Shown in pieces: positions 1 through 64,000 of a DNA stretch of 64,000 bases (positions are counted from its first letter, which is position 1; every line of letters starts with the position of its first letter). This stretch comes from Naegleria gruberi (lineage: Eukaryota): assembly GCA_000004985.1 (NCBI GenBank), contig GG738845.1; one strand, written 5' to 3'. A program made the position numbers and the translations under genes. The notes beneath the pieces were generated by a model. That model saw only the letters and a list, made by a program, of their open reading frames with translations. It did not search any database and was not told the origin of the DNA.

Positions 1-1659
1 TTAAATTTAAATGTTATGAGAATTGAGGGAAAAACTCCTTTAATTTTCATTGATATTGATTCTACTATTATTGGTTAGTATATAGTTATCATAATATTTA
101 AATTTTAATATTTAATATTTATATGATGATGATGATAATTAATAGGAAAGGAAGGATGGAAAGAAAATGTACCAACAGTATTCATGTATGGTCATGCCGA
201 TAAACAACCACCAAATACTGGATGGGCTGAAGGATTAGGACCATACGATCCTGTCATTAGAACACGTTTACCTTCTACTTTTAATACTTCTACAACTGAT
301 GATAGTAATAATAATACTGTTAGTAATAATACTGACAGTAATACTGATAGTAATACCGAAGATAAAAAAGATGAAGATTTATATTTATATGGACGTGGTA
401 GTAATGATGATGGATATGCAGTATTTTCATCAATATTATCAATTAAATCACTTCAAGAACAATCTATTGAACATGGACGTATTATTATAGTATGTGAATT
501 TAGTGAAGAGAGTGGATCATGTGATTTACCATATTACCTCTGTCAAATATTACCATATAATAGAACTGAACATATTAGAAGTAAAATGACAGCAGAGGAT
601 TTATCACTCATTCCATCACATTGTTTATCTGATGATTATAAAGGAATGATTCAAAGTTGTGTTGATTTGGTTATTTGTTTAGATTCTGGTGTTGGTAATT
701 ATGAACGTATTTGGACTACTATTAGTTTGAGAGGAATATTTGTTTTTGAATTGCACGTTTCTTTAATTAGAGAAGGTTTGTTTTTTTAACTATTTATTTA
801 ATATTAATTTAATATTAATTTTGTTTTATTAAATATATTAAATATTTAAATAGGAGTACATTCAGGTGGATATAGTGGATTAGTATCTGATTCATTTAGA
901 GTAATTAGAATGTTATTATCTAGAATTGAAAATGAACAAGATGGATCAATTAAAATTCCAGAATTATATGGAACACCAAAAGAAGAAAAAGATCCAATTC
1001 ATTCTAATTTACCTAAATGGGTAGTTGAAAAATTTAAAAAAACAGTAGAATTATTAGGATATAGTGGAGTATGTGAATCAGTTCCATTATTAAATTCTTC
1101 AGTTGAATTAATGAATCAAGATTTATTAGAATTATTATTAAACAAAACATGGAGACCAACTTTAACAATAACAGGTGCAAATGGTTTACCACCAATTGAA
1201 ACAGCTGGTAATGTATTAAGACCATTAACAGCATTAAAATGTTCAATTAGATTACCACCACATGTTACACCAAATGAACAACTTGAACAATTAGTTTTAA
1301 ATGAGCTCATTAGAAATCCACCCTATAATGCACAAGTACAAATTAAGAATATTCATACTGGAAGTGGATGGTGTTGTAGTGAATTTGATGAATGGTTAAC
1401 AAATTCACTAAATGAATCATCTAGAGAATTCTTTAATGTTGATGAAATTGGATGTTTAGGTGAAGGTGGCACAATTCCATTTATGAAAGTTTTAAATGAT
1501 TGTTATCCACAAGCTCAAATGTTAATTACTGGTGTTGCAGGTCCTGGTTCAAATGCACACGGTCCAAATGAACATTTGAATTTAAATTATACAAAGAAAA
1601 TTATCTGTTCAGTTGCTAAACTTTTAAATGATCATAGTATTGTTAATAAAAAGAAATAA
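1..1659 (+). CDS. M20-family metallodipeptidase (CNDP/DUG1-like), 5'-partial. Exons approximately 1..73, 146..775, 854..1659
   Basis: Translation contains M20 motifs: VFMYGHADKQP (GHxDVxP), LYGRGSNDDGY (YGRGSxDDKG), GVHSGGYSG after the splice, and C-terminal GEGGTIPF..GPGSNAHGPNEH. Introns: donor gttagt at 74 with acceptor tag at 143-145, and donor gtttgt at 776 with acceptor tag at 851-853. Both joins keep the frame. Confidence 0.8.
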
Positions 1660-1934
1660 TTATTTTTTTAAACTAAATTCAAATGATAGTCCATTTCTTT
1701 CTCATGGAATTACTTGTGTAAAGTTCTTTTTTCCAATAAAGTCATTATCTTGTTAGCTTAATATTATAAAGTTGAAGTTTTTAATAATTTATTACAAAAC
1801 CAACAAAAACAACCATGAAAAGCTTGGTATTATTGATGATCTTTTTGCCTTTGGCATCAAGAATACTGTTTTGAAAAATAAATGGAGTTTAAAGGGTTTT
1901 GATTGTAAAAGTGAGATTTTAAGTGTATCAGAAT

Positions 1935-2040
1935 AGTATGTGGATATTAATATACTCTCATATAAAGGAAAAAAGAGGATTTCATAAATCAAATTCCATT
2001 TAACAAAAGAAACCAAAAAAGTCATAAATGGGTTTAGCTT
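1935..2040. repeat. Dispersed repeat block. The 17-mer ggatattaatatactct recurs at about 13680 and 33298, and the segment ggaaaaaagaggatttcat(a/g)aatcaa recurs at about 11770.
   Basis: Direct sequence comparison within the window. Confidence 0.6.
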
Positions 2041-2413
2041 AAAATTACTTCCTTTATTGTTATCTAGATTAACATTAAGAGGAAACTTTTAGGAAAAATA
2101 TGACACAATAAATATACTTAATTCTCTCTTGGTTCAAGTTACATCATACAGTAAAAGGCCACTTAAATGAGGCGACGGGTGCCTTTGAACTTCCCACCAA
2201 ATCAAAAGCAACATCCAAAATCAAGAAATAAAACAAGTAGCTAATATATTCTGGCTTCATTCAATCTACAATCAGAATTCGTAGGATTAAGACATTTTCA
2301 GCCAAATCCCATAGGTGTAAGAAAGAGAGTTCGTAATATTTTGTTAAATCTAAAACTAAAAAAATGGCCGTATTTGAAAATATTAGACCATTACTTGATT
2401 TAAGAAATAAAGA

Positions 2414-2722
2414 ATGTTGAATTTATGTAACAGAATGCCAAAACCAGATTCAATATTTCTGGTTGCTATTAATCAAAAGGATGATAAAGGAAAACTAAGT
2501 ATAATTACTGACCTTACCTTTAACACACATAGACGAAAAACAATAATTGAGGCTCCCTCAAAAATGAACCTTTCCTTTCTTCTTTTTAATTGGAGAAGAC
2601 TTCTTCTTAGAACCAACCTTCAACATATTAATACTTTCACACTCTTTAAACTTACTTTTGTAACCTGTATCGGAACTGACACAAATGTTTTTCAAGAGGT
2701 TGTATTTCAATTAATTAATTAA
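2414..2722 (+). pseudogene. Fragment of a repeat-borne ORF, paralogous to the minus-strand ORF at 4297..4596 (MPKPDSIFLVAINQKDDKGKLSIITDL versus RKPDPNSYYLIKTKKADNKGKPSIIKDL)
   Basis: Two divergent inverted copies of the same peptide-coding fragment lie in a repeat-rich intergenic island. This is likely transposon-derived. Confidence 0.35.
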
Positions 2723-3326
2723 CTTTTCAAAAGGATGTTCGACATCTAAATAATTCGATTGTGGAAGTATACAAACATGATGATCCTAATGTTTTCAAAT
2801 TATTGGAAGAAAATACGAAAAGAGAGAACAAGTTTTTCTCTATAATTAAAATTGACTAAGATAAATTCAAGTTTGTTCCAAATAATAAATATTCAATTCC
2901 CAAAAATCAAAACAAGATGAAAAGAAATATTAAATAAATCAAATAATATTAATTTCACTACACTATTGATTTGCTTAACCCAACTAAAAAATGACCAGTA
3001 AGCAATCCTCTAATCCGTTGATGAAAGAATACAAGCTCTTTGTAAATGCCAAGGCTAAGAATTTGCTTATAGAAGGTATCTTGTATTCACTGGATCCATC
3101 AAGAGTTGTCAAAGGTTACTCCTTTATTGTACAACATGTAACAAAAGTGCTGAAGATGATAAAGTTTATACCAAAAACTCCTTTTGCAGAAAGATGGATC
3201 CCATTACAGGCAAAGTGTATCTAAAAGAACACCATTTATAGAAAAGCAATTGAAAACAAAGGACGAATTGGGGTTATCTGATACTCTTTTAGGTAAACTA
3301 AGGGTTGTTATGTTTATATTTTAAAT

Positions 3327-3560
3327 TTACTTACGTTTTGAACACAATATCAATCCGTATTCCCAAGTATGTAAAAACAAAAAAGAAAACGGATTCCAAT
3401 AGAAATTAAAATACAATCTTTTTCTTTTTGTTATTGTTAAAGGTTCAGGCAAAATATTTGTACTGGTTTTACAAATTAACAACAAATCACATTTAAAAGA
3501 ATTAATTTGATTTTCTTGATGAGATAAAATGTGATAGGTTTGATGTGTCATTTTTTAAAT
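3327..3560 (-). repeat. Repeat family R1, copy a. Its head (atgacacgtcaaatc.. ..aaatgtgatttgtt) is at the right end.
   Basis: About 85-90% identity to copies at 3876, 5337, 11890(-), 12460 and 32960(-). Forms a head-to-head inverted pair with copy b. Confidence 0.8.
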
Positions 3561-3599
3561 CAAATATGAGAATGGATGGAAAATGTTTTTATTTACAAG

Positions 3600-3702
3600 A
3601 GGGGATGAAAAATCAGATGGGTAGTTGGATCCATCCACAAAATCAAAATCCTGTGTGATGTTGTAAATTCTGTTCGGCGGAGGGGTTATGTGGGATTCTT
3701 GT
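3600..3702 (+). repeat. Partial copy (5' two-thirds) of the GC-rich TIR element P
   Basis: ggggatgaaaaatc...ggatccatccacaaaatcaaaatcctgtgtgatgttgtaaattctgttcggcggagggg aligns with the full copy at 55180-55327. Confidence 0.6.
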
Positions 3703-3875
3703 AATTCTAAAAGGTCAACAAATTGTTGGTTAATAACATAATAAATGATAAACAAAAGAATTCCTTGTTTAAGTTTACTCCTTCGCCACCTTAATAAATT
3801 GTTGTAAGCTTTTACAATAAAATTTATGTTAACAACAAACTTTTAAAAGAAAAAGATGAAAGAATTTATTTAAAT

Positions 3876-4035
3876 CAAAAAAATGACACGTCAAATCTAT
3901 CACATTTTATTTCATCAAGAAAATCAAATTAATTCTTTTAAATGTGATTTGTTAATAATTATTAAAACCACTACAAATATTTTAATAGCAAAAAGAATAC
4001 ATTGTATCATACATAGGATGTTTATTAAGACTTGT
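3876..4035 (+). repeat. Repeat family R1, copy b. Ends with the tatcatacat(a/g)gatgtttattaagac block.
   Basis: Same family as copy a. The heads face each other across a 331-bp spacer. Confidence 0.8.
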
Positions 4036-4150
4036 CAGACAATATTGTCTTCATCATTTTCTATTAATTCTTATAATTCTTCCATAATTAAATCTTCATC
4101 TCTATTCTCTTTTCAGCTTTAATTAAAGGTTTCGTTGGTAGTAGGTTTGT

Positions 4151-4214
4151 TATTAAAATACTGTGTGGTGTTGTGGATTTTGTGTGGCAGAGGGGGATTT
4201 GGATGACAGATTTT
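4151..4214 (+). repeat. Partial copy (3' end) of the GC-rich TIR element P
   Basis: ctgtgtggtgttgtggattttgtgtggcagagggggatttggatgacagattttccatcccctc matches the 3' half of 55180-55327, including the terminal gattttccatcccctc. Confidence 0.6.
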
Positions 4215-5336
4215 CCATCCCCTCAATCTGAATCTATTGGAATTCCGTTTTGAATTTAATGTGGTGAATCATGTTGGAAACATCGAATTCTTGTTATCAA
4301 GTTGTGAAAACGAGAGAGGTGATTATCAAGAGAAATGTTGGTATTACCTTGTCAATCAACATCGCGTCCACATGAAAGACGCAACCACTATCAAGAGCAA
4401 GTAAGGATTGTAGTGGTGATTGCATCGATAAATCTTTAATAATACTTGGCTTTCCTTTGTTATCAGCTTTCTTTGTTTTTATCAAATAATAGCTGTTGGG
4501 GTCTGGTTTTCTATTAACAAAATTAACATTTTCAATTTCTTGAATAGAATTAACTTTGTTGATATCTTTGGCAAAATCATTCAAATATCGTGCCATATTT
4601 TTTAATTTCGAAACTTGTTTAATGTTTGATCTTTAAAAAAAATGGCGGTAAAAAAATGGGCGGGAAAATAATCGTGAAATAAAAAATTGTGCGTTTAGCA
4701 GGTTTGGTACCCCTTCCTACGTTAAGTCTACTCATTATTCTACAACTAAGCCACGAAACATATAATACACGATCTGTATCTATCTAGTGTAAAGTGTTAA
4801 TAATAAGTTTCAGTTTTTCCACAAATTTATCGCCACAGCCTGCAACAACCTTTACAATGTTAATCATGTATCATTTATGAGGATAATGGTTCAGTTATAT
4901 CAATCTCTATTTTGGTGTGAAAGAGTTTGGCCGGATTTGATAATATGAACATGATAAGACCCGTCCGACGACGGGTTTGAGTAAAGGAAGGGAAATAATA
5001 ATTAAACGAACTTATATTTTATTAAGTTTACAATAAAATAAAAGGTGTAGGTTTATTAATGTCTCTTGTATCAATAACGACCTGAGAGACCATAAGTTTA
5101 CAATAAAAACAAATCCATTCTTCACTTCGCTCAGAATTAGACAGAATAAAAGAATGCATTTTCGGACCAAACTTATTGACTTTCTCAACTTCCTTTGTTA
5201 AAGTTTAGTTTTGTTCAATTTCGAAACTTTCACTTCCAATTTTCCAACTTTATCTTCATCTGGATTTTCTTTCTTTTTATTCTTAGGAATTATTTTTTTT
5301 GGATAAATAAGAATAGGTAAAAATATTAAAAAAATC

Positions 5337-5660
5337 CAAAAAAATGTCATGTCAAATCTATCACATTTTGTCTCATCAAGAAAATCAAATTAATTCTTTT
5401 AAATGTGATTTGTTGTTAATTTTTAAAATCACTACAAATATTTTGCCCAAAACGTCAACAATAACAAAAAGAAAGTATTTTAATTTTCTCAAAAGAAAAA
5501 ATATAAGTTTAGGTTTTTTTATAAGAATTGCTATTATGAGAGTACTAAATAAGTATTATATTACTTCTTCGAATTTGGAGAAGAATTGGTATTGTAGTTG
5601 AAAGAAAGATCTATTATATCATACACATGCATGAGATGTTTATTAAGACCAAAAGTAACA
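5337..5660 (+). repeat. Repeat family R1, copy c
   Basis: Head atgtcatgtcaaatctatcacattttgtctcatcaagaaaatcaaattaattcttttaaatgtgatttgtt, and tail block catgcatgagatgtttattaagacc at about 5625. Confidence 0.8.
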
Positions 5661-6419
5661 GATTTGGTAAATAGAAAAATCCAAGGCTACTTTCAAAATC
5701 TAAACAAATACACTAAAAAGATCAAATGGAGAATGGATATATAATATTTTGCATCCTCTGTGTCAGTTTGGGGAGAAATTATGAGCTGGTTGAAGATAAT
5801 TTTCAAGGCAGGTACATACAATTCTTTAGCCACTTGATGAAAGGGACAAGCAAATCTTTTAATGATGATCCCATTTTTGCAAATTTTTAAAATTGTTTTT
5901 GAGAAATTTGTTAGTTGACACAAGATGTTCTTATCGAGGTTTGTGTAGTGGGTTCTAATATTATTAATACTAGTATTGAGTTAACAAGCTTAATCAAGTC
6001 ATGGTCAATTTTTCAACATTACAACAACAACAAATGGTTGAAAAATTACTTATTAACCAAGAGGTTAATAAGTACATTGCTAAAAGATTCAATAATATCA
6101 CTTCTACTAACCCAAAGATATTGTCAGAATATGAGAATATCAAGAGGGTGGTTAGATCAGCCCTTATTTTGGCTAGTAAGTTGCTAGAAGAAGGAACTTG
6201 TTGTTTATTGTGAGCGAAATATAATAGCTCTTCAACACGCTGATAATCCTGTAGTGACTGTCCAAATAGTAAGGCCCAAATCAATAAACAAGATGCATCT
6301 TTCTACTCAGACGAATCTTTTTTTCGTGAACATCTCTACATATCGTAGACATGTTAAGAGATGGAGTGAAGGTCCTTCCAATCCATCTCAAGATTTAATT
6401 CTATTCAAAGGCCAAGAAC

Positions 6420-8760
6420 TTGGCTTGTGAAAGAACTCTTCAAAGAATTGGAGCAATCGAAGAATGTACAGATCTGGTGATTATTTCAAGATACAGATTG
6501 GTTCCAAAGAGGGATTCATATCGACTGATAATTAGAGATGGATTGCCGATCATTAGGTATAATGATAGAGAAGAAAAAGAGTTATCTAAAACCAATGAAA
6601 ACGTTTCAATTATTAGGAATAATTGTAGATTTAGAAAAGAAGATATTGTCAATGAATTCGTCAACAATAATCAAGATAAAACAAAGAATTGGAATGGTTT
6701 TATCTCAATTTCATCAAGGAGAAAGAATTTTCTTTAGAGATTTATATCGTATCACTGGTATTGTTATTGCTTATCTAGATTGTTTTCAACCAGCAAGAGT
6801 AATGCTCAATCCAATTTATACATTTGCAGCAGAGAAAGTTTTCAAACACGGATGGGAAGGAAGTTGTTACCTCTCCGATCGAGTAGTTTACTGTCTCCAA
6901 TGGATTTCAGCAAATCTGAATTTTTGGAATGGAAAGGTTTTTCAATTCCCAAGTCTGGTGAATTATTTCTGGACAGACGCTTCAAAGATTGGATGGGGAG
7001 CTCATTTCAAGGAGAAGAATTTAAAAATCAATGGTCATTGGTCGGAAGAAGAAGCAAAACAATCAATCAATGTTCTAGAGTTAAGAGCTGTTTGGAAAGC
7101 TCTTCAACAATGGAGAAAAATTCTGAATGGTCAAAATTTGATAATTTACTTGGATTCTATGGTAGCTCTACACACCATAAAAAAGGGTGGTTCAAAATCC
7201 AAGACAATCTCTCGAATAGTTCAATCGATATGGAGAAAAATTTTCGAGGAGAATATTCAACTCCTTTCATTGGAATGGTTGTCTTCTCAGGAGAATTCAA
7301 TTGCAGACGCACTGAGCAGAACTCCAATAGAGACGGATCCAACAGATTGGGAAATCTTAACAAGTTCCTTCAACCGAGTACAGCAGCAATTGAATGTATC
7401 AATCGATTTGCCAGCCCGTACAATTTCAAGGTAAATCCCATTCTGTACAAGACACAGAACCAGCAGGGAAATTCCAGCAGATTCATTCTCCCGTCTTTGG
7501 ATAGAACCAGTAATCAATTGGTGTTGCGTCCCATTCAATCTAATAGGGAGAGTAATCCAACATTGCATAGAATCCAAAGCTCAAATGGTTCTAGTTCATC
7601 CAGTGTGGAAATCCCAATATTGGTGGAAAACTATAGAAACTCTGAGAGTGAAATCTGTAGAAGTTTATGGACGAGATTTCAAGTCTACAAAAAGCGGGAA
7701 GGTGGAGCCTTCGAAAAAGTCTTGGAATTTAGAAGCCAGTCTTTTGGACGCTCGCTCCAAGACTTGACAGATATTGCTTTAATGTTAATGCCTCATCATA
7801 TCAAAGATTCGACTGCGGCAACGTATGATTCATATTGGAGAAGGTTGATTGAATTTGCAATTCGTAACTTTTTCAATCCTCCACCTTCTGAAGATTTGGT
7901 TTTTTTATTTATTACTGATCTATTCATCACTTGGCCAGTGGTGGTAATTGTAAACAAGCAAAGTTTGCAATTAAGAATAGATGTAAATTATTTGGTGTAG
8001 ATGATCCCACTACATCTCAACGTATTCAATTACTCATTTCAGGGATGTGCAATGTATCATACGTTTTCTCTCCACGAATTAGAAATCCATGGAGTATTGT
8101 TTATATTCGAAAGTGGATTCAGGTTGGAAGGAATTTTGTTCCTGAAAAATCATTTATTATGTACACAACTTTAATTAAGACAAGTTGCTATTTGGCTTAA
8201 TATAGAGGGGAAGTTTTCTTCCCATTCATTAAGAATTGGTGGTGCGACCGATGCTGCTTATGCAAAGATTGGTAAAGAGGCAATCAAGGCGATTGGTGAT
8301 TGGTCTTCTGATGCAATTGATATCTTCGATCTGAATTTTCTATTGACATAAACGTATCTAAAGATTTGGGTTTTTAGTTTTTTGCTGGTAGGACTCAGTA
8401 TTTCAGAAACGACACCTTATTTTGTTGTTGATAAACCTATAAACAGGGTCAAAAGAAGCATTATTAAGACAACAAACACTTGTTTTTGAGCAATTAGAAG
8501 GAAACGAAGAAATCACAGTAGCAATGGATGGTTCATTTGAGAATAAGAGAGGTGGTATTGGAATTGTGACGAAAACTCAACAAATATCAATGAAGGCATT
8601 CGCTGCTGCATCGTCATTTGATTGTGAAATCCAAGCCATCTACATGGCCCTAAAAATGACAGCCAAGTTCCAAAGAATTAACATATTATCAGACTCACAA
8701 GCTAGTATCAAGATTATTCAAAGGAGATAAGAACTGTAAATATTCAAGCAAATCAAATCT
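6420..8760 (+). mobile_element. Degenerate DIRS-type (tyrosine-recombinase) retroelement remnant. It has an RNase H domain, then frame-shifted tyrosine-recombinase pieces, then a second RNase-H-like ORF.
   Basis: ORF 6538..7434 has an RNase H fold signature (IYLDSMVALHTIKKGGSKS...QLLSLEWLSSQENSIADALSR). The region 7585-8340 carries tyrosine-recombinase-like segments in shifted frames, including HSLRIGGATDAAYAKIG...GDWSSDAIDIF, where the expected catalytic Tyr appears as Phe. ORF 8524..8730 is DGSFENKRGGIGIV...FDCEIQAIYMALKM, which is RNase-H-like. Stops and frameshifts interrupt all of these. Confidence 0.6.
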
Positions 8761-8978
8761 CTATACAAGCAGGAGAAAAAATTAATCAAATGCCAAATCT
8801 TTGCAAAATTGCTCTTGATAAATATTCCTCTTCAATAGTGGAAAATAATCCATCAGTGAAGATTAACATATTCCCTTACTTTCCACATATTTATTAAACA
8901 AAGATTTGAATTAAAATGAAACATTCTTTAAAAATGTCCAAATATAAATCTTCTGCTATCAATGATCAGAACCTTGTG

Positions 8979-10793
8979 CTATTGTAAAATAAAATAATCC
9001 GGAAGTGGATCTAAATTTCTGTTTAAAAATCCAAAATCTATTAATTCTTTGTCAAGACTAAAAAATTGTGGTGCATGGGTGGAAATATTAATTTCAAACA
9101 CATCTATTGTAAATTTAACGCGCTTAGAATCTAATTTCTCAAAATCACAGTTTGTAACATCTTGGAAGTCGATATTATTGCGGCGGCATATGTGTATTTC
9201 TTTTAAAGTTGGGCTATTAACTAAATATCGGGCTGCGTTTAATGATAAATTATTCTGCAAATATAAAATTTTCAAATTTGGCAATCGAGTCCTTCTAGAA
9301 AATATTTCCATACATTCTGAATCATGTGTTAGTATTCTTAATCTTTCTAAATTAATCAAATTTGAAAAAGCAATTATATGAATATTTGATGAATTAATGT
9401 TTAAAAAAAAGCCACATTCAAAGTAAATTAAATTTAGTAAATCACCATTACATAAGTAATATAATGCAGAATTGTTAATAGGAGAACAAATTGCTAAATG
9501 TGTTAATTGGCTCATTTGCGCAATAATTTTAATATTTTCTGTTGATAAACATGAATCAAAACCATTTCCTAAACATAATCCTCTTAATGAATTTAGCTCC
9601 AACATACTGCTCATGTCAATGTTTAATGTTGATGCAAATAAATGTAGATATTTAATATTTTTAAAATTGTTCACAAAATTATTAAAATTATAATTATTTC
9701 TAAAATATTTAGTGTTTGTATGCAAATATAAACATTCTAATGCTGGCATTGAAATATTTTCTAAATTGCACGTACCATGCCATTTTGCAGCACTAAAATA
9801 ATTATTAATAACCAAATGTTTCAATAAAGGTAAGCATGTAATATTGTGTATGCTTGATTCATCAGGTATTTGTAGTGATGTTAAATTAGAAAAATTAATA
9901 GTAGGCGGTAATGGAAAGTAAAAAAAATTAGGTCCAATATTTAGTAATTCGAATTGATGAGAATACTTAATAATTTCATTGTAAATTTGGTTTAAATGTT
10001 TAAAAACAGTAGTACCAATATAGATTGAGAATTTTGTTAACAATGGAAATTTTGAAAAATCAAAAGTAGAATCAATAGTTTCCATACTGTTACCACATAT
10101 CGATAATTCTTTTAAATTAGAATAAGGGATATCAATATTGAACAAGTAAGAAAATGCTTTTTTAAAATCCCAACTAACGTGAAACATAAATGTATCTAAT
10201 TTAGTATGAACGTAATTACACAATAATTTGTATGATTTCTTTGAATTAATTCCACTAAAACGCATGCTTGAAAGTGCCAATTGTTTTAATTTTGGTAGTT
10301 TAAACATATTTTCTATGTCATTAGAGCTTAATGTGAAGTTTTTAATATGTAATTTTGTGATATTTGAATGTTGTAGTATATTATCAGAAATAGAACTAAA
10401 TTTAATTCTATAAACACCACTATTTTCCACTCCACTTATTACTAATTGTACTAATTTTTTAGATGTTAACATTATTTCGAGAGTGTCTTTGAAATCAGTT
10501 ATATTATGTAATGTTATTCTTGCAAATAATTGCAAAAAATTGTGTTTTTCCCCCAAGCCGCAACGAATTTGTTTTGTTTTCTTATCAAAATATCTATTCA
10601 TAAAATCCCTTTTGTATGGTAATGAAAAAGCTGCTTGTCTCCATTCCGAACACACATGAGTGGCGCATATTAAACTGTTTGTGTTTAAATAGGAAAATAT
10701 TTCTAATAATAAATCGTATGGAATGTTGCAAGGAACAGTATCGTTTCTTTCCTTTTTTTTTTTACGTAAAGGAAAGAGGAAAGCGTGTAGCAT
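8979..10793 (-). CDS. F-box / leucine-rich-repeat protein, 604-aa single exon
   Basis: N-terminal F-box-like motif IPYDLLLEIFSYLNTNSLICATHVCSEWR, followed by many irregular leucine-rich repeats (L..L.L..N). Confidence 0.55.
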   Translation of the reverse strand: MLHAFLFPLRKKKKERNDTVPCNIPYDLLLEIFSYLNTNSLICATHVCSEWRQAAFSLPYKRDFMNRYFDKKTKQIRCGLGEKHNFLQLFARITLHNITDFKDTLEIMLTSKKLVQLVISGVENSGVYRIKFSSISDNILQHSNITKLHIKNFTLSSNDIENMFKLPKLKQLALSSMRFSGINSKKSYKLLCNYVHTKLDTFMFHVSWDFKKAFSYLFNIDIPYSNLKELSICGNSMETIDSTFDFSKFPLLTKFSIYIGTTVFKHLNQIYNEIIKYSHQFELLNIGPNFFYFPLPPTINFSNLTSLQIPDESSIHNITCLPLLKHLVINNYFSAAKWHGTCNLENISMPALECLYLHTNTKYFRNNYNFNNFVNNFKNIKYLHLFASTLNIDMSSMLELNSLRGLCLGNGFDSCLSTENIKIIAQMSQLTHLAICSPINNSALYYLCNGDLLNLIYFECGFFLNINSSNIHIIAFSNLINLERLRILTHDSECMEIFSRRTRLPNLKILYLQNNLSLNAARYLVNSPTLKEIHICRRNNIDFQDVTNCDFEKLDSKRVKFTIDVFEINISTHAPQFFSLDKELIDFGFLNRNLDPLPDYFILQ

Positions 10794-10819
10794 TTTTTTT
10801 GTTGTTATGTTTTATTGAT

Positions 10820-10966
10820 ACAGCTCATCAGATCCTCTCAAAAATAAACAATCACAATCTAGAATGTCAACAATTAAAGAGTGGAATGTGAAACGATTTC
10901 TAATAATTTAAAAATCCACTCCTTCTAAAAGCATCACAAAAAATCATGACAGTCTTTTTGTTTGGA
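10820..10966 (+). repeat. Repeat R2, copy 1 (about 150 bp)
   Basis: About 90% identical to 14304-14454 in the same orientation (acagc..tcatcagatcctctcaaaa...gaatgtcaacaattaaagagtggaatgtgaaacgatttctaataatttaaaa..tccactc.ttctaa.agcatcacaaaaaatcatg.cagt.tttttgtttg). Confidence 0.75.
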
Positions 10967-11889
10967 TCTAACACATTAAAAGATTTACTTGCCACTTTCA
11001 CACCACAAGTGGCTAAAGAATTCCCACCACCCCACCCTAACACAGAATAATTTCAATAGAAATTTCAGATCTAGTAAGTCAATAATTTTTTAATAATTTA
11101 TTATTTTATTGGATTTCATTTGATTATATCCAATTTGGTGACAGATAATTTGGTCAAATGACATTTTCATTTGGATAGCCAATTATCTAAAGCAATAGCT
11201 TTTGTAGTATTGCTTGGTGGTGGATATCAAGTGGGTATCACTATCAGGAACAAGACAGGATCATTTGTTGACCTGGTTCCTTAATCAAATATGTGAAAAT
11301 TCTAACAATTTTTTATATGATTTGTGTGTTTATTTAATTTTTTAAATTTAAAGCACTGCTATGCAGAGAATTAGTTAGCAAGTTTTCAGATATTTCAATA
11401 TTTCAGATTTGTTTTTATGGTTTTTTAAGGTTTTTTGAATTTATTAGATGGTTTAATGGGCGCATAGTTGCAACTATTAGAGGTATTAGAGTTTAAAAAT
11501 TATACAAAAGTTGATTAATGATATCCTCAATCATTATTTATTATTATTATTCTTGCGAATTAATTTACACGCGTGTAATAGAATAAACTTAGTATTTCAA
11601 AAACGACACCTTTATGATAAACCTATAACAGTATGCTCTAAAAAAAACCACAATGAAAAAGAATAAACTGACTTTTAATTTCAGGAGATCAGAATGGCAT
11701 TAAGGAGGGAATTGTATTTTACAATACTATTACAACAGAAACCAAAAGTTTTACAAATCAATCTGACATTACAATATTTGGAAAAAAGAGGATTTCATGA
11801 ATCAATTTTCAAAATCATTACCATCAAAAGAACATAAGTTTCTGATTGTACAATTTTAAAATTAATCCCTTTAAAAAAAGTTTGAAATG

Positions 11890-12075
11890 GAGAATTAAAA
11901 TAAACACAAAAGAAAGCAAATTCAAATAGAAATTAAAATACTTTCTCTTTCTTTTTGCAACCATTGAGGGCAAAATTTTTAGAGGTTTTAATAATTAATA
12001 ACAAATCACATTTAAAAGAATTAATTTGATTTTCTTGATGAGATAAAATGTGATAGATTTGATGTTTCATTTTTT
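11890..12075 (-). repeat. Repeat family R1, copy d
   Basis: Head at the right end. Forms a head-to-head pair with copy e. Confidence 0.8.
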
Positions 12076-12459
12076 TTACAAACTCTATTACCAATAAAAC
12101 CAAATATCTAAAAAAGATAATTTCTTAAAAGAGTTGTTGGTTTGATATTTTGTTTTTTGTAGAAAAACCAATCTCGTAAATATGAATGTTCATTAAGTCA
12201 AAATCAGAAACCTAAATCCTTTAAGACATGTCTATGAAGATATCTATTAATTGAATCAGAAGACCAATGGTTAAATTTACCTTTATCTTTGCATAAAATT
12301 ACATCTTGAGTTAATAAATTATCATTGTAATATTATGGTCAATTTTCACCAATCCATAGCCTTGGTAGATTGGTTTGGCCATAACTATTATATTAATAAC
12401 TTTCACTAAATACACTTTATTAAGGTGGAGAAAGAGTGACAAATTTTAAATATTTTGCT

Positions 12460-12850
12460 TTAAAAAAATGACACGTCAAATCCATCACATTTTATCTCAT
12501 CAAGAAAATCAAATTAATTCTTTTAAATGTGATTTGTTATTAATTATTAAACCCACTATTTTAATAACAAAAAGAAAAAGAAAATATTTTAATTTCAAAA
12601 TGAATCCGTTTTCTTTGCAATTTATTTTAGCATCCTCCATTGAGAGAATGGAAATATTACTTCTTCGAATTTGCAGAAGATATTGGTATAATATTAAAAC
12701 CAGACTGGAAAGGGTTTTTAATGGCGGGTTTTAAACATCTGCAATAATATACAAATGTTTAACTATATTTTCATTGAGAACCTTTTCACCTTTACGGCAA
12801 ACCAATACGACAGGTAAATCATATATTGTATCATACATGAGATGTTTATT
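12460..12850 (+). repeat. Repeat family R1, copy e
   Basis: Head atgacacgtcaaatccatcacattttatctcatcaag..., and tail block atcatacatgagatgtttattaagaccatg at about 12825. Confidence 0.8.
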
Positions 12851-14303
12851 AAGACCATGTAAAATTATTGCCTCTTATTGCCAAAATCGACAACAATAAA
12901 CAAACGAAAAGAGATTTCATTTTTTAAGTTGTTCTCTTGATTTGGCTCTTAATTACACTTTCCACATAATTGGTAGTATTTATAAAAGACATACTACTTG
13001 TTCGGCCTGTATTTGTTAATAAATGTCAATGCTTATTCCATTGCTCATGGAAGTATTTGCAAAAAGCACCTTCTTTGTCTGTGTTTTCCAAAGCCTCTAA
13101 AGTAAATGGAAACTGAAAACCCTTTTTCTTGAAACTCGTTTAATAATGAGTCACAAATATCCACACCTATATTGTAAATAGCTTTCTTGAAGATTGATTC
13201 TGTGATATCAACGATATCTTTAACACCTTCCAGTTTACCTCTGTGGTGATGTGTTTCCAATAGCAACCACCTGACCTTTACATAAATAAAAATAAACATT
13301 TTAAACCAAGTCGAAGAATACCAAGTTATAAATTGTTGAAATGGAATAATCTATTACAGATTTTGTATTTTGTGTTTGGTTATTACTTTGTACCTCTTTT
13401 GTTATATATTTTCACCTTCTTCCTGCGTTGTATGTTTTTTTGTATTACCTGTTTAGGTTAGGTTAATTCTAAAGCTCTATTCATATTCAGATTTTTCTTT
13501 TGGTTTGACTTATCCTTCAAATTGTGTTAGAGTTGTTTTATTTTTGCTACAAATAGAGTTAGTTTTGTAGCAAAGGTTAGGCCAAAAAGAAAGCTCTTGA
13601 TAAGGAAAGCTCTGTTGTTGAAGTTATACTGAATGTCCAAATGTGGAAAAATATGTGTTAAATTAGTGGGATGGATTTTGGATATTAATATACTCTGTAA
13701 ATCTCACTCATTTTGAATCCGAGTTGAATTAAAGTTGATATATTCTAAATCAATAACACTTTCCCAAAGGAAAAAACATAGTAATAAAATATTGAATTTT
13801 ATTTTATTTCATTATTTGCTCAATTTTATTCTATTTCAAAAAAAAGAATCCAAATACAGTGTTTTTCGTGTTTTGCATGTTTTTTCATGTTTTTTCAAAA
13901 ACGACTCTCACTGTCCCAACTTTTTGGATATTGGTGAATAAATAATCGGCAAAAAGCCAAAAGAAGAAAAAAGTTTATTTTTTAATTTTCTTATAAATAT
14001 TCGTAAAGTGATTTAAATGTATTCTTTGTTGATAATTACTCAAAACACAACACATTTCCAAATAATATTATCCAATCCAAGATTATGATTAACGAGGCAT
14101 CATTAAAAATCATTAACAAGAAATTAATGGCTCTACGTTAAGACCTAAGTTAAGCTGACGTTAACAGAAACAATTTATGAAAAGAAAAAAAAATTCAACA
14201 TAGTGAATGAACCGCCACCATTAATGGTGAATAGACTAATGTTACAGGAAATTAAGGAACCTCATCTTAATTCAATTTGATATTGTAACTTTCCTTTTCT
14301 TAG

Positions 14304-14454
14304 ACAGCGTCTTCATCAGATCCTCTCAAAATTAAACTATCACTTTCTGGAATGTCAACAATTAAAGAGTGGAATGTGAAACGATTTCTAATAATTTAAA
14401 ATTCCACTCTTTCTAACAGCATCACAAAAAATCATGGCAGTTTTTTTGTTTGAA
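14304..14454 (+). repeat. Repeat R2, copy 2
   Basis: See 10820-10966. Confidence 0.75.
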
Positions 14455-14545
14455 GTTGGAAGCCAGGATATTGATGTATAAATATTCTTTTGTTAACAAA
14501 AGAACAGAAAATTAGAAAATTGGCCTTTAATATGAGTTCTTTCCC

Positions 14546-15946
14546 TCAATCAGACTTTACCTTTTTTTGTTCAGGTTGTGATTCTACCATCAATTCTGTT
14601 CTTTCTCTCTTTTTAGACATTAATAATTCTTCAAATTCTTGACGGGTAATATTTGGTATTTGTTTGTCAATGGTTGGAGCACCATAGGAATAGAATTCAT
14701 CTTTTGAAATACCCAATACTTCCAAACATTGTTGGACAGAGGGTCTAAGCTTAATATCATGTAAGACCATTTTCCCAATTAGATTACAAATTGTATGATC
14801 ATTTGTCTTTTTCAACAACTCAAAATCAATGTATTTCTTTGTTTGTAAGGCAACCCCCAACATTTTAGCAAATACAAGTCCCAGAGAATAAACATCTGAT
14901 TTTGGTGTAATGTAATTTTTGTCCCTTTCTTTTTCTGGAGGATTGTAAGCGCTTGTTCCAGATGAGGACTGGATTATTCTCTTGTCTGAATCATAGCAAA
15001 TTTCATCCACTTGGTCATACCTCGCATATCGTTTGCAAGCTTCGAAATCAATGAAATAAGGATAATCTTGATAAACAATTATATTTTCTGGTTTGATATC
15101 ATTGTGAAGTACCTCATCTTCATGGAGAAAATAGAGTTGAGCTAATAGTTGGATCATCAGAGTGGTCTTATTAACCCCCTTATTCTTATCGATATATTCT
15201 TCAAGTGGTGTTCCTTTGTAGCTGACATCAGAATAATTTATATACATCTTTGTAACAAGATCACTATAACCAATCATTTCTGAATAATGTAATCTGAGCT
15301 GCCACAATTTGAATCCAGAATCTCTATCGTTGTTATATAATTTTACAATACACTTGTCTTCTGTGTTAACGATAGTTCCTTCATACAAAAGTTTGTCACC
15401 AGTATTAGCCATTTCTCTTTCAATTTGAATAGCAAACTTGATGGAAGCACTAACAATACATTGCACAACACTGCCAATTGGGAGGCTTCTATTAGGTTGC
15501 CCTTTTTGAGGACTTGTCAAATTTGATTTTTGAGATGTCTCCTCTTCAACTAAATGTTTACAAATAAGTTTTGTTATGGCAGATGCCATATAAGCAGAAG
15601 TAATCAAAAAATTACATAACGCAATTCTATCCTCTTTCTTCTGAGTGTTATACACGCCAGAAAGATACAATAAATAGTCAATACAAATAGTACGGTTGTC
15701 TGCCTTATATAAATAGGGCTTCAATGTCAATATTATAACTTGTGCTCCACTTGATAGAATTCCATGACAACAAATACAATTATGGAAATTGCACACGTTG
15801 TTAACAATACTGCCTCTAGTAGTTTGAGAAAGTATTAATCTCATTTGTGTGATAATTTTGAGAACGTCTGGATAATCTGATAGATTGTCCTCACTAGGTT
15901 TGTTTTCTTCAACAAAGGATAGCAAGAAATATTTGGAACCTGTCAC
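14546..15946 (-). CDS. Divergent protein kinase-like protein, possibly a pseudokinase. Its 5' end abuts the assembly gap.
   Basis: Catalytic-loop-like HNDIKPENIIV, DFE in place of DFG (DFEACKRY), and an APE-like SGTSAYNPPE. About 200 aa N-terminal of the kinase domain have no recognisable motifs. Confidence 0.6.
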   Translation of the reverse strand: MTGSKYFLLSFVEENKPSEDNLSDYPDVLKIITQMRLILSQTTRGSIVNNVCNFHNCICCHGILSSGAQVIILTLKPYLYKADNRTICIDYLLYLSGVYNTQKKEDRIALCNFLITSAYMASAITKLICKHLVEEETSQKSNLTSPQKGQPNRSLPIGSVVQCIVSASIKFAIQIEREMANTGDKLLYEGTIVNTEDKCIVKLYNNDRDSGFKLWQLRLHYSEMIGYSDLVTKMYINYSDVSYKGTPLEEYIDKNKGVNKTTLMIQLLAQLYFLHEDEVLHNDIKPENIIVYQDYPYFIDFEACKRYARYDQVDEICYDSDKRIIQSSSGTSAYNPPEKERDKNYITPKSDVYSLGLVFAKMLGVALQTKKYIDFELLKKTNDHTICNLIGKMVLHDIKLRPSVQQCLEVLGISKDEFYSYGAPTIDKQIPNITRQEFEELLMSKKRERTELMVESQPEQKKVKSD

Positions 15947-15992
15947 AATTTGTATTTCTTCGGGATTAGTTTCGGTTTGAGAGGCAAAATGC

Positions 15993-16476
15993 CGAGAGGA
16001 TTNNNNNNNNNNNNNNNNNNNNNNNNNNNNNNNNNNNNNNNNNNNNNNNNNNNNNNNNNNNNNNNNNNNNNNNNNNNNNNNNNNNNNNNNNNNNNNNNNN
16101 NNNNNNNNNNNNNNNNNNNNNNNNNNNNNNNNNNNNNNNNNNNNNNNNNNNNNNNNNNNNNNNNNNNNNNNNNNNNNNNNNNNNNNNNNNNNNNNNNNNN
16201 NNNNNNNNNNNNNNNNNNNNNNNNNNNNNNNNNNNNNNNNNNNNNNNNNNNNNNNNNNNNNNNNNNNNNNNNNNNNNNNNNNNNNNNNNNNNNNNNNNNN
16301 NNNNNNNNNNNNNNNNNNNNNNNNNNNNNNNNNNNNNNNNNNNNNNNNNNNNNNNNNNNNNNNNNNNNNNNNNNNNNNNNNNNNNNNNNNNNNNNNNNNN
16401 NNNNNNNNNNNNNNNNNNNNNNNNNNNNNNNNNNNNNNNNNNNNNNNNNNNNNNNNNNNNNNNNNNNNNNNNNNNN
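15993..16476. other. Assembly gap (484 N)
   Basis: A run of n characters. Confidence 1.
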
Positions 16477-17440
16477 AAAGACGAAAAGGAATTTAGAAAT
16501 CTTCTCCTTTCAACATCCGAAATATATACAATTGATCAAATTTGGCCTCTTGACTGTCTATGATGCTGACGAAGAGGAAGAAAATAACAATTCGAGGACG
16601 ATCTTGTTGGAATTGGAAAGAATTGGAGGAAGATACGGAAGTTGGTTTGTAGGAAATAATGTAATTTCAGATGGTAGGCCATATGTCTTTTCTCCTATGG
16701 ATGTTACCTTCTTGTTAATTGGAATTTTGGAGGAAAAGGTAGACAAGTCGGATGAATCACACTTTGATAATATGAATGATATAATTCCTTCAATAATTTT
16801 GCGAGTATCTGCTGTTAGAGACATGATTACCAATGTTTGTGATATTATGGAAGGTTTGTTTCTTTGAATCAATTTATTAAATTTTCCAAGTTGGTGACGA
16901 TTTATTTGTAAGATTGAGTGAGGAGAAAGTACTTGCTTGGATGATTGCCAAATCTAATGCTATTGTGGAACAAATAACTGAGAATGATAAATTGAGAAAT
17001 GTAATTGTTTCTCCTCAAGGATTCAAGAGAACTCTTAAAAGCAAGGATGCATCTGATGATAAAAAGATTAGAATGGAATCAATTCGATTCCTCTCTGAAT
17101 ATCTAGATAGAAAATGGGTTGAGAAATTGGCCACTCACTTTGAGTAAGTTTTCATGTGGATTGGAATTATATTTAACATTGTAGAGTTATTGAAGAAGTA
17201 TATCCAAGTAAAGGTGCTCTCTCTTCTACAACCTTTGCTAAATCACCAAAAGCACCTACAAATACAGCAGCTCTTGATTTCCTAGATGACTTGGAGGCTG
17301 TTGAAAAGAAGAGAAAGAGAAAAGAAGATGAGGAAAAGAGTAAGAAATCCAAAACACTGGATTCCAGAAGTGTAGCCAGTTTGAAGAAGGTCAATACCAA
17401 AGGTATGAAATCTTTGGATTCTTTTTTCAAAAAGAAATAA
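16477..17440 (+). CDS. Ribonuclease H2 subunit B homologue. Exons approximately (..gap..)16477..16853, 16891..17143, 17185..17440. It may begin upstream of the gap at 15950.
   Basis: The C-terminus KGMKSLDSFFKKK matches the RNase H2B PIP box (human MKSIDTFF). The internal SWFVGNNVISDGRPYVFSPMDVTFLLIG resembles the conserved RNase H2B core. Splice sites are gtttgt/..ccaag (37 nt) and gtaagt/..ttgtag (41 nt). Confidence 0.6.
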
Positions 17441-17742
17441 ATTATTGATTCTCCTTCTTTTAACAATTTATTGAAGACCTTATTATTGAAAATCAATTCA
17501 TAGTCACCATGGAAGAATCAGAAGTAAACGTAATGTAATGAGAAGAAAGTGGTTGCTGAAATTCACTTGATTGAACTATAAATTATTGAAGATAATATTT
17601 AACATAGTTTACCTATTTACTCGTTGTGTTGATCTATTCAATTAACTGCTAATCTGAAAGTTCAATAATTCAATTCTCTCTTCTCAAGGTTTCATTTTCC
17701 ATTGATAAACAAACATTTTTGATTCATAATCATCCCAACCAA

Positions 17743-18183
17743 TTATTTGATACTATTAATCTTGTCCTGAATATTACCCAAATCATGAACAGCATTCAGC
17801 ATGACAACTCTATTAGATTTAAACATTGAAGCCTTTGTGGCATTCCATTCAGGTCCATACTGATGAGCATGAGATTTAATGTATCGTTGCATTTCATCCC
17901 TTTCCGCAAAATTATGATTCAATAAAAGTCTTTCATATTGTTGTTTCATTGAGAGAATTTGTTCTTCCTTGTACATTTCAATTCTTGTCATGTGACTGAA
18001 AAAAGAGTAGGAAAGATAAAAGTATGAAACGGAAATAAATCCATACCACAGAATAGTATGGATTTGTATTGGACTTTTACGAAATTTCAACCATCCGATT
18101 TCACTGTGATTATCTACAAAGAGTCTTTTGAAAGTTTCATCATTTCCCGATAATGTTTTTAGCAGGGTATCTCTTATTTTCAT
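17743..18183 (-). CDS. Small single-TM mitochondrial protein, NDUFB5 (complex I SGDH subunit)-like
   Basis: KRLFVDNHSEIGWLKFRKSPIQIHTILWYGFISV parallels human NDUFB5 [28 protein letters not shown]. It has one TM helix followed by a charged C-terminal tail. Confidence 0.35.
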   Translation of the reverse strand: MKIRDTLLKTLSGNDETFKRLFVDNHSEIGWLKFRKSPIQIHTILWYGFISVSYFYLSYSFFSHMTRIEMYKEEQILSMKQQYERLLLNHNFAERDEMQRYIKSHAHQYGPEWNATKASMFKSNRVVMLNAVHDLGNIQDKINSIK

Positions 18184-18373
18184 TTTTTTTTAATTTAATA
18201 ATATTTGAATTGTTGATGGTTAAACATGTTTATCATTCATCAATTCGCAACAATCAGAATGTACTAGTGCACTCTCATCAATGAATTCTCCAAAGTTTTC
18301 TATTCTTCCCTCACTCCTAACAAAAACTTGTTTTTTAAATTTTTATTTATTTTTTTTCAATGTTGTTTAAAAA

Positions 18374-19874
18374 ATGAAGCAAAGCAAACTCATCAAATGT
18401 TGCCAAGGTATTGTCGTGCCAGGCAAAACATCAACCCTCTCACTCTTAACGAATAATACAAATCCTATCACAGAGTCCGTGATAACTAATAATTTACAAA
18501 AGAGATACATCAAACAAAGAAAGTTTAAAAATGTTATGGAAAATCCATTTGATATGGTCGAAGAATTTAAACAAAAACAAAAGAATGTTCAATCTTTGAT
18601 GGATGCTCCAGATTATACTGGTGTTACAGTACACGACAGTCTTGCACAACACAATCTCAAAAAGTATGAGGATGCTAAAGCTAAAGGAATTATTCCTGGT
18701 ACGTTCCGTTTTTAAATTAATTTTTATTTATCTTTTGATGAATAATTTCCTTACTTTGTTGAACACAATGTTTTTCATCAATTTTAACAACTCGCTACAC
18801 ACTTGGGTTTTTTCATCATCATTCTTCTAATATTTAATAATAATAATAGGTGAGGAATTGTTACAAGAAGAACCACAACATGCCGCTTGGGTTAACTTTA
18901 TGAAGGCTGCTAAACCAAAAGAAGGAGATTTTGTTATTGGTAAAAGTGTTCGTACAGGTGTCATTGCTCAAAAATTAGGTATGATCCCATTCTGGGATAG
19001 CTATCATGCTAGAGTTCCACTTACAGTCTTGCACATTCCAAAATGTCAAGTTGTTCAAGTTAAAACAAAGGAAAAGGATGGCTATACTGCTCTTCAATTG
19101 GGTGCTGGATCAATGAGTGCCAAGAAACTTACAAAGCCACTTTTGGGTCATTGTCAAAAGGCAGGTGTTGAACCAAAACATGTTTACACTGAAGCTAAGG
19201 TTACTGAAGATGCTATTTTACCAGTCGGATTTGAAATCACTGCTCGTCACTTTATTCCAGGTCAATTCATTGATATTTCTGGTCGTAGTAAGGGTAAGAG
19301 ATTTGCTGGTCCAATGAAGAGGTGGGGATTTGCTGGTCAACCGGCAACTCACGGTGTTTCAGTCGTCCACAGATCTTTGGGTTCTACAGGTACAATGATT
19401 AATAAGGTTTTCAAGGGCAAGAAAATGGCTGGTAGAATGGGTCACGAACAAATCACACAATTGAACTATTATGTTTATATGGTTGACGTTGAAAATAACT
19501 GTATCTATGTTAAGGGTTCCGTCCCAGGACCAAACGGTGCTTATTTATATTTGAATGATGCTAGTAGAAAGGATTTACCTTGCATTCCTCCATTCCCATC
19601 ATTTGTCGTTCCAGAAGGTGAAGATATTTCAACAATGGCTAGAGAACAATTATATTTGGAGGCTCCAGGTATCAAGCCTTACATTTGGGAAGCTATGGGT
19701 ATTACTAAGGAAGAAGTTGCCAGAGCTGAACGAGAAGAATTACCAAAGGTTCTTACTTCATCTGATGTTGCTTCCATTCAAACTGCTGTTGCTTATGAAA
19801 AGGAAATGACAGAAAAGAGAGCTAAGAGAAAGGCCAAGAGAGATTTGTACGAAGATGAAGATGATGACGAATAA
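18374..19874 (+). CDS. Mitochondrial ribosomal protein uL3m. Exons approximately 18374..18698 and 18850..19874.
   Basis: uL3 signatures include FIPGQFIDISGRSKGKRFAGPMKRWGFAGQPATHG, KVFKGKKMAGRMG and YVKGSVPGPNGAYL. It has an N-terminal presequence-like extension. Donor ggtacgt is at 18699 and acceptor aatag at 18849. Confidence 0.8.
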
Positions 19875-19980
19875 TTCATTAAAAACGATAAAAAAATATT
19901 AAATTTTGGAATATTAAATGTTTAATTAACAAAAATTGTTACAATTTAATTTTGTAAAGTTCATTAAAATATTAAAAAAA

Positions 19981-20784
19981 ATGACCACAACAAGAAGATT
20001 CACAGCTGATGACATGCTCAAATTCAACAATGTCAACCTTGATTACTACACTGAAACCTACAACATTCCCTTCTACTTTGAATATTTGGCAACATGGCCA
20101 GAATACTTTTACACTGTTGAAACACCACACGACGGAACTGTAATGGGATATGGTATGTTGTTAACAGTGTAATATGTGATCAATTTACATCTCTTATATT
20201 CTCTCTACTAATGGAAAACCATCTAAAATTTAATCATCATCACGATTAAATAATTTTCTTGAACAACAATTATTAATCAATGATTAATTATTATTAATCA
20301 TTATTAATTATTTACTATAATTATTGACTAATAACAATTATTCATATGAACACAACAATGATGATATTAATTATTTGGATGATCATTATGGAAATTAATT
20401 TTCGGAATTAAAGTTATGGGAAAAGTGGAAGGTGATAAACCAAGAAAGAAATGGCACGGTCACGTAACAGCCTTAACTGTAGCACCAGAATTTCGTCGTT
20501 TGGGATTGGCAAGGAAAATGATGGATTTATTGGAGGAAATTACAGAAAAGATTCACAAAGCCTACTTTGTCGATTTATTTGTTCGTGTTTCCAATAAGAT
20601 AGCTGTGGGAATGTATGAAAAACTTGGATACACAACCTATAGACGAGTGTTACAGTACTATTCAGGAAAACATGCAGAGGATGGATTTGATATGAGAAAG
20701 AGTACTGCACTAGATCCAGAGAAGAAGGCCATGATTCCACTAGGAAGGGACATTCATCCTGAAGAGTTGGATGCTACTCTATAA
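19981..20784 (+). CDS. NAA20: N-alpha-acetyltransferase 20 (NatB catalytic subunit). Exons 19981..20152 and 20414..20784.
   Basis: MTTTRRFTADDMLKFNNVNLDYYTETYNIPFYFEYLATWPEYF and WHGHVTALTVAPEFRRLGLARKMMDLLEEI...FVDLFVRVSN align closely with human NAA20. Donor gtatgt is at 20153 and acceptor aattaaag at 20413. Confidence 0.85.
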
Positions 20785-21238
20785 ATATATTTGTTCTGAT
20801 ATTACATCTAGAGTAATTTGGATTTTTTATGAAATCATTTCTAATGTGTGTATGTGTAGGTTGGATTGTTTCATCTCTTTACCATTTATGTAGGTTTGGA
20901 GATACTCATTTGAAAAACAAAGATATCTTGTTTATGAATTTCTTCCTAATCTAGATGATATCTTTATCGAGTTCAAAATGAGTTCGATTATTCTTCAAGT
21001 TATGAAATAACAAATTAATGACCTATATCTACAGTAATTATGATTCAGTTGATACAACAAAAGTTCTTCAATGTACTTTGCAACCAAGACCGAATCAAAG
21101 CACTAAACAGAACATTTCGAACAGAGTTACCTTGTTCAATAGACAGTTGACATTTGACAGCTAATCAACAAGGCATAGCCTACGGTCAAATAATTCAAGG
21201 CCATCACATAAAAAAAATTCTCAAAAACAACAATAACA

Positions 21239-22093
21239 ATGGCTGAATACAAGTTTGTCGTCTTAGGTTCAGGAGGTGTCGGTAAATCTGCCCTTACCAT
21301 CCAATTCATTCAAGGAAACTTTGTTGAAAAGTACGATCCTACCATTGAAGATTCATACAGAAAGCAAATTGAAGTCGATGGAAAGGCTTGTATGTTGGAT
21401 ATTTTGGATACTGCCGGACAAGAAGGTTTGTTTTTCAAAATAGTTTAGTTTCTAATAGTATTATTATTATTTAATTTATTTTGTTATCCATTATCATATT
21501 TTTTGGATAATGATGATGATGATGAAACTAACATTATTTGTTAATTTCAACATTCAAAATCGGTTATTTTTACACTTTGATTTTTATTACACCAACAACA
21601 ACAATAACAATAATTCGAATAATGATATGATGATAATAATATAATAACAATAGAATATTCTGCTATGAGAGATCAATATATGAGAACTGGACAAGCCTTC
21701 ATTCTTGTCTACTCCATCACCGATCCTTCATCATTCGAAGACTTGTTGACCATTCATGAACAATTGTTGCGTTCAAAGGATGCCGATGAAGTTCCAATTG
21801 TTTTGGTTGGTAACAAGTGCGATTTGGAGGAGGAACGTGCCGTTTCAAAGGACGAAGGAAAGTCAATGGCTGAAAAGTTTGGTGACCACTGTAAATTCTT
21901 AGAAGCCTCTGCTAAGGAATCTATCAATGTTGAAGAAATTTTCATGAGTTTGGTCAGATTGGTCGACAAGTTTGAAAATGGTGGCGGTGATGATGAAGGT
22001 GAAGAAGAAGCTGAAACAAAGAAGGACACTAAGAAGGATACCAAGAAGAAGAAGAAGAAGATTACTCTCCCAAAGAATTGTATGCTCTTGTAA
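21239..22093 (+). CDS. Ras/Rap-family small GTPase with a C-terminal polybasic stretch and CAAX (CMLL). Exons 21239..21425 and 21654..22093.
   Basis: [34 protein letters not shown] and [19 protein letters not shown] (identical to Ras switch II) span an intron. NKCDL and EASAK G-motifs are also present. The protein ends ...[16 protein letters not shown]. Confidence 0.85.
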
Positions 22094-22222
22094 ATTACTC
22101 TTCTTTTGAATCCTTTTGTAATTGTAGTACTATTTAAATAAATCATCATAATCCATTCATTCAAAACATTTCGAATTTATTGAAAAGAATTTCCAAGAAG
22201 TTTAAGTGAAAAGGCAATATGG

Positions 22223-23072
22223 TTAGTACTTGTATTGATAGGTAATTTGGCATTCAATGGCTTTAATTTCTTGCATGTATTCCTTTCTCATCTCAATATC
22301 ACGCATTAACCAATCAATGATAAATCTCAATAGTTTTTTACCATCACACCTCAATCCATACTTGATTTTTGTTGCGGCTTTAAGGAAGGTGATTAATGTA
22401 GTTGGAGAAAAGTTCAGTAATTCTTCTTGATTCGTCGAGAGAATTGCCTCAAAGTTCTTACTCATTTCCAATACACATGTTTGCAACATTCTATCAATGA
22501 ATGAATCTTGAACATTTAATGAGAGAATCAATTTGAAAACAGTAAAACAATTTGATGGCTTGATGTTGGTTTCAATATCGATCTGAATTGATTCAATCAA
22601 TCCACCCTTAACCATATACTGTAGAATGATGATTATAATTTGATAGAAAATTGAAATAATTATTCAATACTCGTCTTCTTACCTTTTGAGAAATTAAAAG
22701 CAAATTAATTGCTTGTTCTGTAGTAAATGAAATCTCACCCGAGTAGAAGAATTCAATTAATTGGAGTAGTGCTTCTTCTTCAATCAAATCATTAACAATC
22801 CATTCATCATTCTGTACAAAAGATGTAGACTCCTCAATTATTGTATTTTCAGCAAGATTACTGGTAACCTCAACAAATTCCTCATCTCTTTCCACCTCCT
22901 CTTCAATAGGATTGAATAACCGATCAAAGAATTCCGAATGAACAGAGAGTATACCCTTCCATACGAAAATCTTCCTTTTCAAATTTACGAACACAATAGT
23001 AAAATCCGAATAATTTGGATTATTATACAAGTGCTTAAATCTTGATCTGTGATCCTCCTTAAATACAACCAT
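22223..23072 (-). CDS. BTB/POZ-domain protein. Exons 23072..22683 and 22618..22223.
   Basis: BTB core DFTIVFVNLKRKIFVWKGILSVHSEFFDRLF...LIEFFYSGEISFT. A donor GTAAGA and acceptor CAG on the minus strand, 64 nt apart, join the two ORFs in frame (…ISQK|YMVKGG…). Confidence 0.6.
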
Positions 23073-23382
23073 GATGATTCCTATTAACTATATATCGACT
23101 ACAATTGTTTGATATTTTCTTTAATAATGTGCTGTTATAACACGAGACAAAACAACTCCAATCGCTCTCTCCTAATATTATTTAATAAGAATTGAAAGGT
23201 TGAGAGATAAAGATGATGATTGTGTCTTTCAATATTTACAGCGAATTATTAAGGGATGCCGACAAGGGGTTTTTTATTTTTATAATGATGATTTATGATA
23301 ATTATCGCGCTGATTATCTGAGCATAATTTGGTGTTTCTTAATTGTGTTGAGCAATATATTCAATATTTATTAATACTATTA

Positions 23383-24819
23383 TTAATTAACGTATGGACA
23401 ATTGCAAGTGAGAGTATTCGATTCAGAGACGAAAGGTTGACATCCAGAACAAACCCAAACAGAAGAAGTTGAATAGTATTCTGATCCAGATGTTGGCAAA
23501 GAAACTTGGATACATTGTCCCTTACCACTTGCAGATCTCAAAAAAGTAGTACTGAGATCTGGGAAGGCACAATTAGTTACAGAAATGGAATTGCAAGTTC
23601 CCTTAATGAAATCAAAATAGAAGGAACCATCTTCTTGTCTGTGAATGTAAGGCTTGAATGCATAGTTCTTCATTTGTGGTTGATTGAACATTTTGATAAA
23701 TTCTGTGGCAAATCCACTACTTGCACCAGACAATTCAATCTTTTCACCCAATTGACCAATTTTACCATTTCTAGCGTAATGATAAACATAGAATGGAAGT
23801 GTTTGAGCTTGCTCTGATTGAATGTGAGAATATAACGAAGAACGAATGTTCAAAATCTCTTTAACCTTTGCGTCCAAGTATTCTTGGTAAACTTTCTTCA
23901 TATTTTCTTGCTTTGGACCATTTGGGAAAGCTCTCCAAATTGGAACTGATAAGAATTTAACAGGAACTGGGTTGAGACTGAATGTGTTAACTCTCTGCTT
24001 GATATCACTCAATTCTGGATTACCTCCAACAATGTCCAATTGTGAAACTTTGTGATATCTAATGTAGCCACTTGGAAGAGTGTTTGGAGCATCACCGGCT
24101 GCCATTTGCAATTCCAAATCCAAATAATTCTTCATATTAGCATCATTGAAACAAGATCTAACTGAAACAGTCAAATCAACAACTCCACCATACTCAACTT
24201 GATAAAGAATTGAATCTCCAAATGATGAAATAACTAAATTATATAAATCTCTATCCAATGTTGATGGTAAAATATCTAAAATTCTTTGAAAATCTTCAGT
24301 GACTTCAACTTTATCAACTGAAACAGCATGTGTAACATATTGTTGTTGAGCATCCATGACCATCATGTTTCCCTTAAAGTAGTTTGTGAAAATTTCGGCA
24401 GCTCCAGAATTATGACTATACAATCCATTATAAATAGGAACACCATCACCTGGATACACATAATCAAAGAATCTCTCGGCACTATCCATCACATTCAGGA
24501 ATTTAGTGACTGTTTGTGTGACCTTCTTTGCTTGAGGTGATTTAACAATTTGAGGTTTAATAGTGTGATCTATTCTGCTGTATCCAACTCCAGCCACAAT
24601 TGGCAGATCCTCCATTACATTTCTAGAGAGTGGATTGACCCTCACTCCATTACATTTCAATCCCTTCATTCCAATCATACATTTGGCTTCCATCTTTGAG
24701 ATTTGTGTTTTTAATTGAACCTTTGGATCCACAAGAGCCCTCAATCGAGGAGTCTGATTGGAGTAAACAATTAAATTCAACACAACAATGATGAATGAAA
24801 ACATAATTCCACTCTTCAT
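23383..24819 (-). CDS. Secreted protein with a MACPF-like signature and a Cys-rich C-terminus
   Basis: Signal peptide MKSGIMFSFIIVVLNLIVYS. FGDSILYQVEYGG fits the MACPF pattern [YF]G[TD][HS][FYI]x6GG. The C-terminal 60 aa contain 8 Cys. The start could be the upstream Met at 24900. Confidence 0.3.
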   Translation of the reverse strand: MKSGIMFSFIIVVLNLIVYSNQTPRLRALVDPKVQLKTQISKMEAKCMIGMKGLKCNGVRVNPLSRNVMEDLPIVAGVGYSRIDHTIKPQIVKSPQAKKVTQTVTKFLNVMDSAERFFDYVYPGDGVPIYNGLYSHNSGAAEIFTNYFKGNMMVMDAQQQYVTHAVSVDKVEVTEDFQRILDILPSTLDRDLYNLVISSFGDSILYQVEYGGVVDLTVSVRSCFNDANMKNYLDLELQMAAGDAPNTLPSGYIRYHKVSQLDIVGGNPELSDIKQRVNTFSLNPVPVKFLSVPIWRAFPNGPKQENMKKVYQEYLDAKVKEILNIRSSLYSHIQSEQAQTLPFYVYHYARNGKIGQLGEKIELSGASSGFATEFIKMFNQPQMKNYAFKPYIHRQEDGSFYFDFIKGTCNSISVTNCAFPDLSTTFLRSASGKGQCIQVSLPTSGSEYYSTSSVWVCSGCQPFVSESNTLTCNCPYVN

Positions 24820-25364
24820 AACCTTGTTGTTGCATGTTGTATACATGTTTATATTTTTATGATAATTATTAGATTCATCATGCTTTTGAAAAATCAGCAA
24901 TAATTAAAAACTAATTAATGCTGCTGCTGGCTTGATGTTGTTGATGTTGAGGTATTTTCTATTTGTGATGATGAGACCACTACTGCAATGTTGTTATTGT
25001 TCGTCGAGTATTTGGCGAGAGAGGTTTTGGTTGTGTGGTATTTTCAAATTTCCAAAAACAAACTAACTGTAATCAAGTGCTAAATTTGTGCTTGCCTTAC
25101 ACAATTAAGACAGTGAGGGAGATTGCGAAGATTCAAATTACAACTAGTTTAAAGTTTACAAAATATGAAATAGTTGACGAAATTGAAAATGTCTTAACCA
25201 TTTTCTTTACTCTTATTGGTAACTTAAAATATGGAGGTTAGGAAAATTCTCTTGATGAATCACTAGCTTGCGTTTAAATTATGTTAATTAATAATACTTT
25301 ATTTCAACAGAAACCTAACCAAACCATTGACGAAAGGTCAATCCAATGTGTTTCCACACGTCAA

Positions 25365-25934
25365 TTAAATTTCTGTGTATTCTACAGTCTCAGCATTTTC
25401 CTCTTGATTGTTCAATTCATTCTCATCGACTATTTCCTTTTGCAACTCTAAATCTCTCTTATGCCATTCTCTCCACTTTATAGTATCAATTACTTGTATC
25501 TTTCCACTCTTTGGTTTTGCAATTTTGAAACATTGACACAGGGCCAAAGCTGCAAACCAATTGAAAATTTCAAATAATTTCAACCAGAGAGGATCTTCCA
25601 CTCTCACTCCACTGTTTGGATCGTAATCCTCATAACATTTAATAGATGTTAGAGCACCAACAACAAGAAGTAAACATCCAACAATGGCAGAGTTTACAAT
25701 AACAACTACTTGAAGAAGTGATAATTGATAACTCAATGCTGCCACTTCATCCTTGGTAGCATAACTCTACATTCAAATAACAAAATTAAAATACATGTAA
25801 CATGTTCAACAACTTACAGTTGAATTTGTGATGGTAGAATTGGAAATTGTCGAGTTTGTTTGTCCATTCACTTGAATCACAGCAACACTCAACAATATCA
25901 ACAAACAAATGAAACCCTTTAAGGATTGCGACAT
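25365..25934 (-). CDS. Small type-I membrane glycoprotein. Exons 25934..25818 and 25766..25365.
   Basis: Exon 1 encodes the signal peptide MSQSLKGFICLLILLSVAVIQVNG plus NST/NSTI sequons, with donor GTAAGT. Exon 2 has a TM segment LLQVVVIVNSAIVGCLLLVVGAL and an acidic tail. Confidence 0.4.
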
Positions 25935-26520
25935 TTTTTTCATAATATTTCTGAAACACTGCTTTCCATTGAGTGATGCAGGTGTGATACTCCTTATAAT
26001 TGTGTTGCGTAGTGGCTAGATTGTGGTCAGTTTGTTAATTGGTTCACTCAAATATTATGAGTAGAAACGAATCAAAACAATGAAAAGAACTTTCGTACAA
26101 TTCTTAATAATCAAAAATCCCAATTAAATTTAATGATGCTGAGCTGCCCCTGCGAAAAATTCGCTTCATACAAACCCATGAACATTTAAGGTTGAAAGCT
26201 CGGTCAAGATTCTTTACCACCAAAACAGAATCTCAACCAAATCGATTTGCATTTTTATTTTTAATTTTATTTTTAAATATTCATTCTTCCTTCCGACCTA
26301 CTAGTTGGAACATGGCTAAAACCAATTAGACCATGTTGCCTAATAACTCTAAATTATCGTATTCATCATCGCCTTCAATGAACATCGTCATCAGACGCTG
26401 CGTCTTTTTGTTAGTTGTGTGTTCTTGTTGCTTCCACAAGGAAATGTGATAACAACGATAAGATTCATTGAAAAAGCCCAAAAAGCAACAGACATAACAG
26501 AAACACACAATTAAAAAAAA

Positions 26521-29500
26521 ATGGCAGATGATGCACATATCGAATTGATAGATGCGACTGCCCCAGCCGCAAATACTGGAGCCTCCAGCTCAAACAATAA
26601 TACAACAACGAATAATACATTTGCAGAGGCTGTAAGAAAATCCTTGGATTATATTCAACATGCTACTACAAATAGGCCAAGTACTGACAGGAAAGCACCA
26701 TCTACAGAAGTAGGTGCCATCTTTGAAGAAGTCCGTCAAAGTATTGACTTGGTCAGAAGTATGCAAGAACAGGAACAAAAAACTGGTAAGAAGGGAAAGA
26801 AGAACAAGGTTTTGGAGAAGGCCAAGAAAAAGGCTATTGATATTACCGAACACGAGATGCCAGTAGAGAAATTGTTGGACTTATATGGCTCTAATTTTGC
26901 TTCTGACCCGGAAGCTTCCCAAGGTTTGAGTGAAAAGGTTGCTCAAGAACGTTTAGCTGTCAATGGTCCTAACAAATTGAAACCACCTAAGAAGAAGCCA
27001 TTTATTTTCAAGGTTATTGAACAATTTACAAGTTTATTCTCTTTGTTGATGATTTTTGCCGGATTCTTATGTATTTTGGATCCTATTATTGAACAAAGTG
27101 TAGACTCAATTCCTAATGTCTTTTTGGGTGTCATTTTGTGGGCTGTCGTCGTTTTGAATGCCGCCATTTCATTGGTACAAGAAAGAGGAAGTGAAAAAGT
27201 ATTGGAAGGTTTTATGTCTATGCAAAAGAGTTCAGTTTTAGTTGTAAGAGATGGTGTTTTAAGAAAAGTTGATGCGGATACACTCGTTTTGGGTGATATT
27301 GTTAAAATTGAAGCTGGTGACATTGTTCCAGCCGATTTGAGACTTTTACATACAAGTGGTTTGAAGGTAGATAACAGTTCTTTGACTGGTGAAGCTGATC
27401 CTCAAAGCAGAACATCCGAATCTAGTTCTTCAAATCCATTGGAAACAGCCAACTTGGCTTTCTTTGGTACAACTGTTCTTGACGGAAGTGGATACGGAAT
27501 TGTAATTAGATGTGGTAACGTTACAGTCATTGGTCAAATTGCTCTCCTTGCTGGTACTGCTCCTACTTTGAAGACTCCATTGAGAAGAGAAATTGATAAC
27601 TTTGTTAGAAGTATTGGTATTATTGCCTTGACCAGTTCTGTTATCTTGTTTTGTATTGCTTTGGGTCTCGGACTCAGTTGGTATCAAGCTTTCCTTTTTG
27701 CTATTGGTGTAGTTACTGCAAATATTCCAGAAGGTTTAATTGCCGTCGTTACTGTTTGCTTGACTGTTTCTGCTAAGAGATTGATGGCTGTTAATGTCCT
27801 TGTTAAAAAATTAGAACACGTCGAAACTTTGGGTAGTACATCTGTAATTTGCTCAGATAAGACAGGTACTTTAACTCAAAACAGAATGACTGTTGTTGAA
27901 ACTTGGATTGACGGTAATGTTAATGCTATTGCTTATGAAAGAATGATGAAAGCAAAACCAGAAAAGCCTGCAAGTGAACTCCCAGATATGAGTCAAATTT
28001 CTGAAGAAGCTTTGACAGGTTATCAAACTCTTATCAGAGCATGTGCATTGTGCAGTGCTACTACCTTTGTTCAATCTGAAACCAATCTTGCCAAGCCAAT
28101 TCTTGACAGAGAATGTATTGGTGATGCTTCTGAAACAGCCCTTATTAAGTTTGTTGAAACTAGAAATGATACAGCTACTCTTCTAGGTATTAGAGGAGCA
28201 CACACCAGTCTCTACACTATTCCATTCAATTCCAAGAATAAGTGGATGTTGGAAGTTCGTGAAAAACCAGGTTTGGATAAGGCTATTCTTTTTATGAAGG
28301 GTGCCCCAGAAAGAATTATCAGTAGATGTACATCAATCTTAATTGGTGGTAAGGTCTTCCCATTGGATGAAATGTGGAAGAATAACTTCCAACAAGCTTA
28401 TGACTTCTTTGCTATGAAAGGTGAACGTGTCTTGGGTTTTGCTCAATTGATGATTGATAAGGAATGTGTAAAGAAACAATTAGAAGCAGAAGAATCAGGT
28501 GGTACATCTGACGGTTTGTTGATTCCGACTGAAGGTTTGACATTTGTTGGCATGTGTGCTTTGACTGATCCTCCAAAGGTTGGTGTTCCAGAAGCTATTG
28601 CTAAATGTAAACATGCTGGTATTCAAGTTGTCATGGTTACAGGTGATCACCCTGCTACTGCTAAGGCTATTGCTAAACAAGTTGGTATTCTTAATGACGA
28701 CTGTATGACTAGAGAAGATCTTGCCATGGATGAAGGATGTTCCGCAGAATCCATTCCATTTAGTAGACCAGAAGTTGATGCTGTTGTTTTGCATGGTGAA
28801 GAAATTGACAAACTCTCTTCTAAGGAATGGAGAGCAATTTTGAAGAAGAAACAAATTGTATTTTCCAGAACTTCTCCTCAACAAAAATTGTTAATTGTCA
28901 GCAAATTCCAAGAAATGGGTCACTGTGTTGCTGTTACTGGTGATGGTACTAACGACTCTCCTGCTTTGAGAAAGGCTGATATTGGTGTTGCTATGAATAT
29001 TTCTGGTTCTGCTGTTTCTAAGGATGCAGCTGCTATTATTTTGATGGATGATAACTTTGCTTCAATTGTTAACGGTGTTGAAGAAGGTAGATTGATTTTC
29101 GATAACTTGAAGAAGTCTATTGCTTATACTTTGACTCACGCCATTCCAGAAGTTAGTAGTTTCTTGGTTTATGCTATTTTTGGTATTCCACTCCCATTGA
29201 CTGGTGTTCAAGTCTTGATGATTGACTTGGGTACTGAATTGATGAATGCTATTTCTCTTGCTTATGAACCTGCTGAAAGTGATATTATGTCTGTTCCTCC
29301 AAGAAGTAAGACAGAGAGACTTGTCGGTTTCCAACTTTTCTCTTATTCATATCTCCAAGTTGGTGTAATTGAGGCTCTTGGTTGTTATTGTTGTTATTTC
29401 CTTGCTCTTGCTTTCTATGGTGTTCCACCATCATATTGTTGGAATGCTTCTAGATCAAACTACTTTACAGCCACTGCTCCAGACTTGCACATTATTGAAA

Positions 29501-29862
29501 CAGGTCTCAAGATTTCTGCTAAACATCAAGTAGATATTTTGTGTACTGCTCAAACAGCTTATTTCCTTTGTATTGTCATTTGCCAATGGGCTACCTTAAT
29601 GTCAACAAGAACAAGAAGAACATCTGTATTCTTTAAGGGATTCTCTGCAAACTTGTGGATTTATGCAGGTGTTGTTTTTGCTGTACTTTTGACTTGTTTC
29701 TTCTTATACGTTCCTTTCATTTCAGATTTCATTTTCCAAATTAGACCTGTCAGTATTGACTTTTGGTTGTGGCCAGTTCCTTGGGCTTTTGGTGTTTTGT
29801 TCTATGACGAACTTAGAAAATTATTATTGAGAAAGTTGAAGATTTCTGCCATTGCCTGGTAA
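26521..29862 (+). CDS. P-type cation-transporting ATPase, type IIC (Na+/K+- or H+/K+-ATPase alpha-subunit-like), 1113-aa single exon
   Basis: Phosphorylation motif ICSDKTGTLTQNRMTV, hinge VAVTGDGTNDSPALRKADIGVAMNISGS and a TGES-region equivalent. The N-terminal Lys-rich tail and 10-TM architecture are typical of Na,K-ATPase alpha. Confidence 0.9.
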   Translation: MADDAHIELIDATAPAANTGASSSNNNTTTNNTFAEAVRKSLDYIQHATTNRPSTDRKAPSTEVGAIFEEVRQSIDLVRSMQEQEQKTGKKGKKNKVLEKAKKKAIDITEHEMPVEKLLDLYGSNFASDPEASQGLSEKVAQERLAVNGPNKLKPPKKKPFIFKVIEQFTSLFSLLMIFAGFLCILDPIIEQSVDSIPNVFLGVILWAVVVLNAAISLVQERGSEKVLEGFMSMQKSSVLVVRDGVLRKVDADTLVLGDIVKIEAGDIVPADLRLLHTSGLKVDNSSLTGEADPQSRTSESSSSNPLETANLAFFGTTVLDGSGYGIVIRCGNVTVIGQIALLAGTAPTLKTPLRREIDNFVRSIGIIALTSSVILFCIALGLGLSWYQAFLFAIGVVTANIPEGLIAVVTVCLTVSAKRLMAVNVLVKKLEHVETLGSTSVICSDKTGTLTQNRMTVVETWIDGNVNAIAYERMMKAKPEKPASELPDMSQISEEALTGYQTLIRACALCSATTFVQSETNLAKPILDRECIGDASETALIKFVETRNDTATLLGIRGAHTSLYTIPFNSKNKWMLEVREKPGLDKAILFMKGAPERIISRCTSILIGGKVFPLDEMWKNNFQQAYDFFAMKGERVLGFAQLMIDKECVKKQLEAEESGGTSDGLLIPTEGLTFVGMCALTDPPKVGVPEAIAKCKHAGIQVVMVTGDHPATAKAIAKQVGILNDDCMTREDLAMDEGCSAESIPFSRPEVDAVVLHGEEIDKLSSKEWRAILKKKQIVFSRTSPQQKLLIVSKFQEMGHCVAVTGDGTNDSPALRKADIGVAMNISGSAVSKDAAAIILMDDNFASIVNGVEEGRLIFDNLKKSIAYTLTHAIPEVSSFLVYAIFGIPLPLTGVQVLMIDLGTELMNAISLAYEPAESDIMSVPPRSKTERLVGFQLFSYSYLQVGVIEALGCYCCYFLALAFYGVPPSYCWNASRSNYFTATAPDLHIIETGLKISAKHQVDILCTAQTAYFLCIVICQWATLMSTRTRRTSVFFKGFSANLWIYAGVVFAVLLTCFFLYVPFISDFIFQIRPVSIDFWLWPVPWAFGVLFYDELRKLLLRKLKISAIAW

Positions 29863-30065
29863 ACTAAAATAAAACCTAAATTATTCTAAAATCAGATTAA
29901 TCTGAATATCTAGCTTTCCAAGTTTCTGATTTAACAGAATAGACGAACATTGAGAGATACACAACTACCTATTGTAGACGGGTTTTTCCTTACAACCGTA
30001 AATTAATTTCGCCTCTATTGTCTGTTGAGACTCTTTCCATAACCTCAGTCTCAAAAGAAACCAAA

Positions 30066-30920
30066 ATGCAATTTTCAAAAGTTTCAAAAAAAATACAATT
30101 AAACATAATGATGCAACAACAGTCAACAACAACATCACAAGAGACCATAACAACACCAACAACTTCCGATGCATTGTCACGAGATGAAATCGAATATAAA
30201 CAGAAGGAAAAACAGCAACAATTCGATGAAGAAAAATCATTGACATCTCCGACATCTTTTACTACCACTACTTCTCAACAACAACAACAGAAGCAAACTT
30301 TGGACAATAAACAACAAGAAATTAATGAAAGTAATAAGACATTGAATAGTAAAGAATTATCTGGTCCTAATAAATCAAATAAATCGGAGAGTTTGGAGCA
30401 TCCCATGTCTATCAAGGAATTTCTCAAGATTACAATTCTTCCTCGATGGTATTCAGTGCCCAACAAGGTGAGTGAAGCAAGAGATATGTTGGCAACAGTA
30501 AGTTTCACTCAGATGATGGAATTTTTAACTTTATAATAACAGGAAAGAACCATGTTGAGTTGGTATAGAACTGCATTTTCAATTTTGGGTGTTGGAATTG
30601 CTGTTTCGAGGAGTAAGTTTCTATATATAAGAGTGTTTATATTGATTTATTGATATATGATAGTGAAAAAATCTGATGGTTCTGTAATTCCAAAGGTTGT
30701 TGGAGCAATTTCATGTTCACTAGCTATGATTTTAATCATGTATGCTCATTTGAGATATTATGCAGTTATGAAATCTCTATTCGAATGTAAGTTGAAAGAG
30801 TTTTGTGTCTATATTAACTCGACAATAGATCACTTTTCTGCTGATACATTATCTCCTCCTTTCATTCTCCTTATTGGCTTGCTAATTTGTGTCATTGCTG
30901 TTCTTTTATTCTTTGTGTAA
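30066..30920 (+). CDS. DUF202 (YidH/VTC-type) membrane-domain protein, paralogue A. Exons approximately 30066..30497, 30543..30612 and 30664..30920, with a possible extra 51-nt intron at about 30787-30837.
   Basis: Conserved PRWYSVPNKVSEARDMLA | ERTMLSWYRTAFSILGVGIAVS (the ERTxL[AS]WxRT DUF202 motif) spans a 45-nt intron. C-terminal TM helices follow. An S/T/Q-rich N-terminal region precedes the domain. Confidence 0.55.
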
Positions 30921-31027
30921 ATAACCCCCTAAACTTAATTTTGATATAATAAATTAATTTATTTAAACTCGAATTTCAGTATTATATTTACATTCTAATC
31001 AATTGGTTGTTGCTCATTTAAATTCAT

Positions 31028-32090
31028 TCAATTAACAAAGACAAGTGCCAAAGCAAGAATACACACAACCATTCCAAATAAAAACATGAAAGGAGGTGCA
31101 AATAAATCGGCCACATACATGCCACCAATCAATCGTCTTGTTGCGTATTGGAATCGAATGAAAGAGTAAATGAAAATCAATAAACCCAAAATTACAAAAA
31201 TTGTTCCAATAGAAACCATTAGAATTTTAACTTCTGCAGTATCAGACGAAGATGTTAACACTAAAAAATCAGTACATGCATTCTCTTGAAAACTTACATT
31301 TGGAAACTGCAATACCAATTGCCACAATTGACAATGCAGTTCTAACCCAAGCTAATTGAGTTCTCTCCACAGCCAACAAATCTCTTGCTTCTGATTGTTT
31401 GTTTGGATGAAAGGTCCACCTAGGAATGAAACCCATTAAATAATCAAGAGAATATCTCTTATTGGATGATTGTCCTGTTATTGTAGATTCATCTTTATGA
31501 TGTTGTTCCTTTTCCTCAGCTGAGGGTGACATTATAACGTCCTTCTTCTTATCAACATTAATATCTTTTAATTCAATTTCCATTAGCAAATCATCATCGG
31601 ATTTTACCTCATCCGAAAGGTTATTACCACTTGTATGCATCATGACAGATCCTCCACATTGTAATTCTTCTTCTTGTGTTTCATCTAGTAATTGCAAGGA
31701 TGCACCAGCGAGCTTTGATTTTGAAAAATTCATTCCTGATGATGGTGGTGGTAGTGAGGAGAAAGGTTGTAATTTTTTGTTTTCTTCTTGATTGATAATT
31801 GTCGTTATTGTATTGTCCATTTGTGTTTCATCCGATTTGGGAGTGGTTATGGTAATATCGATTATTGGCAATGATGATAATGAAGTATTGGATGCATGTT
31901 CTTCTGTTGATGATGGTAGTGATTGAGCGGCATTTTGCTTTGAATCTTCATCTTGTTGATGATGATTTATATTTGATAAGGAAGAGCTTAATTGCTCACT
32001 CCTCTCCACACTTCCTCCAAAACTCACAGACCTCTGCAAAATGGTATCAAGTCGGGGTGATGTTGTTATTGTTATTGTCGTTTGCGACAT
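31028..32090 (-). CDS. DUF202 (YidH/VTC-type) membrane-domain protein, paralogue B. Exons 32090..31298 and 31260..31028.
   Basis: IPRWTFHPNKQSEARDLLAVERTQLAWVRTALSIVAIGIAVSK, then a 37-nt GTAAGT..TTTTAG intron, then TM helices (…GMYVADLFAPPFMFLFGMVVCILALALVFVN) that are collinear with paralogue A. Confidence 0.55.
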
Positions 32091-32959
32091 TTTTTCATCA
32101 AAAGTTACTGACTTCTGTGATTCTCAATAACAATTTCCCTTATTTTCTTCTGGCCATTATTATTGCGCCATTTTATTTGTCGGCTAAATTCAGAGCCTAA
32201 AATTTCATAATTCATATGAAATTTTGTTATGAAAACTCTAGAATAAATAAACAAGATGTTTGCTGAATGTTATTGAGGACTTTTTATATGAATTTTGTTG
32301 TTTTGGTTGTGTGTGACTAATTCATGCTCCTTAAAACCTTTTCAAAATATTAGATTGTTCTCTTGTATCTTCTTTGAAATCTCGATAACTAGATTAGGTT
32401 GTATTTTTTTTAAAATTTTACTGAAAAACCATTATTTCAAATTCATTTTTCAATACAAGACCTTATTAAAATCTGTCGAAGTTGAATTAGTAATTTCTTG
32501 TTGTGCTTGTTTAATTTTTTAAACTTAATATTCAATTTCTTTGTTGTGTTTGTTTAATTTTTTGTTTATTTATTTAGTTATGTTTGTTTATTTTTTTGTG
32601 GATGTTAAATTGTTTGTTGATTTTTTATGTTTTTAATTACAATAGAAAGTTGTAAAATGTAGTTTCAAATTTAAAAATTCATTTACATTATCTGATTTTA
32701 AATTCTTCTCTTCAAATCTATCAAGAGGGCGGTTAGATCAGTCTTATTTTGGCTAGAAAGATGAAGAGGTGAAAGAATTTGTTGTTTATTGTGAGCGTAA
32801 GATGATAACTTTTCAACATACTAATAATTCTTTTGTGAAGATTTTACATCTTCAATCTTCTCCTCTAATAATTGAAAATATGCCACTAATTGAAGCAGCA
32901 TACAAAATGGTAAACTTAGAATCAAATTTCGTAAACACGGATAAATGAAAATGATTAAG

Positions 32960-33160
32960 GCAACTACAAAATTATCAATAAAATATTCACTCTAGAAAGC
33001 GGATTCAAAGAGAAATTAAAATGCTGTCTCTTTTTATATGTCGTTGTTAGGGGCGAAATATTTGTAGTGGTTTTAATAATAAATAACAAATCATATTTAA
33101 AAGAATTAATTTGATTTTCTTGATGAAATAAAATGTGATAGGTTTGATGTTCCATTTTTT
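32960..33160 (-). repeat. Repeat family R1, copy f
   Basis: aacaaatcatatttaaaagaattaatttgattttcttgatgaaataaaatgtgataggtttgatgttccat matches the R1 head. Confidence 0.8.
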
Positions 33161-33648
33161 TTAGATTCTTTTTATTCAAAAACTAAACCTCTAAAGTAAT
33201 ATATCCCAACCCCTTTTTGGATATTGGTGAATAAATTTATTGTAATTGAGTTGATAAGCTAATAAATATTCGTAAAGTGATTTGACTGGGATAGATATTG
33301 GATATTAATATACTCTTTGAGAATGCAGATAGTGGTATTTCTTGGATATTGGAATTGGTTGTCATTTAGTTTGGTACTGAAAGACATTTTCATCACACTC
33401 TTTGAGAATTGGTGAATAAAGTTTCTTCCTTTACAACGAAACTCTTAAGTACAATAAACATGGGTTTTCCAATTTAAAATCAATCAACATTATCAAGAGG
33501 TAACAAATAATGAAATCTTGTATTTAACGGTTCTAACATTTTCCCTTAAAGTATCCAAAATAGACCCCAATGCCTTCTTCTTTCATTGTTAAAATTTCAG
33601 TTTCCATTTGTCCATTTCATTTTCCCACTAATTTTGTTACAATAAAAA

Positions 33649-34467
33649 ATGCCTGCTATTGAAATCCACATAACACTGGCGAAAGGTAAATCTGGTAAGA
33701 CAAGAATTAAAGCCTTCGCTGATGGTTATTCCGTAACCGGATATATTAAACGTGTTTCTCACGATGTTTGTGTTGTGAGAATGGAAGCAGGAAGAAAGGA
33801 AAGGATTATTGCTTGCCTTGCAGCAATTGCACAAGAATTAATGGATGACTCAAATTTTGAATTAATATTTAGTTCTATTAAGCCGTTGTTGGGCAGAAGA
33901 GAATACAATAAATTTTCCATAATTACGGACCAACAATGGAAGAAGAATTGCCAACTTGCTGTTTCGTCCGATGAAACTTCTATTCCCCAAACCACAGTTA
34001 ATAAGGAGGTTGTGTTTCAAAAAACAAACGTTAAGAACATGTTGGAGCAAATTATGGCAGAGATGTCTGAGAGTGACGTATCCGAGAGTGATCCAAACAT
34101 AGCAAATCAACCCACTCCATCAAGACTAAAGTATTCCCTATTCGAAAACTCTACAAAGTACGTGGTAGAAGTGTCTGCTCCCTTTATACCTATTGAGAGC
34201 ATTCATGTAGAATACACACTTGGAAAACTCAGCATACAGACACAGACAATAGTTAACTCCTATCACAATGGTATGAGACCTATTCAAGAAGGCTTCAAAT
34301 ATGGTGGATACACTCACACTGAAATAATTCTCCCTCCTTCCGCTGGTGGATTAGATTTTGATAACATTTTTCTTGATAAGGGTATTCTAATTGTGACTGT
34401 CCTTAAAAAAAAGGTGATAAAAGAGATTCCAATAATAAAGCCACAAGATATGAAAGTTCATCAATAA
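33649..34467 (+). CDS. HSP20/alpha-crystallin-domain protein
   Basis: The C-terminal about 100 aa (YVVEVSAPFIPIESIHVEY..GKLSIQ...GFKYGGYTHTEIILP...GILIVTV) fit the sHSP beta-sandwich pattern. The N-terminal 150 aa have no assignable motifs. Confidence 0.45.
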   Translation: MPAIEIHITLAKGKSGKTRIKAFADGYSVTGYIKRVSHDVCVVRMEAGRKERIIACLAAIAQELMDDSNFELIFSSIKPLLGRREYNKFSIITDQQWKKNCQLAVSSDETSIPQTTVNKEVVFQKTNVKNMLEQIMAEMSESDVSESDPNIANQPTPSRLKYSLFENSTKYVVEVSAPFIPIESIHVEYTLGKLSIQTQTIVNSYHNGMRPIQEGFKYGGYTHTEIILPPSAGGLDFDNIFLDKGILIVTVLKKKVIKEIPIIKPQDMKVHQ

Positions 34468-34487
34468 ATGAAAGAATAGTATTATCT

Positions 34488-35975
34488 TTAATTTTGAATG
34501 GCATTAATGTGACTCATGTCTACATCAACCGCCATTGCTGTGCCAATTAAAGTACTCTTCAAATTGAGAGGATTGGCGTTAATAATATCCATACCAACCT
34601 TTCTAGCAAATCCAGCAAGACCCAAACCTTTGAGCAATTCAACATGATTTTCAGCTTCAAAAACTCCCTTAATTGCATCTAAACCATCCAAATACATTTC
34701 ATTTCTAGAGTATTGAACCTTTTCATATTCACTCTTCAAAACAGAATAATCACCAACAGCAGATCCAGATCTAACACTCTTTTGAATTGCCTTAACAAGT
34801 TGAATAACATCAACAAATCCCATGTTAACACCTTGTCCAGCCATAGGATGGCAACAATGAGCAGCATCACCAACCAAAGCAATACCAGGTTGAACATATT
34901 CACGACAGTGAAGTCTTTGGAGTGGGAAGCTACCAGCTGGGAAATAATTTACAGTTTCTGATTTTTCAGTGAGTATACTTGGAACAATCTTTAACTTTCC
35001 AAATATTGTGTTCATTTCTTCCAAAACTTGTGATTGTTTTCCAGATTTATAGGTCGACTCCAAGTTTATAGCCTTTGATGGTTCAGTAGACCAAATAATA
35101 TTTCTAACATTTGATTGTTTGGTTGGAAGCATGGCAATAGGTCCATCACCTTGGAATTGTTGGTAGCAAAACATGTTCTTACCAGTGCAGGGCACACTAT
35201 CTGTATCCACAAAAACATTAGTTACAAATGCTCTTTGCTTATACTTCGAAGAATAGAATGGGAAGTTACAGAATTGTCTCACAAATGAGGCAGCGCCATC
35301 AGCTGCAATCAATAAATCACAAGTAATTTCTTCTGTCTTTTTCTCATTTCCTACAATTGTTTGAAGAAGAAGCTTTTTAACATTTTGATCATTTCCTATG
35401 GATTTCAATTCTGATCCATCATAAAGTGATACGTTATCTTGTTTTTTAAGTACTTCCGATAAATTTAAAACAATATCATTATTATCAACAATAGCTCCGA
35501 TGGTTCCATCCTTACTGATTTCATCATTTAATCCAACTCCTCTATTGATCAAAGTTTCATTAACATTTTTAGCAGTATTAATTAATTGACCTCCAATTGT
35601 TGATAATGAACGAGCCAACATAGATGAACCTAAACTATCAAATGGGCCTTTAAATTCATTCTCATTAGGATCCAAATTTAAAAAGTTTCCATCCTGATCC
35701 CAAACTTTCATTCCGTAATATTTAGCCATTGGTATCGGATTTGAATTATCTTGAATCTTTTCAAGAAGTCTAATTGATGTTCCGGTCAAGGCACTTGTTC
35801 TAATTCCAATAGAACCAGCACCCGATCCAAAGAAATTATTATTTGTTTGTATAGCAGGATTAATCATGGCAATCTTTAAACCGTTGGTATATTTAGCCTT
35901 TGCAAGAGCACTGGCCAAAGCATTACCAATCATACCTCCACCAACAATGCAAACATTAAAATGTTGTCGAGTCAT
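34488..35975 (-). CDS. COQ6: Ubiquinone biosynthesis FAD-dependent monooxygenase COQ6 (UbiH family)
   Basis: N-terminal FAD-binding CIVGGGMIGNALASALA, family motif GDAAHCCHPMAGQGVNMGF, and a basic/hydrophobic mitochondrial-targeting start. The ORF extends to 36053, but the Met at 35975 is the likely start. Confidence 0.8.
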   Translation of the reverse strand: MTRQHFNVCIVGGGMIGNALASALAKAKYTNGLKIAMINPAIQTNNNFFGSGAGSIGIRTSALTGTSIRLLEKIQDNSNPIPMAKYYGMKVWDQDGNFLNLDPNENEFKGPFDSLGSSMLARSLSTIGGQLINTAKNVNETLINRGVGLNDEISKDGTIGAIVDNNDIVLNLSEVLKKQDNVSLYDGSELKSIGNDQNVKKLLLQTIVGNEKKTEEITCDLLIAADGAASFVRQFCNFPFYSSKYKQRAFVTNVFVDTDSVPCTGKNMFCYQQFQGDGPIAMLPTKQSNVRNIIWSTEPSKAINLESTYKSGKQSQVLEEMNTIFGKLKIVPSILTEKSETVNYFPAGSFPLQRLHCREYVQPGIALVGDAAHCCHPMAGQGVNMGFVDVIQLVKAIQKSVRSGSAVGDYSVLKSEYEKVQYSRNEMYLDGLDAIKGVFEAENHVELLKGLGLAGFARKVGMDIINANPLNLKSTLIGTAMAVDVDMSHINAIQN

Positions 35976-36572
35976 TTTTTTTCTTCTTTTTTTGTGGTGA
36001 TCGGAGTTCGATTTTATTAAATTGATTAAATTGATTAAGAAAAGAAAATACACAATTGAAACTATTACAACAGCTTTTGTAAGTGTGAAAAGTCAAAGCT
36101 TGTGCTCTTATTTTTCAGTTTATTGAGCTTTCTTAGGACCTCACTCAGATCAAAAAATCTATTTTGCCGAATTGCATTGATTTTCAAAACAGTGTTCAGG
36201 CCACAAGTTCTAACTGATTACACTTTCTTTATTCTTAATGTTATCTCCTTCCATCATCCTCAATATTTTCTAGATAAAGGCAATATCCCACTACGGCGTA
36301 GTCATATCCTCTTTCATTGTTGTGGAACTCTCTCAGTTGACACCTCCTTAATACTCATTCACACACCTTTTTCTCTATCCGCTCGTTCTGATGATGTTTA
36401 GAAAGCTGTTATCCATTATTCTCTATAGATGAAAAACAGTGGTGGAAGCAATTTGCTTTACCGTAATTGAAAAATCAGTTAAGGACGCTGTTAAGGTTTT
36501 TTTATAACGAAAAAAACAAAGAAAAAAAAACCGTTTAACAAAGAACTTACTTCTCTATGCCAACCTCGTAAA

Positions 36573-36986
36573 ATGTCATCATCCCATTCTTCTGTTTATT
36601 CGCCAACTTCAGCATCGTCATCATCAGCTGCCTATTATTATAATTCAACACCGCCAACAACCCCAACAAAATCCTCATCATTGGGAACACTAAGTCGTTC
36701 TGCAAGTGCTGGTCGTCTTCCTGGATTGAGAAGTTTCAGGACACAAGTACAACCACCCTCAAAATCACATCAAGAATATTGCATGGAAATGGCCAAGTTG
36801 AGGAATGTGAGAAAGAAATCGACCATGCAACTCGTTGAACAAATGAATTGTGTTGTTAAGGTTGTTCAGAATTTATCCAATGAGAGGGATGTATTTAGTG
36901 CTCCACCAACTGGAAGAAGAAAGGAGAGGGAAAGACTCTTCTCTGCTCGTTCTGTCAAGTCTATGAAAACCTACTTTAAGCCTTAA
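36573..36986 (+). CDS. Hypothetical 137-aa Ser/Thr/Pro-rich protein lying in a compositionally atypical island (36100-37210) that is less AT-rich
   Basis: This is an ORF only. Codon usage (tcg, ctc, ccc) differs from neighbouring genes. Confidence 0.25.
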   Translation: MSSSHSSVYSPTSASSSSAAYYYNSTPPTTPTKSSSLGTLSRSASAGRLPGLRSFRTQVQPPSKSHQEYCMEMAKLRNVRKKSTMQLVEQMNCVVKVVQNLSNERDVFSAPPTGRRKERERLFSARSVKSMKTYFKP

Positions 36987-37356
36987 TGTGTTCTACTCTG
37001 AATCTCTTTGGAGGATAACCACAAGAGAGAGAGTTTGAACAATGATCTTTGGATTTTTTGGTATGTGTGAAATTTTACTCAACATGCCAATTATAATCCC
37101 TCCTATAGGAACAATTTTGATGCAAACCAATGTAAAAACCCCTCTGTAAATTTGAAAACAATAAAAAGGTGGTGCTGAAATAAGAAACCAAGATTGTGTT
37201 GCTACGTCGGCCGTGTTAAATCAAAATAATTTACCAATTTGAAAATTATGAAGACGGAAGGATAATTGAGAGAATATTTTCTCTTCCATTAGAATCAGAT
37301 TGGTGGAATCATGTAAAGCAGTCCAAAACTTATCATGTTGTCTGTATAATTTGAAA

Positions 37357-37923
37357 TCAAGATGTGCAAAAATCGAAACAATAAATGGTACCCTCTGATT
37401 CACAAACTAATCTCTTGAAATTTCCATCATATTTAATAAAGACTGCCCGTACATAGTGTTTTGGTAATCCATCAAAACTCTGAAATTTCACATCACAAAA
37501 TGGAATACTTTCCAATACTTGTCCACTTCCTTTCTTTCTAACATTTCTAATAAAATAAAATCCCAACTCTCTCATTATACTCATCAATGAAATGGAGGAA
37601 AATCGTTTAAATCGTTGGGAATAATAATTTGTTCTATAATATTCGCTACAGAAATAAAAAATTGACATGTGTTTTAAAGAACACTTATAAATTGACATGT
37701 CCCAATCTCCACTATTTTCTATTTGATAGTTTGGATGTGTTCTTAATTGATTAAACCTGTATTTGTAAAATAAAATTTGTGTTCGTAGGTCGGTTTTTGG
37801 TTTTGATTTGGATGGGTTGACTTGAAGTTGTGATTTTAGCATTCGGAAGAGAATTTTCTGATCATTTTCTATAAAATTAATACAAGTTACAATAACAGGT
37901 TCCTCCTCTTCATGATTTGACAT
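37357..37923 (-). CDS. Hypothetical protein. A possible additional 3' exon overlaps ORF 37221..37403.
   Basis: A 188-aa ORF with coding-like composition. I recognise no motifs. Confidence 0.3.
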   Translation of the reverse strand: MSNHEEEEPVIVTCINFIENDQKILFRMLKSQLQVNPSKSKPKTDLRTQILFYKYRFNQLRTHPNYQIENSGDWDMSIYKCSLKHMSIFYFCSEYYRTNYYSQRFKRFSSISLMSIMRELGFYFIRNVRKKGSGQVLESIPFCDVKFQSFDGLPKHYVRAVFIKYDGNFKRLVCESEGTIYCFDFCTS

Positions 37924-38361
37924 TTTTTTGAATTGTTTTATGACATGATTAAAAATTGGTGAAAATCTTCTATGCCCTTGCAGACATTATCCCCAAAAGA
38001 TCTGCTTGGATTAGCGACTTTACAATATCCAAGTACTGAAAAAATGAACCTTAAAGAAAGTAGATATTATAAGGCCATTTAATTAAGAGGTTGAATTCCA
38101 CTTTAAAACGAATCATTGTAATTACACTTCCAAATTTAAATTGGACTCTGTATATCAACATCTTAATGCAGAATTTTGAATCTTTCACCATGTGAGGGGC
38201 GTTATCTGCATGGCAGATATTTCTCTTGCAAAGATTTCACATCCACTCTGTGTCCTTCCAACAATGGATGCTTTAGTGGATGGACCACTTTGCATCAACA
38301 TGGTCTCCAACTGCATTAACCAACCATATTATGATACAAGCATTTAAAAAAACAAATCAAA

Positions 38362-39029
38362 ATGATTAAGGCATTCTTAATTGCTGTGTTGTGTTGTATC
38401 ATGATGAGAGAAACATTGGCTCTCTCATGTAGAGCAGGTACTTATGAAGGTGTTGCCTTTGGTTCGCCTGCATGTATGCCATGTACTCCAGGATTCTATT
38501 GTCCTAATGGTAAGTAAGGATATTTTAATTTCCTAGTACATATGATATTATTTCATGTGAAGGTGTTGTTGCTGAAAGATGTCCATTCAATACTGTCAGT
38601 TTTGGAAGTGCTGATACTTGTACACAATGTGCTGATAATGCCAATAGAGGTACTGATCCTGACCACGTAGCCTGTCTTTTAGCTGATGCACCAAAGGATA
38701 TCGTTCAATTCAATAGCAAATTGGTTTTGACTTCAAGTGATCCAGTTAGTGCCTATACTACTTTACGTTATGAAAATTACTTGTACATTTTGATCAGAAT
38801 TAAGCAAGTTAATAATATTGATCCAACTGTTAAGAACATGATTAAGGTCTATGGTGGTAGAACTTTTGCTAATCCAGGTCCAGCTCAATATGAAAGATAT
38901 TCCAATTCTAAGGAACCATACATGTTATTACCATACACTTCATCATTTGACAATGTTTATCTTACCATTATCGGTGCTCCTGATACTACACTCACTATTG
39001 AAATGAGTTTGATGCAAAAGAGAAGCTAA
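38362..39029 (+). CDS. Secreted cysteine-rich protein with a GCC2/GCC3- or TNFR-like Cys repeat. Exons 38362..38509 and 38563..39029.
   Basis: Signal peptide MIKAFLIAVLCCIMMRETLA. CRAGTYEGVAFGSPACMPCTPGFYCPNG | VVAERCPFNTVSFGSADTCTQCADN spans a 53-nt intron with donor gtaagt. Confidence 0.5.
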
Positions 39030-39137
39030 ATCAATTTGTCTAATAATGAAGTTAACTATCTGTTAATTTAAATCAAGATATAATAATGAACATACTTATT
39101 AAGTGGCTGTTTGTTTCTAATATTAAGTTTTTATAAT

Positions 39138-40266
39138 TTACGCTTCTGAGGTTAATAATTTCAAGGCAGCTTCTTCATTCTTCGAAGATACAGGCTCTTT
39201 AGCAATTTGGAAAGCTGAAATAAGAGCCATAGTTTGTAAAGATTCACTGGTTCCTAATGAAAGTCTATATTCGATATCACTCATCTTTTCTAATAAATAA
39301 ATTCTTACTGCTATTGGAATGTTCAATTTCATTACGTATGGATGGATATCTCTCAGAATATCTTGGAGGGCCAATCCTCTTTCTGTCTTGATGTTCATAA
39401 CCTTTTTATAGGCATCAGCAAGTGAGTCATTAAATAAAGAATTAATAATCAATCTAATATCTTCCTTCAATGGGTTACCTGTACACATGTGAACGTTGTC
39501 TTCTGTTATTTGCCCAAATGACATGAATGTTGATTGGAGAATATTGACACACTTTCTCATATCACCATTAGACAATCTGTAAATAGCATCCAATCCAACT
39601 TGGTTATAGATTACATTTTCTTCTTTACAAATTTCCTCAAGTCTAGAAACAACTTCATGTTTCTTGAGAGGGGAAAATCTAAATCTAGTACATCTGGATT
39701 GCAATGCAGGAATAATCTTATTCACATAATTGCAAATTAAACAAAATCTCACATTTTTAGAATACTTCTCAATAGTACGTCTCAATGCAGCTTGGGCATC
39801 TTTAGTCATTTGATCAGCCTCATCCAAAATAATTAATTTAATATCAGGTGTTGTATCTTTTTGAGCTGTAAAGAATTTCAATCCTTTCGTTGATGCAAAG
39901 TCCTTGATTTCATTTCTAATAACATCAATACCTCTATCATCACTCGCATTCAATTCAAGAACATTTTGTGTCAACCTATTTCCGAATAATTTCTTGGCAA
40001 TGGCCAACACTGTACTAGTTTTACCTGTACCTGGTGGACCCTAAAATGATTTATCAATATGTGATGACGATGATGTAATATTTATCGGATCTGTGATGAT
40101 GACAAAAACTTACATAAAGTAAAAGGTGAGGTAATTTACCACCATCTATCAATCGTTGAATTGTTGAAATAATTTCTGTGTGGGAAAGTAAATCCGTCAA
40201 CTCATGTGGACGATACTTTTCAATCCACATTTTAGCATCAGATGATGAAGAATTATTTTCAGGCAT
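39138..40266 (-). CDS. RFC5: Replication factor C small subunit, orthologue of human RFC5 (yeast Rfc3). Exons 40266..40114 and 40040..39138.
   Basis: WIEKYRPHELTDLLSHTEIISTIQRLIDGGKLPHLLLY | GPPGTGKTSTVLAIAKKLFG...LELNASDDRGIDVIRNEIKDFAS...IILDEADQMTKDAQAALRRTIEKYSKNVRFCLICNYVNKIIPALQSRCTRFRF is nearly collinear with human RFC5. A 73-nt intron has GTAAGT..TTTTAG. Confidence 0.85.
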
Positions 40267-40273
40267 TTTTTTA

Positions 40274-40300
40274 GGGCGCGAAATTTGTTTGCGCGCCAAA
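40274..40300 (-). promoter_or_regulatory. Tandem E2F-like sites (TTTCGCGCCC and TTTGGCGCGCAAA) immediately 5' of the RFC5 ATG, in a 300-bp divergent promoter
   Basis: These are the only GCGCGC-containing 10-13-mers in a region that is over 80% AT. They match the TTTSSCGC consensus. Confidence 0.45.
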
Positions 40301-40572
40301 ATAATTCTAGTATTCACAAACAGTTGTTTTCAACAAAAGTTTAGTATATCCAATACTTTTGGTTTCCTGTTGAATATGTTTAAAATTTAATCGAACCCTG
40401 ATAAGAAAAGGTGTTTTAAATTGTCACAACCTTGTGTTTCCGTTACATAATCAAAATCTTCCCGCCATTTCAAACCGTTACTCATTCCAATTGTCAATGT
40501 CCCTTCAAAACTCTAATCATTAATATTTTAACAATTAAAAAAAAACACACCAACAACAACAAACAATAACAA

Positions 40573-41616
40573 ATGGTGAGCAAGAGCAAACAATCCAACA
40601 AGGAAATTGTCGTTGAGGATGAACACTTCATCCCAGTCGAACCATCCGAACCAATCCTCCCTCTCAACGAACTCGGTTCAAGATTGGGCAAGGCAGACAA
40701 TGAAAAGTGGACAGGCTGCAAAGTTGTAGCAGACAAGGAAACTGGTGAGAAGGTTCTACTCGTCAGAGGTATTAAAAACAAGGAGAAGGATCGTAGTAAG
40801 AGAATGGTCAAGAAGGGTGGTGAATTTGATCCTGAAAATATTGTCTCAGGCACCAGAAGAAGAAAGAATATTAATTATAAGGAAAATACCGAAAGAAAGG
40901 AAAGCAGAAAGACTAGCAGCAAGAATACCCATGAAAATAGATCAAAGGCTGTTGCAAAGACTTCAAAGAAAAAGTCAACCTCCAAGAAGAGAAAGGCAAA
41001 GGAAGAAGAACATTCCGAAGAAGAAGAAGAACACGATAAGGAAAATATTGAAAATCAACAAGAAGAAGATGAAGAAATTGTTCAAGCTCCAAAGAGAACT
41101 AGAAAGAATAGAAAGAATGTATCTGTCAAGAAGGAAGAACCTAAGGAAGAAGAGCCAAAGGAACCTGAATGGACACTTCCACTCTCTCCTGTCGTTTGTC
41201 AATTGATTCAAAAACTTGGTGGTGAATTGCCAACTGAAGCTAAGAAGCGTTGTTATAAGGGTATTAGACTCTCAGAACCAGTTAATTATTGGTGTGCTGT
41301 CAAGTGGCCTGAAGATACTCTTTATGTTATGGATCCTGCCAAGACTAATGGTGAAACTGTTGGTCTCTTTAAACATGAATTGTTTGAATTGACTGAAATT
41401 GAACAAATACAATATGTTCAAGACAATCCAAATGCTGTCATGCTTGCTGATGGTGAAGGTCTCCTTACTTGTTTACCAGATGAATCTAATGATCCTGATT
41501 TTAATGTTCATATCATTCTTGAAGCTACTGAAGGTGCTGATGAATGTGTTTTCCGTATGAAACTCTCTGAATACCTTGCTTCGTTGTCTGTTGATCCAAG
41601 AAAGGTGGAAAATTAA
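40573..41616 (+). CDS. Lys/Glu-rich nuclear protein with a conserved-looking C-terminal domain, transcribed divergently from RFC5
   Basis: A 347-aa ORF. Residues 80-200 are K/E/R-rich and NLS-like. The C-terminal 150 aa are of ordinary complexity (WTLPLSPVVCQLIQKLGGELPTEAKKRCYKGIRLSEPVNYWCAVKWPEDTLYVMDP...). Confidence 0.4.
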   Translation: MVSKSKQSNKEIVVEDEHFIPVEPSEPILPLNELGSRLGKADNEKWTGCKVVADKETGEKVLLVRGIKNKEKDRSKRMVKKGGEFDPENIVSGTRRRKNINYKENTERKESRKTSSKNTHENRSKAVAKTSKKKSTSKKRKAKEEEHSEEEEEHDKENIENQQEEDEEIVQAPKRTRKNRKNVSVKKEEPKEEEPKEPEWTLPLSPVVCQLIQKLGGELPTEAKKRCYKGIRLSEPVNYWCAVKWPEDTLYVMDPAKTNGETVGLFKHELFELTEIEQIQYVQDNPNAVMLADGEGLLTCLPDESNDPDFNVHIILEATEGADECVFRMKLSEYLASLSVDPRKVEN

Positions 41617-41825
41617 TTCACCAATACTTGTACATTCTCTAAGCTGTTAATACTAGATTATAATATATTACTGAAATCAATTTCATATGATTGCCCTTTA
41701 AGTTGTGGCCACAATGATTGATTTCATTTCTCTAAGTTATTTAAATAAATTTACTAATAATTATTTCACATTTAATGTTTCAAAATTTGCTTGACAAAAT
41801 ATCTTTCACTGAAAGATGCTCTAGT

Positions 41826-43135
41826 TTATTTCTTCTTAGAAGATTCATAACTAAAAACGAAAACACCAACAAAACTCAAAAAGATTCCACACCATCCAAA
41901 CAATGAAAAGGTAACACCAAAGAATGCAAAGCTTAAAACTAAAGTCACCAACTTGTAACAACTGTTTGCAATTGAAATGGAAGTGTTGGTAACTAATTTG
42001 AGGAGGAAAAAGTATGAAAGTCCAATAAGGAATCCAAATACTGAAGTAATTGCAATATAAATCCAATCAGTTGTACTCAATGAAGCCAAAGCAACACCAA
42101 CTTGAACTCTATCACTAGAGAGAGCAAGAATAACGTAGAAAATTGGGAGTGAAAGTAAATTTCTAGCAAAATTCATACTAATTGGAGAAACACTTGGCAT
42201 CCAATTATTTAAAATTCTCTTTTCTACTAATGGAATTAAAACAGTACATAAAGTATTCAAAACAACCCAATGATAACCATTCCATCTTAATGTATCTATA
42301 GATAAGTATCAACATGACATGGTATTCATTATTAGAAACAATCATAAATTAATCAATGAATCAATAAAGAAAGATATCATTTTCCATATTAAAAAAATAT
42401 TGAAATAATATATCGTAATACATCATAATACTACTACTTACAATCACTGAAACTATAAAAAATACTTCCAACAAAAACAGCCAACAATGACAATTGAATT
42501 GTAAAATTCATCTTGTAATCAAAGAAAACTCTATCAATAATTGCAGTTAAAAGTGGCACTAAATTTCTAGTAACAGTAACCAAAGGAACACTTGCAATTT
42601 TCAATCCTTCAAAAGAAGTCCAAGTTAACAAGACAAAGAATAAACTAGTTGGTAATAAAAAGGTCAACTCTCTCAAAGTTGGAAAATTGAATGGCAAGAC
42701 ATTAAATTGTTTACAAATCAAAAAGGCCAAAACTCCGATAATTGTTTGGATAATAATAATCATCAATGGAGCATCAAAAGATGATGATAAATGTTTGTTA
42801 ACAAGTGTTAATGTAATACTACTCAAACATTGTAAACCAATCCAAATATGTGGTTTTGTAAAAATTGATAAAGTGTTAATAATTGTTAAAGTTTTGGAAT
42901 TTTCTAAAAATTCAAAACAAGTCAAATTATCTTCATGTAATTTATCAATTCCATTTAAAAAGGAATAATTGGATGCGAATTGATCAGATGGATGTTCACT
43001 ATATTCTAATTCTTTTAATACTTGTTTTTTGACATCTGACCATGATGTTTGTGATGAACATGAAATGTTTACCTTGTCTCCGAAAAGTGTTCTAACTTCG
43101 AGGGTTTTAAATTCTTCTTGACTTTCTGTATCCAT
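41826..43135 (-). CDS. Nucleotide-sugar / triose-phosphate translocator (TPT, SLC35-like) family membrane transporter. Exons 43135..42442 and 42295..41826.
   Basis: The two halves carry about 9-10 predicted TM helices with TPT-like spacing. Donor GTAAGT and acceptor CTATAG join in frame (…FSD|YTLRWNGYHWVVLNTLCTV…). Confidence 0.55.
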
Positions 43136-43336
43136 TTTTTTTTAATGTGTGATGACACCTGACAGTCCATGTAGGGACCAACATCCAAAAGATAATAAAT
43201 TTTTTATTGAATTGGGCATTTTGAATTTATTATTTTATGTAATTTTAATGAAATATTTCAATTCTCCTTAAATATTTGCAAATATTTTCAATAAACTATT
43301 TAACTGTTTACAAAAATATTATTAAATATTAAATAT

Positions 43337-43564
43337 TCATCCTCTCAATTTAAATAAAAAGTGAAGAGTTGAATCTTTTTGAATATTGTAATCCAGTAGC
43401 GTTTTATCATTCTCCATTTCTTTACCAGCAAATATTAAACGTTGTTCACTGATGGGAACTCCATCTTTATTGAATATTTGATTCTTTACCGATTCAATTG
43501 TATCATTCGATTCGACATCGAGTGATAGAACTCTATTGTTTAGAGTTTTGACGGTTATTTGCAT
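43337..43564 (-). CDS. Ubiquitin-like protein (75 aa)
   Basis: [75 protein letters not shown] is collinear with ubiquitin (MQIFVKTL…[34 protein letters not shown]). It ends with a single Gly. Confidence 0.6.
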
Positions 43565-43832
43565 TTTGTTTTTTTTTTATTGTTTATTGATCAGAATTCT
43601 AAAATTAATTGAAAATTAAATAATATATGGAAAATTGATGAGCGATGAACTCGGTTCTAGTTTGGAAAGCTCTCTTTACAATGAGAACTCTTGATTAATA
43701 ATAAAAATCCAACTGGTTGTTTATTAAATAATAATTAATCTTTAGATCTCTGAATTCAAATGCAAAAATTGAAAATTGGAAAAATCTTGATTTGTTGCAA
43801 AATTTTAATTTTTTATTAAAATTTATAAAAAA

Positions 43833-46800
43833 ATGTCACAAACACCCGGTGGAGTGGGCGTGTCGAATAATTCAAATCCTTCTACTACTCTTCTGGGTTC
43901 ATCTTCTCAACAACAACCCACCGATATTAATAGTAGTTTGAATATTTTACAAGAAAAGATTATCTATATTGATGATGATCAGCCTACTTCTTCCGACAGC
44001 TCGGATACTCAACAACGAAAAAAACAAATTCAACAAGCAATAACGAATATATCAGAGTTTTTTATTTATTACTATCAACAAGAATGTAAATTTAATTTAT
44101 TAGATTCATCAAGTGGTTCATCTAGCACTGCTACTGCTACTAATAATACAAATAACTCTACATCCAACAATACAAGTAATAATAATTTGGAGATCTTTTA
44201 TAAAAATGTTACAAATTTCTTAAATATATCTATTCAACAATTATTAAGAGGATGTGGAGATGTGAGTGAATCCATTCGAACATTTTCTAATGAACATTTA
44301 AGAAAAGTGATCAAATCAGTAATTGATACACATTCCGATAGAGTATTAGTAATTTTATTTAGATGTATGAAGCCTAAAGCAAATAACAAGTATAGTATAA
44401 TAAGTGCAATTTCTAATTTTGCAAATATATCACATTATATTAAGCCACAAAAATGTAGAACAATGGTTTCATTTATTTTACCACAATTAATACAATTTAT
44501 ATCTATGGAATTTGACTATTATTCAACTATATTAGAAAATATTATTATGAATGGTTCTCTAGATAAAATTTTTGATATTTTAGGACCATACATTGAAAGT
44601 AATGAAATTTATGATTTTTGTAAAGATTTGTACAAATTATTATCACACTCTGAAGTTGAAATTAGAAGAGCTTGTGCTAAATGTATTTCATCATGTTGTG
44701 CTTTTATTCCTTCCTGTCCTATTCATCAAATTGCTTTGGACATTTTCAATTTATCAAATAATTGTTTTGATAGGAACCAAACAACAACAACAACAATACA
44801 TGATAACATCACAAATAACCTTGATCCGACAACAACAACAACAACACCAAACACCACTGCGAGTGAAGGAGTTAAAAAGATGAAAGCAAGTGAAAGTAAT
44901 TCTAACATAGAATGTACAGATATTAAAACACTGCAAGGAATTTTAAACACCTTTCTAAATTTACTAGTAGTACTAGATGAATTGAAGACAAATAATATAG
45001 AATATCAAACCTATAGTAATATTATTTGTGATTTATTAATTGATTGTCTTACTATTCAAGATCAGAGAATTTTATCACCTTCTATTGAATTATTAACTAA
45101 TTTACTTTCAAAATTTAGTAATTATTGTAAAAATTGGAATAGAGGAAAGGTTAATTCTTTACTTTCTAAAATAATATACTTGTTATCTGTTCAGAGTGTT
45201 CTTGTAACTGTTAAAAGTTATGTTTTAGAAACTCTACAACAATTTTTATACGTCTTTCCAGAATGGACATTAGATTCTTTCCAATCTAATGATTTTAATT
45301 TGAATTATTTGTTTAATATTTTAGATAATATCGAGGAAGATTATTTAATTCGTGGTAAATCTGCAATTTTACTTTCCACTATTATTGAAGTTTGTGTTAA
45401 ATTGTCTCACAAAAATTTATATGAAAAAGTAATTCCAATATTTGACTATGAAAGTATTTTATCAATGCCACGTTTAATCGGAAAAGGATCAAATCCTATA
45501 CTAGGTGGAAGTTCTGCTCACCATTTAATATTTTGTAAATTGAGTCAATATATTATTGATAAGATCATGTCTATCATGATGAAGGAATCATTTAATCATT
45601 TATTAATTAGAATGTTAATTAATTCTTGTTCTAAGAGCTTACCTATTTGCTTAAGCTCATTGGGAGAATTATCTTTCCATATTCCAAAATATATTTTATC
45701 TATTATTCATGTTAATGACAGTTTTTGGGGAGTCAAGTTTGAAATTTTAAATCTTTTAAATAGATTTGATTATACTCTTATTGAATATTACGAGAGAAAG
45801 AATAATGAAACATCAATTTCATTATCAACACAACCACTTTTACAAATTATTGTTGATTTGATTTGGAAATATATTGGTGATGATAACGAAAAAGTTAGAA
45901 AGTTATCATGTATGAATTTAATTCAATTATTACCATATCCAAATGTAATGAATAATATTCATGCTCAATTGAACACAAGTAATACTTTAACAAAAACATC
46001 ATCACAAATGGTTTCTATATTCGAAAGATATTCATCTAATTATGATAATAGATTATTGAAACAAATCATTTCATCAGATATTTTGAAATATAGAAATGTT
46101 ATTAGGGATCATGAATTGACCAATGTGGTTCTTGTTATTACACGTTGTATTTCTCAATTGAGTCTTGTAAAGGATGACAAACATACTTTTATTGGTATTT
46201 TAAAGTTATTATCTTTAGTAGCAAAGAAATATTCCTATACTAATACTCATAATTCTAATGTTAGTAACAGTAATAATAGTGTTTCCATGATTAAACCAGT
46301 TATTGCATACTACAGTATTGAAGTGTTAGAATTACTGTTAGACAAATTAAAATATTCATCTGAAATTAGTACAGATTTAAGCGTACACTCAATGATTATC
46401 AAGACAATGGGATTATATATTACTCAATTAAAACATTTAAATGAAGCCAAGGTCTTGTACATTACTGAGCATTTATTAGAATATGAACAATTTATGATTG
46501 ATTTGATAACAAATGTTTTTGATGAACAGTACATTAAACAATTATCAACCATTCAATCAGAATACCAAAAACATATGCACAAATATGTTTATGACAAGCT
46601 GTATAATAACATTTATCAGTCAGCCAAGTCATCTATTAGTAATGCAATTATTGATTCTACATATAGTAGAGATGCTATTTCTATTATGAGATATCAATTG
46701 TTAAAGACATTATACTATATTTTACTGAATGGATCACCATCATGCATTGAAAAATACACAATTTCAATGATTCAATATTTGAATTTTAATGCTAGATATG

Positions 46801-49800
46801 AAAAGAAGTACTCCATTCTATGTATCCAAGAATTATTCGTCTCATTGTTTGGTAAAAAGGATAAATACTACAATCTTAATATACCAAGTTACGAAAACAT
46901 GAAACCAGTGTTTATCAATGATGAATATGATGTTATTTCAAATAATGATGTGAAAAAGTCTAATGGCCTGTTCGACAAGATTTTTGTTGAAGGTAAAAAG
47001 TATTCTATCTATGCTAGAAGAGCAATGAATAGCGATTTGAATTCTAATAGAGTTAGAACTAGAAGTCTGCTAGTTCCTTATGGTGAATCTACTTCTCCTT
47101 CTAAAAATACAACTGGAACGACTGGTGGCGGTTCAAATACACCTTCTACCAAGAAGGCATTCAGTTATGATTCTCAATTTTTAAATACTGGTAAAACATA
47201 TAGACAAATATTGGGAATGTTCAATCCTGTAGTGATTGGTTTAACAAAATATTTCAAACACACTCATGACCGATCATTACAAAATGTGGTTTTATTCATG
47301 TTAATTAGAATGATTTGCATTGGAATAGATTTTAGTCAATTGGATAAGGATTCAACATTCATCAAGTTTATTTTTAATCAATTAGAAAAGTTTGACGAAC
47401 CTGACTTTGTTTTATATCAAATTATGGACTTTTTGTCTGTTTTATTGTTTATTGTCAAATACCAACATTTCCCTGAGAATCCATTTGATTCTATTGTAAA
47501 ATTAGTTCAATCAACATTCAATAGCTCACAGTTTGAAAAGAACGGAAATTCAATTTTAAAGTCAATTTCACCTGTAATGATAAGAGGTTTCTTATGTGAA
47601 ATCAGAACTGAAAAAGTTGAAAAGAGTTATGGTAACTTGATGCTGAATGAATTTTTGAAAAATGTAACCTTACCAGAATGTCAATCTGTATTGACATTGC
47701 TATTAAGAAATGTTCATCATTCAACTTTAACATGTTCAAACACCAATAATACTACTGGTAATGCCTCATCAAGTAGCAATAGCAACAATACATCATCAAA
47801 GGATGCAACATCACTTCCGTGGATTGAATTATCAAATTCTATTCTTAAAGAATGGGTTGTTAAACATAATTTACAGGTGGATGTAGATTGGAATTTAATA
47901 TCAAACATTTCTAACCATTTCCAAACAAATAACATTGCTACCACTTATTATAATCACACTGTAAATTCAAATAGTGGAGGTTTAACATCAAACTCATCTG
48001 CTTCAAATGGAAATCAATCTATGAATTTGAAATCCAATCTTGTTTTCCAAAATAGATGTAAAAAAGAAAATGTTCAATATGAGTTTAATAATTGTGAATT
48101 TATAATTGAACTTTCTAAAATATTTTATTTCATTGATGCATTGTACATTAATATTAATGACCAAGCAAAGATTGTAACTCACTTGATAGATTCTTTTGAT
48201 GAACATTTAGATCAAAATTCTCTTGAAAAACAAGTTCAAACACCTTCCTCAGTTCAACATAAGGAAAATATGAACGAAAAGTTGAGTGTTATTAATAGCT
48301 TGCTAAAGTCCTTGATATTTATGAAACTCTTGAATAGAATTGATAAGAAACAAGCTAACGTGCAAGAAAATTTAAAGAATCTTGAAAGGTTTTTGCAATC
48401 AATTTCAAATGCATTGAATTTATATTTGAATCATAGAGACACTTCCTCGATTATCGTAATCAAGTATTTAACTTGTGAAATGTTGACTGTCACAATAGAA
48501 TTACAAGAGAGATTGTATATCAAGTTGTTGACACACGAACATGTACGACAATCTGATCATTTGAATTCCATTTTCCATAATCAAATTTTGCACATTTTGA
48601 AATTATTTAATATTAACTACCTCAAACATTATGATTTTACAATTTATACTTTGTTGTTCTCACTTTTGCTTGCTCATTCAAAGGTAGAAAAACAATTTGG
48701 AGTTTCATTCTTGAATTATTTATATGGTTTTTATCACTCTAATATTTATAACTTTAATATTTTGAATAATACCCAATTATTATTAGGCATTAATGAAAGT
48801 ATTGCATCCGATGAGAATAATTTAACATATCATGAATTTGTAATTCAACAAAAATCAGTTTTCCTCAGTATGATCAACATAATTGTAAATTATCAAGATA
48901 ATATCATTGAATTATTCAAACAATGCGAAATTAATAATCTATCCAATCGTATTTGGAAAGAAATATTCAATCACTTTGATGAGCCATTAATAGAAAAGTT
49001 TTTGGAAAAGTTCTGTAGAGATATTTGTTGTGAAAATGATCTAGTCGGATTATTTGACGAATTGAATGATAAATTCAAATCCCAACTACATTTAAACGAT
49101 TTGAGAATTCTATTTAAGTTTATTAAGAATAATATTAAAAAAGAACATTTAATTTGGTTGCATCCTAAGATTGTCAACCAATTGGAAGAAAGATTAAAGA
49201 TTGAAACTACATTTATGAAAAGAAAAGTTATATCTGATATGATTAAGTATATTAATTCAAATATTGAAAAGCCAAATGAAAATTCAAAATTAAACCAAGA
49301 ATTCAAAAACTTGGATTTAATTTTAGAAAAGGTTAAAAATGAAATGTTTAAGAATCAAAATGAAATTCCTCCATCAAAATTAGTTAATAACTTTTTCACC
49401 TATAACAATTTAGTTTCTAATCCATTAGTAATTTCAAACTTCTTAATTGAATATATGGATAAAAATGAACTTAAATATGTTCCTAGTATAGTTAGCAATT
49501 TAAATATTCAATCAATTAACAACATTCTAGTACATTTCAAAGATAACGTTGAATTTATAACATCATTATTAATTCATTTGAAATCTAAAGAACAAATTTT
49601 ACCTTTTATTGAATTTACGTTCAATGAATTGAATAATATTCCATATAACTTTACAAGTTATTTGAAATTATCTAATTTATTATCAAAGTTACTATCAAAA
49701 TGTAGATCATCAAATGATTTAATTCAATTATATGATAAGAATATGGTTATTAATTTTACAATTAATTTTATTGAATTATTTTATTTGGAGAGAATTCAAA

Positions 49801-52800
49801 AACATAATGTTGATATTACAGATGTTGATTATATTTTATCGTTAATTTTACAAATTTTGTATTCGTTTGGTAATTCTATTGAATATTATTCTGAAAATTT
49901 ATTATTAATTTTAAATAATCCAGAAATAGATTTAAATTTGAATACTAATAATACTTCATCTAATACTACCAAAACTACTACAAGTACTGTGGAAGAAACT
50001 AAGAATACTACTCTATTATTAATGGAAGATGATTATGTTGATAGCTTTGCAACAACAACAGAGGAACCAACTGAACAAGAACCACAACAAGAAGATCAAT
50101 CACCTAACAAGGAGACTAACAATTCTATTTTAGAAATGAATGAAGATGAAAGAAGGGTACTAAAATTCATCAAATTATCATGTCAATTAATAATTGATGC
50201 CACAAGCGTTTCATCACAATCCATCAATTACAATAAGGATATTAATATTTTGAAATATTTAAAGTTGATTCTATTCAAAACTTTCCAATTATATCCAAAT
50301 ATGCAAGCTTCTAATGAGGATAGTGATATTTATGGAAGTGTTGGAAATACTACATCCTTGTACGGATTTTCTATTGGTAATAGAATACCATTTATTTCAT
50401 ATCATCATTTGAAGTTGATTAGATCTATTGGTTTGGAGCTTTCTAAATGTTTTATTAATTTAGTATATGATCCATATTTACCAAACATGGAAACACAATA
50501 TTTCCCTAGAATTGATATAGAACAAGTTCAAACGTTAATTTTCATGATACAAGAAATAGGTTGCAATGAAGAAATATTTAAGCAATTGTTCGAAATGAGT
50601 TTTGATTTGCTCAAGATGGAAATTACTCAACCATTTGATGAAATTCATGTTTTATTTATCAAATTGTTGACATGTATGATATGTAGAATGAATCAACCTC
50701 CGTCCCTATCCAATAACTTTTCATCCAATATATTATCATCATTTGATAACTTTGGAAATTCACTTCTTGGAATCCAACATGGTGGTAATAATTTGAACTC
50801 CATTTTGAACTCTGTCGAAAAGTACTTGTTAAAATCTACTGGTTCAACAAATAGTAGTGGTACTAGTGGTTCATTCACTGGTGGTATTGGAACATCAAAT
50901 AATAGAAACAGTTTCAATGGAAGCTTTGGTAACATGAGTAATTTAATTGATAAGAATAGTAATACTACTAGACAGAGTATTAGTGTTGAGGAAATTTATT
51001 CCAAAGCACTTTTTAACAGCTTCATGTTATTTATTCATGATAGCATCCAAAAATTCAGTAAGAATAACTTGATGATTACAAAAGAATTGGTTAAATCACT
51101 CATTCTTATTATGGAAAACAACATTGTATTATTTGCTGTTAATAATGGTACTTATTCAGTTCAATGGTTGCACGAATTATTTAAAAACATTTATAAGGAA
51201 TGTAATTTATACGAAGATTGGATATTAGGACAATATGCTCTATATGGTTTGAGCAAAACTTATGCCATTCTACATTCAAATAATGCCAAAGATGTCAATG
51301 AAGATTTTATCATCAAAACAATGGAATCATCACTTGTTAACAATCATTTGAAACAATCTGCATTACAATCAGTTTTATCATTTATTGAATGTGGAAATAG
51401 AAATATTGTATTGAAATTACTTCCTTATTTAGCAAGCAATATTCAAACATGGTTATTAGATAAGGAACAAACTGTTTATAATCAATTATTATTGATGAAA
51501 ATGGTAACTCAAATGGTACAACAATATCCTGAAGCATCTGTTCACCAATTGACCAAAAAGACTATGGAATCTTTATTCAATTTATCAGATGATATTGACG
51601 CTCCTTTAACTATTGTCGTCACCATCTTTAAATCTTTACAAAAATTATTAATTAATTATTCACTTTCTCAATTTGAAAGATCTTTAATTGAAGCCATGAC
51701 AAGTATTAAACAATCTACAATGATCACCAGAAATGATAATACCAATGCAGTAACTAATAGGAATGATGCTGGAATGATGAACAAAATTGTTACTCCGTTC
51801 AAGAAGATGACCATTGATACTTCAACATTTAGTAATTTCACACAAATGTTAGCTCAAAATAAGACCATGTTAATTAATAGAAAGTCTACTGCTGGTTCTA
51901 TGCAATCGAGCAGTAATACTGCGACTGTTAATACATCCAGTTCAACTTTACCTTCTAATAAGACAAATAATAGTTCTAGAATTAGTACTGAGAAACCTTC
52001 AATTACAGCCACAAGTAATAATATCAGTATTACTGTTGGAAGTGGTATTCCTAATTCTACTACCAACACTGCATCATCTTCTGTAGCACCAACAAGTAAT
52101 AACAATACAGCAACCACCAAGATGAAACAATTCATGAGTTTCTTCACAACTAAGAAGCAAACGACTCCTCCAACGAGTTCTACGACAACTACCACTCCTG
52201 CCGTTAACCAACCATCATTAACTCCACCAACTAATCCTACTTCTGGCTCATTAACATCATCTCCAAGTCTTTCATCACTTCCAATGAGTAGAAGTATGAG
52301 CATGACATCGATTGTATCAAGTATGGCAAGATCAAGTGAAAAATTACAAACTCTCTCACAGACAAGAAGAGTTTTATTACTTGGATTAATGTCAACTTCA
52401 ATGTATACATCATCATGCTCAACACAACAACAATTAGATTCACAAAGAGAACGTGCTAAAGTTAATATTTTACATTTAATTGAACAATTCCACGATGGTG
52501 AAATTGATAGAGAAGGTGAAATTATTTTAAGATTTATTCCACAATTAATGGTAGATTTCTTTGACAATGAGCAAATATTACCATTATTATATAACGAATT
52601 TTTGAGCTCTAAAACCCATCCACTGCTGTTATCATTACTTTTATCACTTCACATGCCACATTCTTTGAATGATAGAAAAGTGTTTGAAAATTGGATCACA
52701 ATGAGTATGCAAACGCTTTGTTTGAAACAACCAACATGTGGAGCATTGTGGGCATTAATGTGCTTGTTTATTAGTGTTTGTATTGGTGAATTTGACCATC

Positions 52801-53087
52801 ACTATGCAACACTAGTTTACTTTGGATCAAATTATGGACTTGTACATGAATGGAATGATATCTCTTCACATGCTTTCCTTTTATATGGATTAATATTTTA
52901 TAATTATTTATCAAAACATGAAATGGATGGTGCCATTAATGTTTTTAAGAATGTTGTTCTTCCTCAATTGATTCAAGATTCAAAAGATCAATTAATTTAT
53001 GTTAAATTATTGAAATCTTTACTATTTTTGATTAATTCAAACAATGGAGCAACTTTACAAACCAAGTCACTTGAGGATTTCTTTTAA
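43833..53087 (+). CDS. htt: Huntingtin homologue, 3084-aa single exon
   Basis: The N-terminal HEAT region aligns with human HTT: ISHYIKPQKCRTMVSFILPQL against [21 protein letters not shown], and SEVEIRRACAKCISSCC against SSPTIRRTAAGSAVSIC. The size matches huntingtins of about 3.1 kaa, and long N/S/T low-complexity inserts are present. Confidence 0.55.
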   Translation: MSQTPGGVGVSNNSNPSTTLLGSSSQQQPTDINSSLNILQEKIIYIDDDQPTSSDSSDTQQRKKQIQQAITNISEFFIYYYQQECKFNLLDSSSGSSSTATATNNTNNSTSNNTSNNNLEIFYKNVTNFLNISIQQLLRGCGDVSESIRTFSNEHLRKVIKSVIDTHSDRVLVILFRCMKPKANNKYSIISAISNFANISHYIKPQKCRTMVSFILPQLIQFISMEFDYYSTILENIIMNGSLDKIFDILGPYIESNEIYDFCKDLYKLLSHSEVEIRRACAKCISSCCAFIPSCPIHQIALDIFNLSNNCFDRNQTTTTTIHDNITNNLDPTTTTTTPNTTASEGVKKMKASESNSNIECTDIKTLQGILNTFLNLLVVLDELKTNNIEYQTYSNIICDLLIDCLTIQDQRILSPSIELLTNLLSKFSNYCKNWNRGKVNSLLSKIIYLLSVQSVLVTVKSYVLETLQQFLYVFPEWTLDSFQSNDFNLNYLFNILDNIEEDYLIRGKSAILLSTIIEVCVKLSHKNLYEKVIPIFDYESILSMPRLIGKGSNPILGGSSAHHLIFCKLSQYIIDKIMSIMMKESFNHLLIRMLINSCSKSLPICLSSLGELSFHIPKYILSIIHVNDSFWGVKFEILNLLNRFDYTLIEYYERKNNETSISLSTQPLLQIIVDLIWKYIGDDNEKVRKLSCMNLIQLLPYPNVMNNIHAQLNTSNTLTKTSSQMVSIFERYSSNYDNRLLKQIISSDILKYRNVIRDHELTNVVLVITRCISQLSLVKDDKHTFIGILKLLSLVAKKYSYTNTHNSNVSNSNNSVSMIKPVIAYYSIEVLELLLDKLKYSSEISTDLSVHSMIIKTMGLYITQLKHLNEAKVLYITEHLLEYEQFMIDLITNVFDEQYIKQLSTIQSEYQKHMHKYVYDKLYNNIYQSAKSSISNAIIDSTYSRDAISIMRYQLLKTLYYILLNGSPSCIEKYTISMIQYLNFNARYEKKYSILCIQELFVSLFGKKDKYYNLNIPSYENMKPVFINDEYDVISNNDVKKSNGLFDKIFVEGKKYSIYARRAMNSDLNSNRVRTRSLLVPYGESTSPSKNTTGTTGGGSNTPSTKKAFSYDSQFLNTGKTYRQILGMFNPVVIGLTKYFKHTHDRSLQNVVLFMLIRMICIGIDFSQLDKDSTFIKFIFNQLEKFDEPDFVLYQIMDFLSVLLFIVKYQHFPENPFDSIVKLVQSTFNSSQFEKNGNSILKSISPVMIRGFLCEIRTEKVEKSYGNLMLNEFLKNVTLPECQSVLTLLLRNVHHSTLTCSNTNNTTGNASSSSNSNNTSSKDATSLPWIELSNSILKEWVVKHNLQVDVDWNLISNISNHFQTNNIATTYYNHTVNSNSGGLTSNSSASNGNQSMNLKSNLVFQNRCKKENVQYEFNNCEFIIELSKIFYFIDALYININDQAKIVTHLIDSFDEHLDQNSLEKQVQTPSSVQHKENMNEKLSVINSLLKSLIFMKLLNRIDKKQANVQENLKNLERFLQSISNALNLYLNHRDTSSIIVIKYLTCEMLTVTIELQERLYIKLLTHEHVRQSDHLNSIFHNQILHILKLFNINYLKHYDFTIYTLLFSLLLAHSKVEKQFGVSFLNYLYGFYHSNIYNFNILNNTQLLLGINESIASDENNLTYHEFVIQQKSVFLSMINIIVNYQDNIIELFKQCEINNLSNRIWKEIFNHFDEPLIEKFLEKFCRDICCENDLVGLFDELNDKFKSQLHLNDLRILFKFIKNNIKKEHLIWLHPKIVNQLEERLKIETTFMKRKVISDMIKYINSNIEKPNENSKLNQEFKNLDLILEKVKNEMFKNQNEIPPSKLVNNFFTYNNLVSNPLVISNFLIEYMDKNELKYVPSIVSNLNIQSINNILVHFKDNVEFITSLLIHLKSKEQILPFIEFTFNELNNIPYNFTSYLKLSNLLSKLLSKCRSSNDLIQLYDKNMVINFTINFIELFYLERIQKHNVDITDVDYILSLILQILYSFGNSIEYYSENLLLILNNPEIDLNLNTNNTSSNTTKTTTSTVEETKNTTLLLMEDDYVDSFATTTEEPTEQEPQQEDQSPNKETNNSILEMNEDERRVLKFIKLSCQLIIDATSVSSQSINYNKDINILKYLKLILFKTFQLYPNMQASNEDSDIYGSVGNTTSLYGFSIGNRIPFISYHHLKLIRSIGLELSKCFINLVYDPYLPNMETQYFPRIDIEQVQTLIFMIQEIGCNEEIFKQLFEMSFDLLKMEITQPFDEIHVLFIKLLTCMICRMNQPPSLSNNFSSNILSSFDNFGNSLLGIQHGGNNLNSILNSVEKYLLKSTGSTNSSGTSGSFTGGIGTSNNRNSFNGSFGNMSNLIDKNSNTTRQSISVEEIYSKALFNSFMLFIHDSIQKFSKNNLMITKELVKSLILIMENNIVLFAVNNGTYSVQWLHELFKNIYKECNLYEDWILGQYALYGLSKTYAILHSNNAKDVNEDFIIKTMESSLVNNHLKQSALQSVLSFIECGNRNIVLKLLPYLASNIQTWLLDKEQTVYNQLLLMKMVTQMVQQYPEASVHQLTKKTMESLFNLSDDIDAPLTIVVTIFKSLQKLLINYSLSQFERSLIEAMTSIKQSTMITRNDNTNAVTNRNDAGMMNKIVTPFKKMTIDTSTFSNFTQMLAQNKTMLINRKSTAGSMQSSSNTATVNTSSSTLPSNKTNNSSRISTEKPSITATSNNISITVGSGIPNSTTNTASSSVAPTSNNNTATTKMKQFMSFFTTKKQTTPPTSSTTTTTPAVNQPSLTPPTNPTSGSLTSSPSLSSLPMSRSMSMTSIVSSMARSSEKLQTLSQTRRVLLLGLMSTSMYTSSCSTQQQLDSQRERAKVNILHLIEQFHDGEIDREGEIILRFIPQLMVDFFDNEQILPLLYNEFLSSKTHPLLLSLLLSLHMPHSLNDRKVFENWITMSMQTLCLKQPTCGALWALMCLFISVCIGEFDHHYATLVYFGSNYGLVHEWNDISSHAFLLYGLIFYNYLSKHEMDGAINVFKNVVLPQLIQDSKDQLIYVKLLKSLLFLINSNNGATLQTKSLEDFF

Positions 53088-53854
53088 ATAAAGAATTTGT
53101 GTTTGCTTTTTTTCTTGGGCATAGATTAATTTTCCAAATAACAAACACAAACAACACTCAATTCATAGAAGAAAATTACAAAATATTTATGCACCAAATA
53201 GAAAGAACAAGCTTTAGAATTTGAAATTTCAAAAGAAAATGATTTTGGTGCTTCGTTTATGTCTTTTTCAAAATCAATTAGAGATTTATTTTAATCCTTT
53301 GTTAACTTTCTTTGTATTTATAAAATCTCCTTTAAAATTTCTTCTTAATAATCAACCTACCCTTCTTATAAATTTAATCTCTTTTAACAAACCAGCGTCC
53401 ATTATTAAGAATCATTTTTTCAAAACAGACCCATATGAAAAACACAAATGGTTTGCTTATTCTTTGTTTTCCCCTGTTATTTTCGAGAAAATATATATTT
53501 TAGTTGGAATGTAGTTTAAGAAACCGTTAGAATAGAATTATGGTTCTATTGTGTTATTGGTAAAATAAAACGGTAATACTAAGGTTTGAAAAATAAGATC
53601 AAACTTGATCAATGAACAAACTTTCAAAGACGAATAAATTTAGTCTCTTCATAATAAGTTTGATCGTAAAGATTGATAAATATTTCTTCATTTCCAAGAC
53701 CAAACATTCTGTGGCCTAATATATTTGGTGGTTCAGTTAATAATTAGTTACAAAAACAATAATTTGCACTGAAATATATTGTAAATCCATTTTAATAACA
53801 TAAAACCAATAATGGTGCATTTTGGATTTAGATTTTTTCCCAATTTGTTATTTC

Positions 53855-54025
53855 ATTCAAAAAGAAAATGCAAAAACATTCATTGGTCAACACTTTTGAT
53901 AAATTATTATTCAAGTTTAATGGTTGTTTTATATTGGATTGTCAGGAAATTCTTTTAATTCATAATAACAGTACAAAATTATTGTCCTACCAAAATACTA
54001 CAACAAGTAACAATTATCAAATCCG
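53855..54025 (+). repeat. About 170-bp segment duplicated at 55010-55180. Both copies are overlapped by artefactual MQKHSLVNTFDKL… ORFs.
   Basis: About 85% identity. In copy 2 the sequence diverges exactly where the GC-rich element P begins. Confidence 0.7.
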
Positions 54026-55009
54026 AAAGAAAGTAGTTATTGATTTTCCAAATAACAAACACTCAATTAATAGAAGACAAAATGAAAGAAATAATTTTCC
54101 AACAAATAACTGTAACACTTTATCATCAAGTAACCTGTTGCTTCTGAGTATTCAAAGATATCAGAGAATAGGAAATGATGAACGATTGAAAATAATTATT
54201 CAACATACATATACTAAGATGAATGATTGTGGTGTATGTTATTATCGAAAAAGAAACCAAGTTCATCAATTAATGATTCATGTAATTGAATTATTGTATT
54301 TGGTTTTAAAATTACAACCCAATACCAACCTCTACAAACATTATTGTTCATTGATAATGCTAAATCCATTCTCGCTTCAAAAGTCAAATTTGAATAGTCA
54401 TTAATATAATAGCTTCGATGTTTCATTCTGATTTTTTCAAATTCTATTTTATTACTGATAATACAGGATCACAATACACAAGTTTACCTAATTTTTGTAA
54501 ATGGAAAGGTAAAAAATTAAGAAAATAGTTTTTTGTGTTCATGTTTTTCATAAATTAATAATTACTTTTCAACGTTTCAGTTTTCTTTTTATTTTTACTT
54601 TAGTTTTTTCGAATGTCTTTTCCAGTTTAGATGAAGATTTATTTTGTACAAATTGGGAACTCTTATTGTAAAAAGAAACTCAATTCTATGTTTCGTGTTT
54701 AGATTAAGACTGAGTTATTATGTTCAAATGTGGAACTAAAAAACACAACAATCCTGCATAGGTATGAAATTACTTTCTTCTGGAGAAGAAATAAAAGTTC
54801 CAGGATTGTAAAGAGGATAAAAGATTATTCGTATATTCTTATTGAATTATATTGTTGCTCAGTAATATACAATAATCTTAGATAATCCACTTCTTTCATC
54901 AAAATCCATATGGATTCAAAATATTCAAAACATGCAACCACAACCAGTTTCCATCGATTTATATATTCCCAATATCATTGACTTTCATTTAAAAAAAAGC
55001 AAGTTTGGG

Positions 55010-55180
55010 ATTGAAAAAGAAAATGCAAAAACATTCATTGGTTAACACTTTTGATAAATTATTCAAGTTTAACTTGAATATTTTTATATTGGATTGTCAG
55101 GAAATTCCATTAATTCATAATAATAATACAACATTATTTTCTTACAATAATATTACAAAAACAAACAATTATCAAATCCG
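55010..55180 (+). repeat. Second copy of the 53855-54025 segment
   Basis: See above. Confidence 0.7.
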
Positions 55181-55327
55181 AGGGGATGGAAAATCCTCGA
55201 TCCAAATCCCACGCTTTGCAGATGGATTGTTGGATCCATCCGCAAAGCCAAAATATCGTGTGATGTTGTGGATCCTGTTTGGCGGAGGAGCCGCGTGGGA
55301 TTTGGATGGCGGATTTTCCATCCCCTC
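55180..55327 (+). repeat. GC-rich 148-bp element P with perfect 17-bp terminal inverted repeats (gaggggatggaaaatcc … ggattttccatcccctc). It may be a MITE-like element or a structured RNA.
   Basis: The TIR is read directly from the sequence. The element is about 50% GC against an AT-rich background. Partial copies lie at 3600-3702 and 4151-4214. Confidence 0.6.
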
Positions 55328-55597
55328 GTGTAAAGGAAATTCCTTACAAACTCTCCAATACTATTTACTATTGGTGGGATCTAATAAAATTCTTTTTTTT
55401 AAATAATTTGGATTCTTTAAAAGAAAATTCAATTTTGCAAAGTTAATTATTATTAATTAATTTATTATATTATACTATACACTTGTAAATAAGGTGAATA
55501 AAAACTCAATAATTCAAAACATTGACAAATAAACATGTGAAACCTTTCTACAAACTATATTCATTGAAATTTTCAATTTATTTCTAATATTTACAAC

Positions 55598-56209
55598 TTA
55601 ATCTTCATGAACTTCAACAGTAGACAGTGGTCTATCAACTCTCTCCTCAGTTCTTTCATTAATATTCTCCTCTTGAACCAATCTCAATTCATAATAATAA
55701 TTTCTCACTCCCCAAATAAAATTAAACAATAAAAACACAGTAACCAATGCAGTATACTCATATCTAATACTCTTATAATAGAAAGTTTCAACAATGTAAT
55801 GAGTAATTGAAATACAATCAGCAAATAGAGTGTAACCAGTGAGCATTCTATTCTTCTCAATACTTGCAGTATAAAGATTCATAAAACCAACAATAAAACC
55901 CAAGATTGCAGCTGATCTTTGTAAATGATCATTTCTTCCTTGACGTGAAAATCCAAAGAAAATGTCAGCATGTAAAACACTTGTCAATGTGTCAACATAG
56001 AGAAGTGTTGCATTGGCAATGAATGCTAATCCAATAATAAATAAAGAAGTGTTGAAAATTCTCCTTCCTGGAAAGTACATTTGCCTCAAACCCTTTTTCA
56101 ATTTGTTTCTTTCATCTGATTGTTCAACATTAATTTGTTTATCAGAAATTGACTTGTTTAGACTGCTACTACCACTTGTTCTTTGATCAATAAACTTGGA
56201 TTCTACCAT
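55598..56209 (-). CDS. Hypothetical 4-TM membrane protein (203 aa)
   Basis: Four hydrophobic segments (LFIIGLAFIANATLLYV, AAILGFIVGFMNLY, and two others) are flanked by charged tails. Confidence 0.4.
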   Translation of the reverse strand: MVESKFIDQRTSGSSSLNKSISDKQINVEQSDERNKLKKGLRQMYFPGRRIFNTSLFIIGLAFIANATLLYVDTLTSVLHADIFFGFSRQGRNDHLQRSAAILGFIVGFMNLYTASIEKNRMLTGYTLFADCISITHYIVETFYYKSIRYEYTALVTVFLLFNFIWGVRNYYYELRLVQEENINERTEERVDRPLSTVEVHED

Positions 56210-56338
56210 TTTCTTTTCTGTTTGTTATCAATGGAAGTTTATTGAAAATGGTCAATTTATCAATTATAATTATTTAAACAATTTCCTTTTAGAGTTTTTG
56301 AACAAATTGGAAATTGTCTATTAAAGGAATTGATGATT

Positions 56339-56575
56339 TTATTTAATGCTCCTCTTTTTCAAGTATTTGTGAGCGTGATTAACAATTTGAGTTCTCGATC
56401 TTGTCTTGACATATAACTTGCTAATGAGTTTGTAATTTTCACCCACTTGAGATAATCCCAATAGAAATTGTTTATGCTCTTCTGCATTCCATGGACCTAA
56501 ATTTGAATCTTCTTCTTTAGTTGTGTATGTTGTTTTCTTAATTCTATAATCTTGCTTGGCAATAAGGTTTGACAT
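56339..56575 (-). CDS. Myb/SANT DNA-binding domain protein of the SHAQKYF class. It is probably the 3' exon of a gene that also includes the Q/H-rich ORF at 56679..57110.
   Basis: GPWNAEEHKQFLLGLSQVGENYKLISKLYVKTRSRTQIVNHAHKYLKK fits the single-repeat Myb pattern W…E…F…G…W..I……R.R.Q..SHAQKY. Confidence 0.5.
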   Translation of the reverse strand: MSNLIAKQDYRIKKTTYTTKEEDSNLGPWNAEEHKQFLLGLSQVGENYKLISKLYVKTRSRTQIVNHAHKYLKKRSIK

Positions 56576-57689
56576 TGTCGCTTTTTCTTTCTGTTGCTTT
56601 TTACTACTATTTGATTGTTTGTTGGATTTTACAAAGAGTGATGGAGCTGTTTGGGATGTGGAATTGTGCGATTTGTTTTTAGAAATCGATTGATTGATTT
56701 ACCACATTGACTTGTTGTTGGTATTTGAAATTATTTACATTAAGATGGAAAGGTGCTGAGGTGTGGTGTACATGATGATGTGTTTGTTGAGAAGATGCTC
56801 TATTGAGATATTGAAGAAGAAGTGGACAATTTTTGATGATAGGTTGTGGAAGTACGAGTATATGTGTATCATTGTTCATGTTATTCAACACTGATTGGAT
56901 GGAGGGTAGTTTTTCAATAGTACATGAATTGGACATGCTGCTAATATTGGTTTGATTGAGGCGATTCGATGGATGTACCACATGCAAGCAACATGAATCA
57001 TGTAAACAAGGATCTTGTTGAGGATGAAAAGGATTCTGAACTGAGGATGTATATTGAACAGTATGTAGAAATGGAACCCTAGCAGAATCAGCTCCCTCAC
57101 TATTTTTCATTGCTATTAATCAGGTCAAATATTGTTGTTTTTTCTCTAATCATTCAAGATCATTCAAAACACCAACCCAAGTCTCTGTAAATCCTCATTG
57201 GTTGGCCGCTTAATTGTTAACAAATAATAAGCTAATGATTGGATTGTGAACCCGGTACCAACACTAAATTGTCCAGATAAGGTGTTTGGTGGACAAATGT
57301 AAAAGTTTGATCCTACAAACATTTAATTTCAAGTAAATACATTTTTCCTAATAAGCAATTACTGAAAATTAAGGAGGCAGAGAATCGTTTTTATGGCGTT
57401 TTTAAAATTGTAGTCGTAAATGATAACAAGCGCTGATCTTTAAAGTTTGAGTCTTACTAAAATCCAAAGCACATTTTGAGGTCAACCAAGGTCATCATTC
57501 CAATTTCCTAATTTGTCCTCTTGAACAATACAAAATGAAAACGATTATTTATTTAATGCTGTCGTCTTCACTTATTCAACGTTGTAACATTACCAATCGA
57601 TTATCATCGATTTATTATGATGATTTTTCATATCTCTCGGAGTAAGTTTGTAACTAATCACACATTCATGCTTTTTTGATTTTTTAAAT

Positions 57690-60600
57690 TTGATGAGACA
57701 TTTTAAAAGAAAAATGCGACCTCACCAGCCTCCCACACATCTTCAAATTCCTTCCCAGCACACCCATCATCATCAACCCCAACAACAACAATATACCACC
57801 TCCTCGCTCAATGTTCAACATCCATCATCAACCAGTAGTAGTAGTAGTGGGCATCATATGGATCGCATTGTTTCTCCGTCAAGTCCTCGAGTTAATACAA
57901 ACAAACCAACCTTTTCTACTTCCTCCTCTGCCTCCAATCTTCAACAAGCCTTTTCATCATCCAATAATAACAATAATAATAACAATATAAATATTTCCTT
58001 TGAAAATGTTCAAGAGGAAATTATTACAGTACCACTCTCACAAGAATTAATTCAAGTCTATCAGAAACAACTCTTTGAATGTATACAAAAATTAAAACAA
58101 ACACACACCGATGGTAAAGATAAAGCCAAATCACTTGAACAAATTATTTATTTAGCATGTACATTAAAATCTGATTTTACTATGGCTCTCTTTGGAGAGT
58201 ATAACAAGTCAACAAACAATCAGCAACAACAAAATGATAAAACAACCTCATCCTCTTCTGCTAGTTCTACTATGAATGGTGCCAATAATAATTCATCAAC
58301 AACAACAGGACAATGGACCTACTCCCCACAATTAGATTTATTTATTAAATGTATGAGATATTTGTTATTACATAGAAGTTCATATATTAGATCTCTAACA
58401 GTAAGATGTATGAGATATATAATACAAAATGATCCTTGCAATTTTCCATTTGAATTATTATGGACAAAATATAATTGTCACTTGTTAATATTTAAAATGA
58501 TGTTAAATGATACAGATAGAGAAAAGATTCAAGTATTGGAATTAATTAGAACTCTATGTAACAATTTTGTAAAAAGAAAGCAATCAAAACAATCCTATTT
58601 TGCACCTCCTCAACATGAAATTCAAATACCCTTCTTATTTATGAAGGGAATTGTTCACTTTTTAAGTTATATTGATGGAACTCTATTACAAATGGAGCAA
58701 CAACAACCTCAACTGCAACAACAACAATTAAACTCTCGATCAACAACTGCAACAACAACTGCAACTGCAGGACAAGGTGCCAACAATGGAAACACATCAA
58801 CTGCAGGTAATAATAGTAATACTAATACAGCCACAACTAATAATTTAAGTAGTAGTGCAAATGATCAAAAGAAACAATACTTTTTAGAATCATATAAATC
58901 AGTTTGTATTGAAATATTGAGAGATAGTTTAATTCATGATGAAAGTTTATGTAGTACAATTATCAAATGTGGTGGATTTAAATATCTTGTTGAATTATTG
59001 TTAAATAACAAATTTTCAACTTATCATAACAGTATTCTATCAAGTATTTTATTTATTTGTGATAGATATAAAACTAGAAAGTTTATGAAAAAAGGTTTAT
59101 TACAATTATTATATTTAATTTCACCTTTTACAAATTACAGTCAATTATATCAACCACTTTTAGATGCTATTAATAATGCCAAAGTAACAAATCCAAACTT
59201 GGTACAACAATTAACAAATGATCTAAATCAATTAGTATTAGAATTAGAAAGAAGTAAAAATATTATACTCTTTTTAATGAGATCATGGACTGGTTTATTT
59301 ATAGTCAACCAAGACAATATTAATATTTTAGGTACCTTATCAAACTTGTTAAAATCACCAAATAGAACACAGTTGAAACATTTAATATTGGATTTATATA
59401 TTGAAATTTTAAAACAAAGTGCACCTAGCAAGTATCATTATTTAATTCCTCCAGTTTTTAGTGAATGCGAAAGAAAATCCAAGTCATCTACTTCTACCAA
59501 TGCATCTGGTACAACAGGTAGTGGTACCACTACTAGTGTACCTAATGGTGCTGGAGGTACAACAACAAGTGGTGCTGGAGGTGGTACCGCTATTGGTTCA
59601 TCAAGTTCTGCTTTAAATACTAGTACAAGTGCTATACTCTCAACTTCAGCAGCTTCATCAATTGTACATGGTGGATTTAGTAATGATGTAACATTTTATG
59701 CAGATCACTCAGGAGATGAAGATCGTGTTGTGAATATTTGTTTTGTTTTCTTGTCAATGACAATTTTAACATTAATTGACAGTGGATTGATAGATTCTTT
59801 ATTATATTTATCAAAACAATCAATGATTAATAACAAGAAAAAACAAACTAAAAATCTAGATCCAAAAGATAAATTGAATATCAACGATGATGACGACGAA
59901 GATAAAAGTGAAAGAGCGTTTATTAGTTTCAGAGCAAGTCAATTATTACAATCAGTTTTATTATTTAGTGACATGTTATTGAATAAGAGAACATGTTTAA
60001 ATATGCAAGATAGATTTGATACAGAAATTGCTAACTTTTTACTTTCTATTACTAAGAGTAATTTGTACAGTTACAAAACATTGAGCATGTTATCTGCATT
60101 TTATCAACAATCTTTCCAATCTTCAAATGTGACTGGAGGTTCAATTCATGTTGATCAAGCAATGATTCAAGCTCCAGCTAATTTAAGTGTTTTATCTGAT
60201 AGCACTCCAGCATCATCAGACTCTATTGGAGATAGATTCTCTAAATTTAGTACAACAAATATTCCAACATTTTATATCAGAACTCAAATTGATAGTGATA
60301 TGGATGATCAATCATTTAATCAATTGATTAAAGAGTCTAATGTACTTGTGACCAAAGACCCAAAGAGATGGAATTGGGAAAAGATTTATTGTTTAATATT
60401 TGGTCCATTGAGAGTTGCTCATAGATTGAAAGAAGTTACAACAAAATCACAAAAATTGCTAAAAAGAATACTCTCCTACTTTAAACCTTACAAGAGAGCT
60501 TTTAGTGACTTGAAATATCAAGAAAGTAATTTTGGTTATACAAAATTATGTAATGAATTGTTGTACAATTTACTTCACATGGATGAAAGTGGTATTGAAA

Positions 60601-62756
60601 TTATTAGAGAATGTAAAATTATTAAGCAATTCTATGAAGTATTGGAAATTGAAGTTAGAGTTGGTAAAACAACAAGTGTTGGAGGTAGAAATGATCCAAA
60701 ACCAATTGACTCTGAAAAGAGATTATTGAGTGAAGAGCGAGTACAAAAATACATGGTTAGAGATTACTTTACAATCATTGGATTGATGAGTAGTACAATC
60801 AAAGGAAAAGAATTATTGGAAGAAGAGAAAATATTTGATGTTCTCAAGGATTTAACAACTAGAAGAGATGATATTTCACAATTGATTATCAAACATTTAG
60901 ATTATACAAGACCATTCTCTGATAGAGCAAGAGAAATATTAAAAGAAGCAATGATGAATGGTTCAAATATTATCAGATATATTAGTACATTATTTATTAG
61001 ACATTTAATTAGACAATCTCAAACCTATCCAAATAATTTCCATGCATGGGGTGTCCCTCTATTGACAAGCAAATTATATGATGATTGGGAAAAGGTTAAA
61101 TTTTCTGCCATTTCAATTTTGAGTGAAGTTTGTTGTATGAACATGTCTTCAAATTCGAGTAGTGCTGGTGATTCATCCTCAACATCAGATTTTGAATACG
61201 ATGATTCAGCAACATCCATGCTCTCATCACCAAGAGTTTCAAGTGGAAGTAATGAAAATTTACTTGCATTCGTATCACAGAACATTTCACGTGACGTGAT
61301 GGAGAGCGTCATGAGAGAGGGACGTGATGGAATGAATTTACTCTTGAAAATGACAAGTTGTAGAGAAGGTATTGATTATCTTTCACATGATAGTATTAGA
61401 TTATTACAAGAATTAGTTGAAGATTGGTTTGAACGTGAGTCTTATCAATACTTACAACAAGTTGAATATGGTTTAAATAGATTTTATAATATGAATCAAT
61501 CTGCTCCATCCAATACTAGCTATTCTCCAAGTTCAACAACTGGTCACACCACAATTGGAGGATCGCAATTAGTTGTCGGATCTTTATCACCATCTGGATT
61601 TAGAGAAACTGGAATGGCATCACCAACATTTAGGTCATCCAATCAAGCACAATTCCAAAGCTTGAGTGGGTCATATGACTATGCTAAACATGGTGTAATT
61701 TTACAAAGTAATTTATATGGTGAATTATGTCATACACTAGAAGGATGTACAATTTTAACAAATGACAAACATAGAACATTACATTGTTTGTGTATGAATT
61801 TATTGAATGTTTATCAATCTGTTTTAACATATCACAATAATATTGCTAATAGATTATCAAATAGTAACGACAGCAATATTGAACCACAAATTGAACAAAT
61901 TGTTGAATTGTGGTCATTAGCATTCTGCTGTAGTACAAATACAGGATATGAATATTGTAACAGATATATTCAACAAGTTATTATTGGATATGAAAAGAAT
62001 CAAAATGAATCATTCCAAACTGCAGGTGATGAACAATTTACTGTTGTTCAATATTTTGTTTACATTGCTTTACATAGTAAGGACATTTCATTAAGAGGTA
62101 CAACATTATACTTGTTGGGTATTTTATCTAAATGTAGTTTAGCTAGAAAAGATTTATTCGAAATTGGATTTGAATGTTCATATCGTTATGCTATTTCAAT
62201 TCCAAGAGATAGAAAGAGTTTCTTTACCATTATTACTGATAATTCATCTTCTAATGAATCAACAGGTAAAAATAACACTTCTTCAACAAGTAATCATCAC
62301 CATCATCGTAAGGATGATTTTGATGAAGATGATTACTTATTAACATCAATTTTGAAAGAGTCACCAAAGAATGCAGATTTGATCAAGGATCTTGTATCAA
62401 ATGTAACAAAAATTGCAAATCCAGTTCATGAGCAACAATCATCAACAAATTTGCAAAATCTCAAGACAAATATTGCACGAGTTTTGACAAATAATGAGAA
62501 ATCTAAATTAATTTATTACTTTTTAGGAAATCATTTCACCCACTGCAAATACAAATGGAAGATTATCAAGTTTGTAATTAATGACCTTTTGGGTGGTAAT
62601 AGTAGCATGCTTTGTTCATCTATTGCAACATCAAACGATTCTGCATTCCCTTCATTTGATCCAAATGTTGAAGATGAACTCTATGTTATGAATACTCATT
62701 TATTGTGGTTAGATACTGAAACAGATTTGAAAATTAACAAATTACAACAACAATAA
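57690..62756 (+). CDS. Rictor (TORC2 subunit, pianissimo-like), 1688-aa single exon
   Basis: RWNWEKIYCLIFGPLRVAHRLKEVTTKSQKLLKRILSYFKPYKRAFSDLKY aligns with human RICTOR LEWNWNLIGTILKWPNVNLRNYKDEQLHRFVRRLLYFYKPSSKLYANLDL. YFTIIGLMSS…LDYTRPFSDRAREIL…IRYISTLFIRHLIR aligns with YFLFIGTLSC…LDYSRDGLARVIL…CRLYATKHLRVLLR. Poly-N/Q/S/T inserts are present. Confidence 0.75.
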   Translation: MMRHFKRKMRPHQPPTHLQIPSQHTHHHQPQQQQYTTSSLNVQHPSSTSSSSSGHHMDRIVSPSSPRVNTNKPTFSTSSSASNLQQAFSSSNNNNNNNNINISFENVQEEIITVPLSQELIQVYQKQLFECIQKLKQTHTDGKDKAKSLEQIIYLACTLKSDFTMALFGEYNKSTNNQQQQNDKTTSSSSASSTMNGANNNSSTTTGQWTYSPQLDLFIKCMRYLLLHRSSYIRSLTVRCMRYIIQNDPCNFPFELLWTKYNCHLLIFKMMLNDTDREKIQVLELIRTLCNNFVKRKQSKQSYFAPPQHEIQIPFLFMKGIVHFLSYIDGTLLQMEQQQPQLQQQQLNSRSTTATTTATAGQGANNGNTSTAGNNSNTNTATTNNLSSSANDQKKQYFLESYKSVCIEILRDSLIHDESLCSTIIKCGGFKYLVELLLNNKFSTYHNSILSSILFICDRYKTRKFMKKGLLQLLYLISPFTNYSQLYQPLLDAINNAKVTNPNLVQQLTNDLNQLVLELERSKNIILFLMRSWTGLFIVNQDNINILGTLSNLLKSPNRTQLKHLILDLYIEILKQSAPSKYHYLIPPVFSECERKSKSSTSTNASGTTGSGTTTSVPNGAGGTTTSGAGGGTAIGSSSSALNTSTSAILSTSAASSIVHGGFSNDVTFYADHSGDEDRVVNICFVFLSMTILTLIDSGLIDSLLYLSKQSMINNKKKQTKNLDPKDKLNINDDDDEDKSERAFISFRASQLLQSVLLFSDMLLNKRTCLNMQDRFDTEIANFLLSITKSNLYSYKTLSMLSAFYQQSFQSSNVTGGSIHVDQAMIQAPANLSVLSDSTPASSDSIGDRFSKFSTTNIPTFYIRTQIDSDMDDQSFNQLIKESNVLVTKDPKRWNWEKIYCLIFGPLRVAHRLKEVTTKSQKLLKRILSYFKPYKRAFSDLKYQESNFGYTKLCNELLYNLLHMDESGIEIIRECKIIKQFYEVLEIEVRVGKTTSVGGRNDPKPIDSEKRLLSEERVQKYMVRDYFTIIGLMSSTIKGKELLEEEKIFDVLKDLTTRRDDISQLIIKHLDYTRPFSDRAREILKEAMMNGSNIIRYISTLFIRHLIRQSQTYPNNFHAWGVPLLTSKLYDDWEKVKFSAISILSEVCCMNMSSNSSSAGDSSSTSDFEYDDSATSMLSSPRVSSGSNENLLAFVSQNISRDVMESVMREGRDGMNLLLKMTSCREGIDYLSHDSIRLLQELVEDWFERESYQYLQQVEYGLNRFYNMNQSAPSNTSYSPSSTTGHTTIGGSQLVVGSLSPSGFRETGMASPTFRSSNQAQFQSLSGSYDYAKHGVILQSNLYGELCHTLEGCTILTNDKHRTLHCLCMNLLNVYQSVLTYHNNIANRLSNSNDSNIEPQIEQIVELWSLAFCCSTNTGYEYCNRYIQQVIIGYEKNQNESFQTAGDEQFTVVQYFVYIALHSKDISLRGTTLYLLGILSKCSLARKDLFEIGFECSYRYAISIPRDRKSFFTIITDNSSSNESTGKNNTSSTSNHHHHRKDDFDEDDYLLTSILKESPKNADLIKDLVSNVTKIANPVHEQQSSTNLQNLKTNIARVLTNNEKSKLIYYFLGNHFTHCKYKWKIIKFVINDLLGGNSSMLCSSIATSNDSAFPSFDPNVEDELYVMNTHLLWLDTETDLKINKLQQQ

Positions 62757-63659
62757 ATGTTAATGAATGAATTTATTTACATGTTGTTGTTATTTAACTA
62801 CTACTCGCTATTGAGATATTCTAACGTATTGCTCATTTCTTGTAAAATAGACATCATATGAAAATCAATTTCCGAAAGATTCACATTAAATACATGAATA
62901 TCAGATGGTAAACGTGTATAGAATGCAACATCCTATATTTGAGTAGTTACTCATCGATTTAAATTTCAAAAAACAAACTACTTACATATCCAATTTCTAA
63001 ACTATAGAGTGAAAATATTGTTAAGGACCCTTTTATATGCGTCGAGTAATAAGCACTTGTTTTGTCATTATTAAGATTCCTTGAAAATTGCAAAACTGAT
63101 GATTTTAAATGTTGGGTATAGTGTATAAGAGTTTCATTATCTACAGATCCTGTCGTTAGTGGTGATGTTTCGGAATGATATCTTTAATATAATTAATATT
63201 GTTGTTCATTAACCTCCTCCAACTCAACTATTAAACACATACATTATTTGTTCTTTTGAATTTACAATAAATAATTCAATTTTTGCGTTATTTAAAAACA
63301 ATTCAATAATTTCCTTTTCCAATCGATGTATTTCCTTCTTGGCAGCACTATTTAATTTTACTACTTGAGGTCCACGTCCTCCGAATAATCCACAAGGAAA
63401 ACAACCCATCCAATTACTTTTCCTCAATAAATTACGAAGTAATAGAAATATTAAACCAGTGAGTGGGACTGTTTGGTCAATTTTTTTTGTAGTTGTGTGT
63501 TGTTGGGATAGTCGTTAGAAGTTTTTTTCCTGATGTGTTATGAACTTTGAGATTTAAGGCTAGTTTCCTTAATTTTAATTTCAATTAAAAAATTACATAA
63601 TAATTAGTAGAAGCAGAGTGTTGTTTTATCCATTGAATTCGAGTTTTGGAAGGAAAACG

Positions 63660-63668
63660 TTTCGCGCC
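63660..63668 (+). promoter_or_regulatory. E2F-like site TTTCGCGCC, 107 bp upstream of the RFC3 ATG
   Basis: Same motif class as upstream of RFC5, in AT-rich surroundings. Confidence 0.4.
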
Positions 63669-63774
63669 AATTTTAAATTTTAACTTCAAAAAAAAATAAC
63701 GAATTTGCTTCTGGTTAGGAACTTGAAGCGTAATCTCGAATTATCATCATCAATAAGAAGAAGAAGAAAGAAAA

Positions 63775-64000
63775 ATGGTTCTCTGGTTAGATAAACATCG
63801 TCCAATGTCATTGGAAAAGATGCAAATCCACAAAGAAGTCTCTGAACAATTAATGAATATAACCAAGAGTGGAGATTTTCCTCATCTTTTAATTCATGGA
63901 CCATCAGGAGCAGGTAAAAAGACTAGAATACAAGCACTCCTTCGTGAAATATATAACAACAAGATTGACAAAGTTAAATTAGAAAATAAGGATGTTTCTG
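63775..64000 (+). CDS. RFC3: Replication factor C small subunit, orthologue of human RFC3 (yeast Rfc5), 5' part only
   Basis: MVLWLDKHRPMSLEKMQIHKEVSEQLMNITKSGDFPHLLIHGPSGAGKKTRIQALLREIY compared with human RFC3 MSLWVDKYRPCSLGRLDYHKEQAAQLRNLVQCGDFPHLLVYGPSGAGKKTRIMCILRELY. Confidence 0.8.
   Translation, partial: MVLWLDKHRPMSLEKMQIHKEVSEQLMNITKSGDFPHLLIHGPSGAGKKTRIQALLREIYNNKIDKVKLENKDVS

Follow-up and report, generated by a model that had tools for sequence, protein, structure and literature searches.

Introduction

Retrotransposons of the PAT, Ngaro and kangaroo types, which encode a tyrosine recombinase (YR), have split direct repeats as their boundaries (Poulter and Goodwin, 2005, as summarised in PMC3266345). 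In these elements, a direct repeat is present at both ends and a B-A junction lies near the 3′ end. DIRS-1 of Dictyostelium and DIRS1-like elements, which tend to form nested, rearranged clusters, carry inverted terminal repeats together with internal complementary regions. DIRS-type repeats have been reported in both Naegleria gruberi and Naegleria lovaniensis (PMC3266345; PMC6125883, Table 3).

This report focuses on a repeat family, R1, found in a 64-kb stretch of heterolobosean DNA (hereafter the window, i.e., the whole stretch that was analysed). The window has a G+C content of about 30% and contains F-box, kinase, MACPF and P-type ATPase genes. The product of its ATPase gene is 61–63% identical to proteins of N. 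lovaniensis, N. gruberi and Willaertia, and the gene matches N. fowleri FDP41_003312 with 88% protein and 86.6% DNA identity. An RT gene located beside the N. fowleri ATPase orthologue is unrelated to the retroelement described below. The R1 copies are most likely the ~205-bp end repeats of decayed YR retrotransposons in a Naegleria-like amoeba, that is, an ordinary mobile-element remnant with an odd pairing.

The R1 repeat family

Comparison of the window with itself recovered all six of the R1 copies announced by the preliminary description, four of them arranged in two head-to-head pairs (A/B and D/E) and two solo (C and F):

Copy A, ~3350–3556, minus strand: short form, core only; head (A-run and ATG) at 3556.
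Copy B, 3877–4031, plus strand: long form with an internal deletion; tail block 4005–4031 at its end.
Copy C, 5338–5650, plus strand: long form; ATG at 5344; forms the 5′ edge of a decayed retroelement.
Copy D, ~11870–12076, minus strand: short form; follows a YR stop codon of the same strand at a distance of 127 nt.
Copy E, 12462–12857, plus strand: long form; module 2 (12655–12700) in common with C; tail block 12829–12855 at its end.
Copy F, ~32957–33161, minus strand: short form, solo.

All six copies share a common core of ~205 nt with pairwise identities of 78–95%, the initial ~105 nt being 91–95% identical between copies. The 24-nt pattern of the head is matched five times with at most three mismatches, against 0.00 matches expected from shuffles. 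The head edge is abrupt, as mean ungapped pairwise identity falls from ~0.8 to a background of 0.28–0.4 within 10 nt upstream of the A6–8 run. The tail block TATCATACATGAGATGTTTATTAAGAC, initially described as recurrent, is present in all of the plus-strand copies (B, C and E) but is absent from A, D and F. Together with a second conserved island common to C and E, it forms module 2, whose similarity was reached by none of 300 shuffles for the B–E and C–E comparisons and by 1 of 300 for B–C. Homology between B, C and E ends abruptly at the tail block. Beyond the core, A, D and F have no significant sequence in common, a candidate “module 2-prime” being not significant, and on their outer side short and long arms end in unrelated sequence.

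The internal palindrome of 10 bp that had been pointed out in the head exists as a 9–10-bp palindrome in five of the six copies and is broken in F, but it is not energetically unusual; indeed, the R1 core shows no more folding stability than its shuffled versions (z +0.2 to −1.9). Neither metagenome nor prokaryote contigs contained the 31-nt invariant part of the core, exact look-ups with three proteins of the window had no match, and a weak R1-like 40-mer in one metagenome contig (L006) looks like a chance match.

A decayed DIRS-order retroelement next to copy C

Copy C is directly followed by the remains of a retroelement, whose parts are as follows:

5651–8505, plus strand: body of the decayed DIRS-order retroelement.
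6339–6560, plus strand: pol N-terminus; the RT core is deleted.
~6950–7330, plus strand: RNase H, with Pfam RNase_H and RT_RNaseH domains in ORF 6538–7431.
7400–7760, plus strand: linker domain.
7760–8349, plus strand: YR, FSSHSLRIGGAT..GDWSSDAIDIF*, ending at 8349.
8350–8499, plus strand: 3′ non-coding “B-like” stretch.

An exhaustive HMMER search with ORF 6538–7431 returned 5777 relatives, the best being P0125 (59% identity, from metagenome contigs) and P0126 (41%). The latter, the only named relative, is a 1236-aa protein of N. lovaniensis with RVT_1 and Phage_integrase domains. It is collinear with 6339–8374, with 63% identity across the YR C-terminus and 41% in the RT-thumb/RNase H region, and this collinearity places the predicted ORF start near 5286, within ~60 nt of the ATG of copy C (5344). 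Positions 8227–8330 encode the YR motifs HSLRIGG and GDWSSDAID. The YR of the element matches Pfam Phage_integrase only weakly (E = 0.24) because it is decayed, and its identification relies on P0126. The element at 5651–8505 belongs to the DIRS order of tyrosine-recombinase retrotransposons, which is defined by RT and RNase H followed by a YR on one element and by the lack of a DDE integrase. A Dam-type methyltransferase domain was detected neither in P0126 nor in the 5651–8505 element. Searches of metagenomes with the back-translated pol sequence confirmed no relatives, and a retropepsin assignment for ORFs 2414–2722 and 4297–4596 found no support in Pfam.

Four small fragments homologous to this family lie outside the element body (10974–11022, 11586–11694, 32719–32838 and 33358–33413), three of them within 500 nt of an R1 copy:

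11586–11694, plus strand: second post-YR “B-like” stretch, homologous to 8392–8499 (0/300 shuffles); ~200–300 nt from the tail of D.
32719–32838, plus strand: element-body fragment, homologous to 6138–6257 with 81% identity; 120 nt from the tail of F.
33358–33413, plus strand: YR box-II remnant TFSSHSLRIGE* (1/300 shuffles); ~200–250 nt beyond the head of F.

The remnant at 33358–33413 is the best match of the N. lovaniensis YR in the window outside the 5651–8505 element. It shares nine identical residues with the YR of that element, with five third-position differences, and has a local duplicate at ~33215–33240. The YR remnants found beside R1 copies are 65–72% identical and differ at synonymous sites, whereas the R1 copies are 85–95% identical. 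A greater conservation of R1 than of the adjacent YR remnants is expected of a cis-acting end that is kept across subfamilies diverging while still active.

Split direct repeats in the N. lovaniensis relative

The relatives of this element in N. lovaniensis could be compared at four loci (L005, L008, L009 and L010):

C9374_002847, C9374_004722, C9374_010711 and C9374_014736, on contigs PYSW02000016, 21, 45 and 95: YR retrotransposon of N. lovaniensis, annotated only as hypothetical proteins.

The same 4786-nt element, with the structure A1(187)-ORF-B1(44)-A2(187)-X(497)-B2(44), occupies all four loci. Its repeats are all direct, which constitutes a split-direct-repeat structure, and the ATG of the ORF is located inside the A repeat, at position 112. 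The copies are 99–100% identical, which suggests recent activity. At L010, what looks like a 497-nt 5′ fragment of the element is an assembly-gap duplication rather than biology.

The N. lovaniensis element and the 5651–8505 element have the same polyprotein order (gag-like, RT, RNase H, linker and YR). R1 resembles the A repeat in size (~205 vs. 187 nt), in its A-rich ATG, with AAAAAAATG at the R1 head, and in position, since C is at the 5′ edge of its element and D, in sense orientation, soon follows a YR stop codon. The N. lovaniensis element has a short non-coding B stretch after its YR stop codon and before its 3′ repeat. R1 and the A repeat share no nucleotide similarity, which is unremarkable at 41% protein identity. 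Whereas the N. lovaniensis copies are intact and strictly direct, those of the window are decayed, half of them inverted, and paired around YR remnants.

R1 as the probable end repeat of YR retrotransposons

From these likenesses and from the retroelement remnants beside R1 we infer, with moderate confidence, that R1 corresponds to the A repeat and terminates a family of DIRS-order YR retrotransposons with split direct repeats. On the model of the N. lovaniensis element, an intact copy would read A1(R1)-gag-RT-RNase H-YR-B1-A2(R1)-X-B2, with the first ATG of the polyprotein carried by the ~205-nt repeat; the ATG in the R1 head is probably the start codon of the element itself. R1 would presumably also hold the cis signals with which reverse transcription and YR recombination regenerate both ends via a circular or tandem B·A junction. 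Copy C may be an A1 still joined to its 3.2-kb decayed body, and D an A2 in its native 3′ position after the YR stop codon. B and E would be A1-type copies that retain the first 110–190 nt of internal sequence (module 2), and A and F core-only copies.

C and D, the copies in native position at the 5′ and 3′ ends, respectively, are both in the sense orientation of the element. This direct arrangement is assembled from two different partial copies, the window holding no intact element with two R1 repeats. YR-encoding elements of the PAT, Ngaro and kangaroo types share the DIRS order with the window element, as well as the lack of target-site duplications. Integration by a YR produces no target-site duplications, and none would be left by the integration proposed here, so that R1 copies devoid of such duplications fit this mode of integration. 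Direct reading of the sequence revealed no LTR-style TG..CA ends with target-site duplications, and likewise none for every pairing of a left with a right copy.

Two features of the known split-repeat elements, the identity of A1 with A2 and of B1 with B2 within a single copy, were not seen in the window: no single copy yielded a B1/B2 pair, and the similarity of the tail block to the sequence just upstream of the R1 heads (p ~0.08) and to the post-YR gaps is not significant. Two further observations run against the proposed structure. First, the abrupt end of homology at the tail block of B, C and E suits a true element terminus better than the 5′ region of gag. Second, the position of the inverted copies A, E and F upstream of YR box-II remnants is not predicted by a simple split-repeat model.

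Head-to-head pairs and their spacers

The two facing pairs are located as first reported, but their spacers, given then as 331 and 392 bp, are 320 and 385 nt long when measured from A-run to A-run:

3557–3876, plus strand: A/B spacer, with sequence related to the MITE R2 at ~3568–3720 and block M at 3777–3841.
12077–12461, minus strand: D/E spacer, the 3′ end of a YR gene, reading RLWIGEN..GKFNHWSSDSINRYLHRHVLKDLGF*, with its stop codon at 12204–12206.

The short inverted motif said to be shared by the spacers, ccaccttaataaa, is present, but only as part of a larger 71-nt block (block M) that aligns 3777–3841 (+) with 12437–12367 (−) at 69% identity, a score reached by none of 300 shuffles. 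This homology appears only when one of the spacers is reverse-complemented. A second collinear block between the A/B and D/E spacers is not significant (score reached by 74 of 500 shuffles). On its minus strand, the D/E spacer is homologous to positions 8298–8381 of the retroelement (0/300 shuffles), and its YR stop codon stands 127 nt before the head of D. A YR box-II remnant lies downstream of A, E and F, these three R1 copies being in inverted orientation, and each inverted R1 pair encloses the terminal part of a YR gene.

Relative to the spacer, the long arm is downstream in A/B (+) and upstream in E/D (−). Such a switch, which is read from block M as the single marker of spacer orientation, is what one inversion between inverted arms would produce, and on their sequence the two pairs look like inversion isomers. 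If R1 is an end repeat of the split-direct type, each pair would bracket the last 170–385 bp of an older element copy, i.e., the YR C-terminus and the 3′ spacer. The pairs might then have arisen in two steps: first, the insertion or juxtaposition of oppositely oriented R1 copies within older ones; second, recombination of the inverted repeats with each other.

Other readings of the R1 pairs

Among the other readings, an unlikely one is that each arm–YR 3′ remnant–arm unit is a non-autonomous, foldback-like “mini-DIRS” of 0.7–1 kb mobilised in trans, with selection acting on the arms while the spacer drifts or flips. The equal layout of the two pairs, whose spacers are homologous over 71 nt, speaks for such units, as does the contrast between arms that are 91–95% identical and spacers that do not exceed 69%. 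The position of the long arm, downstream of the spacer in one pair and upstream in the other, is as expected for inversion isomers, and F and C resemble half units made of an R1 arm and a YR box-II remnant, the remnant of C being weak and not significant. However, complete units number only two, they have neither target-site duplications nor common outer termini, the outer ends of their short and long arms differ, and the orientation of the spacers hangs on one 71-nt block, the second block being matched by 74 of 500 shuffles. Furthermore, the four N. lovaniensis loci contain no such derivative.

An extension of this idea, in which the inverted R1 pairs would be functional foldback units whose arms serve as YR substrates, so that the enclosed segment flips like FLP/FRT and the two pairs are captured in opposite isomers, seems improbable.

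A further reading, which we also regard as having little probability, takes R1 for a DIRS-1-type inverted terminal repeat with the head outermost, each pair combining the right and left ends of neighbouring elements inserted into older copies. The association of R1 with a DIRS-order element, which the preliminary description had suspected, is borne out, since C abuts RT, RNase H and YR sequences and YR fragments accompany D/E and F; the architecture of DIRS-1 is not. In favour of this reading, DIRS-1 is known to insert into other copies of itself. The sharp boundary of the R1 head and the lack of target-site duplications agree with this reading, and the coding fragments could represent left ends (near C, downstream and in sense) and right ends (near D and F, where an inverted copy follows). 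The R1 core also falls within the 66–316 bp reported for the inverted terminal repeats of DIRS1-like elements (PMC3266345), with which the window element shares its RT/RNase H/YR enzymology, a terminal repeat of comparable length and nested, rearranged clusters. Nevertheless, no internal complement of the R1 terminus occurs anywhere in the window: when the first 43 nt of R1 were used in a fuzzy search and the post-YR gaps were aligned locally with the arms, no significant internal complementary region emerged near any YR 3′ end, although decay could hide one. No element with a gag-pol-YR interior bounded by an inverted R1 pair was found in the window either, as the pairs enclose only 320–385 nt; the head-to-head pairs do not represent both termini of a single DIRS-1-like element. 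D lies directly downstream of a YR stop codon in sense rather than inverted orientation, the native copies in general are direct, and a YR gene would need to have received double insertions twice, independently and at matching positions. Finally, the host is a heterolobosean, and the closest relative that could be analysed has split direct repeats instead of inverted terminal ones. Membership of R1 in the Dictyostelium DIRS-1, thug or Tdd elements is implausible, and these are not the relevant comparison because the host genes match those of Naegleria best.

The likeness of the R1 pairs to foldback elements and MITEs, another suggestion of the preliminary description, lies in their inverted arrangement, conserved arms and variable middle. 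Yet the arms are unequal and do not form an inverted repeat at their outer ends, the middle is the recognisable end of a YR gene, and no candidate pairing of ends is flanked by a target-site duplication; given, in addition, the unrelated outer termini of short and long arms, this assignment fails. A genuine MITE of the window, R2 (55180–55327), is unlike R1 in having a perfect 16-nt terminal inverted repeat within 148 nt and a folding z of −10.

The last reading separates R1 from the retroelement and places it by chance in a transposon graveyard, as a short interspersed element in its own right, a gene for a structured RNA or the first exon of a small family of host genes. It is very improbable. 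In its favour, the boundaries are sharp on both sides and an ATG in a good A-rich context opens ORFs of 45–88 aa. However, a profile of the six R1 ORFs found no homologue in 5.8 billion protein clusters, most substitutions are non-synonymous and indels shift the frame, which rules out R1 as coding sequence; the absence of any Rfam match, of tRNA genes and of excess folding rules out a structured RNA; and R1 accompanies YR fragments too consistently for chance. The test for a link with tRNA genes suggested by the preliminary description is negative, as ARAGORN identifies no tRNA gene in the 64 kb and Rfam none at gathering score. As for the R1 ORFs, which had been dismissed as repeat artefacts, they are indeed not host genes, but “pure artefact” is too strong a term if the head ATG is, as is probable, the start codon of the element.

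Implications for Naegleria retroelements

If R1 is the end repeat of a decayed YR retrotransposon family, the present analysis yields a working annotation of a region rich in repeats, in a heterolobosean genome that is poorly sampled, and removes six spurious small ORFs from it. R1 would then be a further end repeat within an already known type of YR retrotransposon, and no matching public sequence was found in the protein clusters, metagenome contigs and prokaryote contigs that were searched. The genus Naegleria carries YR retrotransposons with split direct repeats and a start codon inside the repeat. The recurrent inverted pairing of R1 around YR 3′ ends is the sole part of these observations that could surprise a specialist. 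Should the inverted pairs be mobile or invertible, they would make it possible to study, in a simple natural setting, how a DIRS-order recombinase acts on its own end repeats; otherwise, they would represent ordinary transposon debris.

Related retroelements in Naegleria lovaniensis and in metagenomes

A YR (tyrosine recombinase) retrotransposon related to the decayed DIRS-order element of the window is found in N. lovaniensis as four near-identical copies of 4.8 kb (99-100% identity), all of which display a clean A1-ORF-B1-A2-X-B2 structure, i.e., a split direct-repeat layout, and are annotated as hypothetical proteins only.

N. lovaniensis YR retrotransposon copies
L005, 9889-14674
L008, 6637-11418
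L009, 5891-10670
L010, 9891-14644

This retrotransposon has apparently been active recently. Its X region contains tandem repeats rich in GGATGCCT. An apparent additional 5′ retroelement fragment in L010 (contig PYSW02000095.1) was rejected as an assembly artefact, because the N run at 8939-8948 of this locus is flanked by an exact duplication of 766 nt.

The closest relatives of the pol of the window, with 59% identity, are three ENA metagenome contigs (L003, L004 and L007), in each of which an ORF of 520-570 aa lies directly upstream of pol. This ORF encodes a protein-kinase domain and is not gag-like; it could be a host gene located beside 5′-truncated copies, or the element could have an unusual ORF1 of this kind.

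Protein-kinase-domain ORFs upstream of the metagenome pol (same strand as pol)
L003, 65-1708
L004, 3-1574
L007, 238-1842

In the window itself, a stand-alone RNase H domain ORF (8524-8730, + strand; Pfam RNase_H, E = 7e-9) begins right at the end of the post-YR homology of the decayed element; it could be a piece of another retroelement, or else an additional 3′ ORF of the decayed element.

R2 and other repeated sequences of the window

R2, a second repeat unrelated to the six-copy repeat R1, is a MITE-like palindromic sequence of 148 nt bounded by perfect terminal inverted repeats of 16 nt (GAGGGGATGGAAAATC). Its predicted folding (-53.6 kcal/mol, z = -10) is far better than that of shuffled sequence.

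R2 and its partial copies in the window
55180-55327, R2
About 3568-3720, partial copy within the spacer between R1 copies A and B
About 4150-4224, partial copy just past the tail of R1 copy B

R2 directly follows the second copy of a tandem duplication (53855-54026 and 55010-55181, spacing 1155 nt, 86-96% identity), in which two small ORFs begin. Between an F-box gene and a kinase gene, direct repeats of about 155 nt (10810-10964 and 14295-14452, 89% identity) flank a gene-poor block of 3.3 kb that holds the head-to-head R1 pair D/E, and could delimit an insertion or a recombination-mediated duplication. Self-comparison also revealed two weak palindromic regions, 43201-43360 and 30542-31368, the latter spanning convergent ORFs (31272-32123, - strand, and 30375-30620) with 44% protein identity. 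An isolated G+C-rich hairpin (4948-4975, GACCCGTCCGACGACGGGTTTG) lies in A+T-rich, non-coding surroundings between R1 copies B and C.

A P-type ATPase gene shared with Naegleria fowleri

The P-type ATPase gene at 26515-29868 is 86.6% identical at the DNA level to positions 9995-13329 of N. fowleri VFQX01000033.1. This similarity ends exactly at the ends of the gene, which has different neighbours in the two sequences. At the protein level, its best matches in N. lovaniensis, N. gruberi and Willaertia reach no more than 61-63% identity. Patchy retention of a paralogue could explain this pattern, as could gene transfer.

Follow-up and report, generated by a model that had tools for sequence, protein, structure and literature searches.

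MITEs of the Stowaway and Tourist types are short, non-coding elements with terminal inverted repeats (TIRs) that fold into hairpins, lie near genes, nest with other TIR repeats and occur as several diverged or truncated copies. The canonical Stowaway end is CTCCCTCC, with a TA duplication, and Tourist/PIF ends follow GGCC/GGGG...GTTTG, with a TWA duplication. Foldback and other palindromic repeats are nearly all self-complementary and contain short repeated motifs, and foldback elements of the classical type are far larger, each arm being composed of tandem subrepeats. Among amoebae, thug-S of Dictyostelium is a DNA transposon that yields miRNAs (PMC4894637, PMC6161686). In Naegleria gruberi only a small fraction of the repeats is classed as known transposable elements (PMC12344493), and because so few can be assigned, an unnamed repeat family is to be expected there.

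Here we describe a 148-bp element in a stretch of N. gruberi DNA that was analysed over its whole length of 64,000 nucleotides (the window). In its size, its TIRs, its lack of coding content, its hairpin fold and its several diverged and truncated copies, the element is like a MITE, and it shares with MITEs a position near genes and the nesting with other TIR repeats. It departs from them in that no target-site duplication is visible and the window holds no autonomous partner. Its ends, GAGGGGATGG..., also appear to differ from the canonical Stowaway and Tourist/PIF ends. With foldback and palindromic repeats it has in common that nearly all of it is self-complementary, that it is full of short repeated motifs (seven GGAT and seven ATCC) and that it stands at a gene-fragment breakpoint; compared with the classical foldback elements, however, it is much shorter, and a core of about 45 nt is non-palindromic. 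Its likeness to thug-S, as a small repetitive amoeba element with hairpin-RNA potential, is one of general description, and the two hosts are unrelated, thug-S belonging to a dictyostelid and our element to a member of the Heterolobosea.

Structure of the element

The intact element reads GAGGGGATGGAAAATCC ... GGATTTTCCATCCCCTC (window 55180-55327; Table 1). Its terminal inverted repeat, GAGGGGATGGAAAATCC, is perfect at 17 of 17 positions, or over 18 bp if the bases at 55179 and 55328 are counted, and complementarity of the arms extends inward to 33 of 35 positions (55180-55214 against 55293-55327). A first-pass annotation made from the letters of the sequence had reported a GC-rich 148-bp element with perfect 17-bp TIRs at this place, and our measurements agree with it. 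The GC content of the element is 52%, compared to 25.6% and 24.2% in the 500-bp flanks, and over stretches of 150 nt the element is the GC maximum of the 64-kb window, so that it looks foreign to its surroundings. The same annotation described the genome as over 80% AT, which is too high: the window, which is gene-rich, has 30.6% GC and 69% AT.

When up to three mismatches are allowed, the 17-mer end motif is found at four sites in the window, against 0.10 expected from shuffling. The interior is also strongly patterned, with seven GGAT and seven ATCC tetramers (14 in all, compared to 1.1 expected), a count that none of 10,000 shuffles matched. At 148 bp the element falls under the limit of about 800 bp for a MITE, and it has no coding capacity.

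Folding of the element, which the first-pass annotation had proposed as a check, gives a near-complete hairpin with a z score of about -10 (-10.7 as RNA). Folded as DNA the element reaches -50.8 kcal/mol, folded as RNA -93.8 kcal/mol, and none of 200 shuffles was equally stable. In the predicted fold, the two arms form the outer stem, an inner palindrome takes up element positions 34-68, and the non-palindromic core corresponds to positions 69-113.

Table 1. Features of the window that bear on the element (window coordinates)
Feature	Position	Strand	Description
Intact element	55180-55327	.	148 bp; folds as one near-complete hairpin
Left terminal inverted repeat	55180-55214	+	35 bp; outer 17 bp perfect against the right arm
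Right terminal inverted repeat	55293-55327	-	Pairs with the left arm
Internal palindrome GCTTTGC-GATGGAT..ATCCATC-GCAAAGC	55213-55247	.	Second stem within the element (predicted fold)
17-mer end-motif sites	Both ends of 55180-55327; 3599-3615; 4208-4224	3599-3615 (+); 4208-4224 (-)
Decayed copy	3599-3702	+	Left end kept with 2 mismatches; element positions 17-40 (24 nt) deleted; 3' truncated after about position 123
Decayed copy	4151-4224	+	Reduced to the 3' part (roughly positions 72-148, 8 nt of it deleted); right end with 1 mismatch
Second repeat family, full members	3375-3997 and 11902-12616		Inverted arms of about 180 bp; about 620-715 bp; AT-rich
Second repeat family, solo arms	5332-5486 and 32994-33160
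Huntingtin-like ORF	43833-53087
Fragment C	53125-53233		Family codons about 59-90 only; directly after the huntingtin-like stop codon
Gene A	53868-54404		Intact small ORF of 178 codons
Fragment B	55015-55180	+	Start of a small-ORF family gene: its first 54 codons and a few bases upstream of them
Annotated exon of XP_002683341.1	55221-55373	+	Starts at element position 42, ends 46 nt beyond the element
Erg28-like gene	55598-56209	-	203-aa ORF
Rictor	57690-62756

Diverged copies and a second repeat family

The first-pass annotation had counted one full and two partial copies of the element. Both partial copies are real, although the second ends at 4224 rather than at 4214. By BLASTN and alignment, the copy at 3599-3702 is 79.8% identical to the intact element over 84 nt and the copy at 4151-4224 is 78.2% identical over 78 nt, and where these two overlap they are 79.5% identical to each other. 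The three copies are thus about equidistant (78-80% pairwise), which argues against a recent local duplication. Comparison of the flanks gave nothing significant (p = 0.18 to 0.94), and on this ground a longer element containing the 148-bp unit was rejected. Three copies at nearly equal identities within unrelated flanks fit independent old insertions rather than local duplication. Each decayed copy retains one end only. The window has a single intact copy, and no fourth copy could be detected by BLASTN within the 64 kb.

The decayed copy at 3599-3702 is nested in another TIR repeat (3375-3997), whose arms of about 180 bp enclose it. The arms of this second, AT-rich family are 83-93% identical and the interiors of its two full members are unrelated; the family is probably another non-autonomous TIR element. 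A 35-nt match (91%) connects 3997-4031, just outside the first full member, to 12821-12855, about 200 bp past the second, and hints that the repeat units or insertion contexts of this family are larger than we have mapped.

The motif (G/T)TGTAAA, reading outward, adjoins two of the four ends of the 148-bp element and its copies (at 3592-3598 and 55328-55335), with nine of the 12 first flanking bases matching. This likeness of the flanks was not significant in an unanchored test, and we treat the motif as a coincidence, although it could be a target preference.

The left boundary and the small-ORF family

Two near-identical segments of 170 bp, one of them adjoining the element, had been noted in the first pass. 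The segments are indeed homologous, but their identity is 86% over 173 bp (53855-54024 compared to 55010-55179), and each is the 5' end of a small ORF, the two ORFs being paralogues. The family to which these ORFs belong has a length of about 178 aa, lacks a Pfam domain and forms a diverged tandem array, in the order C-A-B, downstream of the huntingtin-like gene (Table 1). An intact relative of 179 aa, P0008, is encoded on an 893-bp ENA metagenome contig (PRJEB11402; L244 in what follows). Fragment B has 85% amino-acid identity to P0008 and 89.3% DNA identity to positions 195-363 of L244. Direct-repeat spacers are present on L244 itself, at positions 70-170 and 790-890.

The homology of fragment B to gene A and to L244 ends one or two bases into the element, and both gene A and L244 run uninterrupted past the point where fragment B meets it. 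In both comparisons, then, the full copy starts exactly where the duplicated segment stops matching, as the first-pass annotation had seen. It had likewise noted, correctly, that beyond the element the duplicated segment is not taken up again, and in three tests resumption of the family gene to the right of the element was not significant (p = 0.21, 0.99 and 0.11). The left end coincides with the truncation of fragment B, and the right flank shows no significant resumption; the locus does not look like a simple insertion from which an empty site could be recovered. The coincidence at the left end fits either an insertion with an adjacent deletion or a palindrome-associated breakpoint.

Target-site duplications, which the first-pass annotation had listed among the things to look for, were absent at the intact copy when lengths of 2-10 bp and boundary shifts of -3 to +3 were considered, apart from a trivial CG belonging to the palindrome and one 4-mer that carries a mismatch. 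Comparison with gene A and L244 gave no clean empty site, the right flank showing no significant resumption, and no autonomous element with the same ends occurs in the 64-kb window.

The array starts with the 5'-truncated fragment C (family position 183) and ends with the 3'-truncated fragment B (to position 169). B is cut at L244 position 363 and C at position 377, which puts the two truncations 13 nt apart in gene coordinates, a proximity that may be a coincidence. The junction between the huntingtin 3' flank and fragment C is also present on L244; since the window and L244 have it in common, this junction predates the split of the two organisms.

Gene neighbourhood and a chimeric gene model

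The ORF at 40573-41616 is identical to N. gruberi XP_002683340.1, and a second local gene model is XP_002683341.1. Further genes of the window include those for a P-type ATPase and an F-box protein. The huntingtin-like and Erg28-like genes are convergent, and the element lies in the 2.5-kb spacer that separates them, 270 nt beyond the stop codon of the Erg28-like gene.

Homologues of the Erg28-like ORF are found in N. fowleri (67% identity; PF03694, Erg28) and in Willaertia magna. No N. gruberi protein was among the matches of this ORF, and the gene seems to be absent from the N. gruberi annotation, probably because a chimeric model covers the locus. When XP_002683341.1 (NAEGRDRAFT_45319, 3664 aa) is mapped to the window, it follows the huntingtin-like gene to 52526, continues through an exon at 55221-55373 that overlaps the element, and takes up Rictor from 57759. 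The model omits about 186 C-terminal codons of huntingtin and spans the Erg28-like gene on the opposite strand. The mapping shows NAEGRDRAFT_45319 to be a huntingtin-Rictor chimera, and its exon in the element is very probably an annotation artefact.

Searches for relatives of the element

The covariance models of Rfam 15 gave no match at the gathering threshold across the 64 kb. A permissive scan restricted to 55100-55420 had MIR847 as its top match, at 27.7 bits compared to a gathering score of 184, which is a generic match to a long hairpin. A search for tRNA-like genes found none. The first-pass annotation had put forward, next to a transposon remnant, a small structured RNA gene in the manner of dictyostelids. 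This alternative fails as it was framed because the window is N. gruberi, as the matches to XP_002683340.1 and XP_002683341.1 establish, and it has no Rfam support. Membership in the dictyostelid class-I ncRNAs or in thug-S was likewise rejected, the host being N. gruberi and no Rfam family reaching its threshold. An rDNA or organelle origin was set aside as well, as far as the Rfam models reach: they gave no rRNA or other signal over 55100-55420.

BLASTN of the element against plasmid and phage collections returned no matches, and its end sequences, searched as a text string, had no match in a full-text literature search. Exact matches to the 17-mer numbered at least 120 in metagenome contigs, five in viral contigs and 115 in prokaryotic genomes, a pattern of this length being too short for collections this large. 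When the whole element was compared by BLASTN to the loci fetched for these matches, the alignments covered 21-26 nt, with one 36-nt match at 86% identity. Because BLASTN extends none of them beyond the end motif, we take the outside 17-mer matches to be chance, and their counts fit chance by a rough estimate from collection size. A degenerate pattern of the core had no matches in viral contigs.

Protein searches gave a similar picture. The 49-aa ORF internal to the element yielded no candidates. In a phmmer search of 1.84 billion representative proteins, the read-through ORF retrieved only the local model and one relative of the small-ORF family, and the peptide encoded by the element was matched solely by XP_002683341.1. 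A concatenate of all six frames found nothing; this search is a weak negative, since it missed the known local model too. Three N. fowleri loci around the Erg28-like orthologue (L241-L243) show no synteny with the window and are without the element.

Origin of the element

The element is a genuine feature and not a product of chance. Most probably N. gruberi has in it a short TIR repeat of an ordinary kind that has yet to be classified. Among the possible origins, the best-supported is that of a MITE-like remnant, as had been suggested in the first pass: TIRs, small size, no coding, three diverged copies at unrelated sites, nesting with another TIR repeat and a boundary at a break in a paralogous gene all point to it, although the target-site duplication and the clean empty site are missing. 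We therefore consider the element a candidate mobile element, the relic of a non-autonomous, unclassified TIR DNA transposon (MITE-like) of N. gruberi. In our judgement this reading could equally turn out right or wrong, because the intact copy has no target-site duplication and no clean empty site, and because the 64 kb of the window yield three copies, only one of them intact, and no autonomous partner.

If the element did move as a transposon, a transposase recognising its ends and the subterminal GGAT/ATCC motifs would have spread the copies in trans. The fragments at 3599-3702 and 4151-4224 would be old, dead copies and the copy at 55180 the best preserved, having inserted within or beside the gene that closes a small tandem family. 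A deletion beside the insertion could then have taken the rest of that gene together with any target-site duplication. Transcription of either strand, should it take place, is predicted to give a long imperfect hairpin, a potential Dicer-type substrate.

Long palindromes are hot spots of rearrangement, and the missing target-site duplication at the intact copy is also what one would see if the element were a non-mobile palindromic repeat, copied passively or as filler, whose hairpin or cruciform made a breakpoint. The base of the palindrome would then be the point at which the end of the small-ORF array (fragment B) was fused to the flank of the Erg28-like gene. In agreement with such an event, fragment B ends exactly at the base of the hairpin with unrelated sequence on the other side, the DNA hairpin has an extreme stability, and C (183) and B (169) are truncated at points only 13 nt apart. 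However, the two copies 51 kb away keep terminal sequences in unrelated flanks, which transposition explains more easily, and the junction of the huntingtin flank with C, common to the contig of a related organism, is older and not obviously linked to the element. We regard a passive palindrome at a breakpoint as the main rival, though a rather unlikely one. The great stability of the fold as RNA (-93.8 kcal/mol, z = -10.7) could instead suggest a hairpin-RNA gene, or a domesticated transposon copy, whose transcript would be processed to small RNAs, comparable to the Dictyostelium thug-S miRNAs or the MITE-derived miRNAs of plants. The arms differ at just two of 35 positions, fewer mismatches than the divergence of about 20% among copies predicts, predicted homologues of Argonaute and of Dicer-like enzymes have been reported for Naegleria (PMC13315211), and transposon-borne miRNAs have a precedent in an amoeba (PMC4894637). 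Still, the element has no meaningful Rfam match (MIR847, the best, scoring 27.7 bits against 184), its multi-branched fold is atypical of a miRNA precursor, and each of the other copies has lost one arm and so cannot form the hairpin. A hairpin-RNA gene thus appears improbable as the nature of the element, and a hairpin-RNA role, if there were one, would be compatible with either a transposon or a palindrome origin.

The annotation itself treats part of the element as genuine coding sequence, in XP_002683341.1, and the frames do seem to permit this: five of the six are open across the element, and the annotated exon has AG and GT boundaries. But open frames are what a GC-rich palindrome is expected to give, and the model that contains the exon fuses the huntingtin-like gene with Rictor, drops about 186 codons and spans a gene on the opposite strand. 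Its peptide, moreover, has no homologue among 1.84 billion representative proteins except the model itself, so that a coding exon is hardly credible. There is also a bolder proposal, which we think quite improbable, that the palindrome is an active cruciform-forming site where the permuted C-A-B array was opened and joined between the huntingtin-like and Erg28-like genes, and/or a hairpin that feeds an uncharacterised Naegleria small-RNA pathway.

Implications

Beyond housekeeping, the element is of little importance: it would add one short TIR repeat without a name to the repeats of N. gruberi, which are poorly classified. The practically useful by-product is the mis-annotation of NAEGRDRAFT_45319, which could mislead comparative studies of huntingtin or of Rictor. 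Should the element prove to give rise to small RNAs, or to be a site of repeated breakage, it would offer a way into the study of RNA silencing or genome instability in a heterolobosean.
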